Assembly: GCA_964404765.1 (NCBI GenBank)
Contig: CAYOLL010000002.1
Coordinates: forward strand, 6,604 to 70,603
DNA from: an uncultured Gemmatimonadota bacterium
GTDB taxonomy: Bacteria > 4572-55
Length of the DNA stretch: 64,000 bases
Reading direction: 5' to 3'
In this document: piece by piece, positions 1-64,000 of the stretch
Position numbering within the stretch: position 1 is the stretch's first letter
Layout: each line of letters opens with the position of its first letter
Translations under genes and position numbers: made by a program
Notes under the pieces: model-generated
Told to the model about the DNA's origin: nothing
Seen by the model: only the letters and a program-made list of their open reading frames with translations
The model's database searches: none

Positions 1-1704
1 AGCCCGGTTAATGTCCCGCCTATTGCCGAAGGCGTCCAGTTCCGGCTGCCGATTCAAGTCGCCGATCCGGAAGGCCAGGCCTTCACCGTTCAGGCGCTGA
101 CCCTGCCCACCGGCATGACCTTCAACGCCCAAAGCCGCGAACTGGCCTGGACGCCGCAGAATTATCAGGTTGGCCAGCATCGTGTCAGCCTGTCTGCCGA
201 TGACGGGCAACCGGCGCGTATAGCATCTACGCTGGACTTTACGCTGACGGTGCAAAATACCAACAACCCGCCAACCATCCGTCCACTGAATAATATCTCG
301 GCAGATGAAGGCCAGATCGTGGCTTTTCAGGCGGTTGCCGCCGATTCGGATATGGTTCACGGGGAAACGCTGACCTTTTCCGACAATACCCCCATTTTTG
401 AGATAAACCCGGCCACCGGCCAAGTCAACTTTACCACAACGAATGCCCATAACGGTCAGCACAACATCACCATCACCGTGACCGACAAAGGCGGCTTATT
501 TGCCCAGACCAGCTTTGTTTTAACGGTTAGTAACGTCAATGACCCGCCAAAAATCAGCGGATTTCCAAGCGAAATTCGCTTTAACGAAGATACTGTCTAT
601 AATGCGTTGGACCTGGATGACTATGTGGCCGACCCCGACGATGCCGACGCTGCCTTAACCTGGCAGTCGCCGTCGATTACGCGCCTCACCGTGGCCATTG
701 ATCCGCAAACCCATAACGTAACCATGACCCCGGAGCTTAACTTTAACGGCACCCGCGCCGCCAAATTTATTGTGACTGACCGGGCAGGTGCGCGTGATAG
801 CATCACCGCCGCCATCCGGATTCTACCGGTTAACGATCCGCCAAATGCGTTTAACCTGTTGACACCAGCGAATTTAGCCGTAAAAAATAAGCAGACGGTC
901 ACGCTGGATTGGGAAAACAGCTCGGATCTGGAAAGTGGCGCAGTCACCTACGTGCTGCGCTACGGAGTTAACCCAAGCCTGGCCGGAGCCACAGAAGTCC
1001 CCAACATTTCCGCTTCGACATTTGATGTTAGCCCATTGATCGACCGGACTACCTATTATTGGCAAGTCGCGGCGCAAGACCCCGACGGCGCACAGACTTG
1101 GACATCAATCTGGCAATTCCGGATTGATCTGAGCGTGCCGGTGGATTTGCGCGCCTTTTCGGCTATTGAGCAGCCGGGAAAAGTTCGTTTGGAATGGGAA
1201 GTTAGCCGCAACGAAGGCTTGGTTGGTTTTAATGTCTACCGGCATGAATTACCGGAATTTGCTGCTGCACAACAACTTAACTCCCTGTTAATTATCGGTG
1301 GCCCGCTGTTCGAGTATGAGGACGAAACGGCTCTGGCCGATCAATCGTATCGCTATTGGCTGCAAGCTGTTGAAGCCGACGGGCAGACTACGCTGTTTGG
1401 CCCGGTCAGCGGACGCGCTTTGGCTACGCAAGCCATCCTGTTGGGCAATCGCCCCAACCCGTTCCGTGATCAAACGACAATCGAATTCTATTTGCCGCAG
1501 GCACAGCAGGCTTCCCTGATCGTCTACAATACCGCCGGGCAACTGATTCGTGAACTTGTTAATGGTAATATGCGTGCGGGCCGTCATCAAACGCTGTGGG
1601 ATGGGCGCGATATGAATGGCCAGACGATAAGTTCCGGCGTTTATCTGAGTATTTTGCAATTGGGTTCACGAAAGTATACACAACGACTGCTGTTAGTGCG
1701 TTAG
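1..1704 (+). CDS. 5'-partial cell-surface adhesin-like protein: cadherin/Ig-like repeats, FN3-like region and a T9SS C-terminal sorting domain
   Basis: The reading frame is open from base 1, so the ATG at 115 is internal. The motif 'VNDPP'/'TNNPP' recurs, which is typical of cadherin-like/Ig-like repeats. The C-terminus 'NRPNPFRDQTTIEFYLPQAQQASLIVYNTAGQLIREL...GVYLSILQLGSRKYTQRLLLVR' matches the type IX secretion C-terminal sorting domain. Confidence 0.7.
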   Translation, partial: SPVNVPPIAEGVQFRLPIQVADPEGQAFTVQALTLPTGMTFNAQSRELAWTPQNYQVGQHRVSLSADDGQPARIASTLDFTLTVQNTNNPPTIRPLNNISADEGQIVAFQAVAADSDMVHGETLTFSDNTPIFEINPATGQVNFTTTNAHNGQHNITITVTDKGGLFAQTSFVLTVSNVNDPPKISGFPSEIRFNEDTVYNALDLDDYVADPDDADAALTWQSPSITRLTVAIDPQTHNVTMTPELNFNGTRAAKFIVTDRAGARDSITAAIRILPVNDPPNAFNLLTPANLAVKNKQTVTLDWENSSDLESGAVTYVLRYGVNPSLAGATEVPNISASTFDVSPLIDRTTYYWQVAAQDPDGAQTWTSIWQFRIDLSVPVDLRAFSAIEQPGKVRLEWEVSRNEGLVGFNVYRHELPEFAAAQQLNSLLIIGGPLFEYEDETALADQSYRYWLQAVEADGQTTLFGPVSGRALATQAILLGNRPNPFRDQTTIEFYLPQAQQASLIVYNTAGQLIRELVNGNMRAGRHQTLWDGRDMNGQTISSGVYLSILQLGSRKYTQRLLLVR

Positions 1705-1804
1705 CCAATTTTTTCGCAACTCGTCGAGCCGATTACTGTTACGCTCTTGAAATTACCCTTAACGTTCTTAACGTTACTAAAAGCCAAAAGAAAGGAGTTG
1801 TCCG

Positions 1805-2443
1805 ATGTCTATTATGGAAGCCGAAATTTACGCCTCGCCGGTTACGACGTTGATTCCGCCTAAGCCCGTTGCGTCGGCCAAACCGCTGTCGCTGGAAGAG
1901 CGCACCGATGTGACCATAGATGAATTGGAAGCGAACGATCCAGGTTATCCCTTTGATTTAGTGGATGGAAAGGTGGTGAGAAAAATGGCGGGCTATGAAC
2001 AAAGCAGATTAGTGTCAAAACTCAACCTGTTAATTGGCAAATTCCTGGAACTAAATCCCATTGGCGAGTTGCTTACGCAACTCAATTATCGCCTTTTTCC
2101 TGACAATAAGTTGCAAAGTCGCGCCCCGGATATTTCCTTTGTCCGCAACGAGCGCTTGAGTCTGATAACGCCCGGCTATCCGACGATGGCCCCGGATTTG
2201 GCCATCGAAATTATCTCCCCCAATGATCGCGTCGATGCGGTATTTGACAAAGCCGGTTTGTATGTCGAACGCGGTGTTCAAGAGGTTTGGCTGGTGCTGC
2301 CTCAGGCCCGTCAAATCCTGGTTTACACGCCCGGCGCAATTTCCGGGGTCAAAACCACACTTCAATCCTCAGTACTAGCCGGCTTTGTGCTGAATTTGAA
2401 AGATATTTTCCCGGAACCGCCTCAGGCGCAGCCAGAATCATAA
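1805..2443 (+). CDS. Uma2-family (DUF820) PD-(D/E)xK-like endonuclease
   Basis: Core motif 'PDLAIEIISPNDRVDAVFDKAGLYVERGVQEVWLV' is typical of the Uma2/DUF820 putative restriction-endonuclease-like fold. The gene is about 210 aa and is preceded by the RBS AAAGGAG. Confidence 0.75.
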   Translation: MSIMEAEIYASPVTTLIPPKPVASAKPLSLEERTDVTIDELEANDPGYPFDLVDGKVVRKMAGYEQSRLVSKLNLLIGKFLELNPIGELLTQLNYRLFPDNKLQSRAPDISFVRNERLSLITPGYPTMAPDLAIEIISPNDRVDAVFDKAGLYVERGVQEVWLVLPQARQILVYTPGAISGVKTTLQSSVLAGFVLNLKDIFPEPPQAQPES

Positions 2444-2508
2444 ATTTTTAGCTAAAATTTTTAATGTTTGTGCGATTAAAAATCGCCATAAAGTGAAAAT
2501 GTTTGGGG

Positions 2509-2567
2509 ATGTCGCACGATTCGCCAGTGTCGTCAAATCAAAACCCTGACGCCGGCGAATCGTGCGA
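2509..2567. terminator. Hairpin between convergent genes, a candidate bidirectional terminator
   Basis: Perfect 15-bp inverted repeat gtcgcacgattcgcc...ggcgaatcgtgcgac with a ~29-nt loop. It lies between the 3' ends of the Uma2 gene (+) and the lipoprotein gene (-). Confidence 0.35.
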
Positions 2568-2605
2568 CAATTCGCGATTTATCGTAGCAGGTAAATCCAT
2601 AGAGT

Positions 2606-3442
2606 CTATTCAATGGTGATCTGGGCATCCTCAACCAAAAGATCATACTTATAACCAAAGCCAAAATCTTTATCACGGGCCAAAGAGCCTTTAACCAGAA
2701 CAGTGTCGCCAATTTTCGCCGTTACATTTGTGGTAACAGTCAAATCGTTTGAACCGCTTTGACCGCTGCCATCCTGAACGTGCAGCCAATTTTTACCCAT
2801 CACGCCGGGCGTAAACTTGACAACTTTGCCACGCAAAATAATAAGTTTTCCGGCTAACTGACTCTTATCTGCGTAAACTTCAGCAACAGTTTGACCTCCG
2901 TCGGCCTTCTTAATTTGAGTCAAATCCATATCGCTCGGTTTTTCGGCAACTGTTCGATTCTGGCTCGTGGCCGCATGTCCGGCCGGCATAGCGCTGTCAA
3001 TAGCCGCATGCCCGGCGGGCAAGGCGCCGCCATGACTGCTCATGAGTAAATCTTTTTCGGAATTGGCCATCGGCATTCCATCGGCAACTTTGCGAATTTC
3101 GCCTTCAAAGTAGACCACATCAAATGTGCGATTTAGCGTACTGCTCCGATAGTTGGTCATCGGCATCACTTTGGTCGGCATGTAAACTTTATCGCCGACT
3201 TTTGCCTCAAATTTAGGCGCCGCCGCCCAAACTTTTTCCGCTCCATTGTCAACCAGAACATAAGTGTACTCACCTGCATCCATCATTTCGGCAATTTTAC
3301 CCGTATTTTCTCCCGCTGCTGTTTTGGTACTTTCAGCGGCTATCTTAGTCCGGGTCGCTTCAGTCTGTTGCTGTGAGCAAGAGACCGAGCCAAGAGTTAT
3401 AACAGTAATAATCATTACAAAAATACGAAAAGTTTTCATCAA
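2606..3442 (-). CDS. Lipoprotein with two OB-fold (BOF/YgiW-like) halves separated by a Met/His-rich repeat segment; possibly periplasmic metal-binding
   Basis: Lipoprotein signal peptide 'MMKTFRIFVMIITVITLGSVSCSQ'. Repeats 'MPAGHAAIDSAMPAGHAATS'. The C-terminal half 'GKLIILRGKVVKF...NWLHVQDGSGQS...KIGDTVLVKGSL...EDAQITIE' fits the BOF OB-fold pattern, and the N-terminal half has the same architecture. Confidence 0.45.
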   Translation of the reverse strand: MMKTFRIFVMIITVITLGSVSCSQQQTEATRTKIAAESTKTAAGENTGKIAEMMDAGEYTYVLVDNGAEKVWAAAPKFEAKVGDKVYMPTKVMPMTNYRSSTLNRTFDVVYFEGEIRKVADGMPMANSEKDLLMSSHGGALPAGHAAIDSAMPAGHAATSQNRTVAEKPSDMDLTQIKKADGGQTVAEVYADKSQLAGKLIILRGKVVKFTPGVMGKNWLHVQDGSGQSGSNDLTVTTNVTAKIGDTVLVKGSLARDKDFGFGYKYDLLVEDAQITIE

Positions 3443-3494
3443 ACATCCTCCCTAAAAAAGTTCAAAAGTGTACTAGTCAACAACCTTTCACACA

Positions 3495-3572
3495 CTTGTC
3501 ATGCCGGAATGTTTTATCCGGCATCTTGTTTGCCTGAAAGAAGATTCCGGTTAAAAACATACCGGAATGACA
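3495..3572. repeat. Family-2 double-hairpin MITE-like element, copy 1 (TGTCAT...ATGACA ends)
   Basis: Hairpin atgccggaat-gttttat-ccggcat, then hairpin attccgg-ttaaaaacata-ccggaat, followed by gaca. It is homologous to copies at 34946-35022 and 47360-47432. It sits in the divergent promoter region between the lipoprotein and radical SAM genes. Confidence 0.6.
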
Positions 3573-3757
3573 CCGACAAAAAGTGTTCTAAAAGTCGTTG
3601 ACTAGTACAAAAAAAGTTCAAAAGCAACAAATTCAGTCAAAGTTCGCAAAACGGATTCAACAGTCTTAAAATCAAATATAACTGTTTTTAGCAAAAAGTC
3701 AAAAGCAAAGAAAAAGAAATCTCCCCGCAAAAAGCGGCGAGAAATATAATTAAAGGA

Positions 3758-4825
3758 ATGGGTATGCTGAAAATTCCGCTAAAATTGCTCTACCAGGTTG
3801 CGCAAACCTATCAGTATAAAATTACGACCAAGCGTCTGCTCAATCTGGCCAAAGTCGGATCATCAATGGCGGTTTCGCGATTAACACGCACGCCGTACGT
3901 GTGGGGCTATCCGTGCCTGCTGATGGTTGAACCGACCAATATCTGCAACCTCAAATGCCCCATGTGCCCGTCCGGTAATGGCGAAATGACCCGCACCCGC
4001 GGCAAAATGAACCTCGCCAATTATCGCAGTGTGCTGGACGAACTGGGCGATTATCTGGCGCTGATCCTCTTTTGGAATCAGGGCGAGCCTTTTATCAACA
4101 GCGCGTTTCCGGAAATGATTACCTACGCCAAAAGCAAGGGCATCCCGACCATGACCAGCACCAACGGGCACTACATCCGCACCGACGCCGAAGCGGACGC
4201 CGTGATTCAGTCCGGTTTGGATGAGATTATTGTCTCGCTGGACGGCGCCAATCAGGCTGCCTACGAGCAATATCGGATTGGCGGCAGCTTTCCAAAGGTG
4301 ATGAAAAGCCTTGAGTTGCTGATCGAACGCAAGAAGGCGTTGAATTCGCCCCGCCCGCTCATCACCTTGCAGTTTATTGTCTTTAAGCACAATCAGCAGC
4401 AAATTGATGAAGTGAAGGCGATTGGCAAACGGCTCAACGTGGATCGGATTTCGCTCAAGACGGCGCAGATCTATACTGAAGTCCAGGCCGAGACTTTTTT
4501 GCCGGATGACGAGCAATACCGCCGCTACCGCAAGACCGATCAGGGCCATGAAATGAAGCTAAAGCCGCAAAACTGGTGCAAGGTGATTTGGCACAGCGCT
4601 GTGCTAAATTGGGACGGTCTGGTTGCCCCCTGCTGCTTTGATAAAAACGGCGAGTATGCCTATGGTAACGCTTTTAAGGACGGCAAGAATTTTCGCGAGC
4701 TTTGGACCGGCAGCGAGATTACGGCATTTCGGCAACAAATCCTGACGAACCGCAGCGCCATGCCCATGTGCGGCAACTGCTTTGAAGGCATGACGCAATC
4801 GTACGCGCAGTATATTGAAGTTTAA
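3758..4825 (+). CDS. Radical SAM enzyme with a C-terminal SPASM-type auxiliary-cluster domain
   Basis: CxxxCxxC motif 'CNLKCPMC'. C-terminal Cys-rich segment 'CKVIWHSAVLNWDGLVAPCCFD...MPMCGNCFEG' is typical of SPASM/twitch domains. Confidence 0.8.
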   Translation: MGMLKIPLKLLYQVAQTYQYKITTKRLLNLAKVGSSMAVSRLTRTPYVWGYPCLLMVEPTNICNLKCPMCPSGNGEMTRTRGKMNLANYRSVLDELGDYLALILFWNQGEPFINSAFPEMITYAKSKGIPTMTSTNGHYIRTDAEADAVIQSGLDEIIVSLDGANQAAYEQYRIGGSFPKVMKSLELLIERKKALNSPRPLITLQFIVFKHNQQQIDEVKAIGKRLNVDRISLKTAQIYTEVQAETFLPDDEQYRRYRKTDQGHEMKLKPQNWCKVIWHSAVLNWDGLVAPCCFDKNGEYAYGNAFKDGKNFRELWTGSEITAFRQQILTNRSAMPMCGNCFEGMTQSYAQYIEV

Positions 4826-4854
4826 GCAGGCTAAGACACGCGATCCATAAAACC

Positions 4855-6525
4855 TCACAACATCTCCCGCTCCAACGCCAGATTGGCGGCATCCAGCACC
4901 ACTTCTTCCCGCAGCAGCTTAAGCATCCGCTGAATATCCGTCGCCACGACGCGATCCGTCTCCAAAAAGGTAACATACTCGCGAATTTTTGCATGCACTT
5001 TTTCGACGGCCCGGCCCAGTCGCAGCGGACGGGCTGTGGTCTTTTTGCGGACAATGCGGTCGCCGTAAAATTCTGGCGGATAGTGGTAGCCTTTCAGCCG
5101 GAAATCTAATGCCTGCGCGGCGCACAGCAATTCAATCGCCACAACGGTCTGGGCATTAATCAGGATTTGATAACCGTGCGACGCCGCGGTCAAGCCCATG
5201 CTGACATGATCTTCCTGATCTTCCGACGTGGGAATGGAATCGACGCTGGCGGGATGGGCCAGCACCTTGTTTTCGGCCACCAGCGAGGCTGCCGTATATT
5301 GGGCGATCATGTAGCCGCTGTTGATGCCGCTCTGTTCGACCAAACACGACGGCAGGTTAAAGTTGAGCGTGGCGTCGGTCAAGCGGAAGGTACGCCGCTC
5401 GGACAAGCCGCCGATTTCGGCCAGGGCAATGCCCAGAAAGTCCATGGCCAGCGCAATGGGTTCGCCATGAAAATTCCCGCCGGAAAAAGCCTTGTTCTCG
5501 CGGTCGGCGTCGATAAAAATCAGCGGATTGTCGTTGGCCGAATTTAGTTCGGTCGTGACGATGCGCCGCACAAAATTGAGCGTCTCACGCACGGCTCCCA
5601 GCACTTGCGGCGTGCAGCGGATGGAGTAGGCGTCCTGCACTTTACCGGGAAAAGCGTCCAGCAACTCGCTGCCTTCGGTCAGGGCGCGGATGTTGGCGGC
5701 AGACTGAATCTGACCCTCAAACGGGCGCACCTCGTGGATGCGCGGGTTGAAGGCATCGGTCGCGCCGAGCACGGCCTCGGTCGTCATGGCCGCGGCAATC
5801 TCGCAGGTTTGCAGCAAACAGTAGCCGTCGTAAACGCAAAAAGCGGCCAGAGAAGTCATCGCCTGTGTGCCGTTATTCAGCGCCAGACCTTCCTTTGCCC
5901 CCAGTACCACCCGTTCCAAACCGGCTTCGGCCATCGCTTTCTTGCCGGAAATCAAGGCCCCGTCTTTGGTAATAACCTGGCCGCTTTCACTGTCCAAATC
6001 TTTGGCCGGATCAGGATGCCGGCTCATGACCAAAGCCAGATGCGACAAGGGCGCCAGATCACCGCTGGCCCCGACGGAGCCTTTTTGTGGGATGGCCGGA
6101 TGTATGCCGCGGTTGAGCATTTCCGCCAGGACGCGCACGGTTTCCACCCGCACGCCGGAATAACCCTTCAGCAGCGTATTAATGCGCAGCAAAATCATAG
6201 CCCGCACAATCTCGACTGGAAAATTGTCGCCTACGCCGGCGGCATGGCTGACGATCAGGTTGCGGGAGAGCAGTTCGGCTTGCTGATTGGGGATGGTGAC
6301 GTTGGCCTTGGAGCCAAAGCCGGTGTTCAGGCCGTAGACGATCAGCCGGTCTTCGGCGATCACGCCGTCAACCCAGGCCCGGCATTTTTGAACAGCGGCC
6401 AGCGCATCGGCATCAAGCACGACGACGGCCCGATAACGCGCCACGGCAATAATTTGCTCAATGGTCAGCGATTGACCGTCCAATCGAACTTCGGCAAAAT
6501 GGCGCGGATGGTTATTGTGCGGCAA
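4855..6525 (-). CDS. MIO-dependent aromatic amino acid ammonia-lyase / aminomutase family enzyme (HAL/PAL/TAL family)
   Basis: Ala-Ser-Gly MIO-forming triad in context 'GSVGASGDLAPLSHLAL'. The protein is 556 aa. No hutU/hutI neighbours are present, so histidine specificity is not assumed. Confidence 0.8.
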   Translation of the reverse strand: MPHNNHPRHFAEVRLDGQSLTIEQIIAVARYRAVVVLDADALAAVQKCRAWVDGVIAEDRLIVYGLNTGFGSKANVTIPNQQAELLSRNLIVSHAAGVGDNFPVEIVRAMILLRINTLLKGYSGVRVETVRVLAEMLNRGIHPAIPQKGSVGASGDLAPLSHLALVMSRHPDPAKDLDSESGQVITKDGALISGKKAMAEAGLERVVLGAKEGLALNNGTQAMTSLAAFCVYDGYCLLQTCEIAAAMTTEAVLGATDAFNPRIHEVRPFEGQIQSAANIRALTEGSELLDAFPGKVQDAYSIRCTPQVLGAVRETLNFVRRIVTTELNSANDNPLIFIDADRENKAFSGGNFHGEPIALAMDFLGIALAEIGGLSERRTFRLTDATLNFNLPSCLVEQSGINSGYMIAQYTAASLVAENKVLAHPASVDSIPTSEDQEDHVSMGLTAASHGYQILINAQTVVAIELLCAAQALDFRLKGYHYPPEFYGDRIVRKKTTARPLRLGRAVEKVHAKIREYVTFLETDRVVATDIQRMLKLLREEVVLDAANLALEREML

Positions 6526-6593
6526 AGAAATCTCCAGTTCTTTCCAAAAAGCTCACCTTCGCCACGAAGGCACAAAGACACTAAGGAATACCG

Positions 6594-6743
6594 TTTAAAT
6601 AACTTTGGGTTTTGATATAAATGCTTGGCGCTACGACCCTAAGGGTTTCGCTTTTTAACCCTTAGGGTTTTGGCCTCTGCAGTGAAAACCCTAAGGGTTG
6701 AGGAGCAAACCCTTAGGGTGAGTTTACCCAAAGTTATTAAATT
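6594..6743. repeat. Family-1 MITE-like element, copy 1 (~150 bp, 16-bp terminal inverted repeats, four CCCTAAGGG/CCCTTAGGG palindromes)
   Basis: Terminal inverted repeat tttaaataactttgggt ... acccaaagttattaaa. Internally it alternates ccctaagggtt and cccttagggtt. It is nearly identical to 30892-31040. Confidence 0.7.
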
Positions 6744-7145
6744 GATGATCCTAAGTTTCACGAAGTTCGTCACCTAATTTATGCATCAAGCGTCTTAATG
6801 ATTCTTCGGCTTGAAACGGAGCTTGCGGCGGGTAAAGCCTTCAGGCATAATATTTGTTAAGATGTGTTAGTTAATTCCAGACAGTTTGCCATGTTACATT
6901 GCCGGCCTGAAAATGGCAAGCGAAAACTTCCATTTCAAGGTTGGGAACAAAAATGGCGCTTTCGGTCGCGAGTCATGTTCAGTTTCCGACAAGTTTTCCC
7001 TGTTTTTTTTGCTGGTTGGATTTACGGAATGCAGGCAGGACGGCATTTGCGTTGCCGATGGATAACGGCATGAATATTGCCAATAAGAAGGCTTTACAAA
7101 TCGTGCAGTTTAGCGAATCACCGCTTTTACAGGAAGGAAAACACA

Positions 7146-10100
7146 ATGAAATGCAACTGGAAGCTTGTCATTTGCCTGGCGCTGATGATTTGCCGATCCG
7201 TTTTGGCCGGCGAAACCGGCAAAATTGTCGGCACGGTGACGGATAAATATAGTAAGGAACCGCTCGCGGGCGTCAGCGTCCGAATTGAGGGAACAGATTT
7301 GGGGGCAAAAACCGATCCGAACGGACAGTATTGTATTATGGCCCCAGTCGGGCAATTTAGGACGCGTTTTAGCTCCGTTGGGTATGTGTCGACAGTTATT
7401 AGAGATGTACAACTCTTGCCTGATCAAACGCTCACCCTCAATATGGAGCTACAAGAAGATGTTCTCATTTGCGGCACAAATATATTTGACTTTAGCCAGA
7501 TGCTAAAATCTATCAGCCCGACAAACAGCGCTCAGACGATCTTCGCCTCCGACATTGACCGGCAGCCGATCCGTTCGTTGAGCGACCTGATCGGACGGCA
7601 ACCGGGCGTGACCCGCTACCTGCCGGAAGAAACCGCGTCCGGCCAGCGCGAGCTCATCTTTCGCGGCGGGCGCAGCGCCGAAGTCGATTGGCAGATGGAC
7701 GGTTTTTCCATCACCGATCCGGCCGGCGGCTTGAACTTGCTGTCCGTGCCGTTGGCGGCGATTCGGGCGGCCAACGTGAATCTGGGCGGCTTTGGCGTCG
7801 AAGACGGGCGTTACGCTTCCGGCATCGTCAATCTCATCGGCCACAGCGCCGACGCGGCTTACAATGCCGGTTATCACGCCAACATCGAAACAGCCACGGA
7901 TAACGTCGTCGGCTCAGGCTTTGACGATAACGCTTATCGCCTGACTCTGAGCGGGCCGCTGATTCCCTTTCCCAGCGGGGATGGTCAATCTCAATACCGA
8001 ACACGCCACAATGACAAGTATCGCTTCTTTTTCACCGCCGAGCGCACCTGGCAAGGCGACCGTTCCCCGCGCAGTGGCGTCCCGACCGACCTATTCAAGC
8101 AAGTCAGCGCCGATGAAGTCACCTTGCCCTATTCAACCGAAACCATTCCCGGCTATGGCCGACGCTTTGCCGACGCTTTGGAGCAATTGCAAGACGGTCG
8201 CCTGCCGCATAACGACCGCGATCATTGGGCCTGGTACGGCAAAGTCAACCTGGATTTTTCCCATCGTATTAAGTTGGAATTATCCACCCTCGGCTCGACC
8301 GACCAATGGCAGCGTTATCAACACAAATATGTTTTTAACGCCGAACACACGCCCTATTATGACGACAAGGCTTCGACCTGGAACGCCGCTCTCAACATCA
8401 AATTGAGTGACAAAGCGCATATCGCCTTACGTGGCCAACATTATCAAGCCGAACGCTTTCGGGGCGACGGTGTGCATCGGAAAGATTTGCTGGCTTATGG
8501 CCGCCCGCAAGACTTTTATTTGTTTGATCAAACCGATTTGTTTTATAGCTGGGACGACATTGATGGCGAAACAACGCCGGAAACACGCGAGGTTTACTGG
8601 AATCCGGAATATTGGGGTGAAGATGCGGCGGATTGGGCGCCGGTTTCGTTTATCAGCGACGGCGACGAGGGTTATGTTTATGATGATTATTTGCAATGGA
8701 AATCAACGTTTAACGCGCTGAGTCTGGACGGTGTTTTTCAGATTCACCCCGCTCATGAAATTCGGGCCGGTCTGGATTATCACCGCTATACGGTGCGCTC
8801 TTATCGCTCAATTTTTCCAGCTCATAACGCCGTTCACTTTTTGGATGACCCGGAATTAGCCGAAGAAGATACCGACGCCTATGGCTATCGCTACAATCCG
8901 CGCACGAATCGCCTGGAAGAAGCGGACGATCCGGCCGGTAACGGCTGGGACGGGCCGCGCGAACCCAAAACGACCGCCTTTTACTTTCAAGATAAAATGG
9001 AATACGAGCGCGTGACGCTGACAGCCGGTATCCGTGCGGATGCTTTTGACGCCAACACCTATTGGTTTAAAAACTTGTATTATCCATTGAGAGGTTCTGA
9101 TGACTGTGATTTTGACAGTGAATTTGGCTGTGATTTCGATTGGAGTTGGCAACGTCTGGATCAGGAGGATCTGAAAAAAGTTGCGATGAAAACAAGTATC
9201 AGCCCGCGCTTCAGCATTGACTTTCAAACCGGGGATAACACATATCTCTCTGTTACATATGGCCATTATTATCAATTACCGGCCTTTAACATCCGATACA
9301 ACGGGTTTAAATTTTTAGAGCATCAATTTCTTCGCGGCAGGTATTTTTATCCGTTAAACAATGCGGATTTAAAGCCGGCCAAAACGGAATTTGCGGAACT
9401 GGGGCTGCAGCATCGTTTGAACTTACGGTCAACTGTCGGTCTGCGTATTTTTTCAAAAAACAGTTCAGATGCTCTGGAATATAGCACGACCAATTACAGT
9501 TGGTATACCTTCTTGAAAAACGGCGTATCCGGTCAAACTCAGGGTGTTGATATAACCCTGAGCACAATCTCTAAAAGCGGCCTTTTGGCCACCGCGGTTT
9601 ATGGCTATAGCTACGGGCGTAGTGAAGCTTTGGTAAATGAACTGACGTATGTGATTGCCTGGCATGGCGGGACGTCGCCTAACTCTCTGTTTCCAGCGGA
9701 CTTTGAGCAACGTCACAAACTCTTGCTCAATCTTGATTGGCGCAATCGGAATCAGGATTGGCGCGGATCGTGGCGGGACTTCCGGCGGCAGGCGGGAGTC
9801 AATGCGCTGTTTACAGCCAACAGCGGCACACCCTATACACCCACATATATTTTTAACGAAACCACGTTGGCTAACACCGGCCCCGCCCACCGTGGCGCTC
9901 CGAATTCTCACAGCAAGCCATGGACCTGGCAGATTGACTTGAAAGTCGATTATCGCCTACCATTCCAAGCTTTTGAAGGCAAACTCTACCTAACGATTTT
10001 GAATCTGCTGGATCGCAAAAACGCGGTTGATGCCTACACCGGAACAGGCGATCCGGCTTCAACCGGTTTTTTGCAAACCGAGTACGGCCAATATTACGCC

Positions 10101-10235
10101 AACGACCCTTCTATAGCCAACCCGCACGATTCCTCCGGTCTGACCGGCGTCCAAAAATATCGCCTGGCCGAGCAAGACCCGAATATGTATGACATTCCGC
10201 GCTTGATCCGCGCCGGGCTGGAGCTGCGCTTTTGA
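7146..10235 (+). CDS. TonB-dependent receptor-like outer-membrane protein with an N-terminal carboxypeptidase-regulatory-like domain
   Basis: Signal peptide, then 'GKIVGTVTDKYSKEPLAGVSVRIEG...DPNGQY' (CarbopepD_reg-like), then a plug-like region '...LIFRGGRSAEVDWQMDGFSITDP'. The C-terminal residue is Phe ('GLELRF'), typical of OM beta-barrels. The start was chosen at ATG 7146, which follows the RBS aggaagg, rather than the upstream ORF-track start at 7077. Confidence 0.7.
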   Translation: MKCNWKLVICLALMICRSVLAGETGKIVGTVTDKYSKEPLAGVSVRIEGTDLGAKTDPNGQYCIMAPVGQFRTRFSSVGYVSTVIRDVQLLPDQTLTLNMELQEDVLICGTNIFDFSQMLKSISPTNSAQTIFASDIDRQPIRSLSDLIGRQPGVTRYLPEETASGQRELIFRGGRSAEVDWQMDGFSITDPAGGLNLLSVPLAAIRAANVNLGGFGVEDGRYASGIVNLIGHSADAAYNAGYHANIETATDNVVGSGFDDNAYRLTLSGPLIPFPSGDGQSQYRTRHNDKYRFFFTAERTWQGDRSPRSGVPTDLFKQVSADEVTLPYSTETIPGYGRRFADALEQLQDGRLPHNDRDHWAWYGKVNLDFSHRIKLELSTLGSTDQWQRYQHKYVFNAEHTPYYDDKASTWNAALNIKLSDKAHIALRGQHYQAERFRGDGVHRKDLLAYGRPQDFYLFDQTDLFYSWDDIDGETTPETREVYWNPEYWGEDAADWAPVSFISDGDEGYVYDDYLQWKSTFNALSLDGVFQIHPAHEIRAGLDYHRYTVRSYRSIFPAHNAVHFLDDPELAEEDTDAYGYRYNPRTNRLEEADDPAGNGWDGPREPKTTAFYFQDKMEYERVTLTAGIRADAFDANTYWFKNLYYPLRGSDDCDFDSEFGCDFDWSWQRLDQEDLKKVAMKTSISPRFSIDFQTGDNTYLSVTYGHYYQLPAFNIRYNGFKFLEHQFLRGRYFYPLNNADLKPAKTEFAELGLQHRLNLRSTVGLRIFSKNSSDALEYSTTNYSWYTFLKNGVSGQTQGVDITLSTISKSGLLATAVYGYSYGRSEALVNELTYVIAWHGGTSPNSLFPADFEQRHKLLLNLDWRNRNQDWRGSWRDFRRQAGVNALFTANSGTPYTPTYIFNETTLANTGPAHRGAPNSHSKPWTWQIDLKVDYRLPFQAFEGKLYLTILNLLDRKNAVDAYTGTGDPASTGFLQTEYGQYYANDPSIANPHDSSGLTGVQKYRLAEQDPNMYDIPRLIRAGLELRF

Positions 10236-10270
10236 ATTAAAAGCCCACGCTCTGGACATCCGGCGCAGAC

Positions 10271-11521
10271 TCACGGCGCATCCCGAAACTCTTTTACCAG
10301 CCAGCCGAACACTCCGCACAATGTCGCCAAAATGGAAATCAAGCCAAAGACATACGAAATCGGCATCAGCTCGGCCATGATGCCGGTCAGGGCCACGGAA
10401 ATCGCGGTTAAGCCGTAGACTGCTACCGAGATCATGCTAAAAATCCGCCCTTGCATTTCTTTGGGCACCAGGGTTTGGATCAGCGTGGGCCGCGGCACAA
10501 TAATCAGCGGGATGACAGCGGCGTGAGCAATGATGGTCAAATACATGCCCCAGAACGTATCGACCCACAGCAGCGGCAAAAAAGTAATCCCGTCCAGCAT
10601 AATGCCCCATAGCAGCATGTGGCTGTTGCGGAAGTACTTCCCGTAAAAATTGAGCGCGACGGTGCCGATAATCATGCCGACGGCATAGGCTGTTTCGCCG
10701 TAGGCATACATAACGGCATCCAGATGCAAAACCTCACGAATGAAAATAGGCGGGCCGATAATTGCCGGGCCCATAATAAATAAATTATCGGCGGCGGTTA
10801 TGATCAACAAGCCCCAAATGACCTTGTTTTGCGCGGCATAACGCAACCCGGCCATCACATCGGCAACGGCTGATTTTAGCTCTGTTCGCAGAATCGTCAG
10901 CGTTAGATTGGGTCGTTTTTGCGGGGCGCTTTCGGCGCGGGGCAGCGTAATTTTAAGAATAAACATCAGCGAAACAAAAAATGTCACCGCGTCAAAGGTA
11001 AACAAATGCGTCACGCCAAACAGCGGAATAACCGCCGCCGCCAAAACCGGCCCCAATAAAACCGCGAATTGCCAGGAAGTCTGAATCAAAGAATTGGCCT
11101 GCAACAGTTTATTCTCCGGCGCTAAAAGAGCCACGGCAGTATCACGGGCCGGCATAAAAATCGTATCGAATATCGCCACGCCAAATGTAATTATCGCTAA
11201 AATAAAGCCCGATATTGAACCCGTATAAAATAAAAAAGGGATCGTCAACACCAGTAATCCACGGGCAATATCGGCCAGAATCATTAAACTTCGGCGATTA
11301 AAACGATCGGTCAGCGCGCCGCTCAACAAGCCGAAAAGCAGCACCGGTAAATAGCCGCTCATCGCCACCAGACCCGTTGCCAGCTTGGAGCCGGAAACTT
11401 CCAGCATCAACCACAACAACCCAATCTGGTACACCGAATCACCGGCCTGCGAGATGATTTGGCCACTCCATAAATAGAAGATGTTTCGATTGATAAAAAT
11501 CCGCTTTAGCCAGTTCCGCAT
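10271..11521 (-). CDS. MFS transporter
   Basis: Twelve predicted TM segments with a hydrophobic profile throughout. The N-terminus 'MRNWLKRIFINRNIFYLWSGQIISQAGDSVYQIGLLWL' is typical of MFS_3/EntS-like exporters. The alternative upstream start is 11590. Confidence 0.8.
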   Translation of the reverse strand: MRNWLKRIFINRNIFYLWSGQIISQAGDSVYQIGLLWLMLEVSGSKLATGLVAMSGYLPVLLFGLLSGALTDRFNRRSLMILADIARGLLVLTIPFLFYTGSISGFILAIITFGVAIFDTIFMPARDTAVALLAPENKLLQANSLIQTSWQFAVLLGPVLAAAVIPLFGVTHLFTFDAVTFFVSLMFILKITLPRAESAPQKRPNLTLTILRTELKSAVADVMAGLRYAAQNKVIWGLLIITAADNLFIMGPAIIGPPIFIREVLHLDAVMYAYGETAYAVGMIIGTVALNFYGKYFRNSHMLLWGIMLDGITFLPLLWVDTFWGMYLTIIAHAAVIPLIIVPRPTLIQTLVPKEMQGRIFSMISVAVYGLTAISVALTGIMAELMPISYVFGLISILATLCGVFGWLVKEFRDAP

Positions 11522-11782
11522 GAGTGTCTTCCTTATTTGTTTGCTATTGCTGCGCCGCCATCGTCTTTCGCATAATATGATGTGACCCATTATTCATCAA
11601 GCAAAATTTCCGGACATCCTGTAACCCTTATGAGTGAATCCCGTTTCCGCACCCAAACGGAACTTAATTTTTATCGACGGGGTAAAAAAATTGAAAACTT
11701 TTTGTGAAATATGACAGTTACAAAAATTTTACGTTAAAATTGAATTTAACATCCTGACCCTGCAACTTCAAAAAACATCCCT

Positions 11783-12376
11783 ATGGCCTTTATCCAAAGT
11801 AAGCACGCCAAGTACGCTACCAAAAATCCCATCAGCCGCTTTCTGGTTAAAAATTTTTATGCCACCTTATTTAATCTCGTTACGCCGCTTAAGCTGGACT
11901 CTTTATTGGATGTCGGCTGCGGCGAAGGCATGGCTTTAAAAAGATTAGAACCGCTTCTGGGTCGTGTCCGCTGCCACGCCATTGATCTCGATCCGGCTGA
12001 AGTCTCAGATGCCCGCAAAAATCTGCCCTTCTGCCAGGTTTCAGTTGGCAGCGCCTACCAAATTCCTTTGGCCGACAACGCTGTTGAATGTGTACTTTGC
12101 ACCGAGGTTTTGGAACATCTGGAGCAGCCTGAGCGCGCATTAGCCGAGTTTTATCGTGTCACAAGGCGCTATGCAATTTTAACAGTCCCCCGTGAACCGA
12201 TCTGGCGTATTTTGAATATGGCACGCGGCGCCTATTGGTCCGATTGGGGCAATACGCCCGGCCATCTGAATCACTGGAGTACAACTGCGTTTAAGGATTT
12301 TGCTAAAACGCGTTTTCGGGTGGTGGAGTTCCGAACGCCGCTACCCTGGACGGTGCTGCTTTGTGAAAAGCAATAA
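11783..12376 (+). CDS. Class I SAM-dependent methyltransferase (type 11-like)
   Basis: Motif I 'LDVGCGEG'. Motif 'CVLCTEVLEHLEQPERAL' is typical of Methyltransf_11. Confidence 0.75.
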   Translation: MAFIQSKHAKYATKNPISRFLVKNFYATLFNLVTPLKLDSLLDVGCGEGMALKRLEPLLGRVRCHAIDLDPAEVSDARKNLPFCQVSVGSAYQIPLADNAVECVLCTEVLEHLEQPERALAEFYRVTRRYAILTVPREPIWRILNMARGAYWSDWGNTPGHLNHWSTTAFKDFAKTRFRVVEFRTPLPWTVLLCEKQ

Positions 12377-13274
12377 TTTTGCCATCTGCTTTAACCTGCT
12401 GCTTTATGTCTCGCTGCTATTTCTCGCCTGGCATCTCTATCGTCATGAATATTTGGTTATCCCAAAAATTGTTTCGATTTCGGCTTTGGTATTCTCCGTC
12501 GCGGCGCTGATCTCCGGTTTTTTTCTGACCATTACCATCTGGCAGAAATTTCTTGCTAATGCTGGATTTACCGTGCGCTGGCCGGATTGTCTGGCGGCGC
12601 AGGGTCTGTCGGTCTTTGGCAAGTATATTCCGGGCAAGCTGTGGGTATTAGTAGGCATGACCGGTTATATTGCTCAACAGTACGGATTACCGGCCTCACA
12701 TATCGCCTTAGTCGCTTTGCGCAATCAATTCAGTCAGCTTTGGGTCGGCTTGATCTTAGGAATCGTCGGGTTGATCTGGGCCGGCGGCAATTGGCAATTG
12801 GTTAGCTTAAGCGCCATTCCGCTGGGAATACTGACCGTCGCCCTGTTCAGCCGGACGGCAAACACGATTACAGCTAAATTGCTGCAAAAAATATTGGGCA
12901 AAAACTTGACCATCCCTGTATTTTTATACCGGGATCTGCTGCCGCTGCTACCCTATTTAGTCAGCAATTGGCTGCTGTGGGGGGTTGGCTTCTATTTGCT
13001 GGCCAGCAGCATTTTTGCCACACCCGTTCCGTTGGCAACCGGTCTGGGCTTTGTTATTTCGGCCACGTTAGGTGTTTTGGCGGTCTTTGCGCCCGGCGGG
13101 TTGGGCGTGCGTGAAGGCATCCTGGCCGGATTCCTGATACAGCTTAATTTCACCCCTACGCAGGTTGCGACACTGACCGTCATATCGCGTTTATGGTTTT
13201 TAATCGGCGAAGTCATTATGTTTATACTTGGCGCATTTTTTTCAAAACTGCGTAAAATAGAACACATAACCTGA
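12300..13274 (+). CDS. Flippase-like integral membrane protein (lysylphosphatidylglycerol-synthase TM-region-like, UPF0104)
   Basis: Polytopic membrane protein ending '...GGLGVREGILAGFL', as in LPG_synthase_TM-type proteins. The true start is probably the GTG at 12363, which overlaps the methyltransferase stop. Confidence 0.55.
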   Translation: MLKRVFGWWSSERRYPGRCCFVKSNNFAICFNLLLYVSLLFLAWHLYRHEYLVIPKIVSISALVFSVAALISGFFLTITIWQKFLANAGFTVRWPDCLAAQGLSVFGKYIPGKLWVLVGMTGYIAQQYGLPASHIALVALRNQFSQLWVGLILGIVGLIWAGGNWQLVSLSAIPLGILTVALFSRTANTITAKLLQKILGKNLTIPVFLYRDLLPLLPYLVSNWLLWGVGFYLLASSIFATPVPLATGLGFVISATLGVLAVFAPGGLGVREGILAGFLIQLNFTPTQVATLTVISRLWFLIGEVIMFILGAFFSKLRKIEHIT

Positions 13275-13277
13275 ATT

Positions 13278-13445
13278 CTTCATTAGCCACGAAGTCACCA
13301 ATGCACAAAGAATCACTAAGATTTTAAATTAAAAGATGTTATGACGTTTTTTAGGTGACGAAGATGTCGGCAAAAAATAAATTTTTTGCATGACCTTCGT
13401 GAAACTTAGTGCTTTCGTGTCTTTGTGGCAGGTCTTTGAATTTTT
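13278..13445. repeat. Large imperfect palindromic intergenic element with arms of the form ccacgaag..cacaaaga..cactaag
   Basis: Left arm gccacgaagtcaccaatgcacaaagaatcactaag; right arm cttagtgctttcgtgtctttgtggc. Related arm sequences flank MITE copy 1 at 6560-6589 and 6750-6775. Confidence 0.4.
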
Positions 13446-13462
13446 CAGGATAAAAAGATAGA

Positions 13463-15409
13463 ATGCAAATGAAGCAAATTTTTGCAAATAGCGTGGATAT
13501 TTTTGGCGTAAAACTGCCGGAGACAGTCCTTGCCCTGCTTTTAATAACAATCGTGGCTTTGTCGGCCTATGCCAATAGCTATGACTGTGCTTTTCATTTT
13601 GACGATCTGCCCCATTTAGTTGAAAGCCCCCATTTACACGATTTGAGCCGTGTCAAAGACTGGCTTAGTCATTATCCGACCCGCCCGTTCGGCTTTTTTA
13701 CCTTTGCCGTAAATTATCATTTTCATCAATTAGACTTGTGGGGTTATCATGCGGTGAATGTGGGCATTCATCTCCTGACCGCTTGGCTGGTTTACCTGCT
13801 GGCCGGGCTGCTGCTGACGACGTTTGGTTCACCGCCGCTGCAACCCATGAGCAGTTTTTTCATTCGGTTGCTTGCCGGGCTTATTTTTGTGGCTCACCCG
13901 GTTCAGACTCAGGCTGTAACATATATCATTCAACGCCTGGCTTCCTTAGCTGCGTTTTTTTATGTGGCCAGTTTTGTCTGCTATCTGTTGGGCCGGAAAA
14001 GTGCGTCAAAAGCAGGCTGGTTTCTGCTGGCCTTTATCAGCGGCCTGCTGGGTTTGCTGACCAAAGAAACCCTGGCCACGCTGCCTCTCGTTATTCTGCT
14101 GTATGAGCTCCAGCAAAACCCCAATTGGCGCGCTGTTTTGCTGAGTCGAAAAGCCGCCATCATCGCCGGTTGTTTAAGTCTCCCGGTTATTTTGGTGCTT
14201 AGCCTGTATCCGTTGACCCTGTTTAAAACCATCCCGCCTGTTCAGGGCAACACCTATTCCATTACCACGCTGACCTATTTTCTGACCCAATTCAAAGTGA
14301 TATGGACTTACATCCGCCTGGCATGTTTCCCCATAAATCAAAATATAGATTACGATTATCCGCTTTCAACCGGTTTTTTTGAAGGGCCGACTTTTCTGGC
14401 CTTTCTTGGGCTGATTTTGTTAATTGTGACTGCCGGCAGACTTTTCCAGCGTCATAAAACTCAATCATTCTGTATCTTTTGGTTCTTGATTACTTTAGCC
14501 GTGGAATCCAGCATCATTGCCTTGCCAAATGTCATCTTTGAGCATCGGCTATACTTGCCGATGGCCGGCTTTGCGATTCTGGTGGCATATTCGCTATATG
14601 TGATGCTGGCTCGATTTCATAATACCCGGCTTTACGCGGCTGTTGGGGCAACCCTTATTATCATCTTAAGCGCAGCAACTTATCAGCGCAATCAGGTTTG
14701 GAAAACGGATTTGACGTTATGGGCAGACGCCGCGGAAAAGTCACCCAAAAAAGCGCGCCCGCTGACCAATTTGGGTCTGGCTTTGGAAGAAAGCGGCGAT
14801 TTCCAACGCGCCGAGCAGCTCTACCGCCAGGCATTAGCCATCAACCCAAATTACGATATCGCCCTGAATAATCTCGGAAAAACCCTGCACCAACAAGGTC
14901 AGCTTGATTCCGCTCGCGTTTATTACGAACGCGCTCTGGCAGTTAAGCCAAAATTCATCAACGCGCTGTATAATTTAGGCACACTATGGCAGGCTACGGG
15001 TCATCTGGACCAGGCGGAATCTTTGTACAAGCAGATTTTGGCGTTAAATCCTAACGAAGCCGGCACACTGAATAACTTGGGCAATCTTTGGCGGGAAAAA
15101 GGCGATCCCGGCCAGGCAATCGGCTTTTATCGGCGGGCAATCGTGGCGACATCGGAAATCGCCCTCTTGAATTTGGGAGATACATTTTTTCAGCAAAATG
15201 AATTGGACAGCGCATTCACTTATTACGGCGTCTATCTCGACCGCAATCCGGGCTTTGCCGGACCGCTGTTTATGCTGGCCGACGAATGGCAGAAGCGAGA
15301 CGACAAGCAAAAAGCGTTAAACTGCCTGCAACGCATTTTAATAGCCAATCCCCAACACCCGCAAGCGCTGGAAAAAAAGAGGATGCTCATAACCGGCAAC
15401 GCGCAGTAA
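13463..15409 (+). CDS. Polytopic membrane protein with a C-terminal TPR-repeat domain (TMTC/DUF1736/PMT-like architecture)
   Basis: About 11 TM helices in the N-terminal ~400 aa. Tandem TPR repeats follow, for example 'AEQLYRQALAINPNYDIALNNLGKTLHQQGQLDSARVYYERALAVKP'. Confidence 0.6.
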   Translation: MQMKQIFANSVDIFGVKLPETVLALLLITIVALSAYANSYDCAFHFDDLPHLVESPHLHDLSRVKDWLSHYPTRPFGFFTFAVNYHFHQLDLWGYHAVNVGIHLLTAWLVYLLAGLLLTTFGSPPLQPMSSFFIRLLAGLIFVAHPVQTQAVTYIIQRLASLAAFFYVASFVCYLLGRKSASKAGWFLLAFISGLLGLLTKETLATLPLVILLYELQQNPNWRAVLLSRKAAIIAGCLSLPVILVLSLYPLTLFKTIPPVQGNTYSITTLTYFLTQFKVIWTYIRLACFPINQNIDYDYPLSTGFFEGPTFLAFLGLILLIVTAGRLFQRHKTQSFCIFWFLITLAVESSIIALPNVIFEHRLYLPMAGFAILVAYSLYVMLARFHNTRLYAAVGATLIIILSAATYQRNQVWKTDLTLWADAAEKSPKKARPLTNLGLALEESGDFQRAEQLYRQALAINPNYDIALNNLGKTLHQQGQLDSARVYYERALAVKPKFINALYNLGTLWQATGHLDQAESLYKQILALNPNEAGTLNNLGNLWREKGDPGQAIGFYRRAIVATSEIALLNLGDTFFQQNELDSAFTYYGVYLDRNPGFAGPLFMLADEWQKRDDKQKALNCLQRILIANPQHPQALEKKRMLITGNAQ

Positions 15410-15520
15410 TTGCGTAGCCTGAGCGGGTTAAAAAAAACGGCGCGCCGATAAAGCCCATCAAACGAAAGAGTTATCCGTATAAATCCGTTTCATCCGCGTA
15501 AATCCGTGTTCTATCTTTTC

Positions 15521-15985
15521 TTATTCCGGGCGCAAAGCTTCAATAATTCGCCATTCCTCCGCTGTCACCGGCTGAATAGACAGCCGGCTGCCACGCTGAA
15601 GCAACATCATTTCCTCCAGACCGGCCGTCCGCTTCAACTCCTCGCGAGTAATGTGCGGCTCAAAGCCGCGCACCGGCGTAATATCAACCATATACCAGCG
15701 TGGATTATCCGGCGTACTTTTGGGATCAAAGTAGTGGCTTTCCGGATTCCAGGCGTGATGATCGGGATAGCCGGCCCGAACAACGCGCACAATGCCGGCA
15801 ATACAGGTCGGCTCCGTGCTGCTGTGGTAAAAGAAAACCAGATCATTCAGCTTGACCTGATCGCGCAAAAAGTTGCGCGCCTGATAGTTCCGCACGCCTT
15901 CCCAACCGGCAATTTGCCTGGGCGATTTTAGCAAATCGCTCCATGAAAAAGTGTCCGGTTCCGTTTTAAAAAGCCAATATGTCAT
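15521..15985 (-). CDS. EVE (PUA-like) domain protein
   Basis: 'MTYWLFKTEPDTFSW...GVRNYQARNFLRDQVKLNDLVFFYHS...' matches the EVE/DUF55 family. The start was taken at the internal Met, 15985. Confidence 0.8.
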   Translation of the reverse strand: MTYWLFKTEPDTFSWSDLLKSPRQIAGWEGVRNYQARNFLRDQVKLNDLVFFYHSSTEPTCIAGIVRVVRAGYPDHHAWNPESHYFDPKSTPDNPRWYMVDITPVRGFEPHITREELKRTAGLEEMMLLQRGSRLSIQPVTAEEWRIIEALRPE

Positions 15986-15994
15986 TGTGCAATC

Positions 15995-16058
15995 TCCAGC
16001 GTAAAAAATAAAGTCGGGAAGATCGTCGCCTGTTGGCAATGATAATCTTCCCGACTTT
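15995..16058 (-). terminator. Rho-independent terminator downstream of the response-regulator gene
   Basis: Perfect 14-bp stem aaagtcgggaagat/atcttcccgacttt, followed on the minus strand by a T-rich tract (TTTATTTTTT). Confidence 0.6.
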
Positions 16059-16092
16059 GTTTCGGTAAATGTTTTTTGTTGATGGTTGCGGG

Positions 16093-16491
16093 CTAAAGCG
16101 CTAAAACACGTTTCAAACTCTCAATCACTTTATCTTTTTTAAACGGCTTGATAATGTAACTTTTGGCGCCGGCCTTCATAGCATCGTCAATAATCATATC
16201 ATGGCCCAACGCAGAGCAGATGATCACCCGGGCGGTGGGGTCATAATCCATAATCAGGCGCAAGACTTCTATGCCATCCAACTCCGGCATAATGACATCC
16301 ATCGTCATGACATCCGGACGAAAGCTTTTATATAATTCAAACGCTTGTTGACCTGTCGAGGCTTCGCCCACGACTTCGTACCCGGCTTCGAGGACGATAT
16401 CCTTGATGATTCTGCGCATTAATCGCGCATCATCGGCGATTAATATTCTTGTCGCCACACCAAACGCTCTCTTTTCAAAGGAAAAAGCCAC
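16093..16491 (-). CDS. Single-domain response regulator (CheY-like receiver)
   Basis: Receiver-domain motifs 'ILIADDARLMRR', 'DVMTMDVIMPELDGIEVL' and 'ICSALGH...KAGAKSYIIKPF'. Confidence 0.85.
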   Translation of the reverse strand: MAFSFEKRAFGVATRILIADDARLMRRIIKDIVLEAGYEVVGEASTGQQAFELYKSFRPDVMTMDVIMPELDGIEVLRLIMDYDPTARVIICSALGHDMIIDDAMKAGAKSYIIKPFKKDKVIESLKRVLAL

Positions 16492-16780
16492 AGCGGCTTG
16501 CTACAAGCATAAACAACTTAGAAGTATACCTGATTCATAAAAATTTGCCATAAAATTTTCCACCATCACGGCCCGCTGCTTGAATAATTCATACCGCGGT
16601 AAACCGCAAATGCAGCACAGAATAGCATTCTGTGTTTTCTCCAAGTATGCTCAGATTGCTAATCTGAGCTACAGCATTCTCGCACGCCGCGCAAATGTTT
16701 GGGAGTAATTTTATAAACGCAAGCGACGCACACGGCACATCATGTGTTATGCGTCTTTAGCGTCAATAGCGAAAGGTCTT

Positions 16781-17767
16781 CTACCGATTTTTGAAGGCGC
16801 GATACCAGGCAACGGTTGCCGCCAAATGCTTGTCGATATTTTGATCGGGATCATAGCCCAACAGCCGGCGCGCTTTGTCAATTCTAAAGTGAAAATTCTG
16901 ACCGCCATGCGTCACGCGATAGGTCGTCAACAGCGGCGCGGTTTTGATGCTCAGAATCTTATAAATCGTCTCTAACGTAACTGCCGCGCCATAGCCGACG
17001 GCAAAGGGCACACTCAATTTCGGTTCGCGTAGCCCCATCAGCTTGACGAGCTTGTTCACAATTTCTCGCCAGGTAATGTGAACGCCATCCGTGATAAAAA
17101 AAACTTCGCCTTTGGCGGACTCGCGCTCTGCGGCCAGCATCAAGCCGTGAATCAAGTTGTCGATATAGACCGGGGCCAGTTCGGCATAGCCGCCGGCCAC
17201 GTGGCCCATGTTACCTTTATCCATTTCGGTCAGCATGGGCAGCATCCAGGTGCGATCATGCGGGCCATAGACATCGCCGGGTCGCACGACCGAGAGCCAC
17301 AAGCCCTTCTCCCGGGCAAATCGCACGGCCGCCTGCTCGCCTTCCAGCTTGGAAATCACATACGGAAAATGGGTCGGCAAGGGTTCCATATCCTCCGCTA
17401 CATTGATACGCCCAAAACCCATGACCGCCACAGAACTGACATGTACAACTTTGCGCACACCGGCTTTTTTGGCCGCTTCCAGCACATTCAGCGTACCTTG
17501 TACATTGATCCGGCGAAACAGCTCCAGCGATCCCCAATCGGAGGCCAGCCCGGCCACATGATACACGACTTCGACGCCATTCATCGGCACGCCCAGCGTT
17601 TCCGGCTGGGTAATGTCACCATAGTGCAATTGCAGCGGGATGCCTTTTAAAAACGTCAAATCACTGCTTTGCCGGGCCAAGCCGCGCACATCATGACCGT
17701 CCTGCAACAGCTTTTGGCCCAGTTTGCTGCCGATAAAACCGTTAGCGCCGGTTACCAGTATTTTCAT
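16781..17767 (-). CDS. NAD-dependent epimerase/dehydratase family protein (extended SDR)
   Basis: Rossmann motif 'MKILVTGANGFIGSKLGQKL'. The length of 328 aa fits the SDR_e family, for example HpnA-like sugar epimerases. Confidence 0.85.
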   Translation of the reverse strand: MKILVTGANGFIGSKLGQKLLQDGHDVRGLARQSSDLTFLKGIPLQLHYGDITQPETLGVPMNGVEVVYHVAGLASDWGSLELFRRINVQGTLNVLEAAKKAGVRKVVHVSSVAVMGFGRINVAEDMEPLPTHFPYVISKLEGEQAAVRFAREKGLWLSVVRPGDVYGPHDRTWMLPMLTEMDKGNMGHVAGGYAELAPVYIDNLIHGLMLAAERESAKGEVFFITDGVHITWREIVNKLVKLMGLREPKLSVPFAVGYGAAVTLETIYKILSIKTAPLLTTYRVTHGGQNFHFRIDKARRLLGYDPDQNIDKHLAATVAWYRAFKNR

Positions 17768-17816
17768 TAGTCCAGTCCTTTGTTTACATCTATTCGTTAA
17801 AGGTTAATTTTTGCCG

Positions 17817-17890
17817 AAAAAAACCTTAGGGTCTCATACCAAAACTGAAAATGATTTGCACACAATCGGAGCATAAACCCTAAGGGTCTT
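17817..17890. repeat. Degenerate partial copy of the Family-1 CCCTAAGGG element
   Basis: aaaaaccttagggtctc ... aaaccctaagggtctt. Only two palindromes are present and there are no clear terminal inverted repeats. Confidence 0.4.
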
Positions 17891-17976
17891 AAACGGTGCA
17901 TCTCATTATCAGGTAAGCTATTGCAAGACCCTTATTTTTTCCCGCAGTGTGCAGTTCTTTTTAGCATAACCGTAAA

Positions 17977-18234
17977 GACTGCGCAGCTCTGGCCGGTCAA
18001 ATCAAGGACGAACGCGATCAGAATAAAATCGATCACACGCAGCTTGAGATGATGCGGCAACGGATTATCGTGATCGCCCGCGACTATGAGGACGCCACTA
18101 ACAGCGACACGCTGCGCACCGACCCGATCTTCAAAATGGCGGCCGACCGTACCCCGATCAAAGGCAAGCCCTTAGCCAGTCAACCCACAATCTCCCGCCT
18201 GGAAAACAGCGTCGATAAAGTTGCTAACGGCTGA
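17977..18234 (+). pseudogene. N-terminal fragment of an IS1380-family-like DDE transposase (relic)
   Basis: '...IVIARDYEDATNSDTLRTDPIFKMAADRTPIKGKPLASQPTISRLEN' matches the conserved N-terminal block of IS1380/IS4-type transposases (...YEDLNDHD.LR.DP...LASQPTLSRLEN). The frame stops after ~85 aa, and the MarC gene on the opposite strand occupies the downstream space. Confidence 0.5.
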
Positions 18235-18461
18235 CTGGAGCAGGTATTGGCGGTGTCAGCCACTTCTCTTACCCCTAAGTCCACGCCTGGATCGACGAGC
18301 AGCCGTTGGTTCAATTCGTGACCGGCCTCGGTGACAACAACCGGCTGCGGACATTGGCCAAACCGGTCATCGCGGATGCCGAAAAACGCTATATGAAGAC
18401 AAAGGTCGATGTTTGCCGGCTTCCACACCCTAATTTTTTGAATTTTTTGAGAGGATGCCAA

Positions 18462-19130
18462 TTATTGTGCCTGATGGATGGCCTCGATAAACTTGCCCAA
18501 CATTTCCGGATCGGTCAAAATGTTGGCCACGCCATTAATAATAAACTGCACCCCAACGCATAAGGTCAGAAAGCCCATCATGCGGGTGAGCGCATTCATG
18601 CCGCTGACCCCCATTATTTTAATAACCCGAGTGGACGCTTGCAAAGTCAGCCAGGTCAGCAGCATTACCGTTGCGATGCCGGCAATCAATGCGCTATAGT
18701 CAAACCAGCGCTGCGGCAGCGAAGTCAAGCTCAATACGGCGGCAATAGCGCCCGGGCCGCTCAAAATCGGCATGGTTAGCGGCACAAAGGAAATATCCGG
18801 CTTGGCGATAGATTCATCCACTTCCTCCGGGCTTTGTTTGTGTTTGTGTTCGGCATGGAGCATGTCCAACGCCAGCCGCGCCAGCAGCAAACCGCCGGCA
18901 ATGCGAATTCCGGCCACGGAAATGCCGAAAAAGGTGATGATCAAATTGCCGGCGATTAAAAACAGTACCAGCAAACCGACGCTCATCAAACAGGCTTTGC
19001 TTAATTGACGGGTACGCGTCTGCGGCGTATCGTTAGCGGTCATACCCAGAAAAAGCGGCACCGCGCCCACCGGATCAACAATAGGCAACAAAGTTGTTAT
19101 CGTGACAATGATAAGTTCAGTCCAGCTCAT
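18462..19130 (-). CDS. MarC-family (UPF0056/NAAT) integral membrane protein
   Basis: 'MSWTELIIVTITTLLPIVDPVGAVPLFLGMT...' is the typical MarC N-terminus. About six TM segments. Confidence 0.8.
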   Translation of the reverse strand: MSWTELIIVTITTLLPIVDPVGAVPLFLGMTANDTPQTRTRQLSKACLMSVGLLVLFLIAGNLIITFFGISVAGIRIAGGLLLARLALDMLHAEHKHKQSPEEVDESIAKPDISFVPLTMPILSGPGAIAAVLSLTSLPQRWFDYSALIAGIATVMLLTWLTLQASTRVIKIMGVSGMNALTRMMGFLTLCVGVQFIINGVANILTDPEMLGKFIEAIHQAQ

Positions 19131-19182
19131 TTGTGTTATCTCGGCATTTCTTGGTTTTGGTTAACATGTGTATTTATTAAGA

Positions 19183-20265
19183 TTAAGGAACCGTTTCTAC
19201 CCAAACGCCGTGATCGTTTCGATCTAAATCAATCCAGTGAAAGCCGGCTGCTCTAACTTTTGCCTGCACCTGTTCGATCACGGTCTGTGAAGCGGAAAGG
19301 GCAATGCCTAAATCGCCGCCGCCGGCGCCGGATGGTTTATAAATCGCTCCGGCTTGTTTAACGATCCGCGCTAATTCGAAATGCGGCTTGGAAATAATCG
19401 GCGCACGGCTGTGACGACCCAAATCACTCAAAGTCTGGTGGTAAGTCGCGCAAGCGTCAAAAAAATTTGCCCAGTTATGCTTTTCAAACGCTGCCACGCC
19501 TGTATTGGCCAGCATAATAAGCTGATTCATAATTGTCTGATAAGATTCGGGCTGATCAGCTTTAAATGCATTTATTTTACGCACCATGACGCGGGTGGAC
19601 ATGGAGCGCCCGGACCAAATCGGCAGAATAAAAAGTTTTTCGGATTGTTCCGACACTGGCGGCGGCAAGATAGTCGGCAGTTTATTCAGGCTATGTCGGA
19701 TAATACCGCCAAACACACTGGCGGCAATGTCAATGCCACTGCCCATCTTGCCCTGGGCGCGATGATGAGCCTGCTGGGTCAGGCGGTAAATTTCCGGTTT
19801 TAGTTCCTGATTAACAGGCAGCCCGCCCCAGGCCAGTAAACCGCTGCAAACGGTTGTGGTTAAAGCTGCGCTCGAGCCCAGACCCAATTTAATGTTAAGC
19901 CCGGCATCCAAAAAGGCGGACGTATCCAATTGCATGTGACAGGGCGTTAACTGCCGGTTGATCTTCTTTAAAAAAGATTCGGCGGATTCAACGCCGGCTG
20001 TAAAGAATTTGAGCCGTTGTCGATTGATTTCCGAAACTGAATCGTCATAGCTGAGCCGGCCGGTACCATCCAGCGCAAATCGTGCTGAATCCACCCCAAT
20101 GGCGGGTGAACTGACGCTAAACACCAGGTCGGAACGGATCGTGGCTATCGCAAGCCGGTCAACTGCCATCACCAGCGCAGCCGCGCCTTCCAAAACTGCA
20201 TATTCGCCGAGTAAAATAAGCTTGCCCGGCGCCCGGGCAATAATTTTTGAATTCAATATATCCAC
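19183..20265 (-). CDS. GHMP-family kinase (mevalonate / phosphomevalonate kinase-like)
   Basis: N-terminal 'ARAPGKLILLGEYAVLEGAAAL' and the GHMP ATP-binding motif 'KLGLGSSAALTTTV'. Confidence 0.75.
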   Translation of the reverse strand: MDILNSKIIARAPGKLILLGEYAVLEGAAALVMAVDRLAIATIRSDLVFSVSSPAIGVDSARFALDGTGRLSYDDSVSEINRQRLKFFTAGVESAESFLKKINRQLTPCHMQLDTSAFLDAGLNIKLGLGSSAALTTTVCSGLLAWGGLPVNQELKPEIYRLTQQAHHRAQGKMGSGIDIAASVFGGIIRHSLNKLPTILPPPVSEQSEKLFILPIWSGRSMSTRVMVRKINAFKADQPESYQTIMNQLIMLANTGVAAFEKHNWANFFDACATYHQTLSDLGRHSRAPIISKPHFELARIVKQAGAIYKPSGAGGGDLGIALSASQTVIEQVQAKVRAAGFHWIDLDRNDHGVWVETVP

Positions 20266-20377
20266 CCCGGTAATTAAACGACTTCCGGCTTGACATCCTA
20301 CGGTTAAAAGCTATTTTGACACCGCTATTTAAAATTTGCCCCGCAGAGTCCGTCGCGAAAAAACCGGAAAGGGAAAT

Positions 20378-20791
20378 ATGACCGTCCACGATCTGCCGAC
20401 TTTGAATGCCACGCTCAATACAATCAGCGCTTTTGCTTTAGGAGCGGGTTTTATATTTATCAAACGTGGCCAGCGTGAATATCATCGCCGCGCCATGTTG
20501 GCCGCTTGCATTTGTTCACTGCTCTTTTTGACTTCGTATTTGATTTATCATCAGCAGGTTGGTTCAGTGCCTTACCCGCACCACGATTGGACGCGGCCGC
20601 TTTATTTTGCTATCCTGATCCCCCATGTTATATTGGCCGGAATTATGCTGCCATTTATTTTGGCGCTGCTCTGGCTGGCCTGGCACAATCGGTTTGATCG
20701 GCATAAACGTTTGGCGCGTTGGGTTTTTCCGGGCTGGGTTTTTGTATCAGTATCAGGAATTGCGATTTACTTTATGTTATACCAATTGTAA
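20378..20791 (+). CDS. DUF420-family membrane protein
   Basis: Four TM helices. 'MTVHDLPTLNATLNTISAFALGAGFIFIKRGQREYHRRAMLAACI' fits DUF420. The start was taken at ATG 20378, which follows the RBS ggaaaggg. Confidence 0.7.
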   Translation: MTVHDLPTLNATLNTISAFALGAGFIFIKRGQREYHRRAMLAACICSLLFLTSYLIYHQQVGSVPYPHHDWTRPLYFAILIPHVILAGIMLPFILALLWLAWHNRFDRHKRLARWVFPGWVFVSVSGIAIYFMLYQL

Positions 20792-20808
20792 AACGCGTTG
20801 ATAAGAAA

Positions 20809-22113
20809 TCAGTTCTTCGGCACAAACACCAGCGGATATATAACATCCACATCACCGCCGATAATCGGCTGAAATCGCCAGCGCTTAACGACTTCCAGCA
20901 CGCAGCCTTCCAGTTCCGGCACATTCAGGGAAGATGACGCCGTTTTTGCCTGCTGCACCTTGCCATTCGTCAGAATCGTAAATTCCAATTCAATTTTGCC
21001 CGCCAGATCGCTTTGACGCTTCAGGCTCTGATTAAAACAATAACGAATGCCTTCCATCTGCGACATAATGGCTTTGCGAATCGCGTCCGGAGAGCGGAAA
21101 GCGCTACTGGAACCTTCGCCTGCCACTTCCGACGGCTTATCAAAGGCGATATCGCCGGCCCGCTCCATCTTGATTGACGATGTTTTGTCCGGGACGATGG
21201 GTTTTTTGACCACGTCGCCAAAAGCGCTATCGCCATAGGAGGCAACGGTATAGGTGTTGTCGCCCCACTCGGCATCACCGCCGCCGCCCGGCTGATCCGT
21301 GTTGCCAAAGGCGCTTTCCATTTTATCGGCAAAGCCAAACCCAACGACACTGGCATCGGCGTTTTGGCCAATCTTTAAAGCGCCCAAAACTCCCAAACGG
21401 CTGATATCACGCGGCGCGGAAGGTTGTCCGCCGCTCTTTTTTTCTGCGGGCGTGCCCTTGTCGCCGCTCACGGCATCGCCGGCGGCCGGCGGGGTGTAAA
21501 TGGACGGCGGCGGGCCAATTTCGCTGTATTTGGTGATTTTAATGGTTTTCACCAGCGGCGCTTTTTCCGTAAATAATAAAATGGCGAGAAAAAATCCAAG
21601 TGTAAGCGCTAAATGGAGGGTAACCGAAACGGTTAACCCGCTGAACATGTTTTTGCGATAGATACGTTTAAGTTCGGGCGCGCCATACAAATTTTGGTCA
21701 ACTTCATGCGATTCCGCAGACAGATCAATTTTCGGAGAATAGTACGATTTTGGAAAACGGTAGTCAAAGTCGAAAGTCAGACCGGCCCACTGCAATTGGC
21801 CGTATTGCCCTTCCTTAAGCTGCATGGGGAACGAGCCGTTTTTGGATTGCAAAAAACCGTGCATCTTTAAGCCGGCAAAATCAAAACGAACATCTTCTTT
21901 GACAACTTCGCCGGCGGCCTCTGCAGGAATATTAAGAAAAATATTTTTTCCGGAAGTATTTACCAGCGTGTAGCGTCGGGGGATTTTTGTGCTGATATAA
22001 ACAAAGTCCGCGCCGGATTGGCTACCAACGGACAAGCCTTTATGGTCGACAAAGAAGTTGCGGCGCAATTGATCGCGCTCACTAACTTTAACAAACAGAA
22101 TGGGTTTCGTCAT
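20809..22113 (-). CDS. Membrane-anchored protein with an AgmX/PglI-type C-terminal domain (gliding-motility-associated family)
   Basis: C-terminus 'IRKAIMSQMEGIRYCFNQSLKRQSDLAGKIELEFTILTNGKVQQAKTASSSLNVPELEGCVLEVVKRWRFQPIIGGDVDVIYPLVF' follows the AgmX/PglI C-terminal-domain pattern. A single TM helix sits mid-protein, followed by a Gly/Pro-rich linker. Confidence 0.55.
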   Translation of the reverse strand: MTKPILFVKVSERDQLRRNFFVDHKGLSVGSQSGADFVYISTKIPRRYTLVNTSGKNIFLNIPAEAAGEVVKEDVRFDFAGLKMHGFLQSKNGSFPMQLKEGQYGQLQWAGLTFDFDYRFPKSYYSPKIDLSAESHEVDQNLYGAPELKRIYRKNMFSGLTVSVTLHLALTLGFFLAILLFTEKAPLVKTIKITKYSEIGPPPSIYTPPAAGDAVSGDKGTPAEKKSGGQPSAPRDISRLGVLGALKIGQNADASVVGFGFADKMESAFGNTDQPGGGGDAEWGDNTYTVASYGDSAFGDVVKKPIVPDKTSSIKMERAGDIAFDKPSEVAGEGSSSAFRSPDAIRKAIMSQMEGIRYCFNQSLKRQSDLAGKIELEFTILTNGKVQQAKTASSSLNVPELEGCVLEVVKRWRFQPIIGGDVDVIYPLVFVPKN

Positions 22114-22228
22114 CTTAAAAAATTCATTCGTCCATAGTCACAAGAGTTGATTATTTACAGTATTTAAAAAATTAGCAAAAAGCATACCATGTTGATGCGC
22201 TTACGCCGGGCGTGTTCCGAATGTTCCT

Positions 22229-22408
22229 TCAAGTGGCAGCGTCTTGAGGCACCGGCGCGCCATCGGGCAAAAAGCCGACCACGTTGTCCGGCAGCACTTC
22301 CGGCGAGGAGCGTATGTTCACATTGCCGTCGGCCACAACCCGACCAATGGTGATGGCCTCGGCAGTGGCGGCGGTCAACAGGCACAGCAGCAGGAATAAA
22401 GAGCGCAT
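22229..22408 (-). pseudogene. Truncated paralog of the secreted SH3b-like protein family (59 codons)
   Basis: Encodes 'MRSLFLLLCLLTAATAEAITIGRVVADGNVNIRSSPEVLPDNVVGFLPDGAPVPQDAAT*'. It is about 90% identical at the DNA level to the 5' end of the 23336-24319 gene. It is absent from the ORF track because it is shorter than 60 aa. Confidence 0.55.
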
Positions 22409-22434
22409 GGGTAAATCCTCCGGGGTAAAGGGCG

Positions 22435-22463
22435 AATTTCCAAATCTCGCAGATTTGGAAATT
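22435..22463. promoter_or_regulatory. Perfect 13-3-13 palindrome upstream of SH3b-family copy 1; a candidate operator
   Basis: aatttccaaatct-cgc-agatttggaaatt lies about 27 bp upstream of the ATG on the minus strand. An identical palindrome occurs at 25271-25299. Confidence 0.4.
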
Positions 22464-22535
22464 CTATGGCGTTGAGTGTTATTTGACTGGCAGTGCGGAT
22501 GAATTTCGTGCCCGTCCGGGCGTTATTTGAGGAGG

Positions 22536-22874
22536 CTAAATAATGCGAACCCCGGTTCGTAAAATCTCGTGCACAAAGGGTCGGGTGTCATCAAAATCCG
22601 CTTTGGCAAAGGGATGCGGTTCAATTCGGGTGTCTATTTTTAAGCCAAGTTTCATCAAATGAACTTGCATGTCATAGCGATCCGCCAGTTCATCAAAAAC
22701 AACGGCCAAGTCAATATCGCTGTCTTCATGTGCGCCCCCGCGAGCGTATGAGCCAAACAGATAGGCCCGGCTGATTTTCAACTGCTGGCTTTGCAAAAAT
22801 TCCAGGTAATTGGTTATGATGGCAATAGCCTGACTTTGATCCATACGCGCAACTCCTCGATTCGGGTGACCCAT
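22536..22874 (-). CDS. Minimal nucleotidyltransferase (MNT-type; HEPN/MNT module partner)
   Basis: 'LFGSYARGGAHEDSDIDLAVVF' is the GS...D.D motif of the pol-beta-type nucleotidyltransferase fold. The alternative start is 22844. Confidence 0.8.
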   Translation of the reverse strand: MGHPNRGVARMDQSQAIAIITNYLEFLQSQQLKISRAYLFGSYARGGAHEDSDIDLAVVFDELADRYDMQVHLMKLGLKIDTRIEPHPFAKADFDDTRPFVHEILRTGVRII

Positions 22875-23209
22875 TCAGTGGTAAACTCCGGCGTGCACTT
22901 TTTGTAAAACTCCATCTTTTCCGTATCATAACGGGCATTGATATTGAAAGTGGTGATCACGGCCAATTGCTCCTTTTGTTCGTCGCTGACCGGCAGGTTT
23001 GATTTTTCCGCCAGCCGGGCCAGTTGATGCGTGAACGGCGGGTATAAATCCACCGTTTGCACGTAATATGCTTTGAGCAATTTCTCTATCACCAGATGCC
23101 CGACAAACAAACACCAGTGGTAGTCTTCTTTTTCGTACAAATGGCGCATCGTATTGAAATCCAGATCAGAACTGGCGCTCCAATATGTCACAAGTTCATC
23201 TTTGGTCAT
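22814..23209 (-). CDS. HEPN-domain protein (partner of the adjacent nucleotidyltransferase)
   Basis: '...HWCLFVGHLVIEKLLKAYYV...' is a typical HEPN helix. It is 131 aa and overlaps the MNT gene by 30-60 nt, as expected for a co-translated toxin-antitoxin-like pair. Confidence 0.7.
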   Translation of the reverse strand: MTKDELVTYWSASSDLDFNTMRHLYEKEDYHWCLFVGHLVIEKLLKAYYVQTVDLYPPFTHQLARLAEKSNLPVSDEQKEQLAVITTFNINARYDTEKMEFYKKCTPEFTTEWVTRIEELRVWIKVRLLPS

Positions 23210-23335
23210 TTAAATTCATCTCGGTTTTTGGTTTTGGGCGCAAAGTTTAGCAACGTAATTTCTATTCTACCGACGCTGAGCGTTATCGTCAACAGAAAAT
23301 ACCGCAGCGCCTGCAGCCGGTCAATGCCTTCGGCA

Positions 23336-24319
23336 TTATTTGACAGGCGTTTCGGTGCGGGAGATGCGGACGTATTCGCTGCCGTTGAAATCGTAAGCTT
23401 CATTTATTCGAAGGTATTGATGAGGTTCATCATTGTAAGGGTCATCATCTTCTTTTGCTACGACCTCAATTTCAAGCTCCAAATCTTCATCAAGATTTTT
23501 AAACAACCCACGCCCTCTGTATAAGTATCCCTCACATCCACCATATGTGCGGAAATTTCCACCACATGATTTGTAATCACCATCAATAAAGCGATATACT
23601 CCCCAACTACACCCACTGCAATCATCCCCATCGTCACAATTTTCCAAAATCAACTCTTTTGCAGAATCACCTACCAAATTTCTGGCAGCAATAAAAGCAG
23701 AACGTACTCCATAGCACCCTTCGTCACACGTTCGCGGCGAACCAATAGCTATTCGTTTATATGATGAAGATGTTCCTATTTTATCTAAAATGCACGGCAT
23801 TGAAATATAGCGAGCTGTGTCTGAAGTATCTGAACCGCAACTGATTCCATATTCTACAAAAACTTCGTAATCCTCATCAAAGTCAACATTTACAAGCTTT
23901 AGCGCGTTTATCGATGTATTAGATTGAGAGGTCTCACAATATGGGTTTTTCGCATCGATTTTTTCAGCGGTTTCAATAAGATCGTTATAAGAATAAAATT
24001 CGGTCACTTCGATTAGTTCTAACGAAAAGCCAAATATCCAGTCATTCCCGACCGGGTCGGCACAACTGGGACACTTTTTTCGTCCGGTCAAGTCATACCA
24101 ATAATCCACCACGCCGTCAATCGTATCCGGTTGGGCGGTTTTGTCAAAAATAATCACCGTCGCGCCATCGGGCAAAAAGCCGACCACGTTGTCCGGCCGC
24201 ACTTCCGGCGTGGAACGCACATTTACATTGCCGTCGGCCACGACCCGGCCAACGGTAATGGCTTCGGCGGTGGCGTCAATCAACAGGCAGAGCAGCAGGA
24301 ATAAAGAACGCATGGACAA
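23336..24319 (-). CDS. Secreted Cys-rich protein with an N-terminal bacterial SH3-like domain; the full-length member of the local paralog family
   Basis: Signal peptide 'MSMRSLFLLLCLLIDATAEA'. 'ITVGRVVADGNVNVRSTPEVRPDNVVGFLPDGATVIIF' fits the SH3b pattern. There are about 20 Cys residues downstream and an acidic C-terminal tail. Confidence 0.6.
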   Translation of the reverse strand: MSMRSLFLLLCLLIDATAEAITVGRVVADGNVNVRSTPEVRPDNVVGFLPDGATVIIFDKTAQPDTIDGVVDYWYDLTGRKKCPSCADPVGNDWIFGFSLELIEVTEFYSYNDLIETAEKIDAKNPYCETSQSNTSINALKLVNVDFDEDYEVFVEYGISCGSDTSDTARYISMPCILDKIGTSSSYKRIAIGSPRTCDEGCYGVRSAFIAARNLVGDSAKELILENCDDGDDCSGCSWGVYRFIDGDYKSCGGNFRTYGGCEGYLYRGRGLFKNLDEDLELEIEVVAKEDDDPYNDEPHQYLRINEAYDFNGSEYVRISRTETPVK

Positions 24320-24336
24320 ATCCTCCAGAGTCGGCT

Positions 24337-24711
24337 TTATCGGTTTAGATACGCATAAACGATTTCGTCCAAAATATCTTCCAGCGTCGGCCTGAGGCTC
24401 TCTTCAGTCCCATTGGGCGTGTGTTTGTGATCAGGATAGGTTGAGATTTGCGGAAAATGCGGCGTGTTATCGTAGCGAAAAATCATCTGCTTGTTCTTTG
24501 TCTGATAATGATAGCGATAGGAAACCCGTTCGATTCGTGTATCGAGTTGCACATACTCGGTGACATGCAACTCGCTTTCATCCAAAAAGATAATTTTGCC
24601 CTCAAACAAGCTGTCTTTTTCGGAACGCTTATCTTTTTGAAAATGAACCTGCCGAATAAACGGGTGGCGCAGCGCCAGTTCAATCTCGGCAAAATAATCA
24701 TCCAGCGTCAT
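24337..24711 (-). CDS. Small uncharacterized protein, downstream member of a 4-nt-overlapping two-gene module (toxin-antitoxin-like)
   Basis: 124 aa, His-rich ('RYDNTPHFPQISTYPDHKHTPNG'). It overlaps the upstream 93-aa gene by ATGA. It lies inside the variable paralog island. Confidence 0.5.
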   Translation of the reverse strand: MTLDDYFAEIELALRHPFIRQVHFQKDKRSEKDSLFEGKIIFLDESELHVTEYVQLDTRIERVSYRYHYQTKNKQMIFRYDNTPHFPQISTYPDHKHTPNGTEESLRPTLEDILDEIVYAYLNR

Positions 24712-24989
24712 AGCCGAACCTCGCCCAAACGCTGACAGTCCGCCGTCAGCCGCTGAAAAATTTGGAACTCAATGGCCCAGCGCATGATGTCGGCGTCATC
24801 ACCCATCTCGCCCCGTTGGTAGCGTTGATAAAAATCGGCGGATGAGAGGGCATACTTTCGTTCGTAATGACGCAAATGCTTTTGGGTGGTTTTGAGACTC
24901 GCCTGCAAAAGCTGCGCTTCCCGGTTTAGCGCGCCTTGCACCAAACGCACGGTTTGCGCATCATTCAATTGCAATTGTAAAGCGGGCAT
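24708..24989 (-). CDS. Small uncharacterized protein, upstream member of the two-gene module
   Basis: 93 aa, helical and charged. Its stop overlaps the start of 24337-24711. Confidence 0.5.
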   Translation of the reverse strand: MPALQLQLNDAQTVRLVQGALNREAQLLQASLKTTQKHLRHYERKYALSSADFYQRYQRGEMGDDADIMRWAIEFQIFQRLTADCQRLGEVRL

Positions 24990-25152
24990 TTTTGCTTCCT
25001 TTGAGTTAGCGGTTTTCTTGAATTTTAGCCGTCATTCAAGATAAACAAGTTGCTTTTCTTACCAAACACCTTTTATACGCCATCGGGCAAAAAGCCGACC
25101 ACATTGCCCGGCCGCACTTCCGGCGTGGAGCGCACATTCACATTGCCGTCGG

Positions 25153-25245
25153 CTACCACCCAATGGTTATCGCCTCCGCCCTTCGACTTAGTTCAGGACA
25201 AGCCAGGGCGGTCAACAGGCAGAGCAGCAGGAATACAGAACGCAT
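25153..25245 (-). pseudogene. Disrupted 5' fragment of a third SH3b-family paralog
   Basis: 'MRSVFLLLCLLTALACPELSRRAEAITIGW*'. The signal peptide is conserved, then a ~35-bp insertion/substitution introduces a stop. The same upstream palindrome is present. Confidence 0.5.
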
Positions 25246-25270
25246 GGGCAAATCCTTCGGATACAGGGCG

Positions 25271-25299
25271 AATTTCCAAATCTCGCAGATTTGGAAATT
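25271..25299. promoter_or_regulatory. Second copy of the perfect 13-3-13 palindrome (candidate operator)
   Basis: aatttccaaatct-cgc-agatttggaaatt, identical to 22435-22463. It is followed by a conserved ~25-bp block ttatttgacaggcgattcggtgtgg, also seen at 23336-23360 and 22478-22500. Confidence 0.4.
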
Positions 25300-25411
25300 C
25301 TGTGACGCTTGGGCGTTATTTGACAGGCGATTCGGTGTGGAATATCCAATGTATTCCATGTCGTTAACGTCGTAAAGTTCTTTACGTTGAAAGTGACGCG
25401 GGAGAGCGCCC

Positions 25412-26560
25412 TCAATTTTCCAGGTCCGCTAAGCGACAGATGAATCCCCAGCCGCCGCCAAGTTCGCTGATCGCCAATAGTAAGTCATTGCGTCCCTTTT
25501 TCAATGGCAGATAGACAGCATCGTTTTCCGGGTTGACGATGCCAAGAAAGCCGGGATCACGAAAGCTTTGGGCGCTTCGGCCGCGGTAGAGAATTGTGTC
25601 ATTCAGGAATACGCTCACATCATCGCTATAACCAAGATAGAGCTTTTTCATTTGGTCGCGGTCAGAATTGATCGTGGTTCGCGCATAAACAAGCCGTATC
25701 CCGGGTTGGAGTTCCAGCCGTTTGGAAAAGTCGCTCTGAAAGGAGACTCGCGGATGCGGGGCCTCGCGGTAGCGATAAATGACCACAAGACCGGGCGCTT
25801 CCGCTTCCACATCCTGCCAGGGCATGGTATCCCTTTCGGCGGCAGAAAGCGGGCGTTCCGGGTTACGTGCGAGCGCGTCGTACGAAGGCGACAGACTCCA
25901 CTTCGTCAGTGTGCCGGGTGGCATTGGCGGCAATTGCCGCTCCCAGGTCGCGTCCGGGGTTGGCCGTATCTCAAAATTCGAGAAATAGGTTGCGCCGATC
26001 AGGACAGCCAGCGCCACCTGCCCTTTCTGCAAGCCGCTTTTCAGATCGTTCATCACAAACGCCGGTTTATCCATGTCCTTGACATAAAGCTTTGCCTGCG
26101 CCCCGGTCACCGCCAGCCGCAGGTGAAACCAAACATCTTTAGGAATATCTACCGGGCCGGTAAAGCCAGGCCCATTGTAGAGTTGCCAGTTTAGCCCGGT
26201 GTTGAGCACGGGGGTATATTGCAGGGCGTCGGGCAGGCCGGATTTGTGCTGGCGCAAATACACCCATTCCGTCGTCGCGCCATCGTCGCCAATCCGAAAC
26301 TGGATCCCAAAGAATCCGCGGCTGGCCGGGGTGGCCACGTCCACATCAATAACGCCGTCACGCAGTTCAAAGTCTTTCAATATCGCGGCCCCGCCATTGA
26401 GGAAGAGGCACTTACGACCTTGATACTCAACCGTCTTGGCTTCGCCTTGCAGATCCCAACGCAAGGAGTCGGCAGGAACGGCCAGCGTCGGCAATGACTG
26501 GGAATGGGCTGTGGACGTCGCCAGAAGAACATAACTCCAAAAGATAAGATGTCGAAACAT
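25412..26560 (-). CDS. Secreted protein with a DUF1080-like (3-keto-disaccharide hydrolase / laminin-G-like) N-terminal domain
   Basis: Signal peptide 'MFRHLIFWSYVLLATSTAHS'. 'KDFELRDGVIDVDVATPASRGFFGIQFR' fits the DUF1080 pattern. Confidence 0.45.
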   Translation of the reverse strand: MFRHLIFWSYVLLATSTAHSQSLPTLAVPADSLRWDLQGEAKTVEYQGRKCLFLNGGAAILKDFELRDGVIDVDVATPASRGFFGIQFRIGDDGATTEWVYLRQHKSGLPDALQYTPVLNTGLNWQLYNGPGFTGPVDIPKDVWFHLRLAVTGAQAKLYVKDMDKPAFVMNDLKSGLQKGQVALAVLIGATYFSNFEIRPTPDATWERQLPPMPPGTLTKWSLSPSYDALARNPERPLSAAERDTMPWQDVEAEAPGLVVIYRYREAPHPRVSFQSDFSKRLELQPGIRLVYARTTINSDRDQMKKLYLGYSDDVSVFLNDTILYRGRSAQSFRDPGFLGIVNPENDAVYLPLKKGRNDLLLAISELGGGWGFICRLADLEN

Positions 26561-26650
26561 CGCTTGCCTCCATGTCGGTGGTGGGTTGTAATGGCAGAAT
26601 GAATTTCCAGGTTATCCAGATCCACGCACACCCGCAGTTCGCGCAAAAGT

Positions 26651-26902
26651 TCATGCCGAGAAGGCCGCTTTTCTGACGTGAATATCCGGGTTTTGTCGGT
26701 CGGTGTGCAGCACAAACATTTCCCGCTGCGGCTTTTCGCGGTGCAATTTAGCATAGCCTTTCATGGCTGTTTCGCCATCGGGAAAGGTGTCCACAACGGC
26801 AATCTGCTCCAGCACGCGAAGATCGTTTTCCGTCCGCGCCTGAATCGCTTCGATCAGCAGCCATTGGTGGGGGAATTTTTGCCGGGCGTCTTCCCAGGTC
26901 AT
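26651..26902 (-). CDS. Small hypothetical protein (83 aa)
   Basis: ORF with a plausible start. No recognisable family. Confidence 0.35.
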   Translation of the reverse strand: MTWEDARQKFPHQWLLIEAIQARTENDLRVLEQIAVVDTFPDGETAMKGYAKLHREKPQREMFVLHTDRQNPDIHVRKAAFSA

Positions 26903-27080
26903 GCGTTGTTCTCCTTGTTTGCATCAAGTTGCGATGCCATTACAAAATCCTCTCATGGCACGAAAATGCACTTGCGCAGTTTGCGTTTAGCCGTGTGAAT
27001 CGCCAAAAAGTCGACCTTGATTTTTTTCAGCACAGGCACAACAGCAGGCAAAGCGGCGCATGGACAAACCTTTGGGTGAA

Positions 27081-29477
27081 TTACAGCAAGGCGGCTGTCT
27101 TATCGGCAACAGCGCTTAGCCGGCGCTGCTCCAGATAATTCGGGATACTCAGGCTTGGCAAGTCGGGCCGAAGCTGTGGCGCTGCAAAGGTCAATGCCGG
27201 ATCCGTCGGCGGCAGAAAGCGACCGGTCGCCGCCATTTGTACGGTTTGGTGATTGATTGTTAAAGGGTCTTTTTGCGTGGGCCGGTAGTGGGCTTCAATA
27301 TGCCGATCTTTTTCTAAAATGACTAAATGCTCGTAAATTTGACGGTCCGCTCCCGGCCATCGCAAACGAACAAAAACATGCTCATGCAAGCCGTGGCCTT
27401 CCAACTTTACCGTAACATGGCTATTTTCCTGGGTGAACTCAAATCGAATCTGCTCCTGCCGGCCGATGTTCAAAAGCCCGCCCGCCTTCGTAAAGCGCTC
27501 CGGCAAACGTGGCGCAACCCCAATCTCACGCGTCAGCATATTCGGCTGGATGCCCAAAAAGTCCTGCTGAAAATTGCGCACAAACTCTGCGACCGACCAG
27601 GCCTGCGAATAGGCGCCGGTCAACTGCAACTTGCCATTGGGCTTGGGCAAGGGTTCCACTAACTCGGTTAGCGAGCCGGGCATTCCTGTATTCAGGATTT
27701 GGTCCGCCAAATTTTGGGCTAACGCAAAGGCCAGATTTTCGTAACCAAAACGAACCAAGGCGCTGATGACCGGCCCGGTCAGCCATTGCCAGCACAAACC
27801 ATTGTGATATGCCGCATCAAAATGATAAATTTGACCGTGGTGATAAGGGTGAAATTCATCGTCCTGCGGATCGAGCGAGGCCAAGCCATGGGGATAGGTC
27901 AGGCGCGTTACTACTTGTTTTAAAATGCCGTGCTGGATAGCCGGATCATCAATCAAATCAGCCAACAGCGGCACGGTCAGGGCAAATATCTGGTTAGGCC
28001 GAATCTGTCGGTTTGGCGCATCCGCCGCGGTCAGATGATCGTAAAGAGCGTTGGTTTGCGGATCATAAAACCGAGCCATAAAATTGGCTTTGAGTTCCGC
28101 CGCCATTCCCTGCCAAATGGCCTCTTCCCGACCATGTCCGAGACAATGGGCAATTCTGGCGCTGACCTTAAGCTGGGTGAACCACAGGGCCTGAATTTCG
28201 ACCGCGCGATTGCCGCGCGGCGACCAGGCTTGCTGCCCCTGAATACGCGCATCCATCCAGGTGTCGGCAAGGTCGTGCGTCAAGAAGCCATCCTTATCAA
28301 CGAAATTTGTTTTTGCGCCATCAATCGCCCGTTTGATAATCGGAAACATTTGCTCGGCCAGACGCAGATCGCCTGTGTAGCAAATGTACTCATAAATCTC
28401 GCGAATAAACCAGGGCGTGGCATCCGTGGTATTATAGATGATGTCCGTTGGTGACGCAATCCGGTTTGGGATGCGGCCATTAAGCGGATCGCTTGCATTA
28501 TCTTTTTGATTTTGCGCGAAGTTGCTTATAATTTCCTGCGCAGCCGTAAACTGCCCGGCGACAAGACAAATTCCCGGCAAGGCAATAAAGGTATCACGTC
28601 CCCAGCACTGATGAAACCAGGGCAGACCCGCCCACAGCCCCGGCCCGTTTTGTTGCACCAGCAAATCATTTCCGGAAATCAGACACCATTGCAGCGCCCG
28701 GTCATAATCGCTCAGGTTGGTCGAAAAAGCGGTTTGTGCCAGTAAATTGCTGACCCGATTGGCCCGCGCGGAACGAAAGGCGCTGATGTCCGGCCTGGTA
28801 TCGGCAGCTTCATTCGTCTGGAAAATAAAATCTATTTTGACTTCGCTGACCGTGCCAAAATCCAGCCAACCCAAAATGCCTTTTTGACAAGAAAACTCCG
28901 TTGGCAGCTCCGCCTCACCCGGCGTGCCGGTAACCCATTGCAGCGCCGATCCACAAATATGGATGATCTGGCCGGTTGCCAAATCGGCAAAATGTAGCTC
29001 GTTTTCCGTTGCCGGCTCGATTTTCGGGGCGACGCCTGAATCCAGAAATGCCGGAATAAGCTGCACGGATCGTGGCCGATTCAATTGCAGCCGGACGACA
29101 AAGCCCGCTTTGCCCCGCAAGACCGTGAGCGTTTCCGTATAATCGTCGTACGTCCGCTGCAAACCGTCCGGACTCAATTCAATTGCCGGCGCATCGTGCA
29201 AGACTGAGACGCCATCAACCCGCCAGATAAAATCGATCAGAAAGCGGCGGCCAGCCAGCGTATAGCCGCCGTAAGTTGTGTTATAGCCGGTAGTTTGACC
29301 TTCCCAAAAACCGCCCACACCATCGACAAAGGCGTAGACGCGGGTTGGTTGCTTTTCGAGTCGAAAATTCAACAAATCGGGATGATTAGCGCTCATTGGC
29401 TTCCTATACGGACAAATGCCTGATTCAGTCGCAGAAAAATTCGTCATAAAAACAGGCGAAAGATACGGCAGGGACAT
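27081..29477 (-). CDS. Amylo-alpha-1,6-glucosidase / glycogen-debranching-enzyme-like glycoside hydrolase (GDE_C family)
   Basis: 'GLPWFHQCWGRDTFIALPG' is the hallmark of GDE_C family six-hairpin glycosidases. The protein is 798 aa. glgC lies 3.6 kb away. Confidence 0.75.
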   Translation of the reverse strand: MSLPYLSPVFMTNFSATESGICPYRKPMSANHPDLLNFRLEKQPTRVYAFVDGVGGFWEGQTTGYNTTYGGYTLAGRRFLIDFIWRVDGVSVLHDAPAIELSPDGLQRTYDDYTETLTVLRGKAGFVVRLQLNRPRSVQLIPAFLDSGVAPKIEPATENELHFADLATGQIIHICGSALQWVTGTPGEAELPTEFSCQKGILGWLDFGTVSEVKIDFIFQTNEAADTRPDISAFRSARANRVSNLLAQTAFSTNLSDYDRALQWCLISGNDLLVQQNGPGLWAGLPWFHQCWGRDTFIALPGICLVAGQFTAAQEIISNFAQNQKDNASDPLNGRIPNRIASPTDIIYNTTDATPWFIREIYEYICYTGDLRLAEQMFPIIKRAIDGAKTNFVDKDGFLTHDLADTWMDARIQGQQAWSPRGNRAVEIQALWFTQLKVSARIAHCLGHGREEAIWQGMAAELKANFMARFYDPQTNALYDHLTAADAPNRQIRPNQIFALTVPLLADLIDDPAIQHGILKQVVTRLTYPHGLASLDPQDDEFHPYHHGQIYHFDAAYHNGLCWQWLTGPVISALVRFGYENLAFALAQNLADQILNTGMPGSLTELVEPLPKPNGKLQLTGAYSQAWSVAEFVRNFQQDFLGIQPNMLTREIGVAPRLPERFTKAGGLLNIGRQEQIRFEFTQENSHVTVKLEGHGLHEHVFVRLRWPGADRQIYEHLVILEKDRHIEAHYRPTQKDPLTINHQTVQMAATGRFLPPTDPALTFAAPQLRPDLPSLSIPNYLEQRRLSAVADKTAALL

Positions 29478-29628
29478 GGATCGGGCAAGAGGAAATGGGT
29501 TTGCAAATCGAAAATAAATGCAACAATTGTCAATTTTTTTATGGAATGTGGCTCCTGGCTTAATGTATTATGCTGGCAGTCAACAAGCTGTCTGATCAAA
29601 TTCATTTTTTTTTCAAGGAGATTTTAAA

Positions 29629-30237
29629 ATGCGTCGTTTAATTTTAACTGTTTGCTGGTTTGTTCTCTGGGCAGCCACCGTTCAAGCCGATACTTTTTAT
29701 CTTAAGGACGGAACGGTCATTAAAGGCTGGATCGAAAAGGCTGATGTGGCGACTTATACGATTAAGACCAATTTAGGCGTGGTAACCATTCCGCGTGAAC
29801 AAATCCAGCGCATCGACGTTCAGGCAAATGCCGATAGTCTTAACGCAAATACCGTAACGAATCCGGGCAATATCAATGTCAATGTGCCGGAAAATCTTAA
29901 TGTCAATATGACCCAAACGGATCAGCGGGTGGGCGCAGGCTCGTCGATTATGACGATTGGCGGCGGCGCACTGGGCGTTTGCGCAGGCTTGCTCGTAGGC
30001 GGTTTAATTCTCAGCAATAGTGATGGTAATGACAATGGTGACGTGCTATTGGTGAGTGGCTTAATCGGTTTAGGTGTCGGCGCGATTATTGGCTGGAGCG
30101 CTTCCAAACCGAAGCGCCACAGCTTGCTGGAAGTTGACCGCAACTTCCGCCTGACATTGACCCAGCCGGATGTCCATCTTACACCCCTGCGCAAAGGCGT
30201 TGATGTGGAAATGGCGCTTTTATCCGCCAGTTTTTAA
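29629..30237 (+). CDS. Hypothetical secreted or membrane protein with a Gly-rich C-terminal TM region
   Basis: Signal peptide 'MRRLILTVCWFVLWAATVQA'. The motif 'DTFYLKDGTVIKGWIEK' is followed by a hydrophobic segment 'GGGALGVCAGLLVGGLILS'. Confidence 0.5.
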   Translation: MRRLILTVCWFVLWAATVQADTFYLKDGTVIKGWIEKADVATYTIKTNLGVVTIPREQIQRIDVQANADSLNANTVTNPGNINVNVPENLNVNMTQTDQRVGAGSSIMTIGGGALGVCAGLLVGGLILSNSDGNDNGDVLLVSGLIGLGVGAIIGWSASKPKRHSLLEVDRNFRLTLTQPDVHLTPLRKGVDVEMALLSASF

Positions 30238-30257
30238 CAAGAAAGCAAAAAGTCTAA

Positions 30258-30854
30258 ATGTTGACAGAAGAAAATATTAGCCGTATTTTGTATGACGATC
30301 ATCAGCCGTTAAATTGGTCTGTGGAGTTTGGCGCCGACCAGTCGGTTGAAGTCGAATTGGGTTCGGGTACGGGTCGTTTTATTGTGGATTGTGCTGCCCG
30401 CTTTCCCCGCGTAAATTTTGTTGGAATTGAAAAGAGCGGCAAATGGCTGGGCAAGACCGCCCGACGCGCACTCAGACAGCAGTTGCCAAATATCCGTCTG
30501 TTTCGGACGGATTCCGCGCAATTTTTAAGAGAGAATATTCCACCGGCCAGTGTGCAGAATTTTCATATCCATTTCCCGGACCCCTGGTGGAAAACACGAC
30601 ACTGGAAGCGACGGATATTTCAAACGGATTTTTGCGCCAATTTAAACAAGGGTTTGATCCCGGGCGGGCACGTCCATATTATGACCGATGTTGCCGCTTA
30701 TTTTAAAATTATTGTCGCAATAATGGACGAACATTCCGGCTTAAAGCGGATCGAATTTGTCGATGACCCCGAGCGCATTGTGACCAATTACGAAGAAAAA
30801 GCGCTAAAAACCGGCGGAACAATTTATAAAGTACGGTATTGGAAAGCGTGTTGA
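30258..30854 (+). CDS. trmB: tRNA (guanine46-N7)-methyltransferase
   Basis: 'GSGTGRFIVDCAARFPRVNFVGIE' and the TrmB signature 'FHIHFPDPWWKTRHWKRRIF'. Confidence 0.9.
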   Translation: MLTEENISRILYDDHQPLNWSVEFGADQSVEVELGSGTGRFIVDCAARFPRVNFVGIEKSGKWLGKTARRALRQQLPNIRLFRTDSAQFLRENIPPASVQNFHIHFPDPWWKTRHWKRRIFQTDFCANLNKGLIPGGHVHIMTDVAAYFKIIVAIMDEHSGLKRIEFVDDPERIVTNYEEKALKTGGTIYKVRYWKAC

Positions 30855-30891
30855 TGTTATCCCAATGTCATTAAGTTAAGAAACGTCGATA

Positions 30892-31040
30892 AAATAAGTT
30901 TGGGTTTTGGAGTAAATGCGCCGGATGTGTGACCCTAAGGGTTTTGCTTTTTAACCCTTAGGGTCTCTGGCCTCCTCGGAACACACCCTAAGGGTTGAAG
31001 AGCAAAACCCTTAGGGTGAACTTACCCAAAGTTATTAAAT
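30892..31040. repeat. Family-1 MITE-like element, copy 2
   Basis: aaataagtttgggt ... acccaaagttattaaat, with the same four CCCTAAGGG/CCCTTAGGG palindromes. It is more than 85% identical to 6594-6743. Confidence 0.7.
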
Positions 31041-31165
31041 GGATGGTAAATATTTTCGAGAAGTTTTGTCATTTCAAATTCACGGGTGCGGTTACGGCGA
31101 AGAAATTACGGCGCTAAAAGAGAAAAATATCCGCGACGTTAGACCTCTTCACTTTATAAGGATCG

Positions 31166-31630
31166 GTGATGACAGAAATAATCACGGTACGCTCAGTCGT
31201 TCAAGATGATTTTCCCGCATGGAAAATATTATGGGATGGATATAATGCCTTCTATGGTCGCAAGGGTAAAACGGCGTTACCCCTAGAAACAACTAATGTA
31301 ACCTGGTCTCGCTTTTTTGACACTTATGAGCCAATGTATGCGCTTGTTGCTGTCAGTTCGGGTGAAATTGTAGGTCTGGCGCATTACCTCTTTCATCGTA
31401 GCACAATAAGTATTAACTCCACTTGTTATTTGCAAGATTTATTCACAAGCGAAACGGCGCGTGGAAAAGGAGTTGGTCACGCACTGATTAAGGCTGTTTC
31501 TGAACGTGCTAAAGCAGGTGGTTCAGCGCGTCTCTATTGGCAAACACATGAAACAAATGTGACTGCAATGCAACTATATGATAAAGTTGCTGAAAAATCA
31601 GGGTTTATAGTTTACCGAAAGGCAATTTAA
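31166..31630 (+). CDS. GNAT-family N-acetyltransferase
   Basis: 'ARGKGVGHALIKAV' is the acetyl-CoA-binding motif (R/Q-x-x-G-x-G/A). 154 aa. Confidence 0.8.
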   Translation: MMTEIITVRSVVQDDFPAWKILWDGYNAFYGRKGKTALPLETTNVTWSRFFDTYEPMYALVAVSSGEIVGLAHYLFHRSTISINSTCYLQDLFTSETARGKGVGHALIKAVSERAKAGGSARLYWQTHETNVTAMQLYDKVAEKSGFIVYRKAI

Positions 31631-31790
31631 CCGAGGAGAGTGAAGGGGAATATCCGTTTGAAATCTCTGAAATCTCTATGAAGGCTGGATGCTGATTGAA
31701 AAATCTTGACTTTCCATTAGCAAATATCGAAATTAGATCTTGTAGCTCACGAAGTTGCAAGGTCTAATTCTTTTTCGGAGGTAATAAACC

Positions 31791-32681
31791 ATGAACGAAA
31801 AACGAACATTGGTCAGCTTTGATTGGGCGATCAAAAATATTCTGCAGGATAAAGCCAATTATGATGTGCTGGAAGGCTTTCTCAGCACGCTTTTGGAAAA
31901 AGACATCAAAATCCTTTCTATTATGGAAAGCGAGAGTAATCAAGAACATCAATCCGATAAATTTAATCGGGTGGATTTGGTTGTAGAAGATGAACACGGC
32001 GAAATCTTGATCATTGAAGTGCAAAATGATCGAGAAATCCATTACCTGGAGCGGCTTTTATATGGCAGTTCCAAAACGATTGTGGAACGTATAGAATCGG
32101 GAGAATCATACGAAAATGTGAAAAAGGTTATCTCGATCAACATTCTGTATTTTCTGTTGGGCGATGGCGAGACCGATTATATCTATAGGGGCAAGACTGA
32201 TTTTTATGGATTCAATGATCATAAAAAGCTGGAGTTCCGGCATCGCAAAAAGGATGCGGTTTTAGGCAATGGCATTAAGACGAGTCAGAGCATTTTTCCG
32301 GAATATTATCTGATCGAAGTAGAACGTTTTCATAATCAAATCCGAAAGGACATTGACGAGTGGGTGTATTTCTTTAAGAATTCGGAAATCAAGCCGGAAT
32401 TTAAATCCAAAAATATCCAAAAAGCCAAAGAAAAACTGGATTTGCTAAAGATGACGCCGGAGCAGCGCAAGGCTTATGAGCGGTATAAAGAAAATCGCCG
32501 AAGTGAAAAGGAAGCTATTGATACAGCTAAAGAAGAAGGCCGTGAGGAAAGAGATGTGGAAATCGTTCGTGCATCCTTGAAGGAAGGCTTATCAATTGAG
32601 CAAATTTCTCGAATCACCCATTTAACGATTGCGCAAATAAACAGTATATCGGCGGAAGTCCTCAATTATCGCACGATCTGA
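31791..32681 (+). CDS. Rpn-family recombination-promoting nuclease / putative transposase (PD-(D/E)xK, PDDEXK_2)
   Basis: 'FDWAIKNIL...DKFNRVDLVVEDEHGEILIIEVQNDRE' is the D...E.Q core of YhgA/Rpn-like nucleases. The C-terminal helix is 'LSIEQISRITHLTIAQINSI'. Confidence 0.7.
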   Translation: MNEKRTLVSFDWAIKNILQDKANYDVLEGFLSTLLEKDIKILSIMESESNQEHQSDKFNRVDLVVEDEHGEILIIEVQNDREIHYLERLLYGSSKTIVERIESGESYENVKKVISINILYFLLGDGETDYIYRGKTDFYGFNDHKKLEFRHRKKDAVLGNGIKTSQSIFPEYYLIEVERFHNQIRKDIDEWVYFFKNSEIKPEFKSKNIQKAKEKLDLLKMTPEQRKAYERYKENRRSEKEAIDTAKEEGREERDVEIVRASLKEGLSIEQISRITHLTIAQINSISAEVLNYRTI

Positions 32682-32772
32682 AATTGCCGCTTGACTTTTC
32701 GCGTTAAGTTTTTGATATTAGACCTTGTGACGAATGTTGCAAGGTCTAATTCTTTTGAGGAGATACGAAACA

Positions 32773-32880
32773 ATGAAACATGCTGCCCCATTAAGATATG
32801 ATGTCATCTTCAAAAAGGCATTTGACCGCCGAAAGTCTTTACGCTCCAAAACGTATCGACCTCGAATATTTCAAAGCTAA
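32773..32880 (+). pseudogene. Decayed second copy of an Rpn-family gene (35-codon remnant, then frameshifted)
   Basis: 'MKHAAPLRYDVIFKKAFDRRKS...' is a typical Rpn N-terminus, then stops. It is preceded by the same hairpin-plus-leader ttgcaaggtctaattctttt as the intact copy. Confidence 0.45.
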
Positions 32881-33054
32881 AGCAGGCAAGCATGGTTATC
32901 AAGCGCTGATTAGCGACATTTTGCCACAGAGGCGTTAAAGCCGAAAAAATTCCGAAGTCTCAAGTCTGGGATAATAACGGTTTCTCAAAAAATATTTTAA
33001 AATAAATCCTTATGTATTTACTCATTTAAACTCGTCACATCACGGAGGATCAAC

Positions 33055-34344
33055 ATGCGAAATGTTTTGGCAATTATTCTGGGCGGCGGTCGCGGCACCC
33101 GGCTTTATCCGTTAACAATGCACCGCGCTAAACCGGCAGTTCCTTTGGCCGGCAAATACCGTCTGATCGATATTCCTTTAAGCAACTGCATTAATTCCAA
33201 CATCCAGCGCATTTTTGTCTTAACCCAATTCAACTCGGCTTCACTGAATCGTCACATTGGGACAACTTTTCGATTTTCCAACTTCTCGACCGGTTTTGTG
33301 GAGGTGTTGGCCGCGCAGCAGACTATCGAAAATCCATATTGGTTTCAAGGCACAGCCGATGCCGTGCGCCAGCACCTGCGCGAAATAGCGCACCATAACG
33401 CCACCGAGCACCTGATTTTGGCCGGCGATCATCTGTATCGCATGGATTATTCACAATTTGTGCAGCACCATCGTGACACCAACGCCGACATTACCATTGC
33501 CGTGCGGCCGATGGATGAGGCTAATGCTTCCAGCTTCGGCATCATGAAGATTGACGACCGCGGGCGAATTGTGGCCTTTAAAGAAAAGCCGGAAGGTGAA
33601 GAACTCCGTCAAATGCAAGTGGACACACGTGTCCTCGGCCTTGATGAGGCGAGCGCTCAGCTGTCGCCTTATATTGCGTCCATGGGAATTTATGTCTTCA
33701 AGCCAAAAGTCTTGATCGACTTGTTGACTACAACGCCACAACATACGGATTTTGGCAAAGAAATTCTGCCCGGGGCGATTGAGAATTTAAACGTGCAAGC
33801 CTATATGTTTAATGGCTATTGGGAAGACATCGGCACAGTGGAATCCTTCTACAAATCCAACCTGGCGTTGATTAAGCAGCCCAACCCGCCGTTTAGTTTT
33901 TATGACGCCAAAGCGCCGATTTATACGCGTCCGCTGTTTTTACCGCCAAATAAAATTCAGGATTGCCATATTACAGAATCCATGATTAGCGAAGGTTGCA
34001 TTATCAAGGATGCCAAGATTAATGGCTCAATTATCGGCGTGCGTTCGCGCATCGAATCCGGCGCAATTATCGACTGCTCGATGCTGATGGGCGCCGACCA
34101 TTATCAATCACTCGAAGAGCGCGAAGCCGACATTGCCGCCGGCATTCCCCCTATTGGTATCGGCAAAGGTTCGGAGATTCGCAAGGCCATCATCGACAAA
34201 AATACGCGTATTGGCCAAAACGTAAAGATCATCAACAAAGACAACAAGCAGGAAGATCGCCAGGAAAAATACGGCTACTGCATTAGCGGCGGCATTGTCC
34301 TGACGGTTAAAGGCGCCACAATTCCTGATAATACTGTGATTTAG
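33055..34344 (+). CDS. glgC: Glucose-1-phosphate adenylyltransferase
   Basis: '[61 protein letters not shown]' is the canonical GlgC N-terminus. The C-terminal left-handed beta-helix region is present. Confidence 0.9.
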
Positions 34345-34370
34345 CTAGCCCGAAAATTGTCTGTAAACAA

Positions 34371-34414
34371 AAAGCCCTTCGGTTTTTCTCAATAACCGAA
34401 GGGCTTTCTTTTTT
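34371..34414 (+). terminator. Rho-independent terminator of glgC
   Basis: Stem aaagcccttcggtt / aaccgaagggcttt, followed by TCTTTTTT. Confidence 0.7.
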
Positions 34415-34575
34415 CAGCAGCCTTAACGTCTTATTGTGAAAGGAGATATGCTGATTTTAGGTTGCTTTTAGTCAGGACTTGGAAGGTTAGAGTACAATCC
34501 GCATTCCCAAATTTTATTTGGGAATGCGTTCGCAAGCGAAAGTGGATATTTGATTAAGGATGCTTGAGATGGCTT

Positions 34576-34734
34576 CTACACCGTCTGTTGGCTGATTTCC
34601 CGACCGCATTGATAGCAATAGGGCGTGCCGACGCTGGCAAACAGCAGCCGCAGATAATCGTCAATCTCCATCACCGTGCCGACCGCGCCCGGTGTCAAGT
34701 CCCGCTTTTCAAAGCCGACCAACTCGCTAATCGA
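34576..34734 (-). pseudogene. Internal fragment of excinuclease ABC subunit A (uvrA relic)
   Basis: '[37 protein letters not shown]' matches the UvrA block '[30 protein letters not shown]'. Only ~50 aa are similar. It stops immediately after, and the upstream frame is unrelated. Confidence 0.65.
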
Positions 34735-34945
34735 ATGATGACCCGCTGGAAATACCGGCAATTGCTGCTGGCACATAGCTTGCCTCCACCGCAAAAAGGG
34801 ATCAGTTCAGTTTCACGCTTGCAAATACCCGCTGAAAGATATATCTTTCCGTAACCGTTTGGCTATCCTTTTGTTGCACGAATTTATCGTAATTGCTCAG
34901 CAATTCCCGCTTTCTTTAAAAACAGGCTTTAAAGCCACCAAAACT

Positions 34946-35022
34946 GTCATTCCCGCATACTTTTAGCGGGAATCTTGCTACAAATTCGGCTAAGATTCCG
35001 GCTAAAAACGTGCCGGAATGAC
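34946..35022. repeat. Family-2 double-hairpin element, copy 2
   Basis: tgtcattcccgc-atactttta-gcgggaat ... attccgg-ctaaaaacgtg-ccggaatgaca. Confidence 0.6.
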
Positions 35023-35052
35023 ATCTTTGGGGAGATCGCGGGAATTGCTGGT

Positions 35053-35160
35053 AATTGCTCAAAAAGTGGTGGTAAACCTAACCTTGCGAAGGCTTCAGTG
35101 CACGATTTCACAAGTTTTGCAGTAAAGCCTTCGCAAGGTTACCCACGCTTTTTGAGCAAT
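35053..35160. repeat. Family-3 nested palindromic element, copy A
   Basis: Outer arms attgctcaaaaag / ctttttgagcaat. Inner arms aaccttgcgaaggctt / aagccttcgcaaggtt, with a ~37-nt centre. Confidence 0.5.
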
Positions 35161-35357
35161 TACAATTTATCCTGGACGACGGATCAGGTGATCTGAAGTT
35201 AGCATAATCCCCATTTTTTGAAATAGACCAAAACTATCCTCTCCATAAATAAATTTGGATTTAACAAATGCATAAGGATCGCGTCCCTTAAACGAAATCA
35301 ATGCCAGGCTCTGGGGACGGGACAACCACAAGCGAGGGCTGAGGAAATTTATGGGTA

Positions 35358-38300
35358 ATGAAAAAATTCATTTTTTTAACATTGGCGGTGTTGGGTTGTG
35401 CCCAAATCACATTTGGGCAGTCTTCGATTCCCGCGCTTTCCAATGATCGTGTTTATGGCGGCGACGCAGTTAGTTCGGCAAAATTACAAGCTTTTATTAT
35501 TCATTATGAGCTGACCCATGTTAGCCCGGCCCGTTTTTTTGTCGTTTATGCTGCCGATACGGGCGGCAGTCTGCCCGCGTACACCTCCCGTTTAATCAAG
35601 ACCTGGCAGTATGACCGCCGTTTTGACAGGAACGAGCATATTATCTTAGTCTTCGCCCCAAAACAGCATGACTTTTATATCCATTTTGGCGATTCCTGGC
35701 AACACTGCTTTGACCTTGATAATGACTTGGCTCAACTGCAAGTTTTACTGAATGCCACCTACAAAACATCCCCGCAGGAAATCATCCGGATTCTCGACCA
35801 ATGGATGCAGACACATATCCGGCAGCGCCGCGAATTTGTAGCGCGGGGCGCCGCGCGGTTGCAAAAGATTAAAGCGCTTATTGCGGAAAAACAAGCTCAG
35901 CATCTTGTTTTTAGCCCACCGGAAGGCTATGCCATAGCCATCAGACGTTTTCAACAGATAGCCGGCGATTGCAATTGCAACCGCGTACAAGCCGCATTCA
36001 ACGCCCTCAATATTGCCTTAAACGATACCGAAGACGCCATCCGCGCAGCCGCTCAACAGCAGGCTGAGGCCAGGCTTAGTCTGGCCCATGCCAACGCCAT
36101 ATTTGGGCAGTTAGGCAAAACGTTCCTGGCTATTCCCGATTCTATTGCCGAACCGGCGCGAATTAAGAATGCTTATGCCGAAGTCGAATCGTTGCTGATT
36201 TTAGCGACCGACGAGTTGCCGACCCATTATGCCCAAAGCAATGAGCACAGTGTTTCCGCTTCCAATCTGGCCAATGTGCTTATTTTCCGCATCGAGCGCG
36301 CGCAAAAAATGCGCATGGCGGCTTATACGCTGAGCATTAAAATTAATGATCGTCTGGAAAATTTTGCGAATATGGATGCGCATAATCCGGTCAATATCAC
36401 TTTTGATCGCAAGCGCCTGGCAGCGTTACAGGATACTGTTAAAATGCTCATGGCAATACAAGCCGGTCAAGCCGAAGAATTTGTGCATAAAGGCACTAAC
36501 ATCTTAGAGCAATTGGATGAATTAAATAGCGCTACGTTAAAAGATCGAACCATCGCGACTTTGCATAATTATGGCGATCTTTTGACGATTGCTTTTTTTA
36601 TTGGGGTGATGTCAGTTTTATTTTCCTACACTATGTTTTACCATTATAAACGCCATGAATATATTGAGATTATCCTTAACGAGAAAAAATATGCCTGGGA
36701 GCGTTTTCAAGAGCACGCGCGATCTATTATCGATTTGCTGAACACGGGTTTTGGCAAGCTGATCCCAGCTCCGAATGGCCAGTTGCAAGTGCGTTTTTCA
36801 GGCCAATCCTATACACAATATAAAAAAGCGCTTTCGCAGATTAACAGCATTTATAGTCAACAGCATTTTGCCGAGCAAAACTTGACCGCCGTTCAAGCTT
36901 TTTTATCCCAAATGTCGCCCTGGAGACCTAATCTGGTCCAAGATGCCGTGGACTATTTAAAGGGTCAAAAAATAATCCCGGAAGATGCGGATTTTGATAC
37001 TTTTACTAAAAAAGTGAACACGGGCGATTTATCGTTGGCGCTGGTACAGATTGATCGCTTGATTATCAATCTTGACGATTATTATGAATCGGCTGCCAGC
37101 ATTCTGGAGCAAATCCGGGAGGCTCAGGAGCGGGTTCGACTGGAAGCGGCCAATGGTCAGGTTTTTGTCAGCCGGGTGCGTGACCTTCTGGCAGAACATC
37201 AAGCGGCCAATAATCTCCAGCCGTTTTATCAAAATCGTTTTGCAGAGCTTAAAGTTGATCTCAACAAGGTGCTTGCTCTGGAAAAAACAGATCCAATCGC
37301 TGCCGTACATGCCTTTGAAGGAATTACGGTTATGTTAAAAAGTTTAGTGGAAAATCTAACCCAGATTCCGGACTTTTTGGCAGAAAGTCAGTCCCTGACT
37401 GGCTGGCTGGATGATTTTAATCAGACGATCAGCCAATTGCGCGATTCCGGGTTACGTTTGCGAGAAGACGGCGGCCCGGAACCGTGCGTTGAAAGCGCCC
37501 GCGCTTTGTTGCACGAAGGCCAATACAACTTAAGCCAGGGTCGAATTACACAGGCAAAATCGGTATTTGATAGCGCCCGCAAATTATTGGAAGAGGCCAA
37601 CGCGCAAATTTCTAAGACAATTGAAATCAAAGATGTTGTAGCGCATCAAATTGCTGAGCTAAAAGCGCTTAACGAGCGGTTATACGATGAGATAGCCGAC
37701 ACGATGATCTCACTGGCAGATATGCGCAAAAGCTTTAAACAAGAAGCCTTTAGTCTGGAAAACGATCATGTGGATGAGTCGGTTCTGATTCTAAATAAGT
37801 GCGGCAATCTGCTGATTGAGGCGGAAATGTACATTCAGCCGTTTATGCAAAAATTTTTAGCGGCTTGGAAATTAGTGACCGAAGTTGAACAAATGCAGCA
37901 CGGTGTCCGGCATCTGTTAGTCCAGGTCAAAAAGCGACGCGCAACGCTTTACGATTTGCGGCGCGAAACACAAGCGCAATACGAAAGTTTAACGGATTTC
38001 TATACCCGTGTTGTTAATTTTGTGCGAAAGCATCACACCGATTTGCCGGCGGATTTCAGTGAGTTTTTGAGTATTATCGGTACAGATTGCGCCGATTTGC
38101 AACGGCGCTTCGAAGTCGAGCAGATTGATTGGGAAGATTTTAAAATTAATATTGGCGAGCTGGAAAAAGCGATTCTGTTTGTCTTTGAGCTGGCTTCGCA
38201 AAATGAGCAAAGCCGGATTTCGTATAAACTGCATCTGCAATCCGCGATGCTGACGATTCAGGAAGTGGAGGCGCTTTTTGCTGTCGAAGTAACGATGCCG

Positions 38301-38909
38301 CCCCTGGTGGCGCAGGAAATGTATACCTGCGCCAAGGCGCTGCTGGAAGTTGTCAATGAGTTGGGTCATCAGCAGTGTGCCGAATGGCCCGAGCAAATCT
38401 TATTGCTCGACTTGATTGACGAATTAGGAGACAGGGCCAAAAGCTGTGCGCTCAGGCCGCTTTCCTTAGATGAGCAGGTCGGGGAAACGCTGCAAGTGCT
38501 GGAGCAACCGGAAAATAAGCGTCAGCTCGAAAAAGCTAAGACAGATCGCGTCAATAAAATGCTGGCCGACCATATTGAAGAGCAGTATCGATCCGAGCAT
38601 TTTCAGGACGCAATTCAATCCAGCTTTCGCTTGCTCCTGACTGCTTATAAAGAAGAGTGTCTCAAGCGGATTGAATATAAAAAGACGATGCGCAAAAACG
38701 CTTTTGACGAATTGACCAATACTCGCAAGGCAACTCTGGCCAGGGCCAAAGCCGAGCGCACCGGCAGTTGGATTCGTCAAGCACGGGAACGGGCCTGGTA
38801 TTTGATGCCGCCCTCGTTTTTAACCACCGAAACAATCGTGCCGGTTCAGGTTGAAGAAGATAGCGATTTTATGGAGGCCACCGGCACAAGCGGCCTCCAT
38901 TTAGTCTGA
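35358..38909 (+). CDS. Large (1183 aa) signal-peptide protein with an N-terminal TPM (TLP18.3/Psb32/MOLO-1)-like domain, one TM helix and a ~750-aa helical / coiled-coil region
   Basis: Signal peptide 'MKKFIFLTLAVLGCAQITFGQ'. TPM-like block 'FFVVYAADTGGSLPAYTSRLIKTWQYDRRFDRNEHIILVFAPKQHDFYIHFGDSW'. TM helix 'LLTIAFFIGVMSVLFSYTMFYHY'. The rest is long and Glu/Leu/Gln-rich with no catalytic motif recognised. Confidence 0.55.
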   Translation: MKKFIFLTLAVLGCAQITFGQSSIPALSNDRVYGGDAVSSAKLQAFIIHYELTHVSPARFFVVYAADTGGSLPAYTSRLIKTWQYDRRFDRNEHIILVFAPKQHDFYIHFGDSWQHCFDLDNDLAQLQVLLNATYKTSPQEIIRILDQWMQTHIRQRREFVARGAARLQKIKALIAEKQAQHLVFSPPEGYAIAIRRFQQIAGDCNCNRVQAAFNALNIALNDTEDAIRAAAQQQAEARLSLAHANAIFGQLGKTFLAIPDSIAEPARIKNAYAEVESLLILATDELPTHYAQSNEHSVSASNLANVLIFRIERAQKMRMAAYTLSIKINDRLENFANMDAHNPVNITFDRKRLAALQDTVKMLMAIQAGQAEEFVHKGTNILEQLDELNSATLKDRTIATLHNYGDLLTIAFFIGVMSVLFSYTMFYHYKRHEYIEIILNEKKYAWERFQEHARSIIDLLNTGFGKLIPAPNGQLQVRFSGQSYTQYKKALSQINSIYSQQHFAEQNLTAVQAFLSQMSPWRPNLVQDAVDYLKGQKIIPEDADFDTFTKKVNTGDLSLALVQIDRLIINLDDYYESAASILEQIREAQERVRLEAANGQVFVSRVRDLLAEHQAANNLQPFYQNRFAELKVDLNKVLALEKTDPIAAVHAFEGITVMLKSLVENLTQIPDFLAESQSLTGWLDDFNQTISQLRDSGLRLREDGGPEPCVESARALLHEGQYNLSQGRITQAKSVFDSARKLLEEANAQISKTIEIKDVVAHQIAELKALNERLYDEIADTMISLADMRKSFKQEAFSLENDHVDESVLILNKCGNLLIEAEMYIQPFMQKFLAAWKLVTEVEQMQHGVRHLLVQVKKRRATLYDLRRETQAQYESLTDFYTRVVNFVRKHHTDLPADFSEFLSIIGTDCADLQRRFEVEQIDWEDFKINIGELEKAILFVFELASQNEQSRISYKLHLQSAMLTIQEVEALFAVEVTMPPLVAQEMYTCAKALLEVVNELGHQQCAEWPEQILLLDLIDELGDRAKSCALRPLSLDEQVGETLQVLEQPENKRQLEKAKTDRVNKMLADHIEEQYRSEHFQDAIQSSFRLLLTAYKEECLKRIEYKKTMRKNAFDELTNTRKATLARAKAERTGSWIRQARERAWYLMPPSFLTTETIVPVQVEEDSDFMEATGTSGLHLV

Positions 38910-38922
38910 AGCCGAATTTATG

Positions 38923-39023
38923 GTGTGATAAAGTCCCGGCTTAACCTTGCGAAGGCTTTATTTTGTTGGATCGGAATCGAGCAGCCAAGCCTTCGCAAGG
39001 TTATTTTTCCGACTTTGTCACAC
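38923..39023. repeat. Family-3 nested palindromic element, copy B, between convergent genes
   Basis: Outer arms gtgtgataaagtc / gactttgtcacac. Inner arms ttaaccttgcgaaggcttt / aagccttcgcaaggtta. Confidence 0.5.
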
Positions 39024-39054
39024 GTTCCTATAATACAAAGCCAATCGTTATGAT

Positions 39055-40107
39055 TTAATAGCCGGCGCCATCCAGCGAAAGAATGTATTCGGTTAGCAAC
39101 ATGACGGCGTTTTCCAAATCGATCAGGCTGACCACTTCGGTAGAGGTGTGCATGTAGCGACAGGGAATGCCGATAATGTTGACCGATGCGCCCTTGCCCC
39201 GCTCGGACATGGGGTCGGCATCCGTATGGGTGCGGCCAAAATCCAGATCAATTTGATAAGGAATGCCCTTGGCCTTCGCCGTTTTTTCCAGGCCGTTAAA
39301 CAGTTTTTCGCTAGAACGCACGCCGCGTTGAATGCTGGGCCCGCGGCCGCATTTAACATCCCCGTATTGATTTTTGCTAATGGTCGGGGTGTTGGTATCG
39401 TGGGTGACATCAATCGCAATGCCTATATCCGGCCGTAGCTTGCCCACCAGCGGCGCAATGCCCCACACGCCAGTCTCTTCTTGTACGCCGGCCACGCTGA
39501 TTACCGAGACTTTCAGCTCATCTTTGCGCGCAGCCAGACGGCGCAAGGTTTCCGCCGCCACATAGCAGCCGGTGCGGTTGTCAAAGTTGCGGGCTACAGC
39601 CAAGCCGTTGGCCAGTTCTTTAAAACCGCCACCCCAAACAATCGGGTCGCCAATGCGAACGCGCTTTTCCGTTTCTTCGCGATTATTGGAACCAATGTCA
39701 ATCCATAGTTCGTGCAGCTTGGGCGGCTTATCATTGGTGCGATCCAATAGGTGGAATGCTTTTTTGCTGATGACGCCGGGCACAACGCCGTTGGGGGTAA
39801 TGATCTCGATATGCTGGGAAAGCAGTACGGCCACATCCACGCCGCCAATGGCGCCGACATAAATAAATCCATTATCATCAATATAGTTGACCATCAATCC
39901 AACTTCGTCGGCATGGCCGGAAATCATCACTTTAAAGGGTTTGTCCGGATGCAGAATGGCATAGCGGTCGCCATGGCTCATGACCTGCACCGGGGTGACA
40001 AATTGCGCGACATAATCCGCCCAGACTTGCAAAACCGGTTCTTCATAGCCGGCCGGGCCGGATGTTTCCAATAGTTTCATTAAAAAGGCTCGTGAACGTT
40101 CTTCCAT
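39055..40107 (-). CDS. M42-family metallo-aminopeptidase (glutamyl aminopeptidase / FrvX-like)
   Basis: 'SGHADEVGLMVNYIDDNGFIYVGAIGG' and the overall M42 fold pattern. 350 aa. Confidence 0.85.
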   Translation of the reverse strand: MEERSRAFLMKLLETSGPAGYEEPVLQVWADYVAQFVTPVQVMSHGDRYAILHPDKPFKVMISGHADEVGLMVNYIDDNGFIYVGAIGGVDVAVLLSQHIEIITPNGVVPGVISKKAFHLLDRTNDKPPKLHELWIDIGSNNREETEKRVRIGDPIVWGGGFKELANGLAVARNFDNRTGCYVAAETLRRLAARKDELKVSVISVAGVQEETGVWGIAPLVGKLRPDIGIAIDVTHDTNTPTISKNQYGDVKCGRGPSIQRGVRSSEKLFNGLEKTAKAKGIPYQIDLDFGRTHTDADPMSERGKGASVNIIGIPCRYMHTSTEVVSLIDLENAVMLLTEYILSLDGAGY

Positions 40108-40238
40108 CGGGTTTTCCTTTCAGTTTGGAAAAAGTATTCTTACAGGTATTTGCCGTAGAGTCACAGCAATCAGCAATCACAGAGCATAATCATTTCTGCT
40201 AAAAATTGTCGCTGGGGTTCTGAGGCAAAACAGGGACG

Positions 40239-42506
40239 TTATTTCATCAAAATCATCGACTTACGGGCGGTAAAACCGTCCGCAGTTTGTAGCTCATAAA
40301 AATATAATCCGCTGGCGACAACCGTATCCGAATTGCTCCGCCCGTCCCAGTAGATTTCCTGCCAACCGGCAGGTCGTTGCTCATCCAAGAGCGTCCTGAC
40401 CCATCGGCCACTAGCATCATAAATTTGCAGCTTGACATGACCGCTGTTCTGCAGCGCAAAACTAAGCATCGTTGCAGGATTAAAGGGATTCGGATAATTT
40501 TGTCCCAGCGCGTTGAAGCGAGCATCTGTACCAGGTTCAACGGCCACCGGTTGCTCGATGACGACCGGCAGATACGGACTCCAGAGGCTGGGTTGAAATT
40601 CGGCGTCACGACCGCGCGCCTGATAGTAATAATGCCCGTTCGGACGGTCTGGAGTTGAATAGGATGATGCGATCAAATTTTTGGCTATAATTTCGTCACG
40701 CTCGAATTGCATGACAGGTTTGATATCATCAAAATAAAATCCTTCACCTTCTACGCGGTCATCCGTCACATAACGAAACCGGATAAATAGCGCTTGACCC
40801 GCGTACGCCGACAGATCAAAATCGCCCTCAATCCAGCCGTCGGAAGCGCCGGTGATGCCGTGTCCCAAATTTTTGCGGTTTGGATCCTGTGTGGTGGTGA
40901 TATTGCCCGGAATGTTCGTAAAGTTAAGCCCGTCCGTGGAAATTGAGACATAAGCATAATCATACGCGCTTTCGGTTTCATACCAGGTTTTAAAGGTCAG
41001 ATGGGCTCCGGCTTCAACAAAAATCGGGCGAATGGCTGTTAAACGGGAATCCGCCCGTGACGAGCGGCCGGAGTAGTAACTTTTTTGGTTGCTAAAGGCC
41101 CGCGCGAGGGATGGCACAAAACCTTGATAAAGCCAGGGTATGTTACCTTCCGCACTGTCTGTAATTTGTTGGGCGTTGTACAGTTCCCGAACTTCATAGC
41201 TCACGGCCGGATTGGCCGGATCGGGACGCGGGGTCGTCCAGGACAGGTGAAAGCGGTTCCAACTGTCAAAGATGGCTTCCGGCCGGTCAGGTTGGCCGGG
41301 TGGATCGACGCCGCCCGGATTGCTGGAAAATAGCGCGGCTTTGATGTTAATGGGACGCGTGTCGGCTAATAATTGCGGGATGGCCGATTCTGACGGTAAA
41401 AATTCCGTGCCGACTTCCGGTGTAAATGACAGAATTTTGTTTTTGGTGATTTGATCGCCATAAAACCAATCATCCGAGTCGCCGTTAGTCTCATAAATGG
41501 TTCCGGAGGTCACATTGCCCTGCACGTAGCCGTTTTCAGCGACAAAAGCCTGGCCCAATTTGACAAAAGTTGCATGATCGGGGGTGTTTTGGGCGGCATA
41601 GCCCCAGGGATATAAGACCAGACGGCCATAGCTGTGATAGTTGATAGCAATGACAAATTTTCGATTTCGGGCAAAGTTCCGGATGGCCTGGTTTTCCGGC
41701 TCGGAAAATGCCGCAGGCCCGCGGTAGGTTTCCGCGGACATATTCGGATTGGAACCGACGTTGTTATAGCCCCAATTGTAGCCGTAATTCCGATTCAAAT
41801 CAACGCCATCGTATTGAAGATCAAAGATACCGCTGGCATTATTATCGCGAACATTTTTGCGCCAATAGTTGTAGGTGGTTGCCACGACATTATGACCGTC
41901 CGGGTTCAGCATGGGCACAACCCACACTTCCCGTTGATTTACAATAAAGGCCGACGTGTCGTTGACGGCATAGTTTTCCGTCAAAAATTTGATGAAATCC
42001 AAAGGGATTTCCGCCGTAATAATCTCCCGGCTGTGGTGGACGCCGATAATTAGCAGCTCCGGCTCATCCTCGTCCACAGCGGCGTTGTCGGATATTTTCA
42101 TGGCCCAGATGTCGCGATTTTGCCAGGTTTTGCCGATACTTTGCAGCAGGGTGATGTCCGGGAATGCCGTATGAATGGCCCGCAGTTCATCTTCTACTTC
42201 CTGAAAAGTATGATACTGACCCAGATCGCCGCGTTGGCTGACAGCACGGCTTATATAAGCGTCCATGTCGCTTTGCCGGATTTCCATAGACCAATCGGCC
42301 AGCTCCCGCCGGCCCAACTGCTCAGTCGGCACAAAGTAATCCCCATAATCATGAGGCAGACGGCACATCGCCGATTCGTAACCCAGCGCTTGCAAGTCAT
42401 CCGGCTGATGGCTCGCGTCAAAGTAGAAACGTACCAACGCTGTTTCTGCGTTCAAAAGCTGCGCCGAAAACAAAATGCTTATGGCAATCATCGTTTTTAA
42501 TTTCAT
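40239..42506 (-). CDS. Secreted M14-family zinc carboxypeptidase with a T9SS C-terminal sorting domain
   Basis: Signal peptide. M14 zinc motif context 'IGVHHSREIIT' and '...NPDGHN'. C-terminus 'GQNYPNPFNPATMLSFALQNSGHVKLQIYDASGRWVRTL...GLYFYELQTADGFTARKSMILMK' is the T9SS CTD. Confidence 0.8.
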   Translation of the reverse strand: MKLKTMIAISILFSAQLLNAETALVRFYFDASHQPDDLQALGYESAMCRLPHDYGDYFVPTEQLGRRELADWSMEIRQSDMDAYISRAVSQRGDLGQYHTFQEVEDELRAIHTAFPDITLLQSIGKTWQNRDIWAMKISDNAAVDEDEPELLIIGVHHSREIITAEIPLDFIKFLTENYAVNDTSAFIVNQREVWVVPMLNPDGHNVVATTYNYWRKNVRDNNASGIFDLQYDGVDLNRNYGYNWGYNNVGSNPNMSAETYRGPAAFSEPENQAIRNFARNRKFVIAINYHSYGRLVLYPWGYAAQNTPDHATFVKLGQAFVAENGYVQGNVTSGTIYETNGDSDDWFYGDQITKNKILSFTPEVGTEFLPSESAIPQLLADTRPINIKAALFSSNPGGVDPPGQPDRPEAIFDSWNRFHLSWTTPRPDPANPAVSYEVRELYNAQQITDSAEGNIPWLYQGFVPSLARAFSNQKSYYSGRSSRADSRLTAIRPIFVEAGAHLTFKTWYETESAYDYAYVSISTDGLNFTNIPGNITTTQDPNRKNLGHGITGASDGWIEGDFDLSAYAGQALFIRFRYVTDDRVEGEGFYFDDIKPVMQFERDEIIAKNLIASSYSTPDRPNGHYYYQARGRDAEFQPSLWSPYLPVVIEQPVAVEPGTDARFNALGQNYPNPFNPATMLSFALQNSGHVKLQIYDASGRWVRTLLDEQRPAGWQEIYWDGRSNSDTVVASGLYFYELQTADGFTARKSMILMK

Positions 42507-42576
42507 ATAGCAATCCTCATTTTGGAAGTGACCAAAGCCTTTCCAAGCGACAAATTTGGCATGTTATCACATAACT

Positions 42577-42704
42577 TTGCAATAACAGTTGGTTAACCTT
42601 GCAAAGGTTCCCGCTTGTAAGTTTGTAAAAGCCATGAAAATATTAGCGTTCGTCGCAAGTTTAACCATCGCAAGGTTTGGTTTTACCAACACTTTTTGAG
42701 CAAT
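42577..42704. repeat. Family-3-like palindromic element, copy C (more diverged)
   Basis: ttaaccttgcaaaggtt ... aaccatcgcaaggttt ... ctttttgagcaat. Confidence 0.35.
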
Positions 42705-42711
42705 GACGTTA

Positions 42712-43557
42712 TCACGACTTAATTTCGATTTTCATACTGATATCCAATGCGGTCACGGAATGCGTTAAGGCGCCGATAGAGATGAAATCCACGCCGGTAC
42801 GCGCCACCGCCCGCGCATTGTAGAGATTGATCCCGCCTGAAGCTTCCAACGGAATTCGTCCGCCAGACAAACCGACCGCTTCGGTCATTAGCTCGATTGG
42901 CATGTTATCCAGCATAATGCGATCTACATCCTGTACCAGGGCTTGTTGAACCTCGGCCAGGGTGCGGGTTTCCACTTCAACGGCATATTTCCGGCCATAT
43001 TGTTTTCGGGCCCGCCGCACGGCTTCGGCAATACTGCCGGCGACATCAATATGGTTGTCTTTAATGAGAATCATATCGTAAAGACCGAGCCGATGGTTGA
43101 CGCCGCCGCCGACATAAACGGCATACTTGTCTAAAGTGCGTTGGCCCGGCGCGGTTTTGCGCGTGTCCGTAATTTTGGCGGACGTGCCTTTTACGGCGTC
43201 TACATATTTAGCGGTTAAGGTGGCGATGCCGGACATGCGCTGCAAGAAATTGAGCGCCAGACGCTCGCCGGTCAACAATGTCAGGGCGGAGCCTTGCACT
43301 ACTGCCAGAGAATCTCCTTTTTTTACAGGCATGCCTTCTTCAACGGTCATGTTAAACGAGATTTCCGGGTCAATTTCCAGAAAGACCATGCAGGCTACCG
43401 GTAATCCGGCAATGACGCCATCGCTTTTTGCAATGATTTTGGCTTTGGCCTGACGCTCCGCCGGAATGACGGCCTGCGTCGTTTTGTCACCATCGCCCAC
43501 ATCTTCTTTTAAGCCGAGCCGAACAATTTGGCGAATGGCTTCCTGATTTAGCAGCAT
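42712..43557 (-). CDS. nadC: Nicotinate-nucleotide pyrophosphorylase [carboxylating] (quinolinate phosphoribosyltransferase)
   Basis: '...GAVGLSGGRIPLEASGGINLYNARAVARTGVDFISIGALTHS' and the N-terminal region are typical of NadC. 281 aa. Confidence 0.9.
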   Translation of the reverse strand: MLLNQEAIRQIVRLGLKEDVGDGDKTTQAVIPAERQAKAKIIAKSDGVIAGLPVACMVFLEIDPEISFNMTVEEGMPVKKGDSLAVVQGSALTLLTGERLALNFLQRMSGIATLTAKYVDAVKGTSAKITDTRKTAPGQRTLDKYAVYVGGGVNHRLGLYDMILIKDNHIDVAGSIAEAVRRARKQYGRKYAVEVETRTLAEVQQALVQDVDRIMLDNMPIELMTEAVGLSGGRIPLEASGGINLYNARAVARTGVDFISIGALTHSVTALDISMKIEIKS

Positions 43558-43597
43558 GTACTCCCCCGTTATTGTTGATGATGCAGGCTGAAGGTTG

Positions 43598-44176
43598 TTA
43601 GATTATTGGCTGGGCTACCGCAATTTGCGGACGAATATAGCTTGGCCCAAAGCACATCGGCTGATAGCTTTTGTCCACGCCGCTTTCGGTGTAGAGCGGC
43701 GTCCAACCGGACATATCTTTAAACAGGCGAATGGCCCGAATCTCGCGCTCGGCGCATAGATCGAACCAATGGCGCGTACCTTTTGGCACGCGAATCAGAT
43801 CGCCGGCCTCTACTTCGATGGCAATGACCGGATTATTCTCCGGATGAATATGAAATAGGCCGCGGCCTTGAATGATAAAGCGCACTTCGTCATCGTCGTG
43901 CCAGTGCTCCCGGCTAAAACGGGCCAGCATGGTTTCCAATCCGGGTGTCGCCGGATTGACATTGATAATGTCGGCGGTGACATAATTGCCGCGCACTTTC
44001 AGCTTGTCAATTTCTTCCGAATAAGCCGCCAGAATTTCCTCGTTTGGCGCATCGGCGGCGACCGGATGCGACGATTGCCAGCGCTCGTAATCAATGCCGA
44101 TTTTGGCTAAGTACGCTGTCACATCGGTCTGATCGGTCAGCGTTCTATTCTCTTCGGGTATTCTTACTATGGCCAT
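43598..44176 (-). CDS. mtnD: Acireductone dioxygenase (cupin; methionine salvage)
   Basis: '[21 protein letters not shown]...[24 protein letters not shown]' is the cupin His/Glu motif of ARD/MtnD. Confidence 0.75.
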
Positions 44177-44270
44177 CTTTTCTCCTTTACGTGAAGAATT
44201 GCAACGTTATTTTAGCTCTTCAGATATGTTTGTGACGGTTAAGCCGTGAGGGTTTACACCCGCATGAACT

Positions 44271-44948
44271 TTAAAGTTTGTTCGATGAGCCGCTATTATG
44301 GCGCTGTCCCAGAACTTCAAACAAAAATTCAAATGTTTCAACATGGCGGCGGGCCTCGGCCACATTCCGACCCCAGGTATACAAGCCGTGCCGTCGTAAT
44401 AAAAAGCCGTGCGCGTTGGGATTGTCGGATAACATCCGCTCAACGATTTGGCCCAGTGCGTTCATTTCCTGAGCATTTTCGATAATCGGCAGCCATTCGC
44501 GATGGGTATGGGTATGCACCCCGGCCAGACCCTTCAACATTTCATAGCCTTCGATGCTCAGCCCGCCTTGATCACCATGCAGATCCGACAGAATGGTGCC
44601 CCAGACCGAGTGTGTATGCAGAATCGCCCCGGCATCGCGCTGCCGCAAAATAGCTAAATGCAGCTTGGTCTCGTCAGATGGACGGCCTGCTCCGGCTAAG
44701 ACCTGTTCAGCGCCATCAATGTGCAGAATATGTTCGGGCGTCAACGCGCCTTTGTCGGCTCCGGAAACCGTGATAGCCAATTGCAGCGGTTCGCGCTGCA
44801 AAACCGCGCTATAGTTTCCACTCGTGCCGAGCGCCCAGCCGCGCCGGTGAAAATCTTGTCCGATAAGAATAATTTGATGCGCTAAATCTAAAAACAACGT
44901 GCGCTCCTTATTTGTTATTAATGAAGGATAAACTTCTACCCAATTCAT
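44271..44948 (-). CDS. mtnB: Class II aldolase/adducin-family protein, probably methylthioribulose-1-phosphate dehydratase
   Basis: 'GWALGTSGNYSAVL...ITVSGADKGALT...HTHSVWGTIL' is the class II aldolase fold. It lies next to mtnD. The start was taken at the internal Met (MNWVEV...), and the ORF-track start 45068 adds a doubtful 40-aa leader. Confidence 0.7.
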   Translation of the reverse strand: MNWVEVYPSLITNKERTLFLDLAHQIILIGQDFHRRGWALGTSGNYSAVLQREPLQLAITVSGADKGALTPEHILHIDGAEQVLAGAGRPSDETKLHLAILRQRDAGAILHTHSVWGTILSDLHGDQGGLSIEGYEMLKGLAGVHTHTHREWLPIIENAQEMNALGQIVERMLSDNPNAHGFLLRRHGLYTWGRNVAEARRHVETFEFLFEVLGQRHNSGSSNKL

Positions 44949-45316
44949 TGAAATCAGTTTCAGGCAACTTCTATTACAAAAAACATTACGCGCGACTGAA
45001 ATGCAAGCTATCTGCGCATAGTTTGCCAAATAATTTCGGCATTTTTCAAAAAGCGTCATAATTTTCAAAAAATGTCAGACAGACCATCCGGCATTTTCGA
45101 TTGTTGAACCGGCGACACTTTTTGCTTGAATGTTCTGCCCGGATAGTGTAGTTTTGGCCTTTACACTGTGAAATTCGGTAACTACTCACCTTCACCACAG
45201 AAATACACGGAGAATATACGCTTGCGCACAGGATTTGACTTACTTCCGTGTAAATCCGTGACCTTCAGTGGTGATACCCGAGTAATTACAAAATTTGGAT
45301 ACTGTCTCCACAAACT

Positions 45317-46075
45317 ATGAGGGTTTTTATGGATCGCGAATACTTTTACCAAATGATTCAGGGCGAAGGCAAATTCGACTATGAGCTTTACCTCAACACG
45401 CCTCGACTTCTGACCTGCCAGAAAGAGTTTAAAGATTTTTGTAATCCGGACGAATTACAGTTTCAGGTTGTCCATCAATCGGAAGAATTATGGATGAAGC
45501 TGCTGGCCTACACGCTGCTGGATATTGACGACTATTTGCAAGCCGCTAACACCAACCGGGTTCTGACCTTGTTTGCGCGGGTTTACAAAATCCAACGTCT
45601 GATGACAGACCAATTGGCCCTTCTGGAAACCATGTCGCCCAAGGAATATCAGGAAATTCGGCTGCAACTCGGTAATGGCAGCGGTCAGGAATCGCCGGGC
45701 TTCCGCACGCTGCGCAAGATGTACAAACCTTTGTGGGATTCTTACAAAGCCACCTATCTCGATGCCCGCGGCCTGACGATTGAAAAAATCTACGACTCGG
45801 AGTACAAGCATGACGACGCCTACGTCATTGCTGAGGCTTTGTTTGAATTTGACCTGCAATTTCACAACTTCTTATACCATCACATCAAATTAATTCATCG
45901 CAGCATTGGCCTGCACGCCAAATCGCTTAAAGGGCGCTCGGTGGATATTCTTAACCAGGGGTTGCAAACCCAATTTTTTCCGGAATTGTGGGCCATTCGC
46001 AGTGAAATGACCGATCGCTGGGGCGCGCAATACGGTGTTAAACGGGAGTCACTTAGCCATGCCCAGCCCAATTGA
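45317..46075 (+). CDS. kynA: Tryptophan 2,3-dioxygenase
   Basis: 'YELYLNTPRLLTCQKEF...PDELQFQVVHQSEELWMKLL' follows the TDO pattern (Y..YL.LdkLL..Q...pdE..F.v.HQ..ELWfK). Confidence 0.8.
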   Translation: MRVFMDREYFYQMIQGEGKFDYELYLNTPRLLTCQKEFKDFCNPDELQFQVVHQSEELWMKLLAYTLLDIDDYLQAANTNRVLTLFARVYKIQRLMTDQLALLETMSPKEYQEIRLQLGNGSGQESPGFRTLRKMYKPLWDSYKATYLDARGLTIEKIYDSEYKHDDAYVIAEALFEFDLQFHNFLYHHIKLIHRSIGLHAKSLKGRSVDILNQGLQTQFFPELWAIRSEMTDRWGAQYGVKRESLSHAQPN

Positions 46076-47243
46076 ATCCATGCGTGAACAATTTCGTGTC
46101 CCGGACGGCATTTATCTGCTAAACCATTCCGTCGGCTGCCAGCCACACCGGACAACTGCTGCATTGGAAAATTATCAGCGCTTGTGGGCGGAAAAAGGCG
46201 GCGAAGCCTGGGGCGATTGGCTGACTTTAGTGGACGATTTTCGGCAGGCTTTGGCCGGATTGCTGGGCACACGTCCGGAAGCCATTTGTCCGCAAACCAA
46301 TATTTCATCGGCCTTGACCAAGATTTTAGCGGCGTTGCCGTCGCGGAAAAGTCGGACAAAAATCCTTTTGTCGGAGTTGGATTTCCCGTCCATGGGTTTT
46401 GTGTGCGATCAGTTCCGGGTGGCGGGTTATGAGCCGGTATTTTTGCCGGGCGAGCAAGGGCGGCTGCCTCTGGCACAATGGGCGGAGGCTTTGCGGGACG
46501 ATGTGCAGATTGTTCTTATCACCCACGTTTTGTCGGAAAGTAATTACCGCTGTCCGGTGGCGGATATTTGTCGCCTGGCCCGTGAGCGCGATATTTTTTC
46601 CGTAGTGGACGTGGCTCAGTCTATTGGCGTTGTGCCGATTGATATGGGCGAATGGCCGGCGGATTTCGTTATCGGCTCTTGTGTCAAGTGGCTGTGCGGT
46701 GGGCCTGGCGCTGGTTTTTTGTGGGTTGATTTAACCCGAATTGGGGAGTTTAAACCAATTGATGTGGGCTGGTTTTCTCACCAAAACCCCTTTGAATTTG
46801 ATATTCGACATTTTGAGTACAGCGCTGATGCGCGGCGTTTTTGGGGTGGTACGCCGTCGGTGCTGCCCTATGTGACAGCGGCCGCCGGTATTGCGGAATT
46901 GTCGCAAATCGGCCTGGCAGCTATCTCCACCCACAATCGGCGGTTAACCGATCACTTGACGCAAAGCGCTCTGGCCTGCGGTTTGACGGTTAACTCGCCG
47001 CATCAAGCGGACGAGCGCGGAGGCAGCGTCGTCATTGAGTTCTCGGATCGCAGTAAAGCCGCCGCCATATTCCGCGAAGCCGGCATTCGCGTGGATCAGC
47101 GTCCCAAATTCGGCTTCCGCTTCTCGCCGCATATCTACAATTCACTGGCCGAAATTGAGCAGGTTTGTGAGCAGCTTGGTCGGTTCAAGAATTGTCATTA
47201 TGCCAACATGCATTCAAAACAAAGGCATGTCTCCGGCACTTGA
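46059..47243 (+). CDS. kynU: Kynureninase (class V PLP-dependent aminotransferase fold)
   Basis: Class V fold and length ~395 aa. It overlaps or abuts the kynA stop. Alternative starts in the same frame are ATG 46080 and ATG 46035. Confidence 0.65.
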   Translation: MPSPIESMREQFRVPDGIYLLNHSVGCQPHRTTAALENYQRLWAEKGGEAWGDWLTLVDDFRQALAGLLGTRPEAICPQTNISSALTKILAALPSRKSRTKILLSELDFPSMGFVCDQFRVAGYEPVFLPGEQGRLPLAQWAEALRDDVQIVLITHVLSESNYRCPVADICRLARERDIFSVVDVAQSIGVVPIDMGEWPADFVIGSCVKWLCGGPGAGFLWVDLTRIGEFKPIDVGWFSHQNPFEFDIRHFEYSADARRFWGGTPSVLPYVTAAAGIAELSQIGLAAISTHNRRLTDHLTQSALACGLTVNSPHQADERGGSVVIEFSDRSKAAAIFREAGIRVDQRPKFGFRFSPHIYNSLAEIEQVCEQLGRFKNCHYANMHSKQRHVSGT

Positions 47244-47359
47244 AGCTCGGCAAACTTCCGAATTGGCACACTGCTTAAGTGCCGGGGACATTACCGTATT
47301 TTGTGTATTTCGTGGTGAATATACTTTTAACGGGCACAATCTTTCATTATTAGGGCATG

Positions 47360-47432
47360 TCATTTCGGCGCGTTTTTAGCCGGAATCTTCTTACAGACAA
47401 ACAAGATGCCGGATAAAAACATTCCGGCATGA
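47360..47432. repeat. Family-2 double-hairpin element, copy 3
   Basis: tgtcatttcggc-gcgttttta-gccggaat ... atgccgg-ataaaaacatt-ccggcatgaca. Stem positions covary relative to copies 1 and 2. Confidence 0.6.
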
Positions 47433-47788
47433 CAGTGAACTTGAAAATGAAATAATGTGGCCGTTGTCCGTATAATTCAGGTAGAAAGAGTTGGAGTCGG
47501 ATTTTGACGCTTTCGACGGCTTTTTCTGCCAAAGATAACTTCCTTGCCAGGCTACCGATTTTTTACCGCAGTTTTTTTCGTTTAAGCGCGTAAAAGTAGA
47601 TTGACAAGTAGAGGTTTTGGGGGTAATTTGCGCGCTGGATTTTTGTACGACGACGGCTTAGTTTTTTGCAACATGGGAAATTTGGTCAGATTTTAATACC
47701 GGCAATATAGCATTTAAAGACATAGAACCCCCATTTTAACCTGAATTATGCATCATCATAAACAATTCAGGCTAAAGGAAATGATGAC

Positions 47789-48652
47789 ATGGCCTGGTTT
47801 AGCAAACCGAAATTCGGCGGGATCGCCACCAACAAGAAAAAAAGCGATATTCCAGAAAATTTATGGGCGAAGTGTGAGCAATGCCACGAAATTTTGTACC
47901 GCCCTGAATTGGAGCGCAATCTATCGGTCTGTATGCATTGCAGTTTCCATTTTCGTATTGGACATCGCAAGTACGTGGAATTGTTGCTGGATGAAAACTC
48001 GTTTGAAGAAAAATACGGCAATATCCGTTCAACAGACCCGCTGGACTTTCCCGATTACAAAAAAAAGCTAAAAAAAGGTGAGGAAATTTCCGGCATTCCG
48101 GAAGCCATCGTTGTCGGCATGGGTTCGATCAACGGGATTCTGATTGCGGCCGGCTTTTCCGATTTTGGCTTTATGGCGGGTAGTATGGGTTCGGCGTTTG
48201 GTGAACGATTGTATCGCATCATTATGGATGCCGCGGAAAGAAAACTGCCCGTTGTGATTATTTCTGCCTCGGGCGGTGGCGCCCGGATGCAGGAAGGCAT
48301 ACTTTCACTGATGCAAATGGCTAAAGTCAGCGCCGCGCTGGACCGCCTGAGCAAAGCCCGTCAGCCGTACATCTCGGTTTTGACCCATCCGACGATGGGC
48401 GGTGTGATGGCCAGCTTTTCCTCGGTCGGCGATGTGATTTTGGCTGAACCCGGCGCATTGCTGGGTTTTGCCGGGCCGCGCGTAATTCAGGAGACCATCG
48501 GTCAGGATTTGCCGGAAGGGTTTCAGCGCTCGGAATTTCAATTAGCGCACGGCATGATTGACACCGTTGTATCCCGCAAAGATTTAAAATCAACCATTAC
48601 AATGATATTGAACCATTTGCTGAAACTCCCACCGCGAGGTAATCTCCAATGA
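47789..48652 (+). CDS. accD: Acetyl-CoA carboxylase carboxyltransferase subunit beta
   Basis: N-terminal zinc ribbon 'CEQCHEILYRPELERNLSVCMHCSFHFRI'. Carboxyltransferase core 'GGARMQEG'. Confidence 0.9.
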   Translation: MAWFSKPKFGGIATNKKKSDIPENLWAKCEQCHEILYRPELERNLSVCMHCSFHFRIGHRKYVELLLDENSFEEKYGNIRSTDPLDFPDYKKKLKKGEEISGIPEAIVVGMGSINGILIAAGFSDFGFMAGSMGSAFGERLYRIIMDAAERKLPVVIISASGGGARMQEGILSLMQMAKVSAALDRLSKARQPYISVLTHPTMGGVMASFSSVGDVILAEPGALLGFAGPRVIQETIGQDLPEGFQRSEFQLAHGMIDTVVSRKDLKSTITMILNHLLKLPPRGNLQ

Positions 48653-49854
48653 AAATCCGATTGTCCGACCGTGTCAACACGGTGCCGCCGTCAGAAACGA
48701 TGGCCATTACCAACAAAGCTAAAGCCATGCGTAAGCAAGGGTTAGACGTGATTATGATGAGCGCCGGCGAGCCGGATTTTGACACGCCGGAGCATATTAA
48801 AGAAGCGGCGCGCCAGGCGATGGCCAAAGGCTACACCAAATATACGCCTTCTTATGGTATCCCGGAGCTGCGCCAGGCGATCTGCGATAAATTCAAGAAA
48901 GATAACAACTTAATCTTTAAGCCGGAAGAAACGATTGTCAACAGCGGGGCCAAACAATCCATCTACAACCTGATCATGACGCTGATCAATCCCGGCGATG
49001 ACGTTATCGTGCCTGCGCCGTATTGGGTCAGCTATACCTCGATGGTCATGCTGGCCGGCGGCCATTCGGTCATCGTCAATTCCGATATTCACTCGGATTT
49101 TAAAATCACTCCGGCGCAATTGGCAGCGGCGATTACGCCCAAAACCAAGCTGATGATTTTCTGCAGCCCCAGCAATCCAACCGGCAGCGTCTACACGCGT
49201 GATGAAATCAAAGCGCTGGCGGACGTATTGCTAAAACATCCGCATGTTTACGTGATTTCCGACGAAATCTATGAATGCATTGTTTATGACGACCATCGGC
49301 ATTTTAGCATGTTGGAAATTGCGCCGGATTTGCGGGAACGCTTTATCCTGTGCAACGGCGTATCCAAATCCTGGTCCATGACCGGCTGGCGTATTGGTTA
49401 TGCCGCCGCGCCGGTGGAAATCATCGAAGGCATGAATAAGATTCAAAGCCAGAGCACATCGCATCCCGATTCAATTGCCCAATGGGCCGCCGTGACCGCC
49501 ATGACCGGTCCAACCGACGAACAGCAAAAAATGGTGCGCGCTTTTCAAGAGCGGCGCAATTACATCGTCGAGCGAATGCGCGGCATGGACGGCTGGCAAA
49601 TTAACAAGCCGCAGGGGGCGTTTTATGTCTTCCCCAGCGTAGAAAAGCTGCTGGGCCGGACAACGGTAAAAGGCCAGAAGATCGCCACCTCCAACGACTT
49701 AAACGACTATTTGCTGGATGAACACCTGGTGGCCGGCGTACCGGGCGAAGCGTTTGGCGCGGATGGTTATATTCGTTTCTCCTATGCCACGTCCATGGAA
49801 AACATCCAAAAGGCGCTGGATCGTATTGAAAAGGCGACCGCCGCTTTGCGTTAA
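48649..49854 (+). CDS. Class I/II PLP-dependent aminotransferase (aspartate aminotransferase-like)
   Basis: '...NPTGSVYTRDEI...' and the PLP-lysine context 'GVSKSWSMTGWRIGYAAAP'. It is translationally coupled to accD by the overlap ATGA. Confidence 0.85.
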   Translation: MKIRLSDRVNTVPPSETMAITNKAKAMRKQGLDVIMMSAGEPDFDTPEHIKEAARQAMAKGYTKYTPSYGIPELRQAICDKFKKDNNLIFKPEETIVNSGAKQSIYNLIMTLINPGDDVIVPAPYWVSYTSMVMLAGGHSVIVNSDIHSDFKITPAQLAAAITPKTKLMIFCSPSNPTGSVYTRDEIKALADVLLKHPHVYVISDEIYECIVYDDHRHFSMLEIAPDLRERFILCNGVSKSWSMTGWRIGYAAAPVEIIEGMNKIQSQSTSHPDSIAQWAAVTAMTGPTDEQQKMVRAFQERRNYIVERMRGMDGWQINKPQGAFYVFPSVEKLLGRTTVKGQKIATSNDLNDYLLDEHLVAGVPGEAFGADGYIRFSYATSMENIQKALDRIEKATAALR

Positions 49855-50072
49855 GCGTATCAATCCGCCAGGCAAGATTGACCTGCGCGTTATACTTTCT
49901 TCATTATTCACCAACTAAAGAAGGTAGCTTATGCCGGAAAAGAAAATCAAAAAGCGAAAGCAAATAGCACGGTGGTAACTGAAGGTTTTGAGCAGATCGA
50001 TGCCTACTTTAAAGCGATTGGTTTTGACCCGCAGAAAATAGCTCTTAAAAGTGATTTGGATGACTTCAATCA

Positions 50073-52019
50073 TCAATCGGTCTGATCTGTCCTGGGACTA
50101 TTCAGGCCGAAAGCGCGCCAATCCTGCATTGCGCCGGAGGACATCATATCGTGCGCGAGTTTGCGTAATTCATCGGCATCTAACTTAGGTAACTGCTGGA
50201 TAATGCTTTTGTCGGCATTTATCTCCGGATATTGGCGGGGGTTGGCGGCGATACGCCGAACCAGTTCGGTAAACACCTGGCGATTAGCTTGCCCGTGGGC
50301 GGTTTTTGCGCCAATGTCCGGCGTCATTAATTCCGACAGGGTCAAAAAAGGGAATTCGCTATGGTAGATTTCACTGAGCTTGGCGCGCATTTCCAACAAC
50401 GGCGCAGCCGTCAAGTCCGTAAAGATGCGGTCAATGGCGTGCTGGCCCTCATGCTGAAAAACGCCGGCCACCGTGAGTTTTTGGCTAAGCTGCTTGACAA
50501 ATTCAAAATGCCGCTCGGTTTCATCTGCAAACTGCCGTTTTGTCTCGACGTTCCAAATCTCCAACTCCTTGAATCGCAATGTGTTTTGCAACTGTCGCGA
50601 ATAAAAAATATCAGCCGGCATTTTCGAGGTAGCAATTTCAATTTCGTGGGCTTCCTGTTCAACGCGCTGCCGCGAAATCGGATCTGCCATAATCCACCAG
50701 TCGCGCACAGCCCGCAAGCTATACGGCGGACGCACCTGATAAACCGTGTAAATATCTTCGGGACTACTGATGCCCCCATGTTGGGTTTGATATTGCCAGG
50801 CCCAACTGCCGAAGCCATTGCTGACCATATAATCCAGATAAATGGCCCGCACTTTTGCTTCGCGCCCCCATAGCTTTACCTGCCGCGTTTCGTCTGCTAC
50901 AATGTGACCAAAGTGACAATCATACACGCCGTCGGTAAAGCCGAGCATAAGCACGCCTTTATATTCGGCGCGAATTTTAGTCGTGAACCGCTGAAAGTAC
51001 AGTTCATCAAAACGATAGGGCGGCTGGCCTAAGTCCGGGAATAGACGGGCAGCTTGAACCAACACATCCCAAACCTCGCGCTGAAACAAATGATCGTTGC
51101 CTTTCCCATTGACGATCCGAAAATAGTGGGCATCGGCAATCGCCTTCATATTGTCCATAAACTGGATGTATAGCTGCAAACGGCTCCATTGTTGACGGAC
51201 TTTGAGTGCCCGGGGGTCTTGTTGAATCGCTTTTTCCAGTACCAGGCGGGCTTCGCGAAAGAGCATCAGGCGTGTGTAAACGTCCGCCAACTGCAGATAG
51301 ACCGAAACGTTTTCCGGATCAAGTTCGACCGCGCGGATGGCGCTGCTAAGCGCTTCATATTGGTCGGCCAAAAATGCCGGGGCCATGGCCGGATCAAGCT
51401 GCATCTGGTCAAGCTGCCAGATTTGGAGCGCGTGGCGATAGGCGCCGGTTTGCACCAACAGTTCGTGCAGCAGTCGATTGGCCGGATAATAGTAAGGTTC
51501 GCGGGCGATGACGGCGGCTTCCAAAGTTTCAATGGCGGCATCGATTTGGCGGGCCTCGGCCTGCGCCCGGGCTAAGTGGAAAGTATATTCGTAGGAGAAA
51601 GGCGGCTTAAGCAGGATGGCTTGTTGAAAGTGGGCGATGGCTGCGGTAAAATCTTTTTGCTCCTGGTAGATTTGGCCAAGCAGCAAATGGTTTTCCGGAT
51701 TGTCTTTATCGAGATGCAGCGCGCGGCGGGCATAATCTAAGGCCGTATCGTAATCCCGGCGGTAATAGGCGTAAAAATTAGCCAGCTTATGGCAGCTTAC
51801 GCCGTCTTTGGGGGAAATCCGCAATGCCCGCTGCAACTGGCCGATGGCCTCGTCAATTTGGTGACGATAGTAGGCGACGTCGGCCTGATAATGATGATAG
51901 CTCAACGACTTCTTTTGACCATGCAGAGTCAAACAGCCGGCGGTGTATATCCATAAAATCAGAATGAAAACGATATGTTTAAATCGACTGTGCTTTTTCA
52001 AGAAAGTTGACCATATCAC
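50073..52019 (-). CDS. TPR-repeat protein with an uncharacterized ~330-aa C-terminal domain
   Basis: N-terminal signal/TM segment, then multiple TPR-like repeats, for example 'AIAHFQQAILLKPPFSYEYTFHLARAQAEARQIDAAIE'. The C-terminal half was not recognised. Confidence 0.5.
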   Translation of the reverse strand: MIWSTFLKKHSRFKHIVFILILWIYTAGCLTLHGQKKSLSYHHYQADVAYYRHQIDEAIGQLQRALRISPKDGVSCHKLANFYAYYRRDYDTALDYARRALHLDKDNPENHLLLGQIYQEQKDFTAAIAHFQQAILLKPPFSYEYTFHLARAQAEARQIDAAIETLEAAVIAREPYYYPANRLLHELLVQTGAYRHALQIWQLDQMQLDPAMAPAFLADQYEALSSAIRAVELDPENVSVYLQLADVYTRLMLFREARLVLEKAIQQDPRALKVRQQWSRLQLYIQFMDNMKAIADAHYFRIVNGKGNDHLFQREVWDVLVQAARLFPDLGQPPYRFDELYFQRFTTKIRAEYKGVLMLGFTDGVYDCHFGHIVADETRQVKLWGREAKVRAIYLDYMVSNGFGSWAWQYQTQHGGISSPEDIYTVYQVRPPYSLRAVRDWWIMADPISRQRVEQEAHEIEIATSKMPADIFYSRQLQNTLRFKELEIWNVETKRQFADETERHFEFVKQLSQKLTVAGVFQHEGQHAIDRIFTDLTAAPLLEMRAKLSEIYHSEFPFLTLSELMTPDIGAKTAHGQANRQVFTELVRRIAANPRQYPEINADKSIIQQLPKLDADELRKLAHDMMSSGAMQDWRAFGLNSPRTDQTD

Positions 52020-52103
52020 GCTATTCAGTAAAGTCTAAAAATAGAACACGGATGACACGGAAAGCGCACGGATTTACACGGATAAAGCTTTTTTAACGTT
52101 AAT

Positions 52104-52421
52104 TCATGCGGGGCACAAAGCGGCGTGATTTCGGTTTCCCAACCATTTTTTGAGTGAGGTTGAACTCTCGCCCGAACGCCGTCCGGCCAGAATTCCGGCA
52201 ACAGTCAAATCCTCGTCCAAATCCGGCCAATGAATGTACGCACCGTCGCCGATGATCCGATAATTGTCGCGCTCTTGCGGTGTGCCGTGCCATAAGCGCG
52301 GATACCACATCAATGGCGCAATGATCGTCCGACCGTCGGTCAAGTCGATTTGCAATGCGTCATCGCTGATCTGAACTTGCCGGGCGTGCGCGTCTTGGAT
52401 TTCATTGATTAAAGAACTCAT
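52104..52421 (-). CDS. DUF2442-family protein
   Basis: 'ISDDALQIDLTDGRTIIAPLMWYPRLWHGTPQERDNYRIIGDGAYIHWPDLDEDLTVAGIL' is the DUF2442 signature. Confidence 0.75.
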   Translation of the reverse strand: MSSLINEIQDAHARQVQISDDALQIDLTDGRTIIAPLMWYPRLWHGTPQERDNYRIIGDGAYIHWPDLDEDLTVAGILAGRRSGESSTSLKKWLGNRNHAALCPA

Positions 52422-52645
52422 CCCACTTCTCCAGAAAATTTTCCTGATGCTCTTCGATCAAGCGGGCGATTTTATTCAGTTCATTCCGGCTAAAACCACC
52501 CGCATTTTGCAGCACAATTGGATCAAGCCAGAATTTTGCCACCCTATTTTCTATTTTCGCGTTGGACGTGAATGTGGGCCGGTTCGCCTTTATCCAATGC
52601 GACAAAGAAAAAGCGATACGGCCCAAGTTTCATCACGGTTGGCAT
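52402..52645 (-). pseudogene. DUF4160-family gene interrupted by a frameshift in an A-rich tract
   Basis: Frame A reads 'MPTVMKLGPYRFFFVALDKGEPAHIHVQRENRK*', which is the DUF4160 N-terminus with its His motif. Frame B continues '...ENRVAKFWLDPIVLQNAGGFSRNELNKIARLIEEHQENFLEKWDEFF'. The frames switch within gcgaaaatagaaaatagg. Confidence 0.6.
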
Positions 52646-52716
52646 TGCTCAATCCTTAAACTTAAAGCCATCAAATCCACAAAGTTCAACTTTGCAACAT
52701 TTCCTGATACCTTCAA

Positions 52717-53190
52717 TCAATTGAGGTTACCTTTTGGCAGCGTTTTGGAAAAATGGTCGTCCAACTTATCCAAAACGGCCAATCCTTTTGTTCGAGAGCC
52801 TTTTGCCGCTAAAGCACGGAATCGAACTTCCGCGACGTGCGCCTTTAACATTGTCGGTGAAACGTCTACGCCGGTGGCTTCGGCCCAGACTAAAGCTTCC
52901 AGTTCGCGGGCTTCGTCGTTGGCCATCTGGCGATAAGCCGCTTCGAGATTGAGGTCTATGGGCGAATCCGGGGTGACAAACGATTTTGTTTTCAAGCCTA
53001 AGGCATCCGCCAATTCCGGGTTTTGACGAACATCTTCGTCCAGAAGGATGTAACGCGCCACGGCTAAACGGTCTTTCTTCGGCAGGGCGCAAAACACCCG
53101 GTAAAAGGCTTCAGCCGTGTTCGTTGTTGCAACCTTCCGTACAGGTTTTTTACGACTTAGCAGTATTGGTGATGCGGATGATTGATTCAT
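52717..53190 (-). CDS. Hypothetical protein (157 aa)
   Basis: ORF with a plausible start and no recognised family. It lies between aceE and the DUF4160/DUF2442 pair on the same strand. Confidence 0.4.
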   Translation of the reverse strand: MNQSSASPILLSRKKPVRKVATTNTAEAFYRVFCALPKKDRLAVARYILLDEDVRQNPELADALGLKTKSFVTPDSPIDLNLEAAYRQMANDEARELEALVWAEATGVDVSPTMLKAHVAEVRFRALAAKGSRTKGLAVLDKLDDHFSKTLPKGNLN

Positions 53191-53228
53191 AGAAAGTCTT
53201 CCTTAAAATTGAGTTCACAAACAATAAC

Positions 53229-55910
53229 CTATACCAACGGCGGATACGGCTTCTCCCCATCCACGCCCAACTCCGCCATTGCCGCGGCGGCGGCGGAACG
53301 CTCCATTTTCCCTTGCGCGGCCAATGTCGACAGGGTAGCGGCCACAATATGCTTGGCGTCCACCTCAAAAAAGTCGCGCAGAGCCTCGCGGGTTTCGCTG
53401 CGGCCAAAGCCGTCGGTGCCCAGCGAAGTCAGCGGGGCGGGCAGCCACTTGGCGATCATATCCGGCAAGGCTTTGACATAGTCGGATGCGGCGACGTACA
53501 CGCCGTCAACACCGGACAGCGTCTTTTGCAGCCAGGATTGGCGCGCCGGCTGATCGGGATGGAGCAAATTCCAGCGCTCGGTTTCGTCGGCATTGCGATA
53601 GAGTTCCTTGTAGCTGGTCACGCTCCAGACGGTCGCCGCTACGCCGTATTTTTCTTCCAGAATTTGCTGGGCCTTCAACACTTCGTTCATAATGGCGCCG
53701 CTGCCGAACAAGTTGGCTTTTGGTCCGTTTGGACGAACGGACTCTCTGTATTTATACAGGCCGCGCAGTACGCCTTCTTCGCAGCCTTTGAGCGCAGTTG
53801 GCTGCACATAATCTTCATTCATCACCGTAATATAATAGAAGATGTTTTCCTGCTTCTCAAACATGCGATAAATGCCATCGCGGATAATCAGCGTCAGTTC
53901 AAAGCCGAAGGCGGGATCGTAGCATAGCATGTTCGGCACGGGATGGCCGAGCAAGTGGCTGTGGCCGTCTTCGTGCTGCAGGCCTTCGCCGTTCAACGTC
54001 GTGCGGCCGGACGTGCCGCCCAGCAAAAAGCCACGGGCGCAGCAATCGCCGGCGGCCCAAACCAAATCGCCAATGCGCTGTAAACCAAACATGGAGTAGA
54101 AGATATAGAACGGCATCATGCTGATCCCGTATGTCGAATAGGCCGTGCCTGCGGCAATAAATGATGACAGCGAGCCGGCTTCGGTAATGCCTTCTTCCAA
54201 AATCTGGCCGTCGGTGGCTTCTTTGTAATAGAGCAAGGTATCGGCGTCCACCGGCTCGTAGGTCTGGCCGACGTGCGAGTAAATGCCGCATTGCCGGAAC
54301 AGCGATTCCATACCAAAGGTGCGGGCTTCGTCGGGCACAATCGGCACGATAAACTTGCCGAGTTCTTTGTCCTTCAACAACTTGGCCAAAATCCGCACAA
54401 AAACCATAGTGGTGGAGACTTCGCGGTTGCCGCTGCCGTCCAAAAACTCCTGGAAGACTTCGATTGGCGGTGTTTTGTGCGGTTCGGCAATCGCAATACG
54501 ACTTGGCACATAACCGCCCAGTTGCTTGCGGCGTTCGCGGATATATTGAATTTCCGGACTGTTATCTGCCGGCTTATAAAAAGGTGCGGCGGCAATCTGT
54601 TCATCAGAGATTGGAATGCTGAAGCGGGTGCGGAACTCGCGCATTTCATCTTCGTTCAGCTTCTTTTGTTGATGGGTGATGTTTTTGCCTTCGCCGGCTT
54701 CGCCCATGCCGTAGCCTTTGATGGTGCGGGCCAGGATAACAGTGGGGCTGCCGACGTTGTCGATGGCCGCTTTGTAAGCAGCGTACACTTTTTCGGGATC
54801 GTGTCCGCCGTAACGCAGCTTGCGCAGTTGTGAATCGGACAGATGCTCGACCAGTTTGAGCAAGCGCGGGTCGGCGCCAAAAAAGTGCTTGCGAATAAAA
54901 TCGCCGTCCGACACAATGTATTTTTGAAACCAGCCGTCAACCAATTCTTCCATACGCTTGACCAGTAAACCGCCATCTTCTTTTTCCAGAATTTCGTCCC
55001 AATCATCGCCCCACAAGACTTTAATGACATTCCAGCCGGAGCCGCGGAAGGTAGCTTCCAACTCCTGAATAATCTTGCCGTTACCGCGCACAGGGCCGTC
55101 CAGACGCTGCAAGTTGCAGTTGATGACAAAGACGAGGTTGTCCAATTTCTCACGCGAGGCTAAGCCAATGGAACCCAATGCCTCAGGCTCATCCGTTTCG
55201 CCGTCACCCAGGTAAGCAAAAACTTTTTCGCCATTTTTTTGCTTCAGACCGCGATCTTCCAGGTAGCGCATAAAACGGGCCTGATATATTGCCTGCAACG
55301 GCCCAAGACCCATTGACACGGTTGGAAATTGCCAAAAATTCGGCATCAGCCAGGGATGCGGATAGGATGACAAACCACCACCTTCCGCCAGTTCGCGCCG
55401 GAAATTGAGCAGTTGATGCTCGGTTATCCGGCCTTCCAAAAAGGCGCGGGCATATATGCCGGGTGAGGCATGGCCCTGAAAGTAGACCAGATCACCATGA
55501 TAGTTTTCGCTGCGACCGCGGAAAATATGGTTAAAAGCGACTTCGTAGAGCGTGGCCGCCGAGGCGTAGGTGGAGATATGGCCGCCGATACCAGGCGTGC
55601 GTTTGTTACCGCCCACGACCATGGCCATGGCGTTCCAGCGCAGGATGCTTTTAATCCGGCGTTCGGTTTCGCGATTGCCGGGGAATGACGGTTGCTTATT
55701 CCGCGGAATTGTATTAATAAACGGCGTGTTGGCTGTAAAGGGAATTTCTACGCCGGCTTGTCGGGCATGGATATTCAGATCACGCAGCAAAGTGTTGACG
55801 CGCTCTGGCCCTTTATAGGACAACACATAGTCCAGCGAGTCCAGCCACTCGCGGGTTTCCAATTCTTCTTCGTTGGTAATGTCCTGATAATCGCGTGGGG
55901 TGTCGTTCAT
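53229..55910 (-). CDS. aceE: Pyruvate dehydrogenase E1 component, homodimeric type
   Basis: About 890 aa. 'GGHISTYASAATLYEVAFNHIFRG' and 'DGETDEPE' regions are canonical AceE. The start was taken at MNDTPRDYQD (55910), and the ORF-track start 55979 adds 23 aa. Confidence 0.9.
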   Translation of the reverse strand: MNDTPRDYQDITNEEELETREWLDSLDYVLSYKGPERVNTLLRDLNIHARQAGVEIPFTANTPFINTIPRNKQPSFPGNRETERRIKSILRWNAMAMVVGGNKRTPGIGGHISTYASAATLYEVAFNHIFRGRSENYHGDLVYFQGHASPGIYARAFLEGRITEHQLLNFRRELAEGGGLSSYPHPWLMPNFWQFPTVSMGLGPLQAIYQARFMRYLEDRGLKQKNGEKVFAYLGDGETDEPEALGSIGLASREKLDNLVFVINCNLQRLDGPVRGNGKIIQELEATFRGSGWNVIKVLWGDDWDEILEKEDGGLLVKRMEELVDGWFQKYIVSDGDFIRKHFFGADPRLLKLVEHLSDSQLRKLRYGGHDPEKVYAAYKAAIDNVGSPTVILARTIKGYGMGEAGEGKNITHQQKKLNEDEMREFRTRFSIPISDEQIAAAPFYKPADNSPEIQYIRERRKQLGGYVPSRIAIAEPHKTPPIEVFQEFLDGSGNREVSTTMVFVRILAKLLKDKELGKFIVPIVPDEARTFGMESLFRQCGIYSHVGQTYEPVDADTLLYYKEATDGQILEEGITEAGSLSSFIAAGTAYSTYGISMMPFYIFYSMFGLQRIGDLVWAAGDCCARGFLLGGTSGRTTLNGEGLQHEDGHSHLLGHPVPNMLCYDPAFGFELTLIIRDGIYRMFEKQENIFYYITVMNEDYVQPTALKGCEEGVLRGLYKYRESVRPNGPKANLFGSGAIMNEVLKAQQILEEKYGVAATVWSVTSYKELYRNADETERWNLLHPDQPARQSWLQKTLSGVDGVYVAASDYVKALPDMIAKWLPAPLTSLGTDGFGRSETREALRDFFEVDAKHIVAATLSTLAAQGKMERSAAAAAMAELGVDGEKPYPPLV

Positions 55911-56037
55911 AGCCTTCATCCTTTTCGGTAATGAGTGAGGAAATAACATTGCGCGTGAAGCAAGCGTAATTCTCAGCACATCTTAAGTAAGAATAATACG
56001 CGGCACGCTCGTTCACGTCCGATTATGTATGTTGAAA

Positions 56038-59000
56038 TTATTGCAGTAGCTTTTCCAGAGCCGCATTAACTTCCGCGGCTTGCTTCCGGGTCAGACGCTC
56101 CAGTTTTAAAATTTGGCTTATCTCGTGCCGGATACGTTGTTGATGCTCGGTGTAGGCGGCGCAAACCTGCCGGGTATGTGCTTCCGTTTGCGGGACGGGC
56201 ACCGGCCCGATTACGTGGCGCAACAGTACGATTTTCAAATACTCCGCTTCGCCGGCGGATTCACATTCCAGCCGATGGCCGTTGATGACCAAAACGGCTT
56301 TGTCAAAAAAGTATTCTATGCGCGGCGTTTCAATTTCGCGAATGTCCGGCAGGATGCGGGTTTTGACCGGCCAATCGGCATGAATAAAATCATCCGGAAA
56401 ACGGCGGCGCGGCTCGATTTTTTCCAGCTCGCTTAAAACATGGGCCGCAAAGGTGTCGGCGTTGAAATTTTCGACCCGTTTGCTTTTCTTGGACGTGACC
56501 GATTGCGGCTTGACATGCACCCGCTCGTAAACCAGGCGGCAAACTTCCCAATAGATTTCTTTGCATTCTTGCTCAGTCAAACCCAAGGCGTCGAAAATGA
56601 CATCGTCCAATTGTTTACGATCCGGCAACGGCTGTGGATCGGGCAAGGGTTTGGTTTTGTCGGCAAAGGCGGCTTTGGGCAGGCCGCATTCATGAAAGAT
56701 AGACTCTATTGGGCGCTTTGACAACTTTCTGATGGCTGATTTGAGCGTCTTTATTTGGTCGTTGCTAAATGCTTTGGGATTGGGGATCATAAGTTTGGCA
56801 ACTTCGTATGCCTCTGCTTTGAGTAAACCGCCACCAAAATTCACGCGACCTAATGAATTGAAGATGAGTTGAAAAACCGAACTGTTCGTCAACGCCAATA
56901 GCACACTAGAATCCGACTTGGCGTGTATTTCGTAAAAATTATTACTAAAGTATAATCCACCAGGCGTATAGTAAAAACGTACTATTTCATTGATTGCAAA
57001 ATTGCAGTTTATTTTTGCCGCTTTTCTTTTGCCAAGATCATACCACTTTTTTCTTGCGCTGCATGTTGGGCGCAAATGAAGATTTCTTGCTTCGCCCTCT
57101 TCAATGTATCGCAGAATATTTAACCCGAGTAATTCTTCTTTCGTTTTATGGCACATCAACAATTTATATTTCAACTCGGCTGGATAGATTAAAAGCAGAC
57201 TGCTTTCACGGGCATTTTTCACTGCCGGAACAAGAAACTCGTCTTCAATACCCCATGCCTTGGCGACGTCATCAGCAAGAAAGAAAAAATCATTATCACC
57301 GGTCTTGATCCCAAATCGCACATTTGCAACTGACCCAAGCGGTACCAACAAGTCCTTTTTTCCGGCTATTTCCAAAACTTTAAAGTAAATATCCGGCGCT
57401 CGCAGATATTTACTCCCCCATTTGCTGCCAGCGTAAGTCTGACCATGCATTCCTTCCTCGTACAATTTCTTTTGCTGAACCAGCACAACGCGAATCTGGT
57501 CATCCTCATAGAAAGAATGGCGCTGTTCGATCCGTTGTATCAACCGATCCACATCCTGCCAGCGCAGATCGTCTTCTTTATGGGGCGGGCAGTTTGGAAT
57601 CAAATCCTCAAAACGTGTCTTTAGGCTCACAAACCTGACGGTATTTTCATCACGCTCTTTTTGGTCGCGGCAGCGTTCGATAATTGTAATCACGCTATTG
57701 ACATCGGCGGCGGCAAAATCCCGTTCCGCAGGCGAAGCGATAATGGCAATGATTTTAAAATGTTGACACAGATAATGTTGCAACGACGCGCCATAACGCA
57801 CATCCAGCCAGCTATTGGATGTAATGTAGCCCAGTCGTCCGCCTTCTTTTAAAAAAGCGGCGCTGTGCAGAAAGAAGTAAACATAGATATCGGCCTGCTT
57901 GTTGATGGCCGTATTGACGCCCCATTCCATATTCAGGGTCGCGGCTAATTTTTCCTTATCGTCAATCAATTCCTGCCGGATGTAGGGCGGGTTGCCGACC
58001 GTGGCGTCAAATTCGGGAATAGCGACTTCGACGGTATCCTTGCCGGAAATATCTTCGAAGCGATACTTGATGCCGGTATGCTTGCGAACCTGAAAGAATC
58101 CGTTTTTGGGCATGATGTCAAAAGCGTCGCAATTTTGGATATAGGGAAAATTCTCTTTTTCGGATAGGTCAAGCATAGCCAAGTTCATCATGGCCAGATG
58201 GGACGGGAATTTGGCAATATCACAGCCCCAAAGTTGTTCTAACAATTGCTTATGCGAGCAGCTTTGACCAGCCAGATATTTTAAACGCGAATAACTGCGG
58301 ACTAAAAACGTTCCCGCCCCGCAGCTCCAATCCGAAATAATGGCCTCCGCTTTGGTGACGCAAAAACCGACAATCAAATCCACCCGATTAGCCGGCGTGA
58401 AGTATTGGCCCATTTCATGCCGGTCAGTTTCAGGAATCAGGCTCTCATAGACTCGGCCCAGAATCTCATAATTCAGGCCGGCAAAGTTGTAATTGTTCAG
58501 GTCTTTGATAAAGCGGGTCAGTTGCTCCACCGCATCGTCGGGGATACGCGCTTCGTCAAACACGGTCGCGGCGAAGATCGGCTGGTAGTCAATTTGCTTG
58601 ACCTTGTCAAAGTGCTGATTCAAATCGTGCTGAAGCTGCCGCCCGGTTTTGACGTTGACCGCAATGGGACCCAGTACATCCGGATAGTGGTTGCGGACGA
58701 CGTTATAAAAGACGACCTTGTTGATGATCTGAAACACGGCCAGTCGGGCGATTTTGAAGTAAAATTCGTAGGACACATGCTCCGAACCTATCCGGTTTTC
58801 GATGGCGCTGTTCCAGCCTTGGGCGCTCACCCATCTCACCAGCTTTGCGTAGAAACCTTTGTCGGTTTCGCTCGTAATTTTGAGCGCCGAGGCAAATACC
58901 GGCGTATTGATGTCCACCAAAAAAAGCAGCTTGTAGACAAAAAAATCATCAATGGGTACGCCAATAAAACGCGCCGGCTCGCTCAGGATATGATGAAATG

Positions 59001-59466
59001 TCGTAAGGAATTTTTCTAAAAAACTACGGATTTTGGCCCAATTTTCCTCGTTATCCAGCCGATCCAGGTCGTTGTCCGGTAACAGGACGATATTGCGCCA
59101 GATCATCTTTTGGCGCTGCATCAGCGGCACATTGGATTCGTGGGTTTTCCATAGAATAAAGTCGCGCACGTTCCAGGTGGCAAAGTAATCCACGGCCAGC
59201 GCATTGGCTTTCATCAGCGCGTTGTTGACGGTTTCCAGATCCGTGGCGTCATATTTGGGCTGCTTGGTCTCGAAGGAAAGCGCAAACTTTTGCCGTTGTT
59301 TATCCGCCCACAGCAAGCCGTCCAGAAACACGCTTTGCCCGCCGACTTTAAGCGAATGTTCGGCCTCGGCCTCTTCAAAAGATTGAAATAGTTCCGGCGC
59401 TCCGCGGATGATGGAATTCATCATCTCTATAATTTTATAGCGGAAAGTATGTTCGGTGAGTTTCAT
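56038..59466 (-). CDS. Fused PD-(D/E)xK nuclease / N6-adenine DNA methyltransferase / target-recognition-domain protein (Type IIG/IIL-like restriction-modification enzyme, MmeI-like architecture); an orphan BREX PglX-like methyltransferase is the alternative
   Basis: N-terminal 'FLDGLLWAD...ALSFETKQ' is a D...ExK motif. Helical spacer 'YEILGRVYESLI'. Methyltransferase motif X/I 'MGQYFTP...DWSCGAGTFL'. Motif IV 'VGNPPYIRQ'. TRD-type motif 'RFGIKTGDNDFFFL'. 1142 aa. No separate methyltransferase, S or R genes are adjacent. Confidence 0.65.
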   Translation of the reverse strand: MKLTEHTFRYKIIEMMNSIIRGAPELFQSFEEAEAEHSLKVGGQSVFLDGLLWADKQRQKFALSFETKQPKYDATDLETVNNALMKANALAVDYFATWNVRDFILWKTHESNVPLMQRQKMIWRNIVLLPDNDLDRLDNEENWAKIRSFLEKFLTTFHHILSEPARFIGVPIDDFFVYKLLFLVDINTPVFASALKITSETDKGFYAKLVRWVSAQGWNSAIENRIGSEHVSYEFYFKIARLAVFQIINKVVFYNVVRNHYPDVLGPIAVNVKTGRQLQHDLNQHFDKVKQIDYQPIFAATVFDEARIPDDAVEQLTRFIKDLNNYNFAGLNYEILGRVYESLIPETDRHEMGQYFTPANRVDLIVGFCVTKAEAIISDWSCGAGTFLVRSYSRLKYLAGQSCSHKQLLEQLWGCDIAKFPSHLAMMNLAMLDLSEKENFPYIQNCDAFDIMPKNGFFQVRKHTGIKYRFEDISGKDTVEVAIPEFDATVGNPPYIRQELIDDKEKLAATLNMEWGVNTAINKQADIYVYFFLHSAAFLKEGGRLGYITSNSWLDVRYGASLQHYLCQHFKIIAIIASPAERDFAAADVNSVITIIERCRDQKERDENTVRFVSLKTRFEDLIPNCPPHKEDDLRWQDVDRLIQRIEQRHSFYEDDQIRVVLVQQKKLYEEGMHGQTYAGSKWGSKYLRAPDIYFKVLEIAGKKDLLVPLGSVANVRFGIKTGDNDFFFLADDVAKAWGIEDEFLVPAVKNARESSLLLIYPAELKYKLLMCHKTKEELLGLNILRYIEEGEARNLHLRPTCSARKKWYDLGKRKAAKINCNFAINEIVRFYYTPGGLYFSNNFYEIHAKSDSSVLLALTNSSVFQLIFNSLGRVNFGGGLLKAEAYEVAKLMIPNPKAFSNDQIKTLKSAIRKLSKRPIESIFHECGLPKAAFADKTKPLPDPQPLPDRKQLDDVIFDALGLTEQECKEIYWEVCRLVYERVHVKPQSVTSKKSKRVENFNADTFAAHVLSELEKIEPRRRFPDDFIHADWPVKTRILPDIREIETPRIEYFFDKAVLVINGHRLECESAGEAEYLKIVLLRHVIGPVPVPQTEAHTRQVCAAYTEHQQRIRHEISQILKLERLTRKQAAEVNAALEKLLQ

Positions 59467-59736
59467 TTACTTAACCGGTTGCGCGAAAAGCTTTAAAATT
59501 GGAAAACGGATTAACGTGGATTCGACGGATGCACACGAATTTTTAATTTTTGCTTTTTTAATCCGTAATCCGCGAAAATCTGCTAAATTCGTGAAAATCC
59601 GTGTTCCAATCTTTATATCGTGACAGTAGTGCTGTTCGGCATAAGTTTGTGTGAACTCAAACCTGACGGGTTTTGGAAACCCGTCAGGTTTTGATCGTCG
59701 AAAAAGTTCACACGAACTTACGCCGCCTTGCAGTAG

Positions 59737-62700
59737 TTATTGAAGATCAATCAACGCAACAACATCCTGAATATCCACCATACCGTCGTCGTTAATATCG
59801 AACACCGCTTCATATTCCCAATCTTCCAGAATGGCGTCGGTCAGGATGCCGATATCGTCCGCGTCAATTTCGCCGTTGCCGTTGATGTCGCCCGTCATGA
59901 GCCCGTCCAGTGTTTGAAAAGACGCTTCGGCCAGACACACTTGCGTCTCTTTAAGATCGGTGACGCACAGTTGGTAAAAGTAGGTTTGATCAGGCATCAA
60001 GTTATGCAAGTTACCAATATGCGAAGTCGCCGGCGTTGTTAGCTCAGCCGCCATTGGATAAATGCCGCTCTGCATGCCATAATGAATTATAGCTGTGGTC
60101 AGCTTGTCCGTTGAAAAAGAGATTCTCGCGGTGGTTGCGGTGATATTGGAAACCGCTACATTGCTGACTACCGGGGCGGGTTCGTCGTTATCTTCAATGG
60201 TCAATTCAAATTGGGCAGGCGTACCAAGCTTGGCGCTGTTACCACCGGATAGATTTTGGAGTGAAAAAGTAATCGCCTCCACATTTTCGATGGTGCTATC
60301 ATCGGTGATATTCAAAGATACCGTTTGTAGTATCGCGCCACCCGCGGCAAAAGTTAGCCTTTTCGTGCTGAAGTTCCCCACATCCTCAGCCGATCCGGCA
60401 GTTAAGGCCACATCAATTTGGGTTGGGCCGCTAATGGATGGCGCGGTTATCAGTACTTCCAGGGTGTAACTGCCATCGCCCTCTTTAACCGTGGCATTGG
60501 CCGCGGCAAATTGCACGGTTGTGCGATCCAAAATCGTGAGTTGAAATTGCGCTTGCGTACCGATTTTGGCATTACTGCCGCCGGTGACATTCTGCAAGGT
60601 GAAAGTCAGGGATTCGCTGACTTCGGCCAGGGCATCTTCGGTGATCGTCAACGTCACGGTTTGCGTAGCGGCGCTGCCGGCGGGAAAGGTTAGGGTTTGT
60701 GTCGCAAAGTTGTTCACATCCGCCGCCGTTCCGGATGTCAGGGCAAGCTGCACGGTGGTGGCGCTGCCGGAAGCCGGGGCCGTCACGCTCACGCTCAATT
60801 GATAGCTGCCGCCTTCGATGACCGTGGCATTGGCCGCGGCAAACTGCACCGTCGTGCGATCCAAAATCGTCAGTTGAAATTGCGCTTGCGTACCGATTTT
60901 GGCATTGCTGCCGCCGGTGACATTTTGCAAGGTGAAGGTCAAGATTTCGCTGACTTCGGCCAGGGCATCTTCGGTGACCGTCAGCGTCACGGTTTGCGTG
61001 GCGGCGCTGCCGGCGGGAAAGGTCAGCGTTTGTGTCGCAAAGTTGTTCACATCCGCCGCAGTTCCGGATGTCAGGGCAAGCTGCACGGTGGTGGCGCTGC
61101 CGGAAGCCGGGGCGGTCACGCTCACCACTAATTGATAGCTGCCGCCTTCGATGACCGTGGCATTGGCCGCGGCAAACTGCACCGTCGTGCGATCCAAAAT
61201 CGTCAGTTGAAATTGCGCTTGCGTACCGATTTTGGCATTGCTGCCGCCGGTGACATTTTGCAAGGTGAAGGTCAAGATTTCGCTGACTTCGGCCAGGGCA
61301 TCTTCGGTGACCGTCAGCGTCACGGTTTGCGTGGCGGCGCTGCCGGCGGGAAAGGTCAGCGTTTGTGTCGCAAAGTTGTTCACATCCGCCGCAGTTCCGG
61401 ATGTCAGGGCAAGCTGCACGGTGGTGGCGCTGCCGGAAGCCGGGGCGGTCACGCTCACCGCTAATTGATAGCTGCCGCCTTCGATGACGGTGGCATTGGC
61501 CGCGGCAAACTGCACGGTCGTGCGATCCAAAATCGTGAGTTGAAATTGAGTGCGGACGCCCAACACCGGCGTATTGCCACCGGAAACATTCTGCAAGGTA
61601 AAAGTCAACGTTTCGTTGCTCTCGCTGACATTATCATCCGTCACGGTGATTAAGACCTTTTGGGCAGTAGCGCTGCCGGCCGGAAAAGTCACCGTCTGGG
61701 TCGCGTAATTATTGATATCTGCCGCAGTTCCGCCGGTTAAAGCAACTTGTACGGTTGTGGCTTGCGCGCCCGGATTAATCAGGCTTATTTCAAGTTCGTA
61801 GGTATTGCCTTCGATTACCGTCGCCGTCGCGGTGGCGAACTGCACTTCCGTGCTCGGCGGGGCATTGCTCCAGATTCGGTTGACCCATTCCGGGTGGTCG
61901 ATAAAGGGGTTGCGGTTGTGCTGAAGTTCGGCCACCCGCTCGTTGCGACGCATTTCCAGGGCATCGACCGGGTCGGCCTGATGCCAGGCCAGCAGAGTGG
62001 ATACGACCCCCAATTTGTTGGTGATATTATTCGGATCATGGTTTGTATCAATCAATTCCAGATTGTACGGGTCCTTGCCGCCGCTGCCTTCGTAACGCGC
62101 GTCCATATAAAAAATCATGCGTGCTACGTTGCCTTTATCCTGTGGACGTGGTTCAAACGAGTTGGCGTCGGCAAAGCAGCCGGTGGCAAAGCCGTCGCTA
62201 TCGCTATAGGGCGTACCGCCGTTATCAAAATCCATGCTGCCGCGCTTACTGTTGACCGTTACATCCGCCGGCCGTAAATGATGCAAATCAATATAGCCAG
62301 GCTCTTTATCATCAATGCCGATGCCATTGGGCCACACGTGTTCGCGGTTCCAGTTATCTGCACCCGTACCTTGTAGTGATTTGGCGCGGGATCGTCCGTC
62401 ATAAATCAAAATAACATTGTTGGGATTAGCGGGATCTTCGTCCGCATATTTGAGGCCGTCCCAGACTCCGTCATAGTTTGTGACGGCGTCTTCAAAATAG
62501 GTATCACGCAGCAAAGCATTCAAAATGCTTTTTAACTCCGGGCCGGTTTGATTGTTGATACCGGCATAGTAATCGCCGCTGCCGAAGGTGCGGGCATTGG
62601 CGGTGATGCCTGCGGAATAGGTGTCGCTATTTTTTGACCAAATCTTATAATAGTATAGGGTGGCTTCATTCCGACCGGTATGATTAAAATCGGCCAGACT

Positions 62701-64000
62701 GCCGACAGCCAGCACCGTAGCGGTACCGATGGGTTGGCCGGCTGTGTATGATCCGCTCGGTGTGCCAAAACTATTACTGGTATTAAACGCCAGCAGAATC
62801 TGATCATTAGCCACGTTGCGTGTCCAGACCAGATGAATTTCCGAAGCGCCGGTCGGGGTGGCGGTAAAATTGGTCGGATCAATCACGCCGCTTGAGCTTT
62901 TGATGGCGACTTCATCGACCTGCCAATTTCGGGCGGCGTTGGAGCCTGTGCCGCTGGACTGATAGTGAAACGCCAGCGCGACCTGTGAACTGGAGGCAAA
63001 AGCGGCTAAGCTGATGTCGCCGGAACTCGTCCAGGTTTGGTCCTGCGTCGGGTTCAGGAAATTGAGCGTTGTCCAGGAAGCGGATGCCGGATTGCCACCG
63101 ACAGTATAGTTAGTAGAAATCTTAAGCGCTAACCCGTTGATGGTATCGGTAAAGCGCACCCACTCCCAAAATTCCAGCACGGGATTGGTATAGCCGGTCA
63201 AATTAATGGTCGGGATCAAGAGCCAATCTTCGCTGGCAACATCGCCGCCAAAACCGCTGCAGGCCATGTAGCTGCCGCTGCCGTTGGCTCCGCCGCCCGT
63301 TGTGGCAATCGTCCAGTTGCGGTTGCTGGCCACGTTGTAAGTGTCCCAACTCCCGGAAGCGGATTCAAAGCTTTCCAGACCGGTAAAAGCCGGAATACCG
63401 GGCGTGACGGCGGAAGTTGTCGGGACGCTTCCGTCGGTTTTGTAGGCGATGTTGGCGCCGCTATTGGTATATGGGAAGATTTTAAAAGTGTAAGTGACCG
63501 TGGGACTCAGGTTTTCAAAAAAGAAAGATTGGACGCCGGGGTTGACATTGACAGCGGCGCTGCCGTCACCTAATTGATTATCATTGGTCACAGCGACGCC
63601 GTTCGTAGGGTTAGAAATAGCGCCGGCGCCGGCATTGCTGGCTTTGATCAAATAACCGTCCGGCGCGGCGCGAGTGGCGTCCGTCCAAATCACCGTGATT
63701 CGTCGCGGACTATTGGCGGTGGCGGTAAAGCCGGAGACATGATTACTTGGCGCATTTTTGAGCGTCGTCGCGTTGGCGTTCACGCCGCTGGAATATGTAT
63801 TGCCGCTGTTGTATGACCAAGCTTTATAATGATAGGTTGTGTTTTCGGCCCGCCCGCTATGAAGAACGCTGGTGTTGCTGCCGGCTACTATCACCTGGCC
63901 GCCGCCGGAAATCGTCTGACCCAGTGTATAGCCGCCGGTGGGTGTGCCAAAAGTCTGGCTGGTATTAAAAGCCACCAGCACGCTGTTATTATCGTTGTTA
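59737..64000 (-). CDS. Giant secreted multidomain nuclease, 5'-partial (continues beyond the window). Domain order: repeated beta-rich modules, MAM/LTD-like domain, Endonuclease-I-family domain, five Calx-beta repeats, FN3 and a C-terminal dockerin
   Basis: Endonuclease I motifs 'NREHVWP', 'SKRGSMDF', 'ARMIFYMDARY', 'NRNPFIDHPEW'. Five ~111-aa Calx-beta-like repeats ('TTVQFAAANATVIEGGSYQL...TFTLQNVTGGSNAKIGTQAQFQLTILDR'). FN3 ('PAPVVSNVAVSNITATTARISF...'). Dockerin-type Ca-binding repeats 'DINGNGEIDADD...DINDDGMVDIQD' lie at the extreme C-terminus. The frame is open to base 64000. Confidence 0.75.
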   Translation of the reverse strand, partial: NNDNNSVLVAFNTSQTFGTPTGGYTLGQTISGGGQVIVAGSNTSVLHSGRAENTTYHYKAWSYNSGNTYSSGVNANATTLKNAPSNHVSGFTATANSPRRITVIWTDATRAAPDGYLIKASNAGAGAISNPTNGVAVTNDNQLGDGSAAVNVNPGVQSFFFENLSPTVTYTFKIFPYTNSGANIAYKTDGSVPTTSAVTPGIPAFTGLESFESASGSWDTYNVASNRNWTIATTGGGANGSGSYMACSGFGGDVASEDWLLIPTINLTGYTNPVLEFWEWVRFTDTINGLALKISTNYTVGGNPASASWTTLNFLNPTQDQTWTSSGDISLAAFASSSQVALAFHYQSSGTGSNAARNWQVDEVAIKSSSGVIDPTNFTATPTGASEIHLVWTRNVANDQILLAFNTSNSFGTPSGSYTAGQPIGTATVLAVGSLADFNHTGRNEATLYYYKIWSKNSDTYSAGITANARTFGSGDYYAGINNQTGPELKSILNALLRDTYFEDAVTNYDGVWDGLKYADEDPANPNNVILIYDGRSRAKSLQGTGADNWNREHVWPNGIGIDDKEPGYIDLHHLRPADVTVNSKRGSMDFDNGGTPYSDSDGFATGCFADANSFEPRPQDKGNVARMIFYMDARYEGSGGKDPYNLELIDTNHDPNNITNKLGVVSTLLAWHQADPVDALEMRRNERVAELQHNRNPFIDHPEWVNRIWSNAPPSTEVQFATATATVIEGNTYELEISLINPGAQATTVQVALTGGTAADINNYATQTVTFPAGSATAQKVLITVTDDNVSESNETLTFTLQNVSGGNTPVLGVRTQFQLTILDRTTVQFAAANATVIEGGSYQLAVSVTAPASGSATTVQLALTSGTAADVNNFATQTLTFPAGSAATQTVTLTVTEDALAEVSEILTFTLQNVTGGSNAKIGTQAQFQLTILDRTTVQFAAANATVIEGGSYQLVVSVTAPASGSATTVQLALTSGTAADVNNFATQTLTFPAGSAATQTVTLTVTEDALAEVSEILTFTLQNVTGGSNAKIGTQAQFQLTILDRTTVQFAAANATVIEGGSYQLSVSVTAPASGSATTVQLALTSGTAADVNNFATQTLTFPAGSAATQTVTLTITEDALAEVSESLTFTLQNVTGGSNAKIGTQAQFQLTILDRTTVQFAAANATVKEGDGSYTLEVLITAPSISGPTQIDVALTAGSAEDVGNFSTKRLTFAAGGAILQTVSLNITDDSTIENVEAITFSLQNLSGGNSAKLGTPAQFELTIEDNDEPAPVVSNVAVSNITATTARISFSTDKLTTAIIHYGMQSGIYPMAAELTTPATSHIGNLHNLMPDQTYFYQLCVTDLKETQVCLAEASFQTLDGLMTGDINGNGEIDADDIGILTDAILEDWEYEAVFDINDDGMVDIQDVVALIDLQ
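60480..61800. repeat. Tandem 333-bp coding repeats (four units, the central two nearly identical) encoding the Calx-beta modules
   Basis: For example, the 150-bp block gaccgtcagcgtcacggtttgcgtggcggcgctgccggcgggaaaggtcagcgtttgtgtcgc... recurs at 60980 and 61313. Period is 333 bp. Confidence 0.8.

Follow-up and report, generated by a model that had tools for sequence, protein, structure and literature searches.

Davis, Simons and Kleckner reportedly described in 1985 how IS10/Tn10 is protected from outside activation by 'fold-back inhibition', in which both halves of the inhibitory structure are said to occur only in transcripts begun outside the element, the element's own start lying inside the structure. 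IS200 is a mobile gene with a protective terminator at its 5' end, at nt 12–34, followed by a transcription start at about nt 40 (PMC4513863). Naville & Gautheret 2010 surveyed 'mobile attenuators' in IS families of Enterobacteria and bacilli and describe protective terminators of the same kind that are conserved, recently spread and located immediately 5' of multi-copy mobile genes, namely transposase or IS-related genes (PMC2965389). Rpn nucleases are encoded by widespread, horizontally spreading antiphage genes whose regulation is poorly understood; the proteins are toxic DNA endonucleases, and their expression is said to have further, unexplained regulation (PMC10400941).

Here, we analyse a 64,000-nt stretch of DNA from an uncultured Gemmatimonadota bacterium (the window), part of a 94,121-bp contig, in which a repeated leader of about 90 nt precedes an intact Rpn gene and a short second open reading frame. 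We see about an even chance that this repeat serves a compact Rpn cassette as a portable 5' control region and insulates a toxic gene from read-through. Such a terminator–promoter leader would show how an Rpn gene can land behind any active gene and yet not be activated by transcription running in from there, and would be a concrete control element for one Rpn lineage. It leaves the general picture unchanged, given that insertion sequences are already known to use such a device, and we regard it as real but fairly ordinary. The features, with the basis of each assignment in brackets, are as follows.

31705–31795, forward strand: leader copy 1, the whole repeat from the −35 flank to ATGAA (blastn against copy 2, alignments)
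31706–31711, forward strand: −35-like box TTGACT of cassette 1 (read from the sequence, conserved in homologous leaders)
31729–31734, forward strand: predicted −10-like box GAAATT of cassette 1, 17 nt past the −35 box (sequence)
31731–31769, forward strand: hairpin 1, stem of 17 bp with 3 G-U pairs, 5-nt loop (folding)
31768–31775, forward strand: U-rich run TTCTTTTT directly 3' of hairpin 1 (sequence)
31777–31781, forward strand: Shine-Dalgarno GGAGG of cassette 1, 9 nt 5' of the ATG (sequence)
31791–32681, forward strand: intact Rpn-family PD-(D/E)xK nuclease gene, 296 aa (PF12784, TIGR01784)
32690–32777, forward strand: leader copy 2, starting 8 nt past the rpn stop codon (blastn, alignment)
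32691–32696, forward strand: −35-like box TTGACT of cassette 2 (promoter scan, TTGACT-17-GATATT)
32714–32719, forward strand: −10-like box GATATT of cassette 2 (promoter scan)
32717–32750, forward strand: hairpin 2, stem of 15 bp with 2 G-U pairs, 4-nt loop (folding)
32750–32756, forward strand: U-rich run TTCTTTT 3' of hairpin 2 (sequence)
32757–32762, forward strand: Shine-Dalgarno GAGGAG of cassette 2, 10 nt 5' of the ATG (sequence)
32773–32880, forward strand: 35-codon open reading frame, codons 1–17 (MKHAAPLRYDVIFKKAF) probably of PDDEXK_2 type, remainder unrecognizable (profile grafting)

The two leader copies are 75.5% identical over 94 alignment columns (blastn, E = 3e-11) and share an identical 21-nt core, GTTGCAAGGTCTAATTCTTTT. 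Within the window, the pattern TTAGAYCTTG-N(10–20)-CAAGGTCTAA matches only at 31733–31767 and 32718–32749 (0 in 100 shuffles), the 17-mer CAAGGTCTAATTCTTTT is present exactly two times where chance predicts 0.22, and no third leader copy is found in the 64 kb. The rpn block has a GC content of 37–40%, compared with 45–55% in its flanks, which is consistent with acquired DNA.

As sense-strand RNA, copies 1 and 2 fold with a dG of −23 and −21 kcal/mol (z-scores −4.7 and −5.2), and the stem-loops alone give −19.4 and −19.5 kcal/mol, respectively. The minus strand of copy 1 folds far more weakly (−11.6 kcal/mol, z-score −1.2), and G-U pairs are possible only on the sense strand. Both hairpins are the strongest terminator-like structures of the window, in which the stems of all other candidates are 11 bp or shorter, and each stem-loop runs directly into a U-run, with tails CTTTTTCG and TCTTTTGA. 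In all copies the last 4–5 pairs adjoining the U-run are mostly A-U (AUUAG...CUAAU), and a G+C-rich stem base is found in none. An A-U-rich stem base next to a U-run weakens intrinsic terminators. A search of Rfam 15 over 31000–33500 gave no E-value below 0.97, and no family matched the hairpins. Judged by its sequence, the hairpin with its U-run looks like an intrinsic terminator, and termination is predicted.

The initial annotation had already placed a hairpin-plus-leader before both genes and likened the hairpin and U-rich tract to an intrinsic terminator, and both points stand. Its details need revision: the leaders that it called identical are only similar, the 9-bp stem grows to 17 bp and 15 bp once G-U pairs are counted, the loop of the second hairpin is N12 instead of N13, and where the leader was said to end 12–15 nt before the ATG, the Shine-Dalgarno sequences end 9–10 nt before each ATG. 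It had also named, as grounds for giving up its reading, a leader tied to no other Rpn copies in the genome and a hairpin that is not conserved; the leader was found before Rpn genes at three further loci, L144, L145 and L151, and the hairpin is kept through compensatory changes.

These homologous leaders, on unrelated metagenome contigs from three other assemblies, precede Rpn genes of 69–70% protein identity and score 73.6 (L144), 69.2 (L145) and 25.8 bits (L151) against a covariance model; model R1 matches only its training copies and L151. Across the four intact hairpins, which are the only ones in the set and come from probably related lineages, 95% of cells pair, with three compensatory pairs and five one-sided changes compatible with G-U pairing. 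Shifting the partner by 1–3 columns reduces pairing to 31–47%; in 500 shuffles the observed values were attained 7 times. A T-run follows the hairpin in 5/5 homologous leaders. Two homologous leaders, L143 and L148, have no hairpin and in L151 it is decayed, hence it is dispensable. Among 84 Rpn gene starts surveyed at 82 loci, those of Electrothrix, Spirochaetota, Bacteroidota and others showed no equivalent hairpin; because the Rpn genes of Electrothrix and other genomes lack the leader, it is a feature of a lineage and not of the family. A metagenome scan with the 20-mer TTGCAAGGTCTAATTCTTTT gave seven matches, which we regard as chance, given that all lie inside coding sequence and lack the 5' arm. 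Scans of viral contigs returned only unrelated sequences or generic phage terminators and no Rpn relatives.

The element that the initial annotation lacked is a −35/−10 promoter overlapping the foot of the hairpin. The −10-like box overlaps this foot in either copy (in copy 1 it covers the first hairpin bases), and all seven homologous leaders in the alignment, the hairpin-less L143 and L148 among them, retain −35 box, 17-nt spacer and −10 box. The −35 box reads TTGACW, TTGCTT or TTGATT in these seven leaders, and the −10 box GATATT of cassette 2 is identical in L145 and L151; the sequence between the boxes is unconserved, and six of the seven show the 17-nt spacing clearly. Hence, TTGACT-N17-GAWATT is predicted to be a conserved promoter of the sigma-70 type.

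A terminator built into a promoter suggests the following mechanism. A cassette would extend over about 985 bp, beginning with the −35 box and ending 8 nt beyond the stop codon, with a control region that would run from a sigma-70-type promoter through a sense-strand hairpin of 15–17 bp and a U-run to the Shine-Dalgarno sequence. RNA arriving from an upstream gene would carry both arms, form the hairpin followed by the U-run and terminate, so that the toxic nuclease gene would be spared read-through expression. The cassette's own RNA would begin about 7 nt past the −10 box and thus within the 5' arm, as the usual spacing past such a box implies; transcripts begun there could not form the full stem and would continue into the rpn gene. 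The window would then hold a tandem pair, cassette 1 intact and cassette 2 reduced to the leader and 17 recognizable codons. We infer both that the hairpin actually terminates transcription and that insulation is its purpose.

This logic, in which only transcripts from outside carry the whole inhibitory structure, is the one ascribed to IS10, although there the structure reportedly hides the ribosome-binding site, whereas here the stem does not include the Shine-Dalgarno sequence and has the look of a terminator. The left end of IS200 resembles the leader in that a hairpin terminator is found just upstream of the point where transcription of a mobile and potentially harmful gene begins, and moves together with that gene. 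However, IS200 encodes a Y1 transposase instead of a PD-(D/E)xK Rpn nuclease, its terminator is bidirectional, whereas the leader has a U-run on one strand only, and the present locus has a hairpin overlapping the −10 box, a start predicted within the stem and no defined element ends. Rpn/PDDEXK_2 is not among the families that the accessible part of the 'mobile attenuator' survey describes (PMC2965389).

The same hairpin could act as an attenuator in the gene's own 5' UTR, with transcription starting 5' of it and an unspecified signal, for example phage infection, permitting read-through. In both copies the terminator-like hairpin does end 21–22 nt 5' of the ATG, and the additional regulation of Rpn expression that is said to exist lacks an explanation (PMC10400941). 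However, the homology of the leaders begins at the −35 box with nothing conserved upstream of it, no alternative anti-terminator pairing and no Rfam match were found, and the sole conserved promoter puts the start within the stem. Because that promoter overlaps the hairpin foot, an attenuator within the gene's own mRNA is less likely than an insulator against upstream transcription, and we consider it quite improbable.

What lies upstream bears on whether the hairpin belongs to the Rpn gene at all. In all three known upstream contexts, in keeping with an insulating role, a co-directional gene ends just 5' of the hairpin: a GNAT gene at 31630, the rpn gene at 32681 and an unrelated open reading frame at position 161 of L144. 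Each hairpin of the tandem array would also terminate the gene before it, and stems with AGACCTTG/CAAGGTCT and T-runs are generic terminators in many viral contigs, as would be expected if the structure were simply the 3' terminator of the preceding unit, carried along by duplication and unrelated specifically to the downstream Rpn gene. Against this, the hairpin holds a fixed position relative to −35 box, −10 box, Shine-Dalgarno sequence and ATG in L144, L145, L151 and both window copies, the upstream sequence differs at each of these five loci, and the −35 box is the exact point at which the contigs of L145 and L151 break off. The hairpin-to-Shine-Dalgarno and hairpin-to-ATG spacing is equal in both window copies, L144 and L145, four loci whose upstream DNA is unrelated, and these four also show the linkage to the downstream gene across genomic contexts that is expected of a protective terminator. 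We therefore hold the 3'-terminator explanation to be rather unlikely.

A palindrome at a promoter may also be read as DNA. The sequence TAGACCTTG-N12/15-CAAGGTCTA over −10/+1 could be an operator, bound as a duplex by a dimeric repressor in autoregulation of the toxin–antitoxin style; candidate repressors would be the helix-turn-helix domain at the C-terminus of Rpn and an RpnS-like antitoxin translated on its own. The dyad overlaps the predicted −10 box and start site, homologues have a C-terminal PF27070 HTH_Rpn_C domain, RpnS is an HTH-like antitoxin (PMC10400941), and both arms of L145 carry a change from G-C to T-A that would also fit co-evolving half-sites. However, fixed spacing and half-sites symmetric in the duplex are not what we find: the half-sites are 12 bp apart in one case and 15 bp in the other, and they differ by changes that keep only G-U pairing (columns 10/34 in window copy 1, columns 13/31 in L144). 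Pairing moreover continues into the 'spacer' with G-U pairs, which are A-C mismatches on the other strand, and an operator would have no use for the conserved U-run. Hence, an operator is unlikely, if worth keeping in mind.

The initial annotation had offered as a second option that the hairpin is the conserved terminal structure of a small mobile unit. The comparison does not support this option, given that L144 and L145 have no partner hairpin and the hairpin is decayed or missing in L143, L148 and L151; the target-site duplications that the annotation had suggested looking for were searched in the flanks of the rpn block, and no direct repeats were found. An element of the IS200/IS605 type is rejected, as L144 and L145 lack a downstream hairpin, the second hairpin of the window has a promoter, Shine-Dalgarno sequence and ATG of its own, and HUH/Y1 transposase or TnpB is absent, PF12784 being the only gene of the unit. 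An integron attC is likewise rejected, given that the arms read ..TTGTGAC / GTTGCAA.. with C in place of a purine as fifth core base (RYYYAAC ... GTTRRRY). The neighbouring genes that were scanned include no integrase.

A broader form of this idea, in which a mobile Rpn unit ends or recombines at the hairpin, and the hairpin is recognized as single-stranded or cruciform DNA like IS200/IS605 ends or attC and drives cassette insertion, arrays and truncation, draws on several observations. The unit is compact (985 bp), only 8 nt separating the stop codon from the next leader; homology reaches equally far to the left in seven loci, two of whose contigs break at that point; arrays and tiny remnants are frequent in the subfamily (L012, L013, L015 and L149); and many homologue contigs are just 1.0–1.3 kb, as expected of collapsed repeats. 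Set against these, neither L144 nor L145 has a partner hairpin 3' of the gene, there is no target-site duplication and no match to the attC core GTTRRRY, hairpin-less leaders exist (L143 and L148), and comparative work describes no defined rpn ends and ascribes arrays to tandem duplication (PMC10400941). We consider a recombination site very unlikely. It is equally far-fetched that the Rpn subfamily consists of discrete mobile cassettes of about 1 kb with a left end at the −35 box and hairpin, where the Rpn protein or a host enzyme cuts and joins; if true, this would explain the tandem arrays, the contigs breaking exactly at the −35 box and the stubs made of a leader and a few codons (window 32690–32880, L149 and L012), and Rpn genes would have defined ends, against the current view.

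The gene that an insulating leader would protect was correctly identified in the initial annotation as an intact Rpn-family nuclease gene. Its product scores 94.4 bits (1e-26) against PF12784 and 89.3 bits (3.6e-25, residues 10–286 covered) against TIGR01784, above the curated cut-offs of 27.4 and 52.1, and has 7,485 homologues, of which ten proteins of 74–86% identity are probably paralogues; among the genome contigs searched, the best Rpn match is 63%, in Electrothrix. Its residues D11 (SFDWA), D62 (RVDLV), and E76 and Q78 (IIEVQ) match, as judged by eye, the predicted active-site set D11/D63/E82/Q84 of RpnA (PMC5350276). The N-terminus RTLVSFDWAIKNIL is almost invariant in the subfamily, and close homologues agree almost fully as far as about residue 240, beyond which their sequences differ and show repeats of the EGxE type and an end resembling an HTH. 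Homologues are also on record with the C-terminal domain PF27070 HTH_Rpn_C. Met221 is conserved but lacks a Shine-Dalgarno sequence. The E. coli Rpn proteins, a toxin with its intragenic antitoxin (RpnL/RpnS; Zhong et al. 2023, PMC10400941), belong to the same superfamily, with conserved D11/D/E-x-Q residues, a hypervariable C-terminal tail with four-residue repeats and an HTH, horizontal spread and tandem arrays by duplication. They differ in that they fall into PF04754 instead of PF12784, and no conserved 5' hairpin leader is described for them (PMC10400941).

The 35-codon open reading frame is a different case. The initial annotation took it for a decayed second Rpn copy left by tandem insertion and degeneration; its first 17 residues are indeed probably of Rpn type, but it does not duplicate the intact gene. 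Similarity between the two cassettes stops at the ATG, with 77% identity in the leader against 61% over the first 105 nt of coding sequence, so it is not a decayed duplicate, and its N-terminus (LRYDVIFKKAF) departs from the RTLVSFDWAIKNIL that hardly varies within the subfamily. Neither the body nor the 3' end of the rpn gene has any similarity to the DNA past the remnant, which is therefore not an internally deleted copy. Searches of Pfam and NCBIfam, tblastn with 120 homologues as queries, two large protein databases and plasmid tblastn returned no homologue of the open reading frame, except for one spurious repeat protein. From its first 17 residues, it is probably a truncated cassette of a different Rpn subtype. 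The leader left before glgC would then be that of a decayed cassette, giving a housekeeping gene a terminator and a promoter, much as 'mobile attenuators' may after gene decay leave a terminator and leader before a cellular gene. The Rpn type of the remnant is suggested by grafting: when its 17 residues replace the native first 18, the PF12784 score rises from 76.3 to 85.2 bits (+8.9), compared with 82.7 bits (+6.4) for the native N-terminus and 75.8–80.3 bits (−0.5 to +4.0) for 13 shuffles, none of which reaches the score of the remnant. A regular expression for the N-terminal motif finds 40 Rpn starts and one unrelated site in 1.09 Mb, and so is nearly specific for Rpn N-termini.

The two leaders in front of the Rpn-family gene and the short ORF behind it form a repeated unit with 75.5% identity over 94 columns (E 3e-11) and an identical common core of 21 nt. 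The initial annotation was therefore right about a shared repeat but overstated it in calling the leaders identical. Its coordinates for both leader/gene pairs proved correct, and the second loop, given as N13, measures N12.

Features of the Rpn block and its 3' neighbour (window coordinates)
31705-31795, leader copy 1
31731-31769, hairpin 1: 17-bp stem including G-U pairs, 5-nt loop, then a T-run
31791-32681, intact rpn gene (296 aa)
32690-32777, leader copy 2
32717-32750, hairpin 2: 15-bp stem including G-U pairs, 4-nt loop, then a T-run
32773-32880, 35-codon ORF
33055-34344, glgC

The pattern TTAGAYCTTG-N(10-20)-CAAGGTCTAA matches the 64 kb window only at 31733-31767 and 32718-32749 (shuffles, 0/100), the 17-mer CAAGGTCTAATTCTTTT occurs there exactly twice, and neither sensitive blastn nor a covariance model finds a third leader copy in the window. 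No other terminator-like structure of the whole window comes close to the two hairpins in strength. Folded as sense-strand RNA, copy 1 reaches -23 kcal/mol (z -4.7) and copy 2 -21 kcal/mol (z -5.2); the opposite strand of copy 1 gives a weaker fold (-11.6 kcal/mol, z -1.2) because the sense G-U pairs turn into A-C mismatches. The GC content of the Rpn block (31550-33050) is 37-40%, versus 45-55% in the adjoining regions (trmB, GNAT-upstream and glgC), a difference that fits acquired DNA.

Rpn proteins, which act in antiphage defence, are DNA endonucleases that are toxic and have intragenic antitoxins (PMC10400941). In profile searches the intact gene product matches PF12784 (PDDEXK_2) at 94.4 bits and TIGR01784 at 89.3 bits, and it retains D11, D62, E76 and Q78, the counterparts of the predicted RpnA active site D11, D63, E82 and Q84 (PMC5350276). 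Homologue searches give 7485 matches with a nearly invariant N-terminus, RTLVSFDWAIKNILRDKANYDVLEGFL. Close homologues (P0001-P0016) are near-identical to about residue 240 and then diverge into hypervariable C-terminal tails, which contain four-residue repeats (EGxE/KGIE-like) and finish in an HTH-like segment, matching the description of the E. coli RpnS antitoxin region. Met221 (LLKMTPEQRKAYERY; window 32451), kept in 15/15 compared sequences and without a preceding Shine-Dalgarno sequence, could be an internal start (32451 to 32681).

The leader is a real, conserved element linked to Rpn genes within one lineage. Among 185,579 species genomes the best Rpn relative is 63% identical (Electrothrix), and at 84 gene starts of distant homologues (Electrothrix, Spirochaetota, Bacteroidota and others) there is no equivalent hairpin; an exact 20-mer of the leader gives only chance matches within coding sequence in JGI metagenomes. 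The equivalent hairpin is seen on contigs of the closest retrievable homologues.

Leaders of close Rpn homologues (protein identity; boxes; hairpin; score of covariance model R1)
L144; 69%; TTGACA-N17-TATCAT; ATAGACCTTGCGAAT-TAAAT-ATTTGCGAGGTCTAT, then TTTTTT, ending 22 nt before the ATG; 73.6 bits
L145; 70%; TTGCTT-N17-GATATT; ATACCTTGTGAC-ACAT-GTTGCAAGGTAT, then TAACTTTTTT; 69.2 bits
L151; 69%; TTGATT-N17-GATATT; 3' arm CAAGGTCTAATTATTTT retained, 5' arm decayed; 25.8 bits

No other comparable R1 score was found across 468 kb of Rpn loci. Given these three matches, the leader accompanies other Rpn copies and its hairpin is conserved, the reverse of what the initial annotation had named as counting against it. 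L143 and L148 have the CTTGACTTTTTTC promoter region and ribosome site with no hairpin, and the leaders of L146, L147 and L150 are unrelated. Ten proteins (P0002-P0011) are 74-86% identical to the window Rpn and are probably paralogues from its own genome, because the closest relative of AceE (53229-55979) is only 74% identical. The closest named AceE relatives are Ignavibacteria (~70%), the product of 40239-42506 carries a T9SS C-terminal sorting domain, and the host is apparently a deep lineage of the FCB group. A few distant Rpn genes, in L048, L036 and L069, follow long, unrelated hairpins that end 11-27 nt from the ATG; L048, at 2860-2920 and 3796-3858, has a 17-bp stem before the gene and a second, bidirectional terminator after it. 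A hairpin just 5' of the ribosome site may thus be a recurrent feature, gained independently.

Across the four intact hairpins (both window copies, L144 and L145) standard pairs fill 95% of cells, falling to 31-47% when the 3' partner is shifted by 1-3 columns. In three pairs both partners have changed (G-C to U-A in L145; C-G to A-U and U-A to A-U in L144), in five only one has, always in a G-U-compatible way, and 7/500 shuffles reach the observed values. This covariation, from four probably related hairpins, is supportive, not conclusive. All wobble pairs are specific to the sense strand, a bias that points to a hairpin formed by RNA, or by single-stranded DNA of the top strand, more than to a duplex DNA site. 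A duplex operator bound by the Rpn C-terminal HTH, for which the position of the palindrome is attractive, is unlikely given a spacing of 12 versus 15 bp, arm asymmetries preserved by wobble only and a conserved U-run.

In all seven related leaders (both window copies, L143, L144, L145, L148 and L151) the shared sequence begins at C/TTGAC. A 17-nt spacer of unconserved sequence separates this box from the -10-like hexamers (GAAATT, GATATT three times, TATCAT and TATTCT), whose final bases are the opening bases of the hairpin. Conserved boxes that flank a spacer of constant length but variable sequence are what marks a genuine promoter, and we predict that they form one here. Transcription would then start about 7 nt past the -10 box, within the 5' arm, so that transcripts begun by the cassette itself would miss the stem's outer half and RNA arriving from upstream would include the entire hairpin and U-run. 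In 3/3 cases with known upstream context a co-directional gene ends shortly 5' of the hairpin (GNAT at 31630, rpn at 32681, and an unrelated ORF at L144:161, between the -35 and -10 boxes), and AGACCTTG/CAAGGTCT stems with T-runs are ordinary terminators in phage contigs. Our favoured reading, to which we give roughly even odds, is that the leader places a terminator within the promoter of a toxic-nuclease cassette gained by horizontal transfer, where it would insulate the gene against read-through. An attenuator in the rpn gene's own UTR would require a start 5' of the hairpin, and with no conservation upstream of the leader we regard it as quite improbable.

A protective 5' terminator is a device already known from insertion sequences. 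In IS200 the left-end terminator (nt 12-34) lies immediately before the start of transcription (about nt 40) and "protects against impinging transcription" (PMC4513863); in the window leader the start is predicted within the 5' arm. "Mobile attenuators", conserved 5' terminators before transposase genes, are catalogued in PMC2965389. We found no description in the literature of a conserved leader for PF12784/TIGR01784 genes.

The initial annotation had also offered the hairpin as the end of a small mobile unit. The left limit of homology is indeed equal in seven loci, and two independent metagenome contigs (L145:1 and L151:1) stop precisely at the TTG of the -35 box. However, L144 and L145 have no partner hairpin, no target duplication was found, the attC core is absent and hairpin-less leaders exist, which leaves a mobile-element end or recombination hairpin very unlikely. 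Many Rpn homologue contigs are only 0.95-1.35 kb long; this and the two contig ends suggest that the ~1-kb cassette is present in many copies and that assemblies break at its fixed left edge. Rpn genes spread horizontally, lack recognisable terminal repeats and target duplications, and build up arrays via tandem duplication (PMC10400941); in line with this account, arrays and stubs are common among the loci examined.

Arrays and stubs at other Rpn loci
L013 and L015, four Rpn copies each, spacing 1.1-1.3 kb
L012:3001-4150, intact Rpn copy, then a 50-aa stub
L149:120-1229, leader with 8-codon stub, full gene, 36-nt spacer with a different, CCCCTCTTGAGAGGGG hairpin, next copy

The 35-codon ORF had been read as a decayed duplicate of its neighbour. 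DNA similarity between the two is 77% in the leader and 61% over the first 105 coding bases, ending at the start codon, whereas in tandem Rpn copies of other genomes the coding sequence is more alike than the upstream DNA; a decayed duplicate is therefore ruled out. Profiles, tblastn with 120 homologues and two large protein databases gave no match to the ORF. Even so, the ORF's first 17 residues (MKHAAPLRYDVIFKKAF) act like the N-terminus of a PDDEXK_2 protein: replacing the first 18 of the intact protein, they score 85.2 bits against PF12784, with the match reaching profile position 2, compared with 82.7 for the native N-terminus, 76.3 with none and 75.8-80.3 for 13 shuffled versions. The regular expression D-x-x-[FI]-K, run over 1.09 Mb in six frames, returns 40 Rpn starts, one unrelated site and the ORF. 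Beyond codon 17 it has no recognisable remains. From these sequence comparisons we conclude that the ORF is probably what is left of a second Rpn-family cassette, a stub belonging to a different subtype.

Leader 2 (promoter, hairpin and Shine-Dalgarno sequence) and the stub lie within 32690-33054, directly 5' of glgC, and hairpin 2 is the sole terminator-like structure of the rpn-glgC interval. Part of glgC transcription could come from the orphan promoter. According to the work on mobile attenuators (PMC2965389), leftovers of decayed elements can come to regulate cellular genes, to which leader 2 and the stub in front of glgC may be compared.

The GNAT gene (31166-31630) adjoins the window Rpn gene, as a GNAT gene lies near Rpn in L151. 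There, the stretch 3' of the Rpn gene with the decayed hairpin (L151:1313-3046) encodes a PIN-domain protein and a GNAT acetyltransferase besides two small ORFs, a neighbourhood typical of toxin-antitoxin systems. About 23 kb from the Rpn block lie two adjoining genes.

56038-59466, minus strand, Type IIG restriction-modification enzyme-like gene (PADLOC REase_MTase_IIG, 3e-66; Pfam Eco57I and N6_Mtase)
59737-63981, minus strand, 1413-aa protein with Endonuclease_1, Calx-beta and fn3 domains

What the first reader, a model, noticed from the sequence alone, without database searches (positions are those of the whole stretch)
56038..59466. Solitary 1142-aa fused nuclease/methyltransferase/TRD gene (Type IIG/IIL-like), with a ~220-aa C-terminal extension
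A single polypeptide carries a PD-(D/E)xK-like motif (D...SFETK) at the N-terminus, the gamma-class N6-adenine methyltransferase motifs (GQYFTP, DWSCGAGTFL, NPPY) and a TRD with the GIKTG-N-FF signature. There are no neighbouring hsdM/S/R genes. The layout matches MmeI-like Type IIG/IIL enzymes, although about 200 aa longer than MmeI. The extra C-terminal region (~residues 920-1142) is unexplained. The gene sits between aceE and the giant nuclease gene rather than in an obvious defence island. BREX PglX has similar methyltransferase and TRD motifs, but no brx or pglZ genes lie nearby.
Basis: partly seen in the sequence, partly recalled or inferred. Interest (0 to 1): 0.5.

Follow-up and report, generated by a model that had tools for sequence, protein, structure and literature searches.

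The report
Solitary Type IIG restriction-methylase with extra domain
This is a single gene that most likely both marks the cell's own DNA by methylation and cuts unmarked foreign DNA, an ordinary kind of bacterial defence enzyme, except that it carries a conserved tail domain that resembles nothing with a solved structure.

Summary
The Type IIG reading holds.

- **Methylase and TRD:** residues ~331-650 are a gamma-class N6-adenine methyltransferase. Residues ~651-915 are a TRD related to those of M.BseCI and CamA.
- **Whole core:** a PADLOC Type IIG model covers residues 31-925 (E 3e-66).
- **Families ruled out:** it is not an MmeI, PglX, MAD2 or HsdM family member. All scores are far below cut-off and no partner genes occur in the window or in 86 homologous loci.
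- **Sister clades:** 53 of 81 testable loci carry a RadC-N-like HhH gene directly upstream. The window has none.

Verdict: a known kind of enzyme in an uncharacterised variant. Interest is modest.

The parts
56038..59466 (-). Complete gene: 1142-aa single-chain nuclease / N6-adenine methyltransferase / TRD / C-terminal-domain protein
   Evidence: ORF list and translation. PADLOC REase_MTase_IIG PDLC03606, E 3e-66, residues 31-925. 1188 homologues were found; most of the 120 best listed are 1100-1190 aa and cover 90-100% of the query.
59092..59466 (-). Residues 1-125: PD-(D/E)xK endonuclease domain with catalytic E5, D49, E66 and K68, plus the conserved YFATWN strand (95-99)
58477..59091 (-). 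Residues ~126-330: all-helical connector between the nuclease and the methyltransferase
   Evidence: The model shows long helices 140-162, 172-201, 203-215, 233-260 and 275-289. Part of it aligns with the BpuSI connector (192 residues aligned). There is no helicase/ATPase domain.
57517..58476 (-). Residues ~331-650: gamma-class N6-adenine DNA methyltransferase domain (GQYFTP, DWSCGAGTFL, NPPY)
   Evidence: Pfam N6_Mtase 333-649 (3e-22), Eco57I 410-577 (1.3e-22) and MmeI_Mtase 376-553 (4e-9). The motifs are invariant in 46 homologues.
56722..57516 (-). Residues ~651-915: target recognition domain (GIKTGxNxFF motif at 719-728). The sub-region 781-915 is hypervariable.
   Evidence: The family profile matches M.BseCI 7qw5 over 474-907 (1e-20) and CamA 7lni over 700-911 (5e-20). 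M_Eco57I_C is sub-threshold here but is listed in the precomputed Pfam column for nearly all homologues. Identity to the four closest relatives is 36% in 781-915 against about 70% in the nuclease and MTase. Its divergence is decoupled from the scaffold (Spearman 0.06-0.22).
56515..56721 (-). Residues ~916-984: conserved helical segment (DRKQLDDVIF-DALGLTEQECKEIY) that follows the TRD
   Evidence: Columns E926, D949, L953, D954, L961, L963, E967 and R982 are invariant or at least 90% conserved. The PADLOC IIG model reaches residue 925 at model position 890 of 935.
56038..56514 (-). Residues ~985-1142 plus the stop codon: Lys/Arg-rich linker followed by a family-specific C-terminal domain (helix, five-stranded sheet with one helix, long helical hairpin)
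59467..59736 (-). 270-bp upstream intergenic region: a G+C-rich hairpin just after the stop codon of the upstream gene, then an A+T-rich stretch. The gene therefore appears to be its own transcription unit.
   Evidence: Sequence read directly. The hairpin AACCTGACGGGTTT-CCAA-AACCCGTCAGGTT lies just after the giant nuclease gene's stop codon. The simple scan called no promoter-like or terminator-like site on the minus strand in this region, so promoter and terminator are both inferred.

Best explanation
The gene most likely encodes a self-contained Type IIG-style restriction-modification enzyme.

Inferred by analogy with characterised Type IIG/IIL enzymes: the TRD (651-915) reads a short DNA sequence. 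The gamma-class methyltransferase (331-650) uses SAM to methylate an adenine in that sequence on host DNA. The N-terminal PD-(D/E)xK nuclease (1-125) is held by a helical connector and cuts unmethylated foreign DNA at a fixed offset, probably with two enzyme molecules cooperating. No separate methylase gene accompanies it, so its own methylation must protect the host. That is the MmeI-like (Type IIL) logic.

The enzyme also carries a basic linker and a ~140-aa acidic alpha/beta domain with a helical hairpin (985-1142). This domain defines its family. I propose it is a protein-protein module that docks on the helical-connector/MTase scaffold or mediates self-association, rather than a catalytic or DNA-specificity element.

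Shown here: domain folds, motifs, conservation, solitary context, and the modularity of the tail domain. Inferred: enzymatic activities, cleavage geometry, and the role of the tail domain.
For: - **Core match:** PADLOC Type IIG model over 31-925, E 3e-66.
- **Methylase:** Pfam N6_Mtase and Eco57I hits.
- **Catalytic residues:** E5, D49, E66 and K68 are present and conserved.
- **TRD:** the MTase-TRD profile matches M.BseCI and CamA at about 1e-20. TRD sub-region 781-915 diverges independently of the scaffold, as expected for shuffled specificity domains.
- **Solitary context:** homologues sit in unrelated gene neighbourhoods with no R, S or BREX partners. No defence genes were found among the 19 window ORFs scanned.
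- **Tail domain is real:** pLDDT 89, 640 representative clusters, and it is encoded as a translationally coupled separate gene in 10 loci.
- **Tail domain role:** its conserved residues are F, P, C, A and P rather than catalytic types. Its alpha/beta part is acidic, pI about 5.9. Its divergence tracks the MTase (0.81) and helical connector (0.78, partial 0.42), not the TRD (0.21).
Against: No activity data exist for any family member that I could find, and REBASE could not be queried.

The window protein's own N-terminus has no Pfam hit, so the nuclease assignment rests on a predicted fold plus motif conservation.

A few family members have degenerate ExK motifs (SLK, EIES, EIWD), so nuclease activity is dispensable in some lineages.

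The tail domain's proposed role rests only on composition and correlated divergence. No full-length or multimer model was made.

Most sister-clade members have a RadC-N-like partner gene that the window lacks. The minimal one-gene form may therefore behave differently.
Confidence: 0.78

Rival explanations
1. It is a solitary (orphan) DNA adenine methyltransferase used for epigenetic regulation. The N-terminal nuclease-fold domain is inactive or repurposed as a DNA-binding or structural module.
For: There is no companion genes or defence island; it lies between housekeeping aceE and a secreted nuclease. Base composition is close to the window's (0.479 vs 0.499), suggesting long residence. Some family members have lost the ExK residues.
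Against: The window protein keeps E5, D49, E66 and K68. These are invariant or at least 90% conserved across 46 homologues at 35-57% identity, which argues for selection on catalysis. The TRD is hypervariable and decoupled from the scaffold, typical of defence enzymes rather than conserved regulatory methylases. The family sits in different neighbourhoods in different genomes.
Confidence: 0.12
2. It is the methyltransferase component of a multi-gene system (BREX PglX, MADS MAD2 or Type I HsdM-like) whose partners lie elsewhere in the genome.
For: Weak HMM hits: PADLOC mad2 at 1.4e-28 over 33-602; NCBIfam MAD2 68 bits, PglX 31 bits, hsdM 27 bits; BrxX structures at 3e-6 over the catalytic motif region.
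Against: All scores are far below the curated cut-offs (720, 500 and 243 bits). A Type IIG model explains residues 31-925 much better. No partner genes were found in the window. None recur in 86 homologous loci, where the only recurrent neighbours are the RadC-N-like gene and the split tail domain.
Confidence: 0.03
3. The family is really a three-part system: a RadC-N-like HhH protein, the RM fusion, and the tail-domain subunit. The tail domain and HhH protein regulate or license the nuclease. The window copy is a reduced form that works differently from a plain Type IIG enzyme, or not at all.
For: 53 of 81 testable loci have a UPF0758_N gene directly upstream on the same strand. In 10 loci the tail domain is a separate gene with ATGA-type start/stop overlap. 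The tail domain has no known homologue.
Against: The window and its whole subclade (L001-L004, L008-L011) lack the HhH gene yet keep an intact, conserved ORF, so the HhH protein is not essential. No function is known for either accessory part. Fusion versus split of a terminal domain is common and need not imply regulation.
Confidence: 0.07

Closest known systems
BpuSI (Type IIG restriction endonuclease, PDB 3s1s)
   Different: Only 11% identity in the aligned part, and no sequence-level hit with either the full-length or the N-terminal profile. BpuSI is 870 aa and lacks the 985-1142 linker and domain. From my own knowledge, BpuSI is accompanied by separate methyltransferases, whereas this gene is solitary.
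MmeI (Type IIL/IIG, PDB 5hr4)
   Same: Solitary single-chain enzyme with the same domain order. With no separate methylase, host protection must come from the enzyme's own methylation (inference).
   Different: Only the MTase Pfam model of the MmeI set hits (36 bits), weaker than Eco57I and N6_Mtase. The profile matches MmeI only over 296-428 at 1e-6. MmeI is 919 aa and has no equivalent tail domain.
M.BseCI (7qw5) and CamA (7lni): gamma-class N6A methyltransferases with a TaqI-like TRD
   Same: These are the closest solved relatives of the MTase-TRD part. The family profile matches M.BseCI over 474-907 (1e-20) and CamA over 700-911 (5e-20).
   Different: Both are methyltransferases only (about 580 aa). 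They have no nuclease domain, helical connector or tail domain.
Haloarchaeal plasmid and virus Type IIG enzymes (e.g. Haloarcula virus HCTV-6 'type IIG restriction modification enzyme'; Halorubrum lacusprofundi plasmid N-6 DNA methylase)
   Same: 25-29% identity across residues ~63-915, that is nuclease, connector, MTase and TRD.
   Different: The matches stop at ~911-915, so they lack the C-terminal linker and domain. They sit on mobile elements rather than in a chromosomal housekeeping neighbourhood.
BREX PglX/BrxX and MADS MAD2 methyltransferases
   Same: They share the gamma-class N6A catalytic core. mad2 also aligns over part of the N-terminal region.
   Different: Scores are 31 and 68 bits against cut-offs of 500 and 720. 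No partner genes were found.

Membership tests
Type IIG restriction-modification enzymes (single-chain R-M-S) | Endonuclease domain and methyltransferase domain in one polypeptide | tested here: met
Type IIG restriction-modification enzymes (single-chain R-M-S) | Intact nuclease catalytic residues (E...PD...(D/E)xK) | tested here: met
   E5, D49, E66 and K68 are present. D49 is invariant and the others are at least 90% conserved.
Type IIG restriction-modification enzymes (single-chain R-M-S) | Gamma-class N6A MTase motif order (X, then I, then IV) followed by a fused TRD | tested here: met
   GQYFTP at 353, DWSCGAGTFL at 379 and NPPY at 492. The TRD is homologous to those of M.BseCI and CamA over 700-911.
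Type IIG restriction-modification enzymes (single-chain R-M-S) | Site-specific methylation and cleavage activity, SAM-dependent or SAM-stimulated | not testable with these tools
   Needs biochemistry or a methylome. REBASE was not available.
MmeI family (Type IIL) | Matches to the MmeI-specific N-terminal, helical, TRD and C-terminal domain models, or overall sequence similarity to MmeI | tested here: not met
   Of the Pfam families named for MmeI, only MmeI_Mtase appears among the hits (36.4 bits). MmeI 5hr4 matches the profile only over 296-428 at 1e-6.
BREX PglX | Score above the NF033452 cut-off, and neighbouring brxA/B/C, pglZ and brxL genes | tested here: not met
   31.3 bits against a 500-bit cut-off. 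No BREX models hit the window ORFs scanned. There is no recurrent large neighbour in 86 loci. The rest of the genome is not available.
MADS MAD2 | Score above the NF047738 cut-off, and neighbouring mad genes | tested here: not met
   68.4 bits against a 720-bit cut-off. The PADLOC mad2 hit at 1.4e-28 is much weaker than the IIG model. No partner genes were found.
Type I HsdM / Type ISP | Separate hsdS and hsdR genes (Type I), or a helicase-like ATPase between nuclease and MTase (Type ISP) | tested here: not met
   hsdM scores 27 bits against a 243-bit cut-off. There are no hsd neighbours. Residues 126-330 are a purely helical connector with no ATPase domain.

The most novel reading that the evidence does not exclude
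The C-terminal domain (985-1142) is a new fold-level module that acts as a detachable regulatory or assembly subunit of the enzyme. It is fused here and is a separate, translationally coupled gene elsewhere. Together with the RadC-N-like HhH protein found upstream in most sister loci, it would define a distinct, widespread three-part restriction system of uncultured bacteria and archaea. In such a system nuclease licensing would differ from that of classical Type IIG enzymes.
Probability: 0.2. Interest if true: 0.5.

Novelty: new variant of a known kind. Interest (0 to 1): 0.3.

Why it matters
As a Type IIG enzyme it is routine, and standard defence-annotation HMMs already flag it. Two things are worth recording.

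First, this architecture defines a large family with no functional study found in the papers searched. At least 640 clusters at 50% identity carry the tail domain. Members span Zixibacteria, Ignavibacteria, Chloroflexota, CPR, DPANN, Bathyarchaeota, ANME-1 and Asgard archaea.

Second, the family has two unexplained accessories: a confidently folded C-terminal domain with no structural relative, and a RadC-N-like HhH partner gene. Characterising one member would give a recognition motif usable for methylome-based binning of these uncultured lineages. It could also show how an added module controls a single-chain restriction enzyme.

Tried and rejected
- **Tail domain, sequence searches:** Pfam on all 34 members and a PDB profile search gave nothing meaningful.
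- **AFDB50 fold search:** not available on the machine.
- **N-terminal sequence profile against the PDB:** no hit. Only the fold comparison worked.
- **Exact-sequence contig look-up of the window protein:** not on record. It is probably an FCB-group bacterium, judging from the Por_Secre_tail domain in a neighbouring ORF and the Zixibacteria/Ignavibacteria nearest relatives (inference).
- **Phase-variation repeats or tRNA/integrase flanks:** none found.
- **Horizontal-transfer signal from composition:** weak. Gene GC is 0.479 against 0.499 for the window, and only the TRD part is low at 0.43.
- **Literature on RadC-N/UPF0758 with restriction-modification:** nothing relevant.
- **CGGATT/AATCCG enrichment upstream:** four copies in 270 bp, but another window region reaches the same count, so it was not pursued.
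Full report
**1. Observation**

The ORF 56038..59466 on the minus strand is 1142 aa with an ATG start. The quoted motifs are all there:
- D49 in FLDGLL and E66-x-K68 in SFETK
- GQYFTP at 353
- DWSCGAGTFL at 379
- NPPY at 492
- GIKTGDNDFFF at 719

Downstream lies aceE (53229-55979; TIGR00759, 1362 bits). Upstream lies a 1414-aa protein with Endonuclease_1, five Calx-beta stretches, fn3 and dockerin domains (59737-63981). I read this as an extracellular nuclease unrelated to restriction.

The 270-bp upstream spacer holds a G+C-rich hairpin just after the upstream gene's stop codon, then an A+T-rich stretch. The gene therefore looks like its own transcription unit. The simple scan called no promoter-like or terminator-like site on the minus strand there, so both are inferred. 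Base composition is unremarkable: 0.479 against 0.499 for the window, with only the TRD part low at 0.43. There are no tRNAs in the window and no significant repeats around the gene.

**2. What the core is**

- **HMM hits.** Pfam finds N6_Mtase (333-649), Eco57I (410-577) and, more weakly, MmeI_Mtase. A PADLOC Type IIG restriction-methylase model aligns from residue 31 to 925, covering model positions 36-890 of 935 at E 3e-66. NCBIfam models for MAD2, PglX and HsdM score 68, 31 and 27 bits against cut-offs of 720, 500 and 243.
- **Homologues.** A search returned 1188 homologues. Most of the 120 best listed are 1100-1190 aa and cover 90-100% of the query at 34-57% identity.
- **Conserved residues.** In an alignment of 46 of them (A1), D49 and the MTase motifs are invariant. 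E66, K68, F95, T97 and N99 are at least 90% conserved. The consensus reads KFPDxxIW...CLIExKxP. E5, which the model places at the start of the first helix, is also at least 90% conserved.
- **MTase-TRD.** The full-length profile matches M.BseCI over 474-907 (1e-20) and CamA over 700-911 (5e-20). It matches MmeI only over 296-428 at 1e-6.

The protein is a Type IIG-type fusion, but it is not an MmeI-family member.

**3. Context**

Nineteen window ORFs were scanned with Pfam and/or PADLOC: all nine of at least 500 aa plus ten smaller ones. The Pfam hits among them include a TonB-dependent receptor, a GDE_C glucosidase, an M14 peptidase, TPR proteins, an aromatic amino acid lyase and aminotransferases. 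None matches a defence family.

Homologues in Zixibacteria RBG-1 and in two metagenome contigs sit in unrelated neighbourhoods. A scan of species-representative genomes found 200 relatives. They occur in Zixibacteria, Ignavibacteria, Dehalococcoidia, CPR, DPANN, Bathyarchaeota, ANME-1, Odinarchaeota and others.

Clustering the neighbours in 86 loci gave no R, S, BREX or MADS partner.

Relatives in haloarchaeal plasmids and viruses are 25-29% identical. The three best virus hits are annotated 'type IIG restriction modification enzyme' and the plasmid ones 'N-6 DNA methylase'. The best of these cover only residues ~63-915.

**4. The C-terminal extension**

The region splits into three parts:
- **916-984:** a conserved helical segment, DRxxLDxI..ILGLTxxEQxEVY.
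- **~985-1004:** a Lys/Arg-rich linker.
- **~1005-1142:** a domain with family-wide motifs (FPxDYI, LPxG, C1068, A1074, IPxD).

A model of 978-1142 has pLDDT 89. It shows a helix, a five-stranded sheet with one helix, and a long helical hairpin.

A profile of the domain searched against 1.84 billion representatives finds 640 clusters. In the 150 listed, the match lies at or near the C-terminal end of proteins of up to ~1200 aa (many shorter ones are probably fragments), or the protein is a stand-alone 105-160 aa ORF.

In 10 of the 86 loci the domain is a separate gene that starts at or within about 10 nt of the main gene's stop, in five loci overlapping it (ATGA or TGATG). It is therefore an autonomous module.

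Four observations bear on its role:
- Its conserved positions are structural residue types.
- Its alpha/beta part is acidic, pI about 5.9, while the linker is basic.
- Its pairwise divergence follows the MTase (Spearman 0.81) and the helical connector (0.78; partial 0.42 after controlling for the MTase) but not the variable TRD (0.21).
- The TRD sub-region 781-915 is decoupled from everything else (0.06-0.22). It is only 36% identical to the four closest relatives, against about 70% for the nuclease and MTase. That is the usual signature of shuffled specificity.

I therefore favour a protein-protein role for the tail domain, either docking on the scaffold or self-association, over catalysis or sequence reading. 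This step is inference.

**5. An accessory gene in sister clades**

In 53 of 81 loci with enough upstream sequence, a ~100-125 aa gene lies directly upstream on the same strand. It is the N-terminal helix-hairpin-helix part of RadC (Pfam UPF0758_N, up to 1e-27) without the JAB domain.

The window has no such sequence. Its Zixibacteria/Ignavibacteria subclade also lacks it directly upstream. I found no relevant literature on this association.

**6. Mechanism, comparison and verdict**

The best explanation is a self-contained Type IIG restriction-modification enzyme. The TRD reads a site and the gamma-class MTase methylates an adenine with SAM. The tethered PD-(D/E)xK nuclease cuts unmodified DNA nearby. 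Because there is no companion methylase, host protection must come from the enzyme's own methylation, as in MmeI-type enzymes (inference from established Type IIG/IIL biology).

Membership of Type IIG by architecture is met on every feature that could be tested here. Membership of the MmeI, PglX, MAD2, HsdM and Type ISP families is not met.

The main rival is an orphan methylase with a dead nuclease. The conserved catalytic residues and the hypervariable TRD disfavour it, though a few relatives have lost ExK.

Novelty lies only in the family-specific tail domain and, in relatives, the HhH partner. It is a new variant of a known kind and of modest interest. No activity has been measured, REBASE could not be consulted, and no full-length model was made.

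Noticed in passing
Loci L016, L018, L020-L023, L026-L030, L034 and others; for example L034:9640-9954 (+), directly upstream of the homologue at 10001: In 53 of 81 testable family loci, a ~100-125 aa gene lies immediately upstream on the same strand. It encodes only the N-terminal HhH domain of RadC (Pfam UPF0758_N) and has no JAB domain. It is absent from the window and its closest subclade.
   Followed up: partly
L048:12988-13359, L077:11039-11425, L041:2273-2644, L076:3589-3987, L064, L078, L051, L072, L081, L084: In 10 loci the C-terminal domain is a separate downstream gene that starts at or within about 10 nt of the main gene's stop, in five loci overlapping it (ATGA or TGATG). The split falls at the same domain boundary each time, so it looks like a natural split into a subunit.
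   Followed up: partly
Homologues P0059, P0071, P0087 (SLK); P0030, P0037 (EIES); P0055, P0120 (EIWD); P0081 (KLK): A minority of family members have substitutions in the ExK nuclease motif while keeping the PD aspartate and the MTase motifs. They may be lineages that became methylase-only.
   Followed up: no
window 59737-63981 (-): A 1414-aa protein combines Endonuclease_1 with fn3, a FixG_C-like Ig domain, five Calx-beta stretches and a C-terminal dockerin. It is probably a large secreted or surface-anchored nuclease.
   Followed up: no
window 35358-38909 (+): A 1183-aa ORF has no Pfam hit at E <= 1e-5 (only sub-threshold TPM_phosphatase and ActD traces) and no PADLOC hit.
   Followed up: no
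window 52104-52421 (-) and 52717-53190 (-): A small DUF2442 protein (105 aa) lies near a 157-aa ORF with no family match, between the TPR gene and aceE. It could be a small toxin-antitoxin-like pair.
   Followed up: no
window 59467-59736: The spacer upstream of the gene holds a long nested inverted repeat (GTTCGTGTGAAC...AACCTGACGGGTTT/AACCCGTCAGGTT...GTTCACACAAAC). It also holds four CGGATT/AATCCG hexamers in 270 bp, about 10 times the window density, although one other 270-bp stretch reaches the same count.
   Followed up: partly
L087 (Mesorhizobium sp. L-2-11 plasmid NZ_AP023258.1, 183575-186166): A relative in a cultured organism matches query residues 348-1118, which includes most of the tail domain. 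It starts about 10 nt from an IS66-family element, the match lacks query residues 1-347, and it is annotated as two CDSs, so it appears degraded.
   Followed up: no

Follow-up and report, generated by a model that had tools for sequence, protein, structure and literature searches.

A large, predicted secreted Endonuclease I-family protein that ends in a dockerin in an uncultured bacterium of the FCB group

The stretch of DNA analysed here (64,000 nucleotides; the window) ends within a gene for a large nuclease with a dockerin at its C-terminus. An earlier note had described a giant protein of more than 1420 aa with its N-terminus outside the window. On the minus strand, 1420 open codons run from the window edge (63999) to a TAA stop at 59737-59739, and a protein collection contains the full-length product, P0001, which has 1684 aa and is 100% identical to the window part (the C-terminal 84%). 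Codons 1-264, with the start codon, fall outside the window, and the N-terminus found there carries a Sec-type signal peptide with the leader MRKFRLTIWTLLMCFSTAQA. P0001 is encoded on a single NCBI contig of 94,121 bp; no frameshift occurs within the ORF, and the frame is open across all 1684 codons. The product is an acidic, modular, 174-kDa protein in which the order of domains, from the N- to the C-terminus, is signal peptide, N-terminal domain, FN3, FN3, choice-of-anchor J, FN3, Endonuclease I, five Calx-beta units, FN3 and dockerin. Every motif quoted in the earlier note was located. The features in the window are as follows.

59737..63999, minus strand: 3' part (84%) of the nuclease gene, comprising P0001 codons 265-1684 and the stop codon 59737-59739
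63757..63999, minus strand: FN3-like module 1, truncated at the window edge, with approximate boundaries (Pur_ac_phosph_N and fn3 matches of the isolated segment)
63394..63756, minus strand: FN3 module 2 (Pfam fn3, isolated segment)
62884..63393, minus strand: beta-sandwich module, probable choice-of-anchor J member (NF052645, homologous modules)
62587..62883, minus strand: FN3-like module 3 (only a weak Pur_ac_phosph_N match, and a repeated FN3-like sequence pattern)
61849..62586, minus strand: Endonuclease I (beta-beta-alpha-metal) catalytic domain (Pfam, AF2 model, Foldseek, Vvn profile, alignment)
62329-62346, minus strand: motif REHVWP, within which REH holds Glu817/His818 of P0001
Within 62239-62259, minus strand: VN, with Asn847 of P0001
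62227-62244, minus strand: motif RGSMDF
62092-62121, minus strand: motif RMIFYMDARY
61885-61911, minus strand: motif NPFIDHPEW
60178..61845, minus strand: five tandem Calx-beta units, at 61516-61845, 61183-61515, 60850-61182, 60517-60849 and 60178-60516 (Pfam, Tandem Repeats Finder, unit comparison)
59917..60177, minus strand: FN3-like module 4 (Pur_ac_phosph_N type), directly before the dockerin (Pfam)
59740..59916, minus strand: C-terminal dockerin with two 12-residue Ca-binding loops (Pfam Dockerin_1, PDB sequence matches)
59854-59889, minus strand: dockerin loop 1, DINGNGEIDADD, followed by a helix-forming stretch
59764-59799, minus strand: dockerin loop 2, DINDDGMVDIQD, followed by a helix-forming stretch
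59640..59722, minus strand: very stable hairpin just past the stop codon (folding against shuffles)
115-1704 and 40239-42506: two proteins with T9SS tails

The Endonuclease I domain proposed earlier was recognized by Pfam (Endonuclease_1, PF04231; E 4.8e-36, 125.1 bits against a cut-off of 25) over positions 4-235 of the 235 in the profile. With an AF2 model of the domain (pLDDT 80, pTM 0.84), the only significant Foldseek matches in the PDB were Vvn and Vibrio endonuclease I structures (1ouo, 1oup, 2pu3, 2g7e and 2vnd; probability 1.0, TM 0.53-0.65), and the model points to a Vvn-type fold, in which a helical domain backs a His-Me finger. Profile comparison with Vvn (E 8.5e-20) covered the DLHxL..VN..R segment, the Asn segment aligning to DLHNL..EVNGDRS of Vvn. 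Across 16 family members (alignment A1), E86, H87, D104, H107 and N116 in domain numbering do not vary; in the numbering of P0001, the invariant Glu-His of REH and Asn of VN are E817/H818 and N847. HMMER gave no direct alignment of the REH of P0001 to Glu79/His80 of Vvn, to which we take it to be equivalent. Judged from the alignments, the catalytic Glu-His and Asn set appears intact.

The domain has a single Cys, and the four disulfides of the EndA/Vvn subgroup are absent from it; the NCBIfam deoxyribonuclease I equivalog scored 28.7 bits on the window protein against a cut-off of 372. Because these disulfides mark the EndA/Vvn subgroup and not the Pfam family, P0001 is not an EndA/Vvn-type orthologue. 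Its nuclease domain is nearest to small enzymes of Bacillus, Clostridium and actinomycetes (about 50% identity), is only 17-20% identical to Vvn and EndA, and belongs to a cysteine-poor subgroup of the Endonuclease I family. The term DNase used previously was an assumption: PF04231 also includes the Mg-dependent RNase Bsn (PMC5714182), and "DNase" is therefore not established for P0001.

The FN3 assignment was borne out by module 2, whose isolated segment reached 36.5 bits with Pfam fn3. The beta module at 62884-63393 had been called MAM/LTD-like, and this identity was not supported. PF00932 (LTD) and PF00629 (MAM) had no match at E<=0.1 on the 1420 aa of the window. When five non-catalytic stretches were scanned in isolation (N-terminal domain; FN3 1-2; beta module; FN3 3; last FN3 together with the dockerin), neither model matched at E<=1. 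The module instead matches the C-terminal region of NF052645 (E 2.2e-14). The choice_anch_J model NF038128 matches 15 of the 16 homologous modules (best E 4e-19), which are 33-41% identical to the P0001 copy, and it found no match at E<=1 in the copy of P0001 itself. Choice-of-anchor J gave 104 domain matches across 120 homologues, and the module is weakly linked by profile to the gingipain adhesin domain 4itc.

P0001 terminates in a dockerin, as had been claimed. Its loops DINGNGEIDADD and DINDDGMVDIQD are spaced 30 residues apart, and both, on direct reading of the sequence, have D or N at positions 1, 3, 5, 9 and 12. The score of Dockerin_1 (PF00404; Pfam cut-off, 22.9 bits) was 19.0 bits, below the cut-off, on the whole protein, but exceeded it on the C-terminal 148 aa (24.3 bits) and on the last 54 aa alone (27.8 bits, E 2.8e-6). 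The best PDB sequence matches of the module were all dockerins, and both repeats align to the dockerins of R. flavefaciens, C. perfringens NagH and C. thermocellum Xyn10B; a single-sequence structure model (pLDDT 57) was too poor for confirming the helices. The adjoining FN3-like module 4 (27.9 bits, E 3.7e-6) fell under its Pfam cut-off of 30, and it accounts for most of the 3781 proteins that the C-terminal query matched at E<=0.001. Por_Secre_tail (PF18962), a sorting domain of about 75 aa, had no match at E<=0.1 on the window protein, and so the nuclease lacks a T9SS tail, as the earlier note had it; the two T9SS cargo proteins that the note had placed in the window were found as well.

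Of the 27 other homologues with PF04231, which are relatives of the FCB group, 20 have PF18962 and none ends in a dockerin; the complete ones show T9SS-like tails. Dockerins do end the marine EndoI-ExeM nucleases of 16 of 80 metagenome loci (among them L087, L113, L120, L122, L131, L134, L160 and L162) and of three Aliiglaciecola genomes (L044, L065 and L069), and Dockerin_1 scored above the Pfam cut-off in eight of the 10 tested, with up to 33.6 bits. The combination, formerly called unusual, is thus rare among the FCB-group relatives but not unique overall, since it recurs in marine gammaproteobacterial genomes and metagenomes.

That the dockerin implies a cohesin-bearing partner, as had also been stated, is too strong a reading. 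Neither Pfam, run on 21 large ORFs, nor a home-made cohesin HMM detected a cohesin in the 64-kb window, and a dockerin alone does not imply a cohesin. A cohesin partner is nevertheless plausible. The protein P0116 combines a T9SS tail and three cohesins with a choice-of-anchor J module as in P0001, and related metagenomic lineages contain cohesin-bearing T9SS proteins. In Cloacimonadota, dockerin-tagged hydrolases have been reported together with a cohesin scaffoldin that has a T9SS CTD (PMC8542988). With a nuclease as cargo, and no scaffoldin detected in the 64-kb window, P0001 has only the docking module in common with cellulosomes.

It is conceivable, though we hold it rather unlikely, that in the same enzyme the "dockerin" binds no cohesin and is a stand-alone, Ca-binding, EF-hand-like pair, which might stabilise the C-terminus of P0001 once outside, or might bind polysaccharide, the S-layer or another protein fold. 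The absence of a cohesin from the window and the weak matches of EF-hand models to the module would agree with this, and so would the marine Alteromonadales-like nucleases with a dockerin (<=33.6 bits) at the equivalent position, in a lineage for which we know of no cohesin systems; because of these similar dockerins, the module may work without a cohesin. Dockerin-like modules are also reportedly commoner than cohesins across genomes. However, all dockerins whose partner has been solved are, to our knowledge, cohesin binders; they include the non-cellulosomal one of C. perfringens NagH, itself among the best PDB matches of the P0001 module. The cohesin-bearing T9SS proteins of related lineages (see also PMC8542988) argue in the same direction.

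The host is an uncultured diderm of the FCB group (Fibrobacterota-Chlorobiota-Bacteroidota), with Ignavibacteria as its nearest named relatives, and has a T9SS, because the window holds T9SS cargo, a TonB protein and a TonB-dependent receptor. Downstream of the nuclease gene, at a distance of 270 bp, is a type IIG Eco57I/MmeI-like RM gene. This gene, the Sec leader, and the lack of a recognisable outer-membrane sorting signal in P0001 would suit a nuclease that resides in the periplasm, as E. coli EndA and Vibrio Vvn do, and degrades incoming foreign DNA, possibly with the RM gene; those Endonuclease I enzymes that have been characterised act in the periplasm or are secreted, and they reduce transformation (PMC5714182). 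We consider such a role improbable. The 174-kDa make-up of FN3, Calx-beta, choice-of-anchor J and dockerin modules is typical of cell-surface proteins, the relatives of P0001 are T9SS cargo, and the nuclease domain, with its one Cys, is missing the Vvn-type disulfides. Adjacency to an RM gene is by itself weak evidence, and the two genes are separated by the strong hairpin (dG -46.4 kcal/mol, z -8.15; none of 200 shuffled sequences folded equally well), probably the transcript end of the nuclease gene.

Five Calx-beta modules, partly encoded by near-identical 333-bp repeats, had been noted previously, and both observations stand. Pfam Calx-beta (PF03160) matches five stretches, above its cut-off (137.4 bits, E 2.9e-40), and Tandem Repeats Finder reported 3.2 copies of a 333-bp period at 60488-61548, with 96% matches. 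Units 2 and 3 have 99.4% nucleotide identity (two of 333 bases differ) and unit 4 has 94% identity to both, whereas units 1 and 5 are diverged. A mis-join or collapse in these repeats that altered the copy number or fused two genes would be helped by the near identity of units 2 and 3, by a contig that probably comes from a short-read metagenome assembly, and by the lack of a second copy of the gene in any collection searched, but we regard it as very improbable as a source of the architecture. The 1684 codons are in open frame; the sequences of units 1 and 5, of the last FN3 and of the dockerin are unique and run on from the repeats in frame; a chimera would require a second gene with the same repeats; and an error in the Calx-beta copy number, which may well exist, leaves the domain content unaffected.

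On balance, we are inclined, with restrained confidence, to see P0001 as a secreted modular nuclease that is anchored at the surface by its dockerin through a cohesin partner. The absence of a T9SS tail, and with it of a recognised route across the outer membrane, counts against this reading, as do the window without a cohesin and the dockerin score under the cut-off on the whole protein. Sec would export the protein, which would end up at or beyond the cell surface, and the beta-beta-alpha-metal site would cut nucleic acids without sequence specificity, His818 acting as the general base and Asn847 holding Mg2+; DNA, RNA or both may serve as substrate. Together, the Calx-beta and FN3 modules would form a long, Ca-stiffened stalk, and the dockerin would keep the enzyme, Ca-dependently, on a partner protein, most likely a cohesin-bearing surface protein. 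By holding P0001 on its partner, the dockerin would therefore take the place of the T9SS C-terminal domain by which the related nucleases are anchored. The likely role is to harvest extracellular nucleic acids as nutrients, to trim a nucleic-acid matrix near the cell, or both.

Among known systems, the closest overall relatives are the T9SS-sorted Endonuclease I proteins of the FCB group (Bacteroidota, Ignavibacteria, "Chlorobi" and Cloacimonadota metagenome bins, among them P0031, P0037, P0040 and P0044). They have a signal peptide as P0001 does, and the series FN3, choice-of-anchor J, FN3 and EndoI at 39-50% identity, but they end in PF18962, whereas the C-terminal part of P0001 consists of five Calx-beta units, one FN3 and the dockerin. 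The marine EndoI-LTD-ExeM/NucH nucleases are, like P0001, giant and secreted (1283-1517 aa); their EndoI domains are 40-50% identical and their dockerins 31-33% identical (pairwise) to those of P0001. They differ in a second nuclease, ExeM/NucH (611 bits), for which NCBIfam gave no match on the window protein, in LTD domains in place of Calx-beta and choice-of-anchor J, and in a Cys-x-Arg-x-Arg-Cys tail after the dockerin, and they belong to another phylum, without a T9SS.

The catalytic fold is that of EndA, Vvn, V. cholerae Dns and B. subtilis RNase Bsn (PF04231, His-Me finger group 9), with which P0001 has the Glu-His ... Asn metal-finger residues in common. The family is Sec-secreted, sequence-nonspecific and often fused to cell-surface Ig-like domains, and surface-associated EndoI architectures with fn3, LTD or Big_2 domains have been described (PMC5714182); EndA/Vvn-type enzymes, however, have about 230 aa, whereas the nuclease of P0001 sits inside 1684 aa. 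Signal-peptide hydrolases with C-terminal dockerins are also known from two non-cellulosomal cohesin-dockerin systems, the NagH/NagJ toxin complex of C. perfringens and the complex proposed for the cloacimonadotal "Ca. Stygibacter", in which the scaffoldin is reported to have a T9SS CTD (PMC8542988). The latter is the anchoring logic proposed for P0001, although the cargo of both systems consists of glycosidases and peptidases and not of a nuclease. Shewanella ExeM resembles P0001 as a large secreted nuclease with a C-terminal sorting or anchor module and envelope retention (predicted for P0001), but its catalytic family (ExeM/NucH) and its anchor (the NCBIfam ExeM model is of the GlyGly-CTERM type) are both different. 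In short, the dockerin that stands in place of the sorting signal of the relatives is a variation on a known theme and not a new kind of system.

[quoted passage not shown] The window encodes the C-terminal 84% of P0001, and the GTG 'start' at 63981 in the ORF listing is a window-edge effect, not a true start. Read by eye, residues 1-21 (MRKFRLTIWTLLMCFSTAQA) show the n-region, the h-region and the AxA c-region expected of a Sec signal peptide, and the mature protein has a pI of 4.3 and a mass of about 174 kDa. As read from the sequence, the signal peptide is followed by an N-terminal domain, two FN3 domains, a choice-of-anchor J module, FN3, Endonuclease I, five Calx-beta units, FN3 and the dockerin; the 1420-codon frame and the Pfam domains thus bear out the giant protein, and most of the domain reading, of the earlier note.

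Among the best 120 homologues, C-terminal dockerin loops are present in P0001 alone, and the T9SS tail (PF18962, Por_Secre_tail), absent from P0001, is found in 20 of the 27 other homologues that bear PF04231. Judged from these sequences, therefore, the dockerin occupies the place usually held by the T9SS tail within the protein's own kin; most of the 21 nuclease-bearing homologues that were extracted end in T9SS-like sequence. If the dockerin does plug into a surface scaffold, closely related surface enzymes would exchange a T9SS tail for a dockerin, or the reverse, as anchoring cassettes.

The terminal module is as follows.

Window residues 1370-1417: Dockerin_1, 19.0 bits in the Pfam scan of all 1420 aa, under the cut-off of 22.9

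On isolated segments the score rises to 24.3 bits (148 aa) and 27.8 bits (54 aa; E-value = 2.8e-6, profile positions 2-53 of 57). The top matches of the last 60 residues in a PDB sequence search are dockerins, several of them aligned across both repeats (E-value = 0.0035-0.03), namely Ruminococcus flavefaciens 5lxv_B, Clostridium perfringens NagH 2jnk, and CelS and Xyn10B of C. thermocellum. Each 12-residue Ca loop has D or N at positions 1, 3, 5, 9 and 12. Modelled by AlphaFold from its single sequence, the module gave a structure of too low quality for use (pLDDT 57). The dockerin assignment, already made in the earlier note, is sound at the level of sequence. In an exhaustive search of representatives with the C-terminal 148 aa, which was dominated by tandem-FN3 proteins, P0269 alone aligned through the dockerin. 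This protein (L083 100-2151, Logan SRR33471263) consists of a polysaccharide deacetylase, FN3 and a dockerin, and its C-terminal cassette of FN3 (Pur_ac_phosph_N type) and dockerin is 37% identical to that of the nuclease. The occurrence of the same cassette in a deacetylase suggests that the FN3-dockerin pair travels between enzymes as one unit.

The surroundings of the gene are listed below.

115-1704, plus strand: T9SS cargo, an Ig/cadherin/He_PIG-domain protein
35358-38909, plus strand: ORF of 1183 aa, with a sub-threshold Pfam match to TPM_phosphatase (20 bits) and to no other family
40239-42506, minus strand: T9SS cargo, an M14 carboxypeptidase that carries an InhA-like MAM domain and terminates in FlgD_ig/Por_Secre_tail
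56038-59466, minus strand: restriction-modification gene (1142 aa; Eco57I / N6_Mtase / MmeI_Mtase-like), 270 bp downstream of the nuclease gene
59640-59722, minus strand: nested hairpin of unusual stability (-46.4 kcal/mol, z -8.15) directly 3' of the nuclease stop, with no clear U-tract

Both of the T9SS cargo proteins that had been claimed for the window were thus found, with their tails. The window also encodes a TonB protein as well as a TonB-dependent receptor with CarboxypepD_reg/Plug domains, and the pyruvate dehydrogenase E1 is at most 74% identical to collection proteins, its best named relatives being Ignavibacteria bins (about 70-71%). On these grounds the host is a diderm of the Fibrobacterota-Chlorobiota-Bacteroidota (FCB) group with a T9SS; its finer placement is uncertain. 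The hairpin probably marks where the transcript ends or stabilises the mRNA, and 56038-59466 probably encodes a type IIG restriction-modification enzyme made as a single chain. A functional link between that gene and the nuclease was set aside, since adjacency is the sole evidence for it and the strong hairpin lies between the two.

We propose that P0001 would be exported and then displayed at the cell surface, where it would cut extracellular nucleic acid nonspecifically in a Mg-dependent manner, with the Calx-beta and FN3 array as a Ca-stiffened spacer and the dockerin docking Ca-dependently on a cohesin-bearing partner, possibly one anchored by the T9SS. Such a partner is plausible by analogy with two precedents. 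The homologue P0116 (L082 5368-10341, JGI sample 3300017814; 1657 aa) has a T9SS tail and BACON domains besides three cohesins (87 bits), shares the choice-of-anchor J module of P0001 (there choice-of-anchor J/DUF5017), and is a candidate T9SS-anchored scaffoldin on a Bacteroidota-like contig. Williams et al. reported Cloacimonadota bins in which hydrolases with signal peptides end in dockerins, together with a cohesin scaffoldin bearing a T9SS C-terminal domain (PMC8542988). We could not find any cohesin-like protein within the 64-kb window, and a home-made cohesin HMM run over the window and all loci gave a self match only. Counted against a cohesin partner are the cultured ignavibacterium Melioribacter roseus, which is reported to have Por tails and a dockerin or scaffoldin domain in none of its cellulase genes (PMC3534657), and the dockerins of marine nucleases, which may work without cohesins. 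That the dockerin of P0001 acts independently of cohesin is possible, and is the likeliest of the rival readings.

The catalytic part of the protein was assigned from the following match.

Window residues 488-704: Endonuclease_1 (E-value = 4.8e-36, 125 bits), covering nearly the whole Pfam profile

Glu-His (of REH), Val-Asn, D104, H107, P110 and D112 (domain numbering) are invariant in A1, an alignment of 16 family members. The AlphaFold model of the domain built on A1 (pTM 0.84, pLDDT 80) matched only endonuclease I structures in a Foldseek search of the PDB, namely Vvn (1ouo/1oup) and the enzymes of Vibrio salmonicida (2pu3) and V. cholerae (2g7e, 2g7f, 2vnd), with probability 1.0, TM 0.53-0.65 and identity 17-20%; the following match had an E-value of about 5. 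The A1 profile aligned with Vvn (E-value = 8.5e-20), including the segment of the metal-binding Asn (DLHHLRP..VNSKR vs DLHNLTP..VNGDR); a short-segment phmmer search for a direct alignment of REHVWP to Vvn gave no match. Because of this invariance, fold and alignment, the catalytic set E817, H818 and N847 of P0001 looks complete. The domain has a single cysteine and is therefore without the disulfides of the EndA/Vvn subgroup. A periplasmic role like that of EndA is improbable in a protein with a dockerin and its closest kin among T9SS-tailed proteins. In a scan of GTDB representatives, no close orthologue was found; the nuclease domain alone is 45-53% identical, at best 53%, to proteins of 280-450 aa from the Bacillus cereus group, Rossellomorea, Clostridium, Lentzea, Streptomyces, Rheinheimera and Marinomonas. 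A search of the metagenome contigs with an exact 50-mer gave no match. The former label 'DNase' is justified as far as 'nuclease', since PF04231 holds the Mg-activated RNase Bsn besides DNases (PMC5714182).

Five stretches match Calx-beta in Pfam (E-value = 2.9e-40, 137 bits).

61516-61845, minus strand: Calx-beta unit 1
61183-61515, minus strand: Calx-beta unit 2
60850-61182, minus strand: Calx-beta unit 3
60517-60849, minus strand: Calx-beta unit 4
60178-60516, minus strand: Calx-beta unit 5

At the DNA level unit 2 shares 99.4% identity with unit 3, both are 94% identical to unit 4, and units 1 and 5 are diverged; Tandem Repeats Finder gave a 333-bp period, 3.2 copies and 96% matches. Misassembly of the copy number is therefore a reasonable worry, as had been suspected, and the gene length in short-read assemblies is not to be trusted; that the architecture is partly an artefact of assembly within the repeats is very improbable. 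The fn3 and Pur_ac_phosph_N matches on the 1420 residues were weak, and fn3 reached 36.5 bits on an isolated segment. The module at 62884-63393, previously called MAM/LTD-like, matched neither MAM nor LTD in Pfam. Its own match is to the C-terminal part of NF052645 in NCBIfam (E-value = 2e-14), and of 16 modules homologous to it 15 are recognised by the choice-of-anchor J model of NCBIfam (best E-value = 4e-19). It drives most of the homologue list (104 domain matches among 120 proteins), and its profile is weakly linked to the Lys-gingipain adhesin domain 4itc (E-value = 0.0018). BLASTP detected no similarity of this module to the MAM domain (InhA-like) in the nearby M14 peptidase or to the N-terminal domain of P0001. 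The latter (residues 22-240, beyond the window) had no Pfam or NCBIfam match and recurs only in P0009, whose LTD sits elsewhere in that protein.

The dockerin-nuclease combination, called unusual in the earlier note, is so within the FCB relatives but not overall, as marine EndoI-ExeM/NucH proteins also end in a dockerin.

Aliiglaciecola, three species (GTDB loci L044, L065, L069): proteins of about 1460 aa with LTD, EndoI, two more LTDs, ExeM/NucH and a dockerin-like end, in this order
JGI and TARA metagenomes, 16 loci: L087, L088, L096, L097, L113, L114, L120, L122, L131, L134, L143, L148, L153, L157, L160, L162

The L044 protein has the order LTD, EndoI, LTD, LTD, ExeM/NucH (NF033681, 611 bits), dockerin and a conserved Cys-Thr-Arg-x-Arg-Cys tail, and 16 of the 80 EndoI-bearing ORFs in the JGI and TARA loci belong to this type, ending in a dockerin-like module and the C-T-R-x-R-C tail. 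These marine nucleases form a coherent family of 1283-1517 aa. Eight of ten tails tested exceeded the Pfam Dockerin_1 cut-off (26.6-33.6 bits), and two of the dockerins are 31-33% identical to that of the window. Searches of the paper library found no paper linking a dockerin to an extracellular nuclease, nor any description of the marine architecture. It is conceivable, if doubtful, that P0001 and the marine gammaproteobacterial proteins represent an unrecognised cross-phylum class of dockerin-tagged extracellular nucleases held at the surface by a dedicated receptor: a T9SS-anchored cohesin protein in T9SS bacteria, so that cargo without its own T9SS tail could reach the surface complex, and a receptor not yet known in gammaproteobacteria. 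Cohesin-dockerin assembly would then extend from polysaccharide breakdown to nucleic-acid harvesting.

If the dockerin of P0001 does attach it to a scaffold at the surface, the cohesin-dockerin complexes of non-cellulolytic diderms would recruit nucleic-acid-degrading enzymes too, in addition to glycosidases and peptidases. This would bear on the scavenging of extracellular DNA and RNA, a major phosphorus pool, by uncultured sediment and water bacteria, and on the turnover of biofilm matrix. The fusion of Endonuclease I to surface domains is already on record (PMC5714182); current understanding is not overturned, and P0001 adds a documented case and a pointer to a recurrent architecture.
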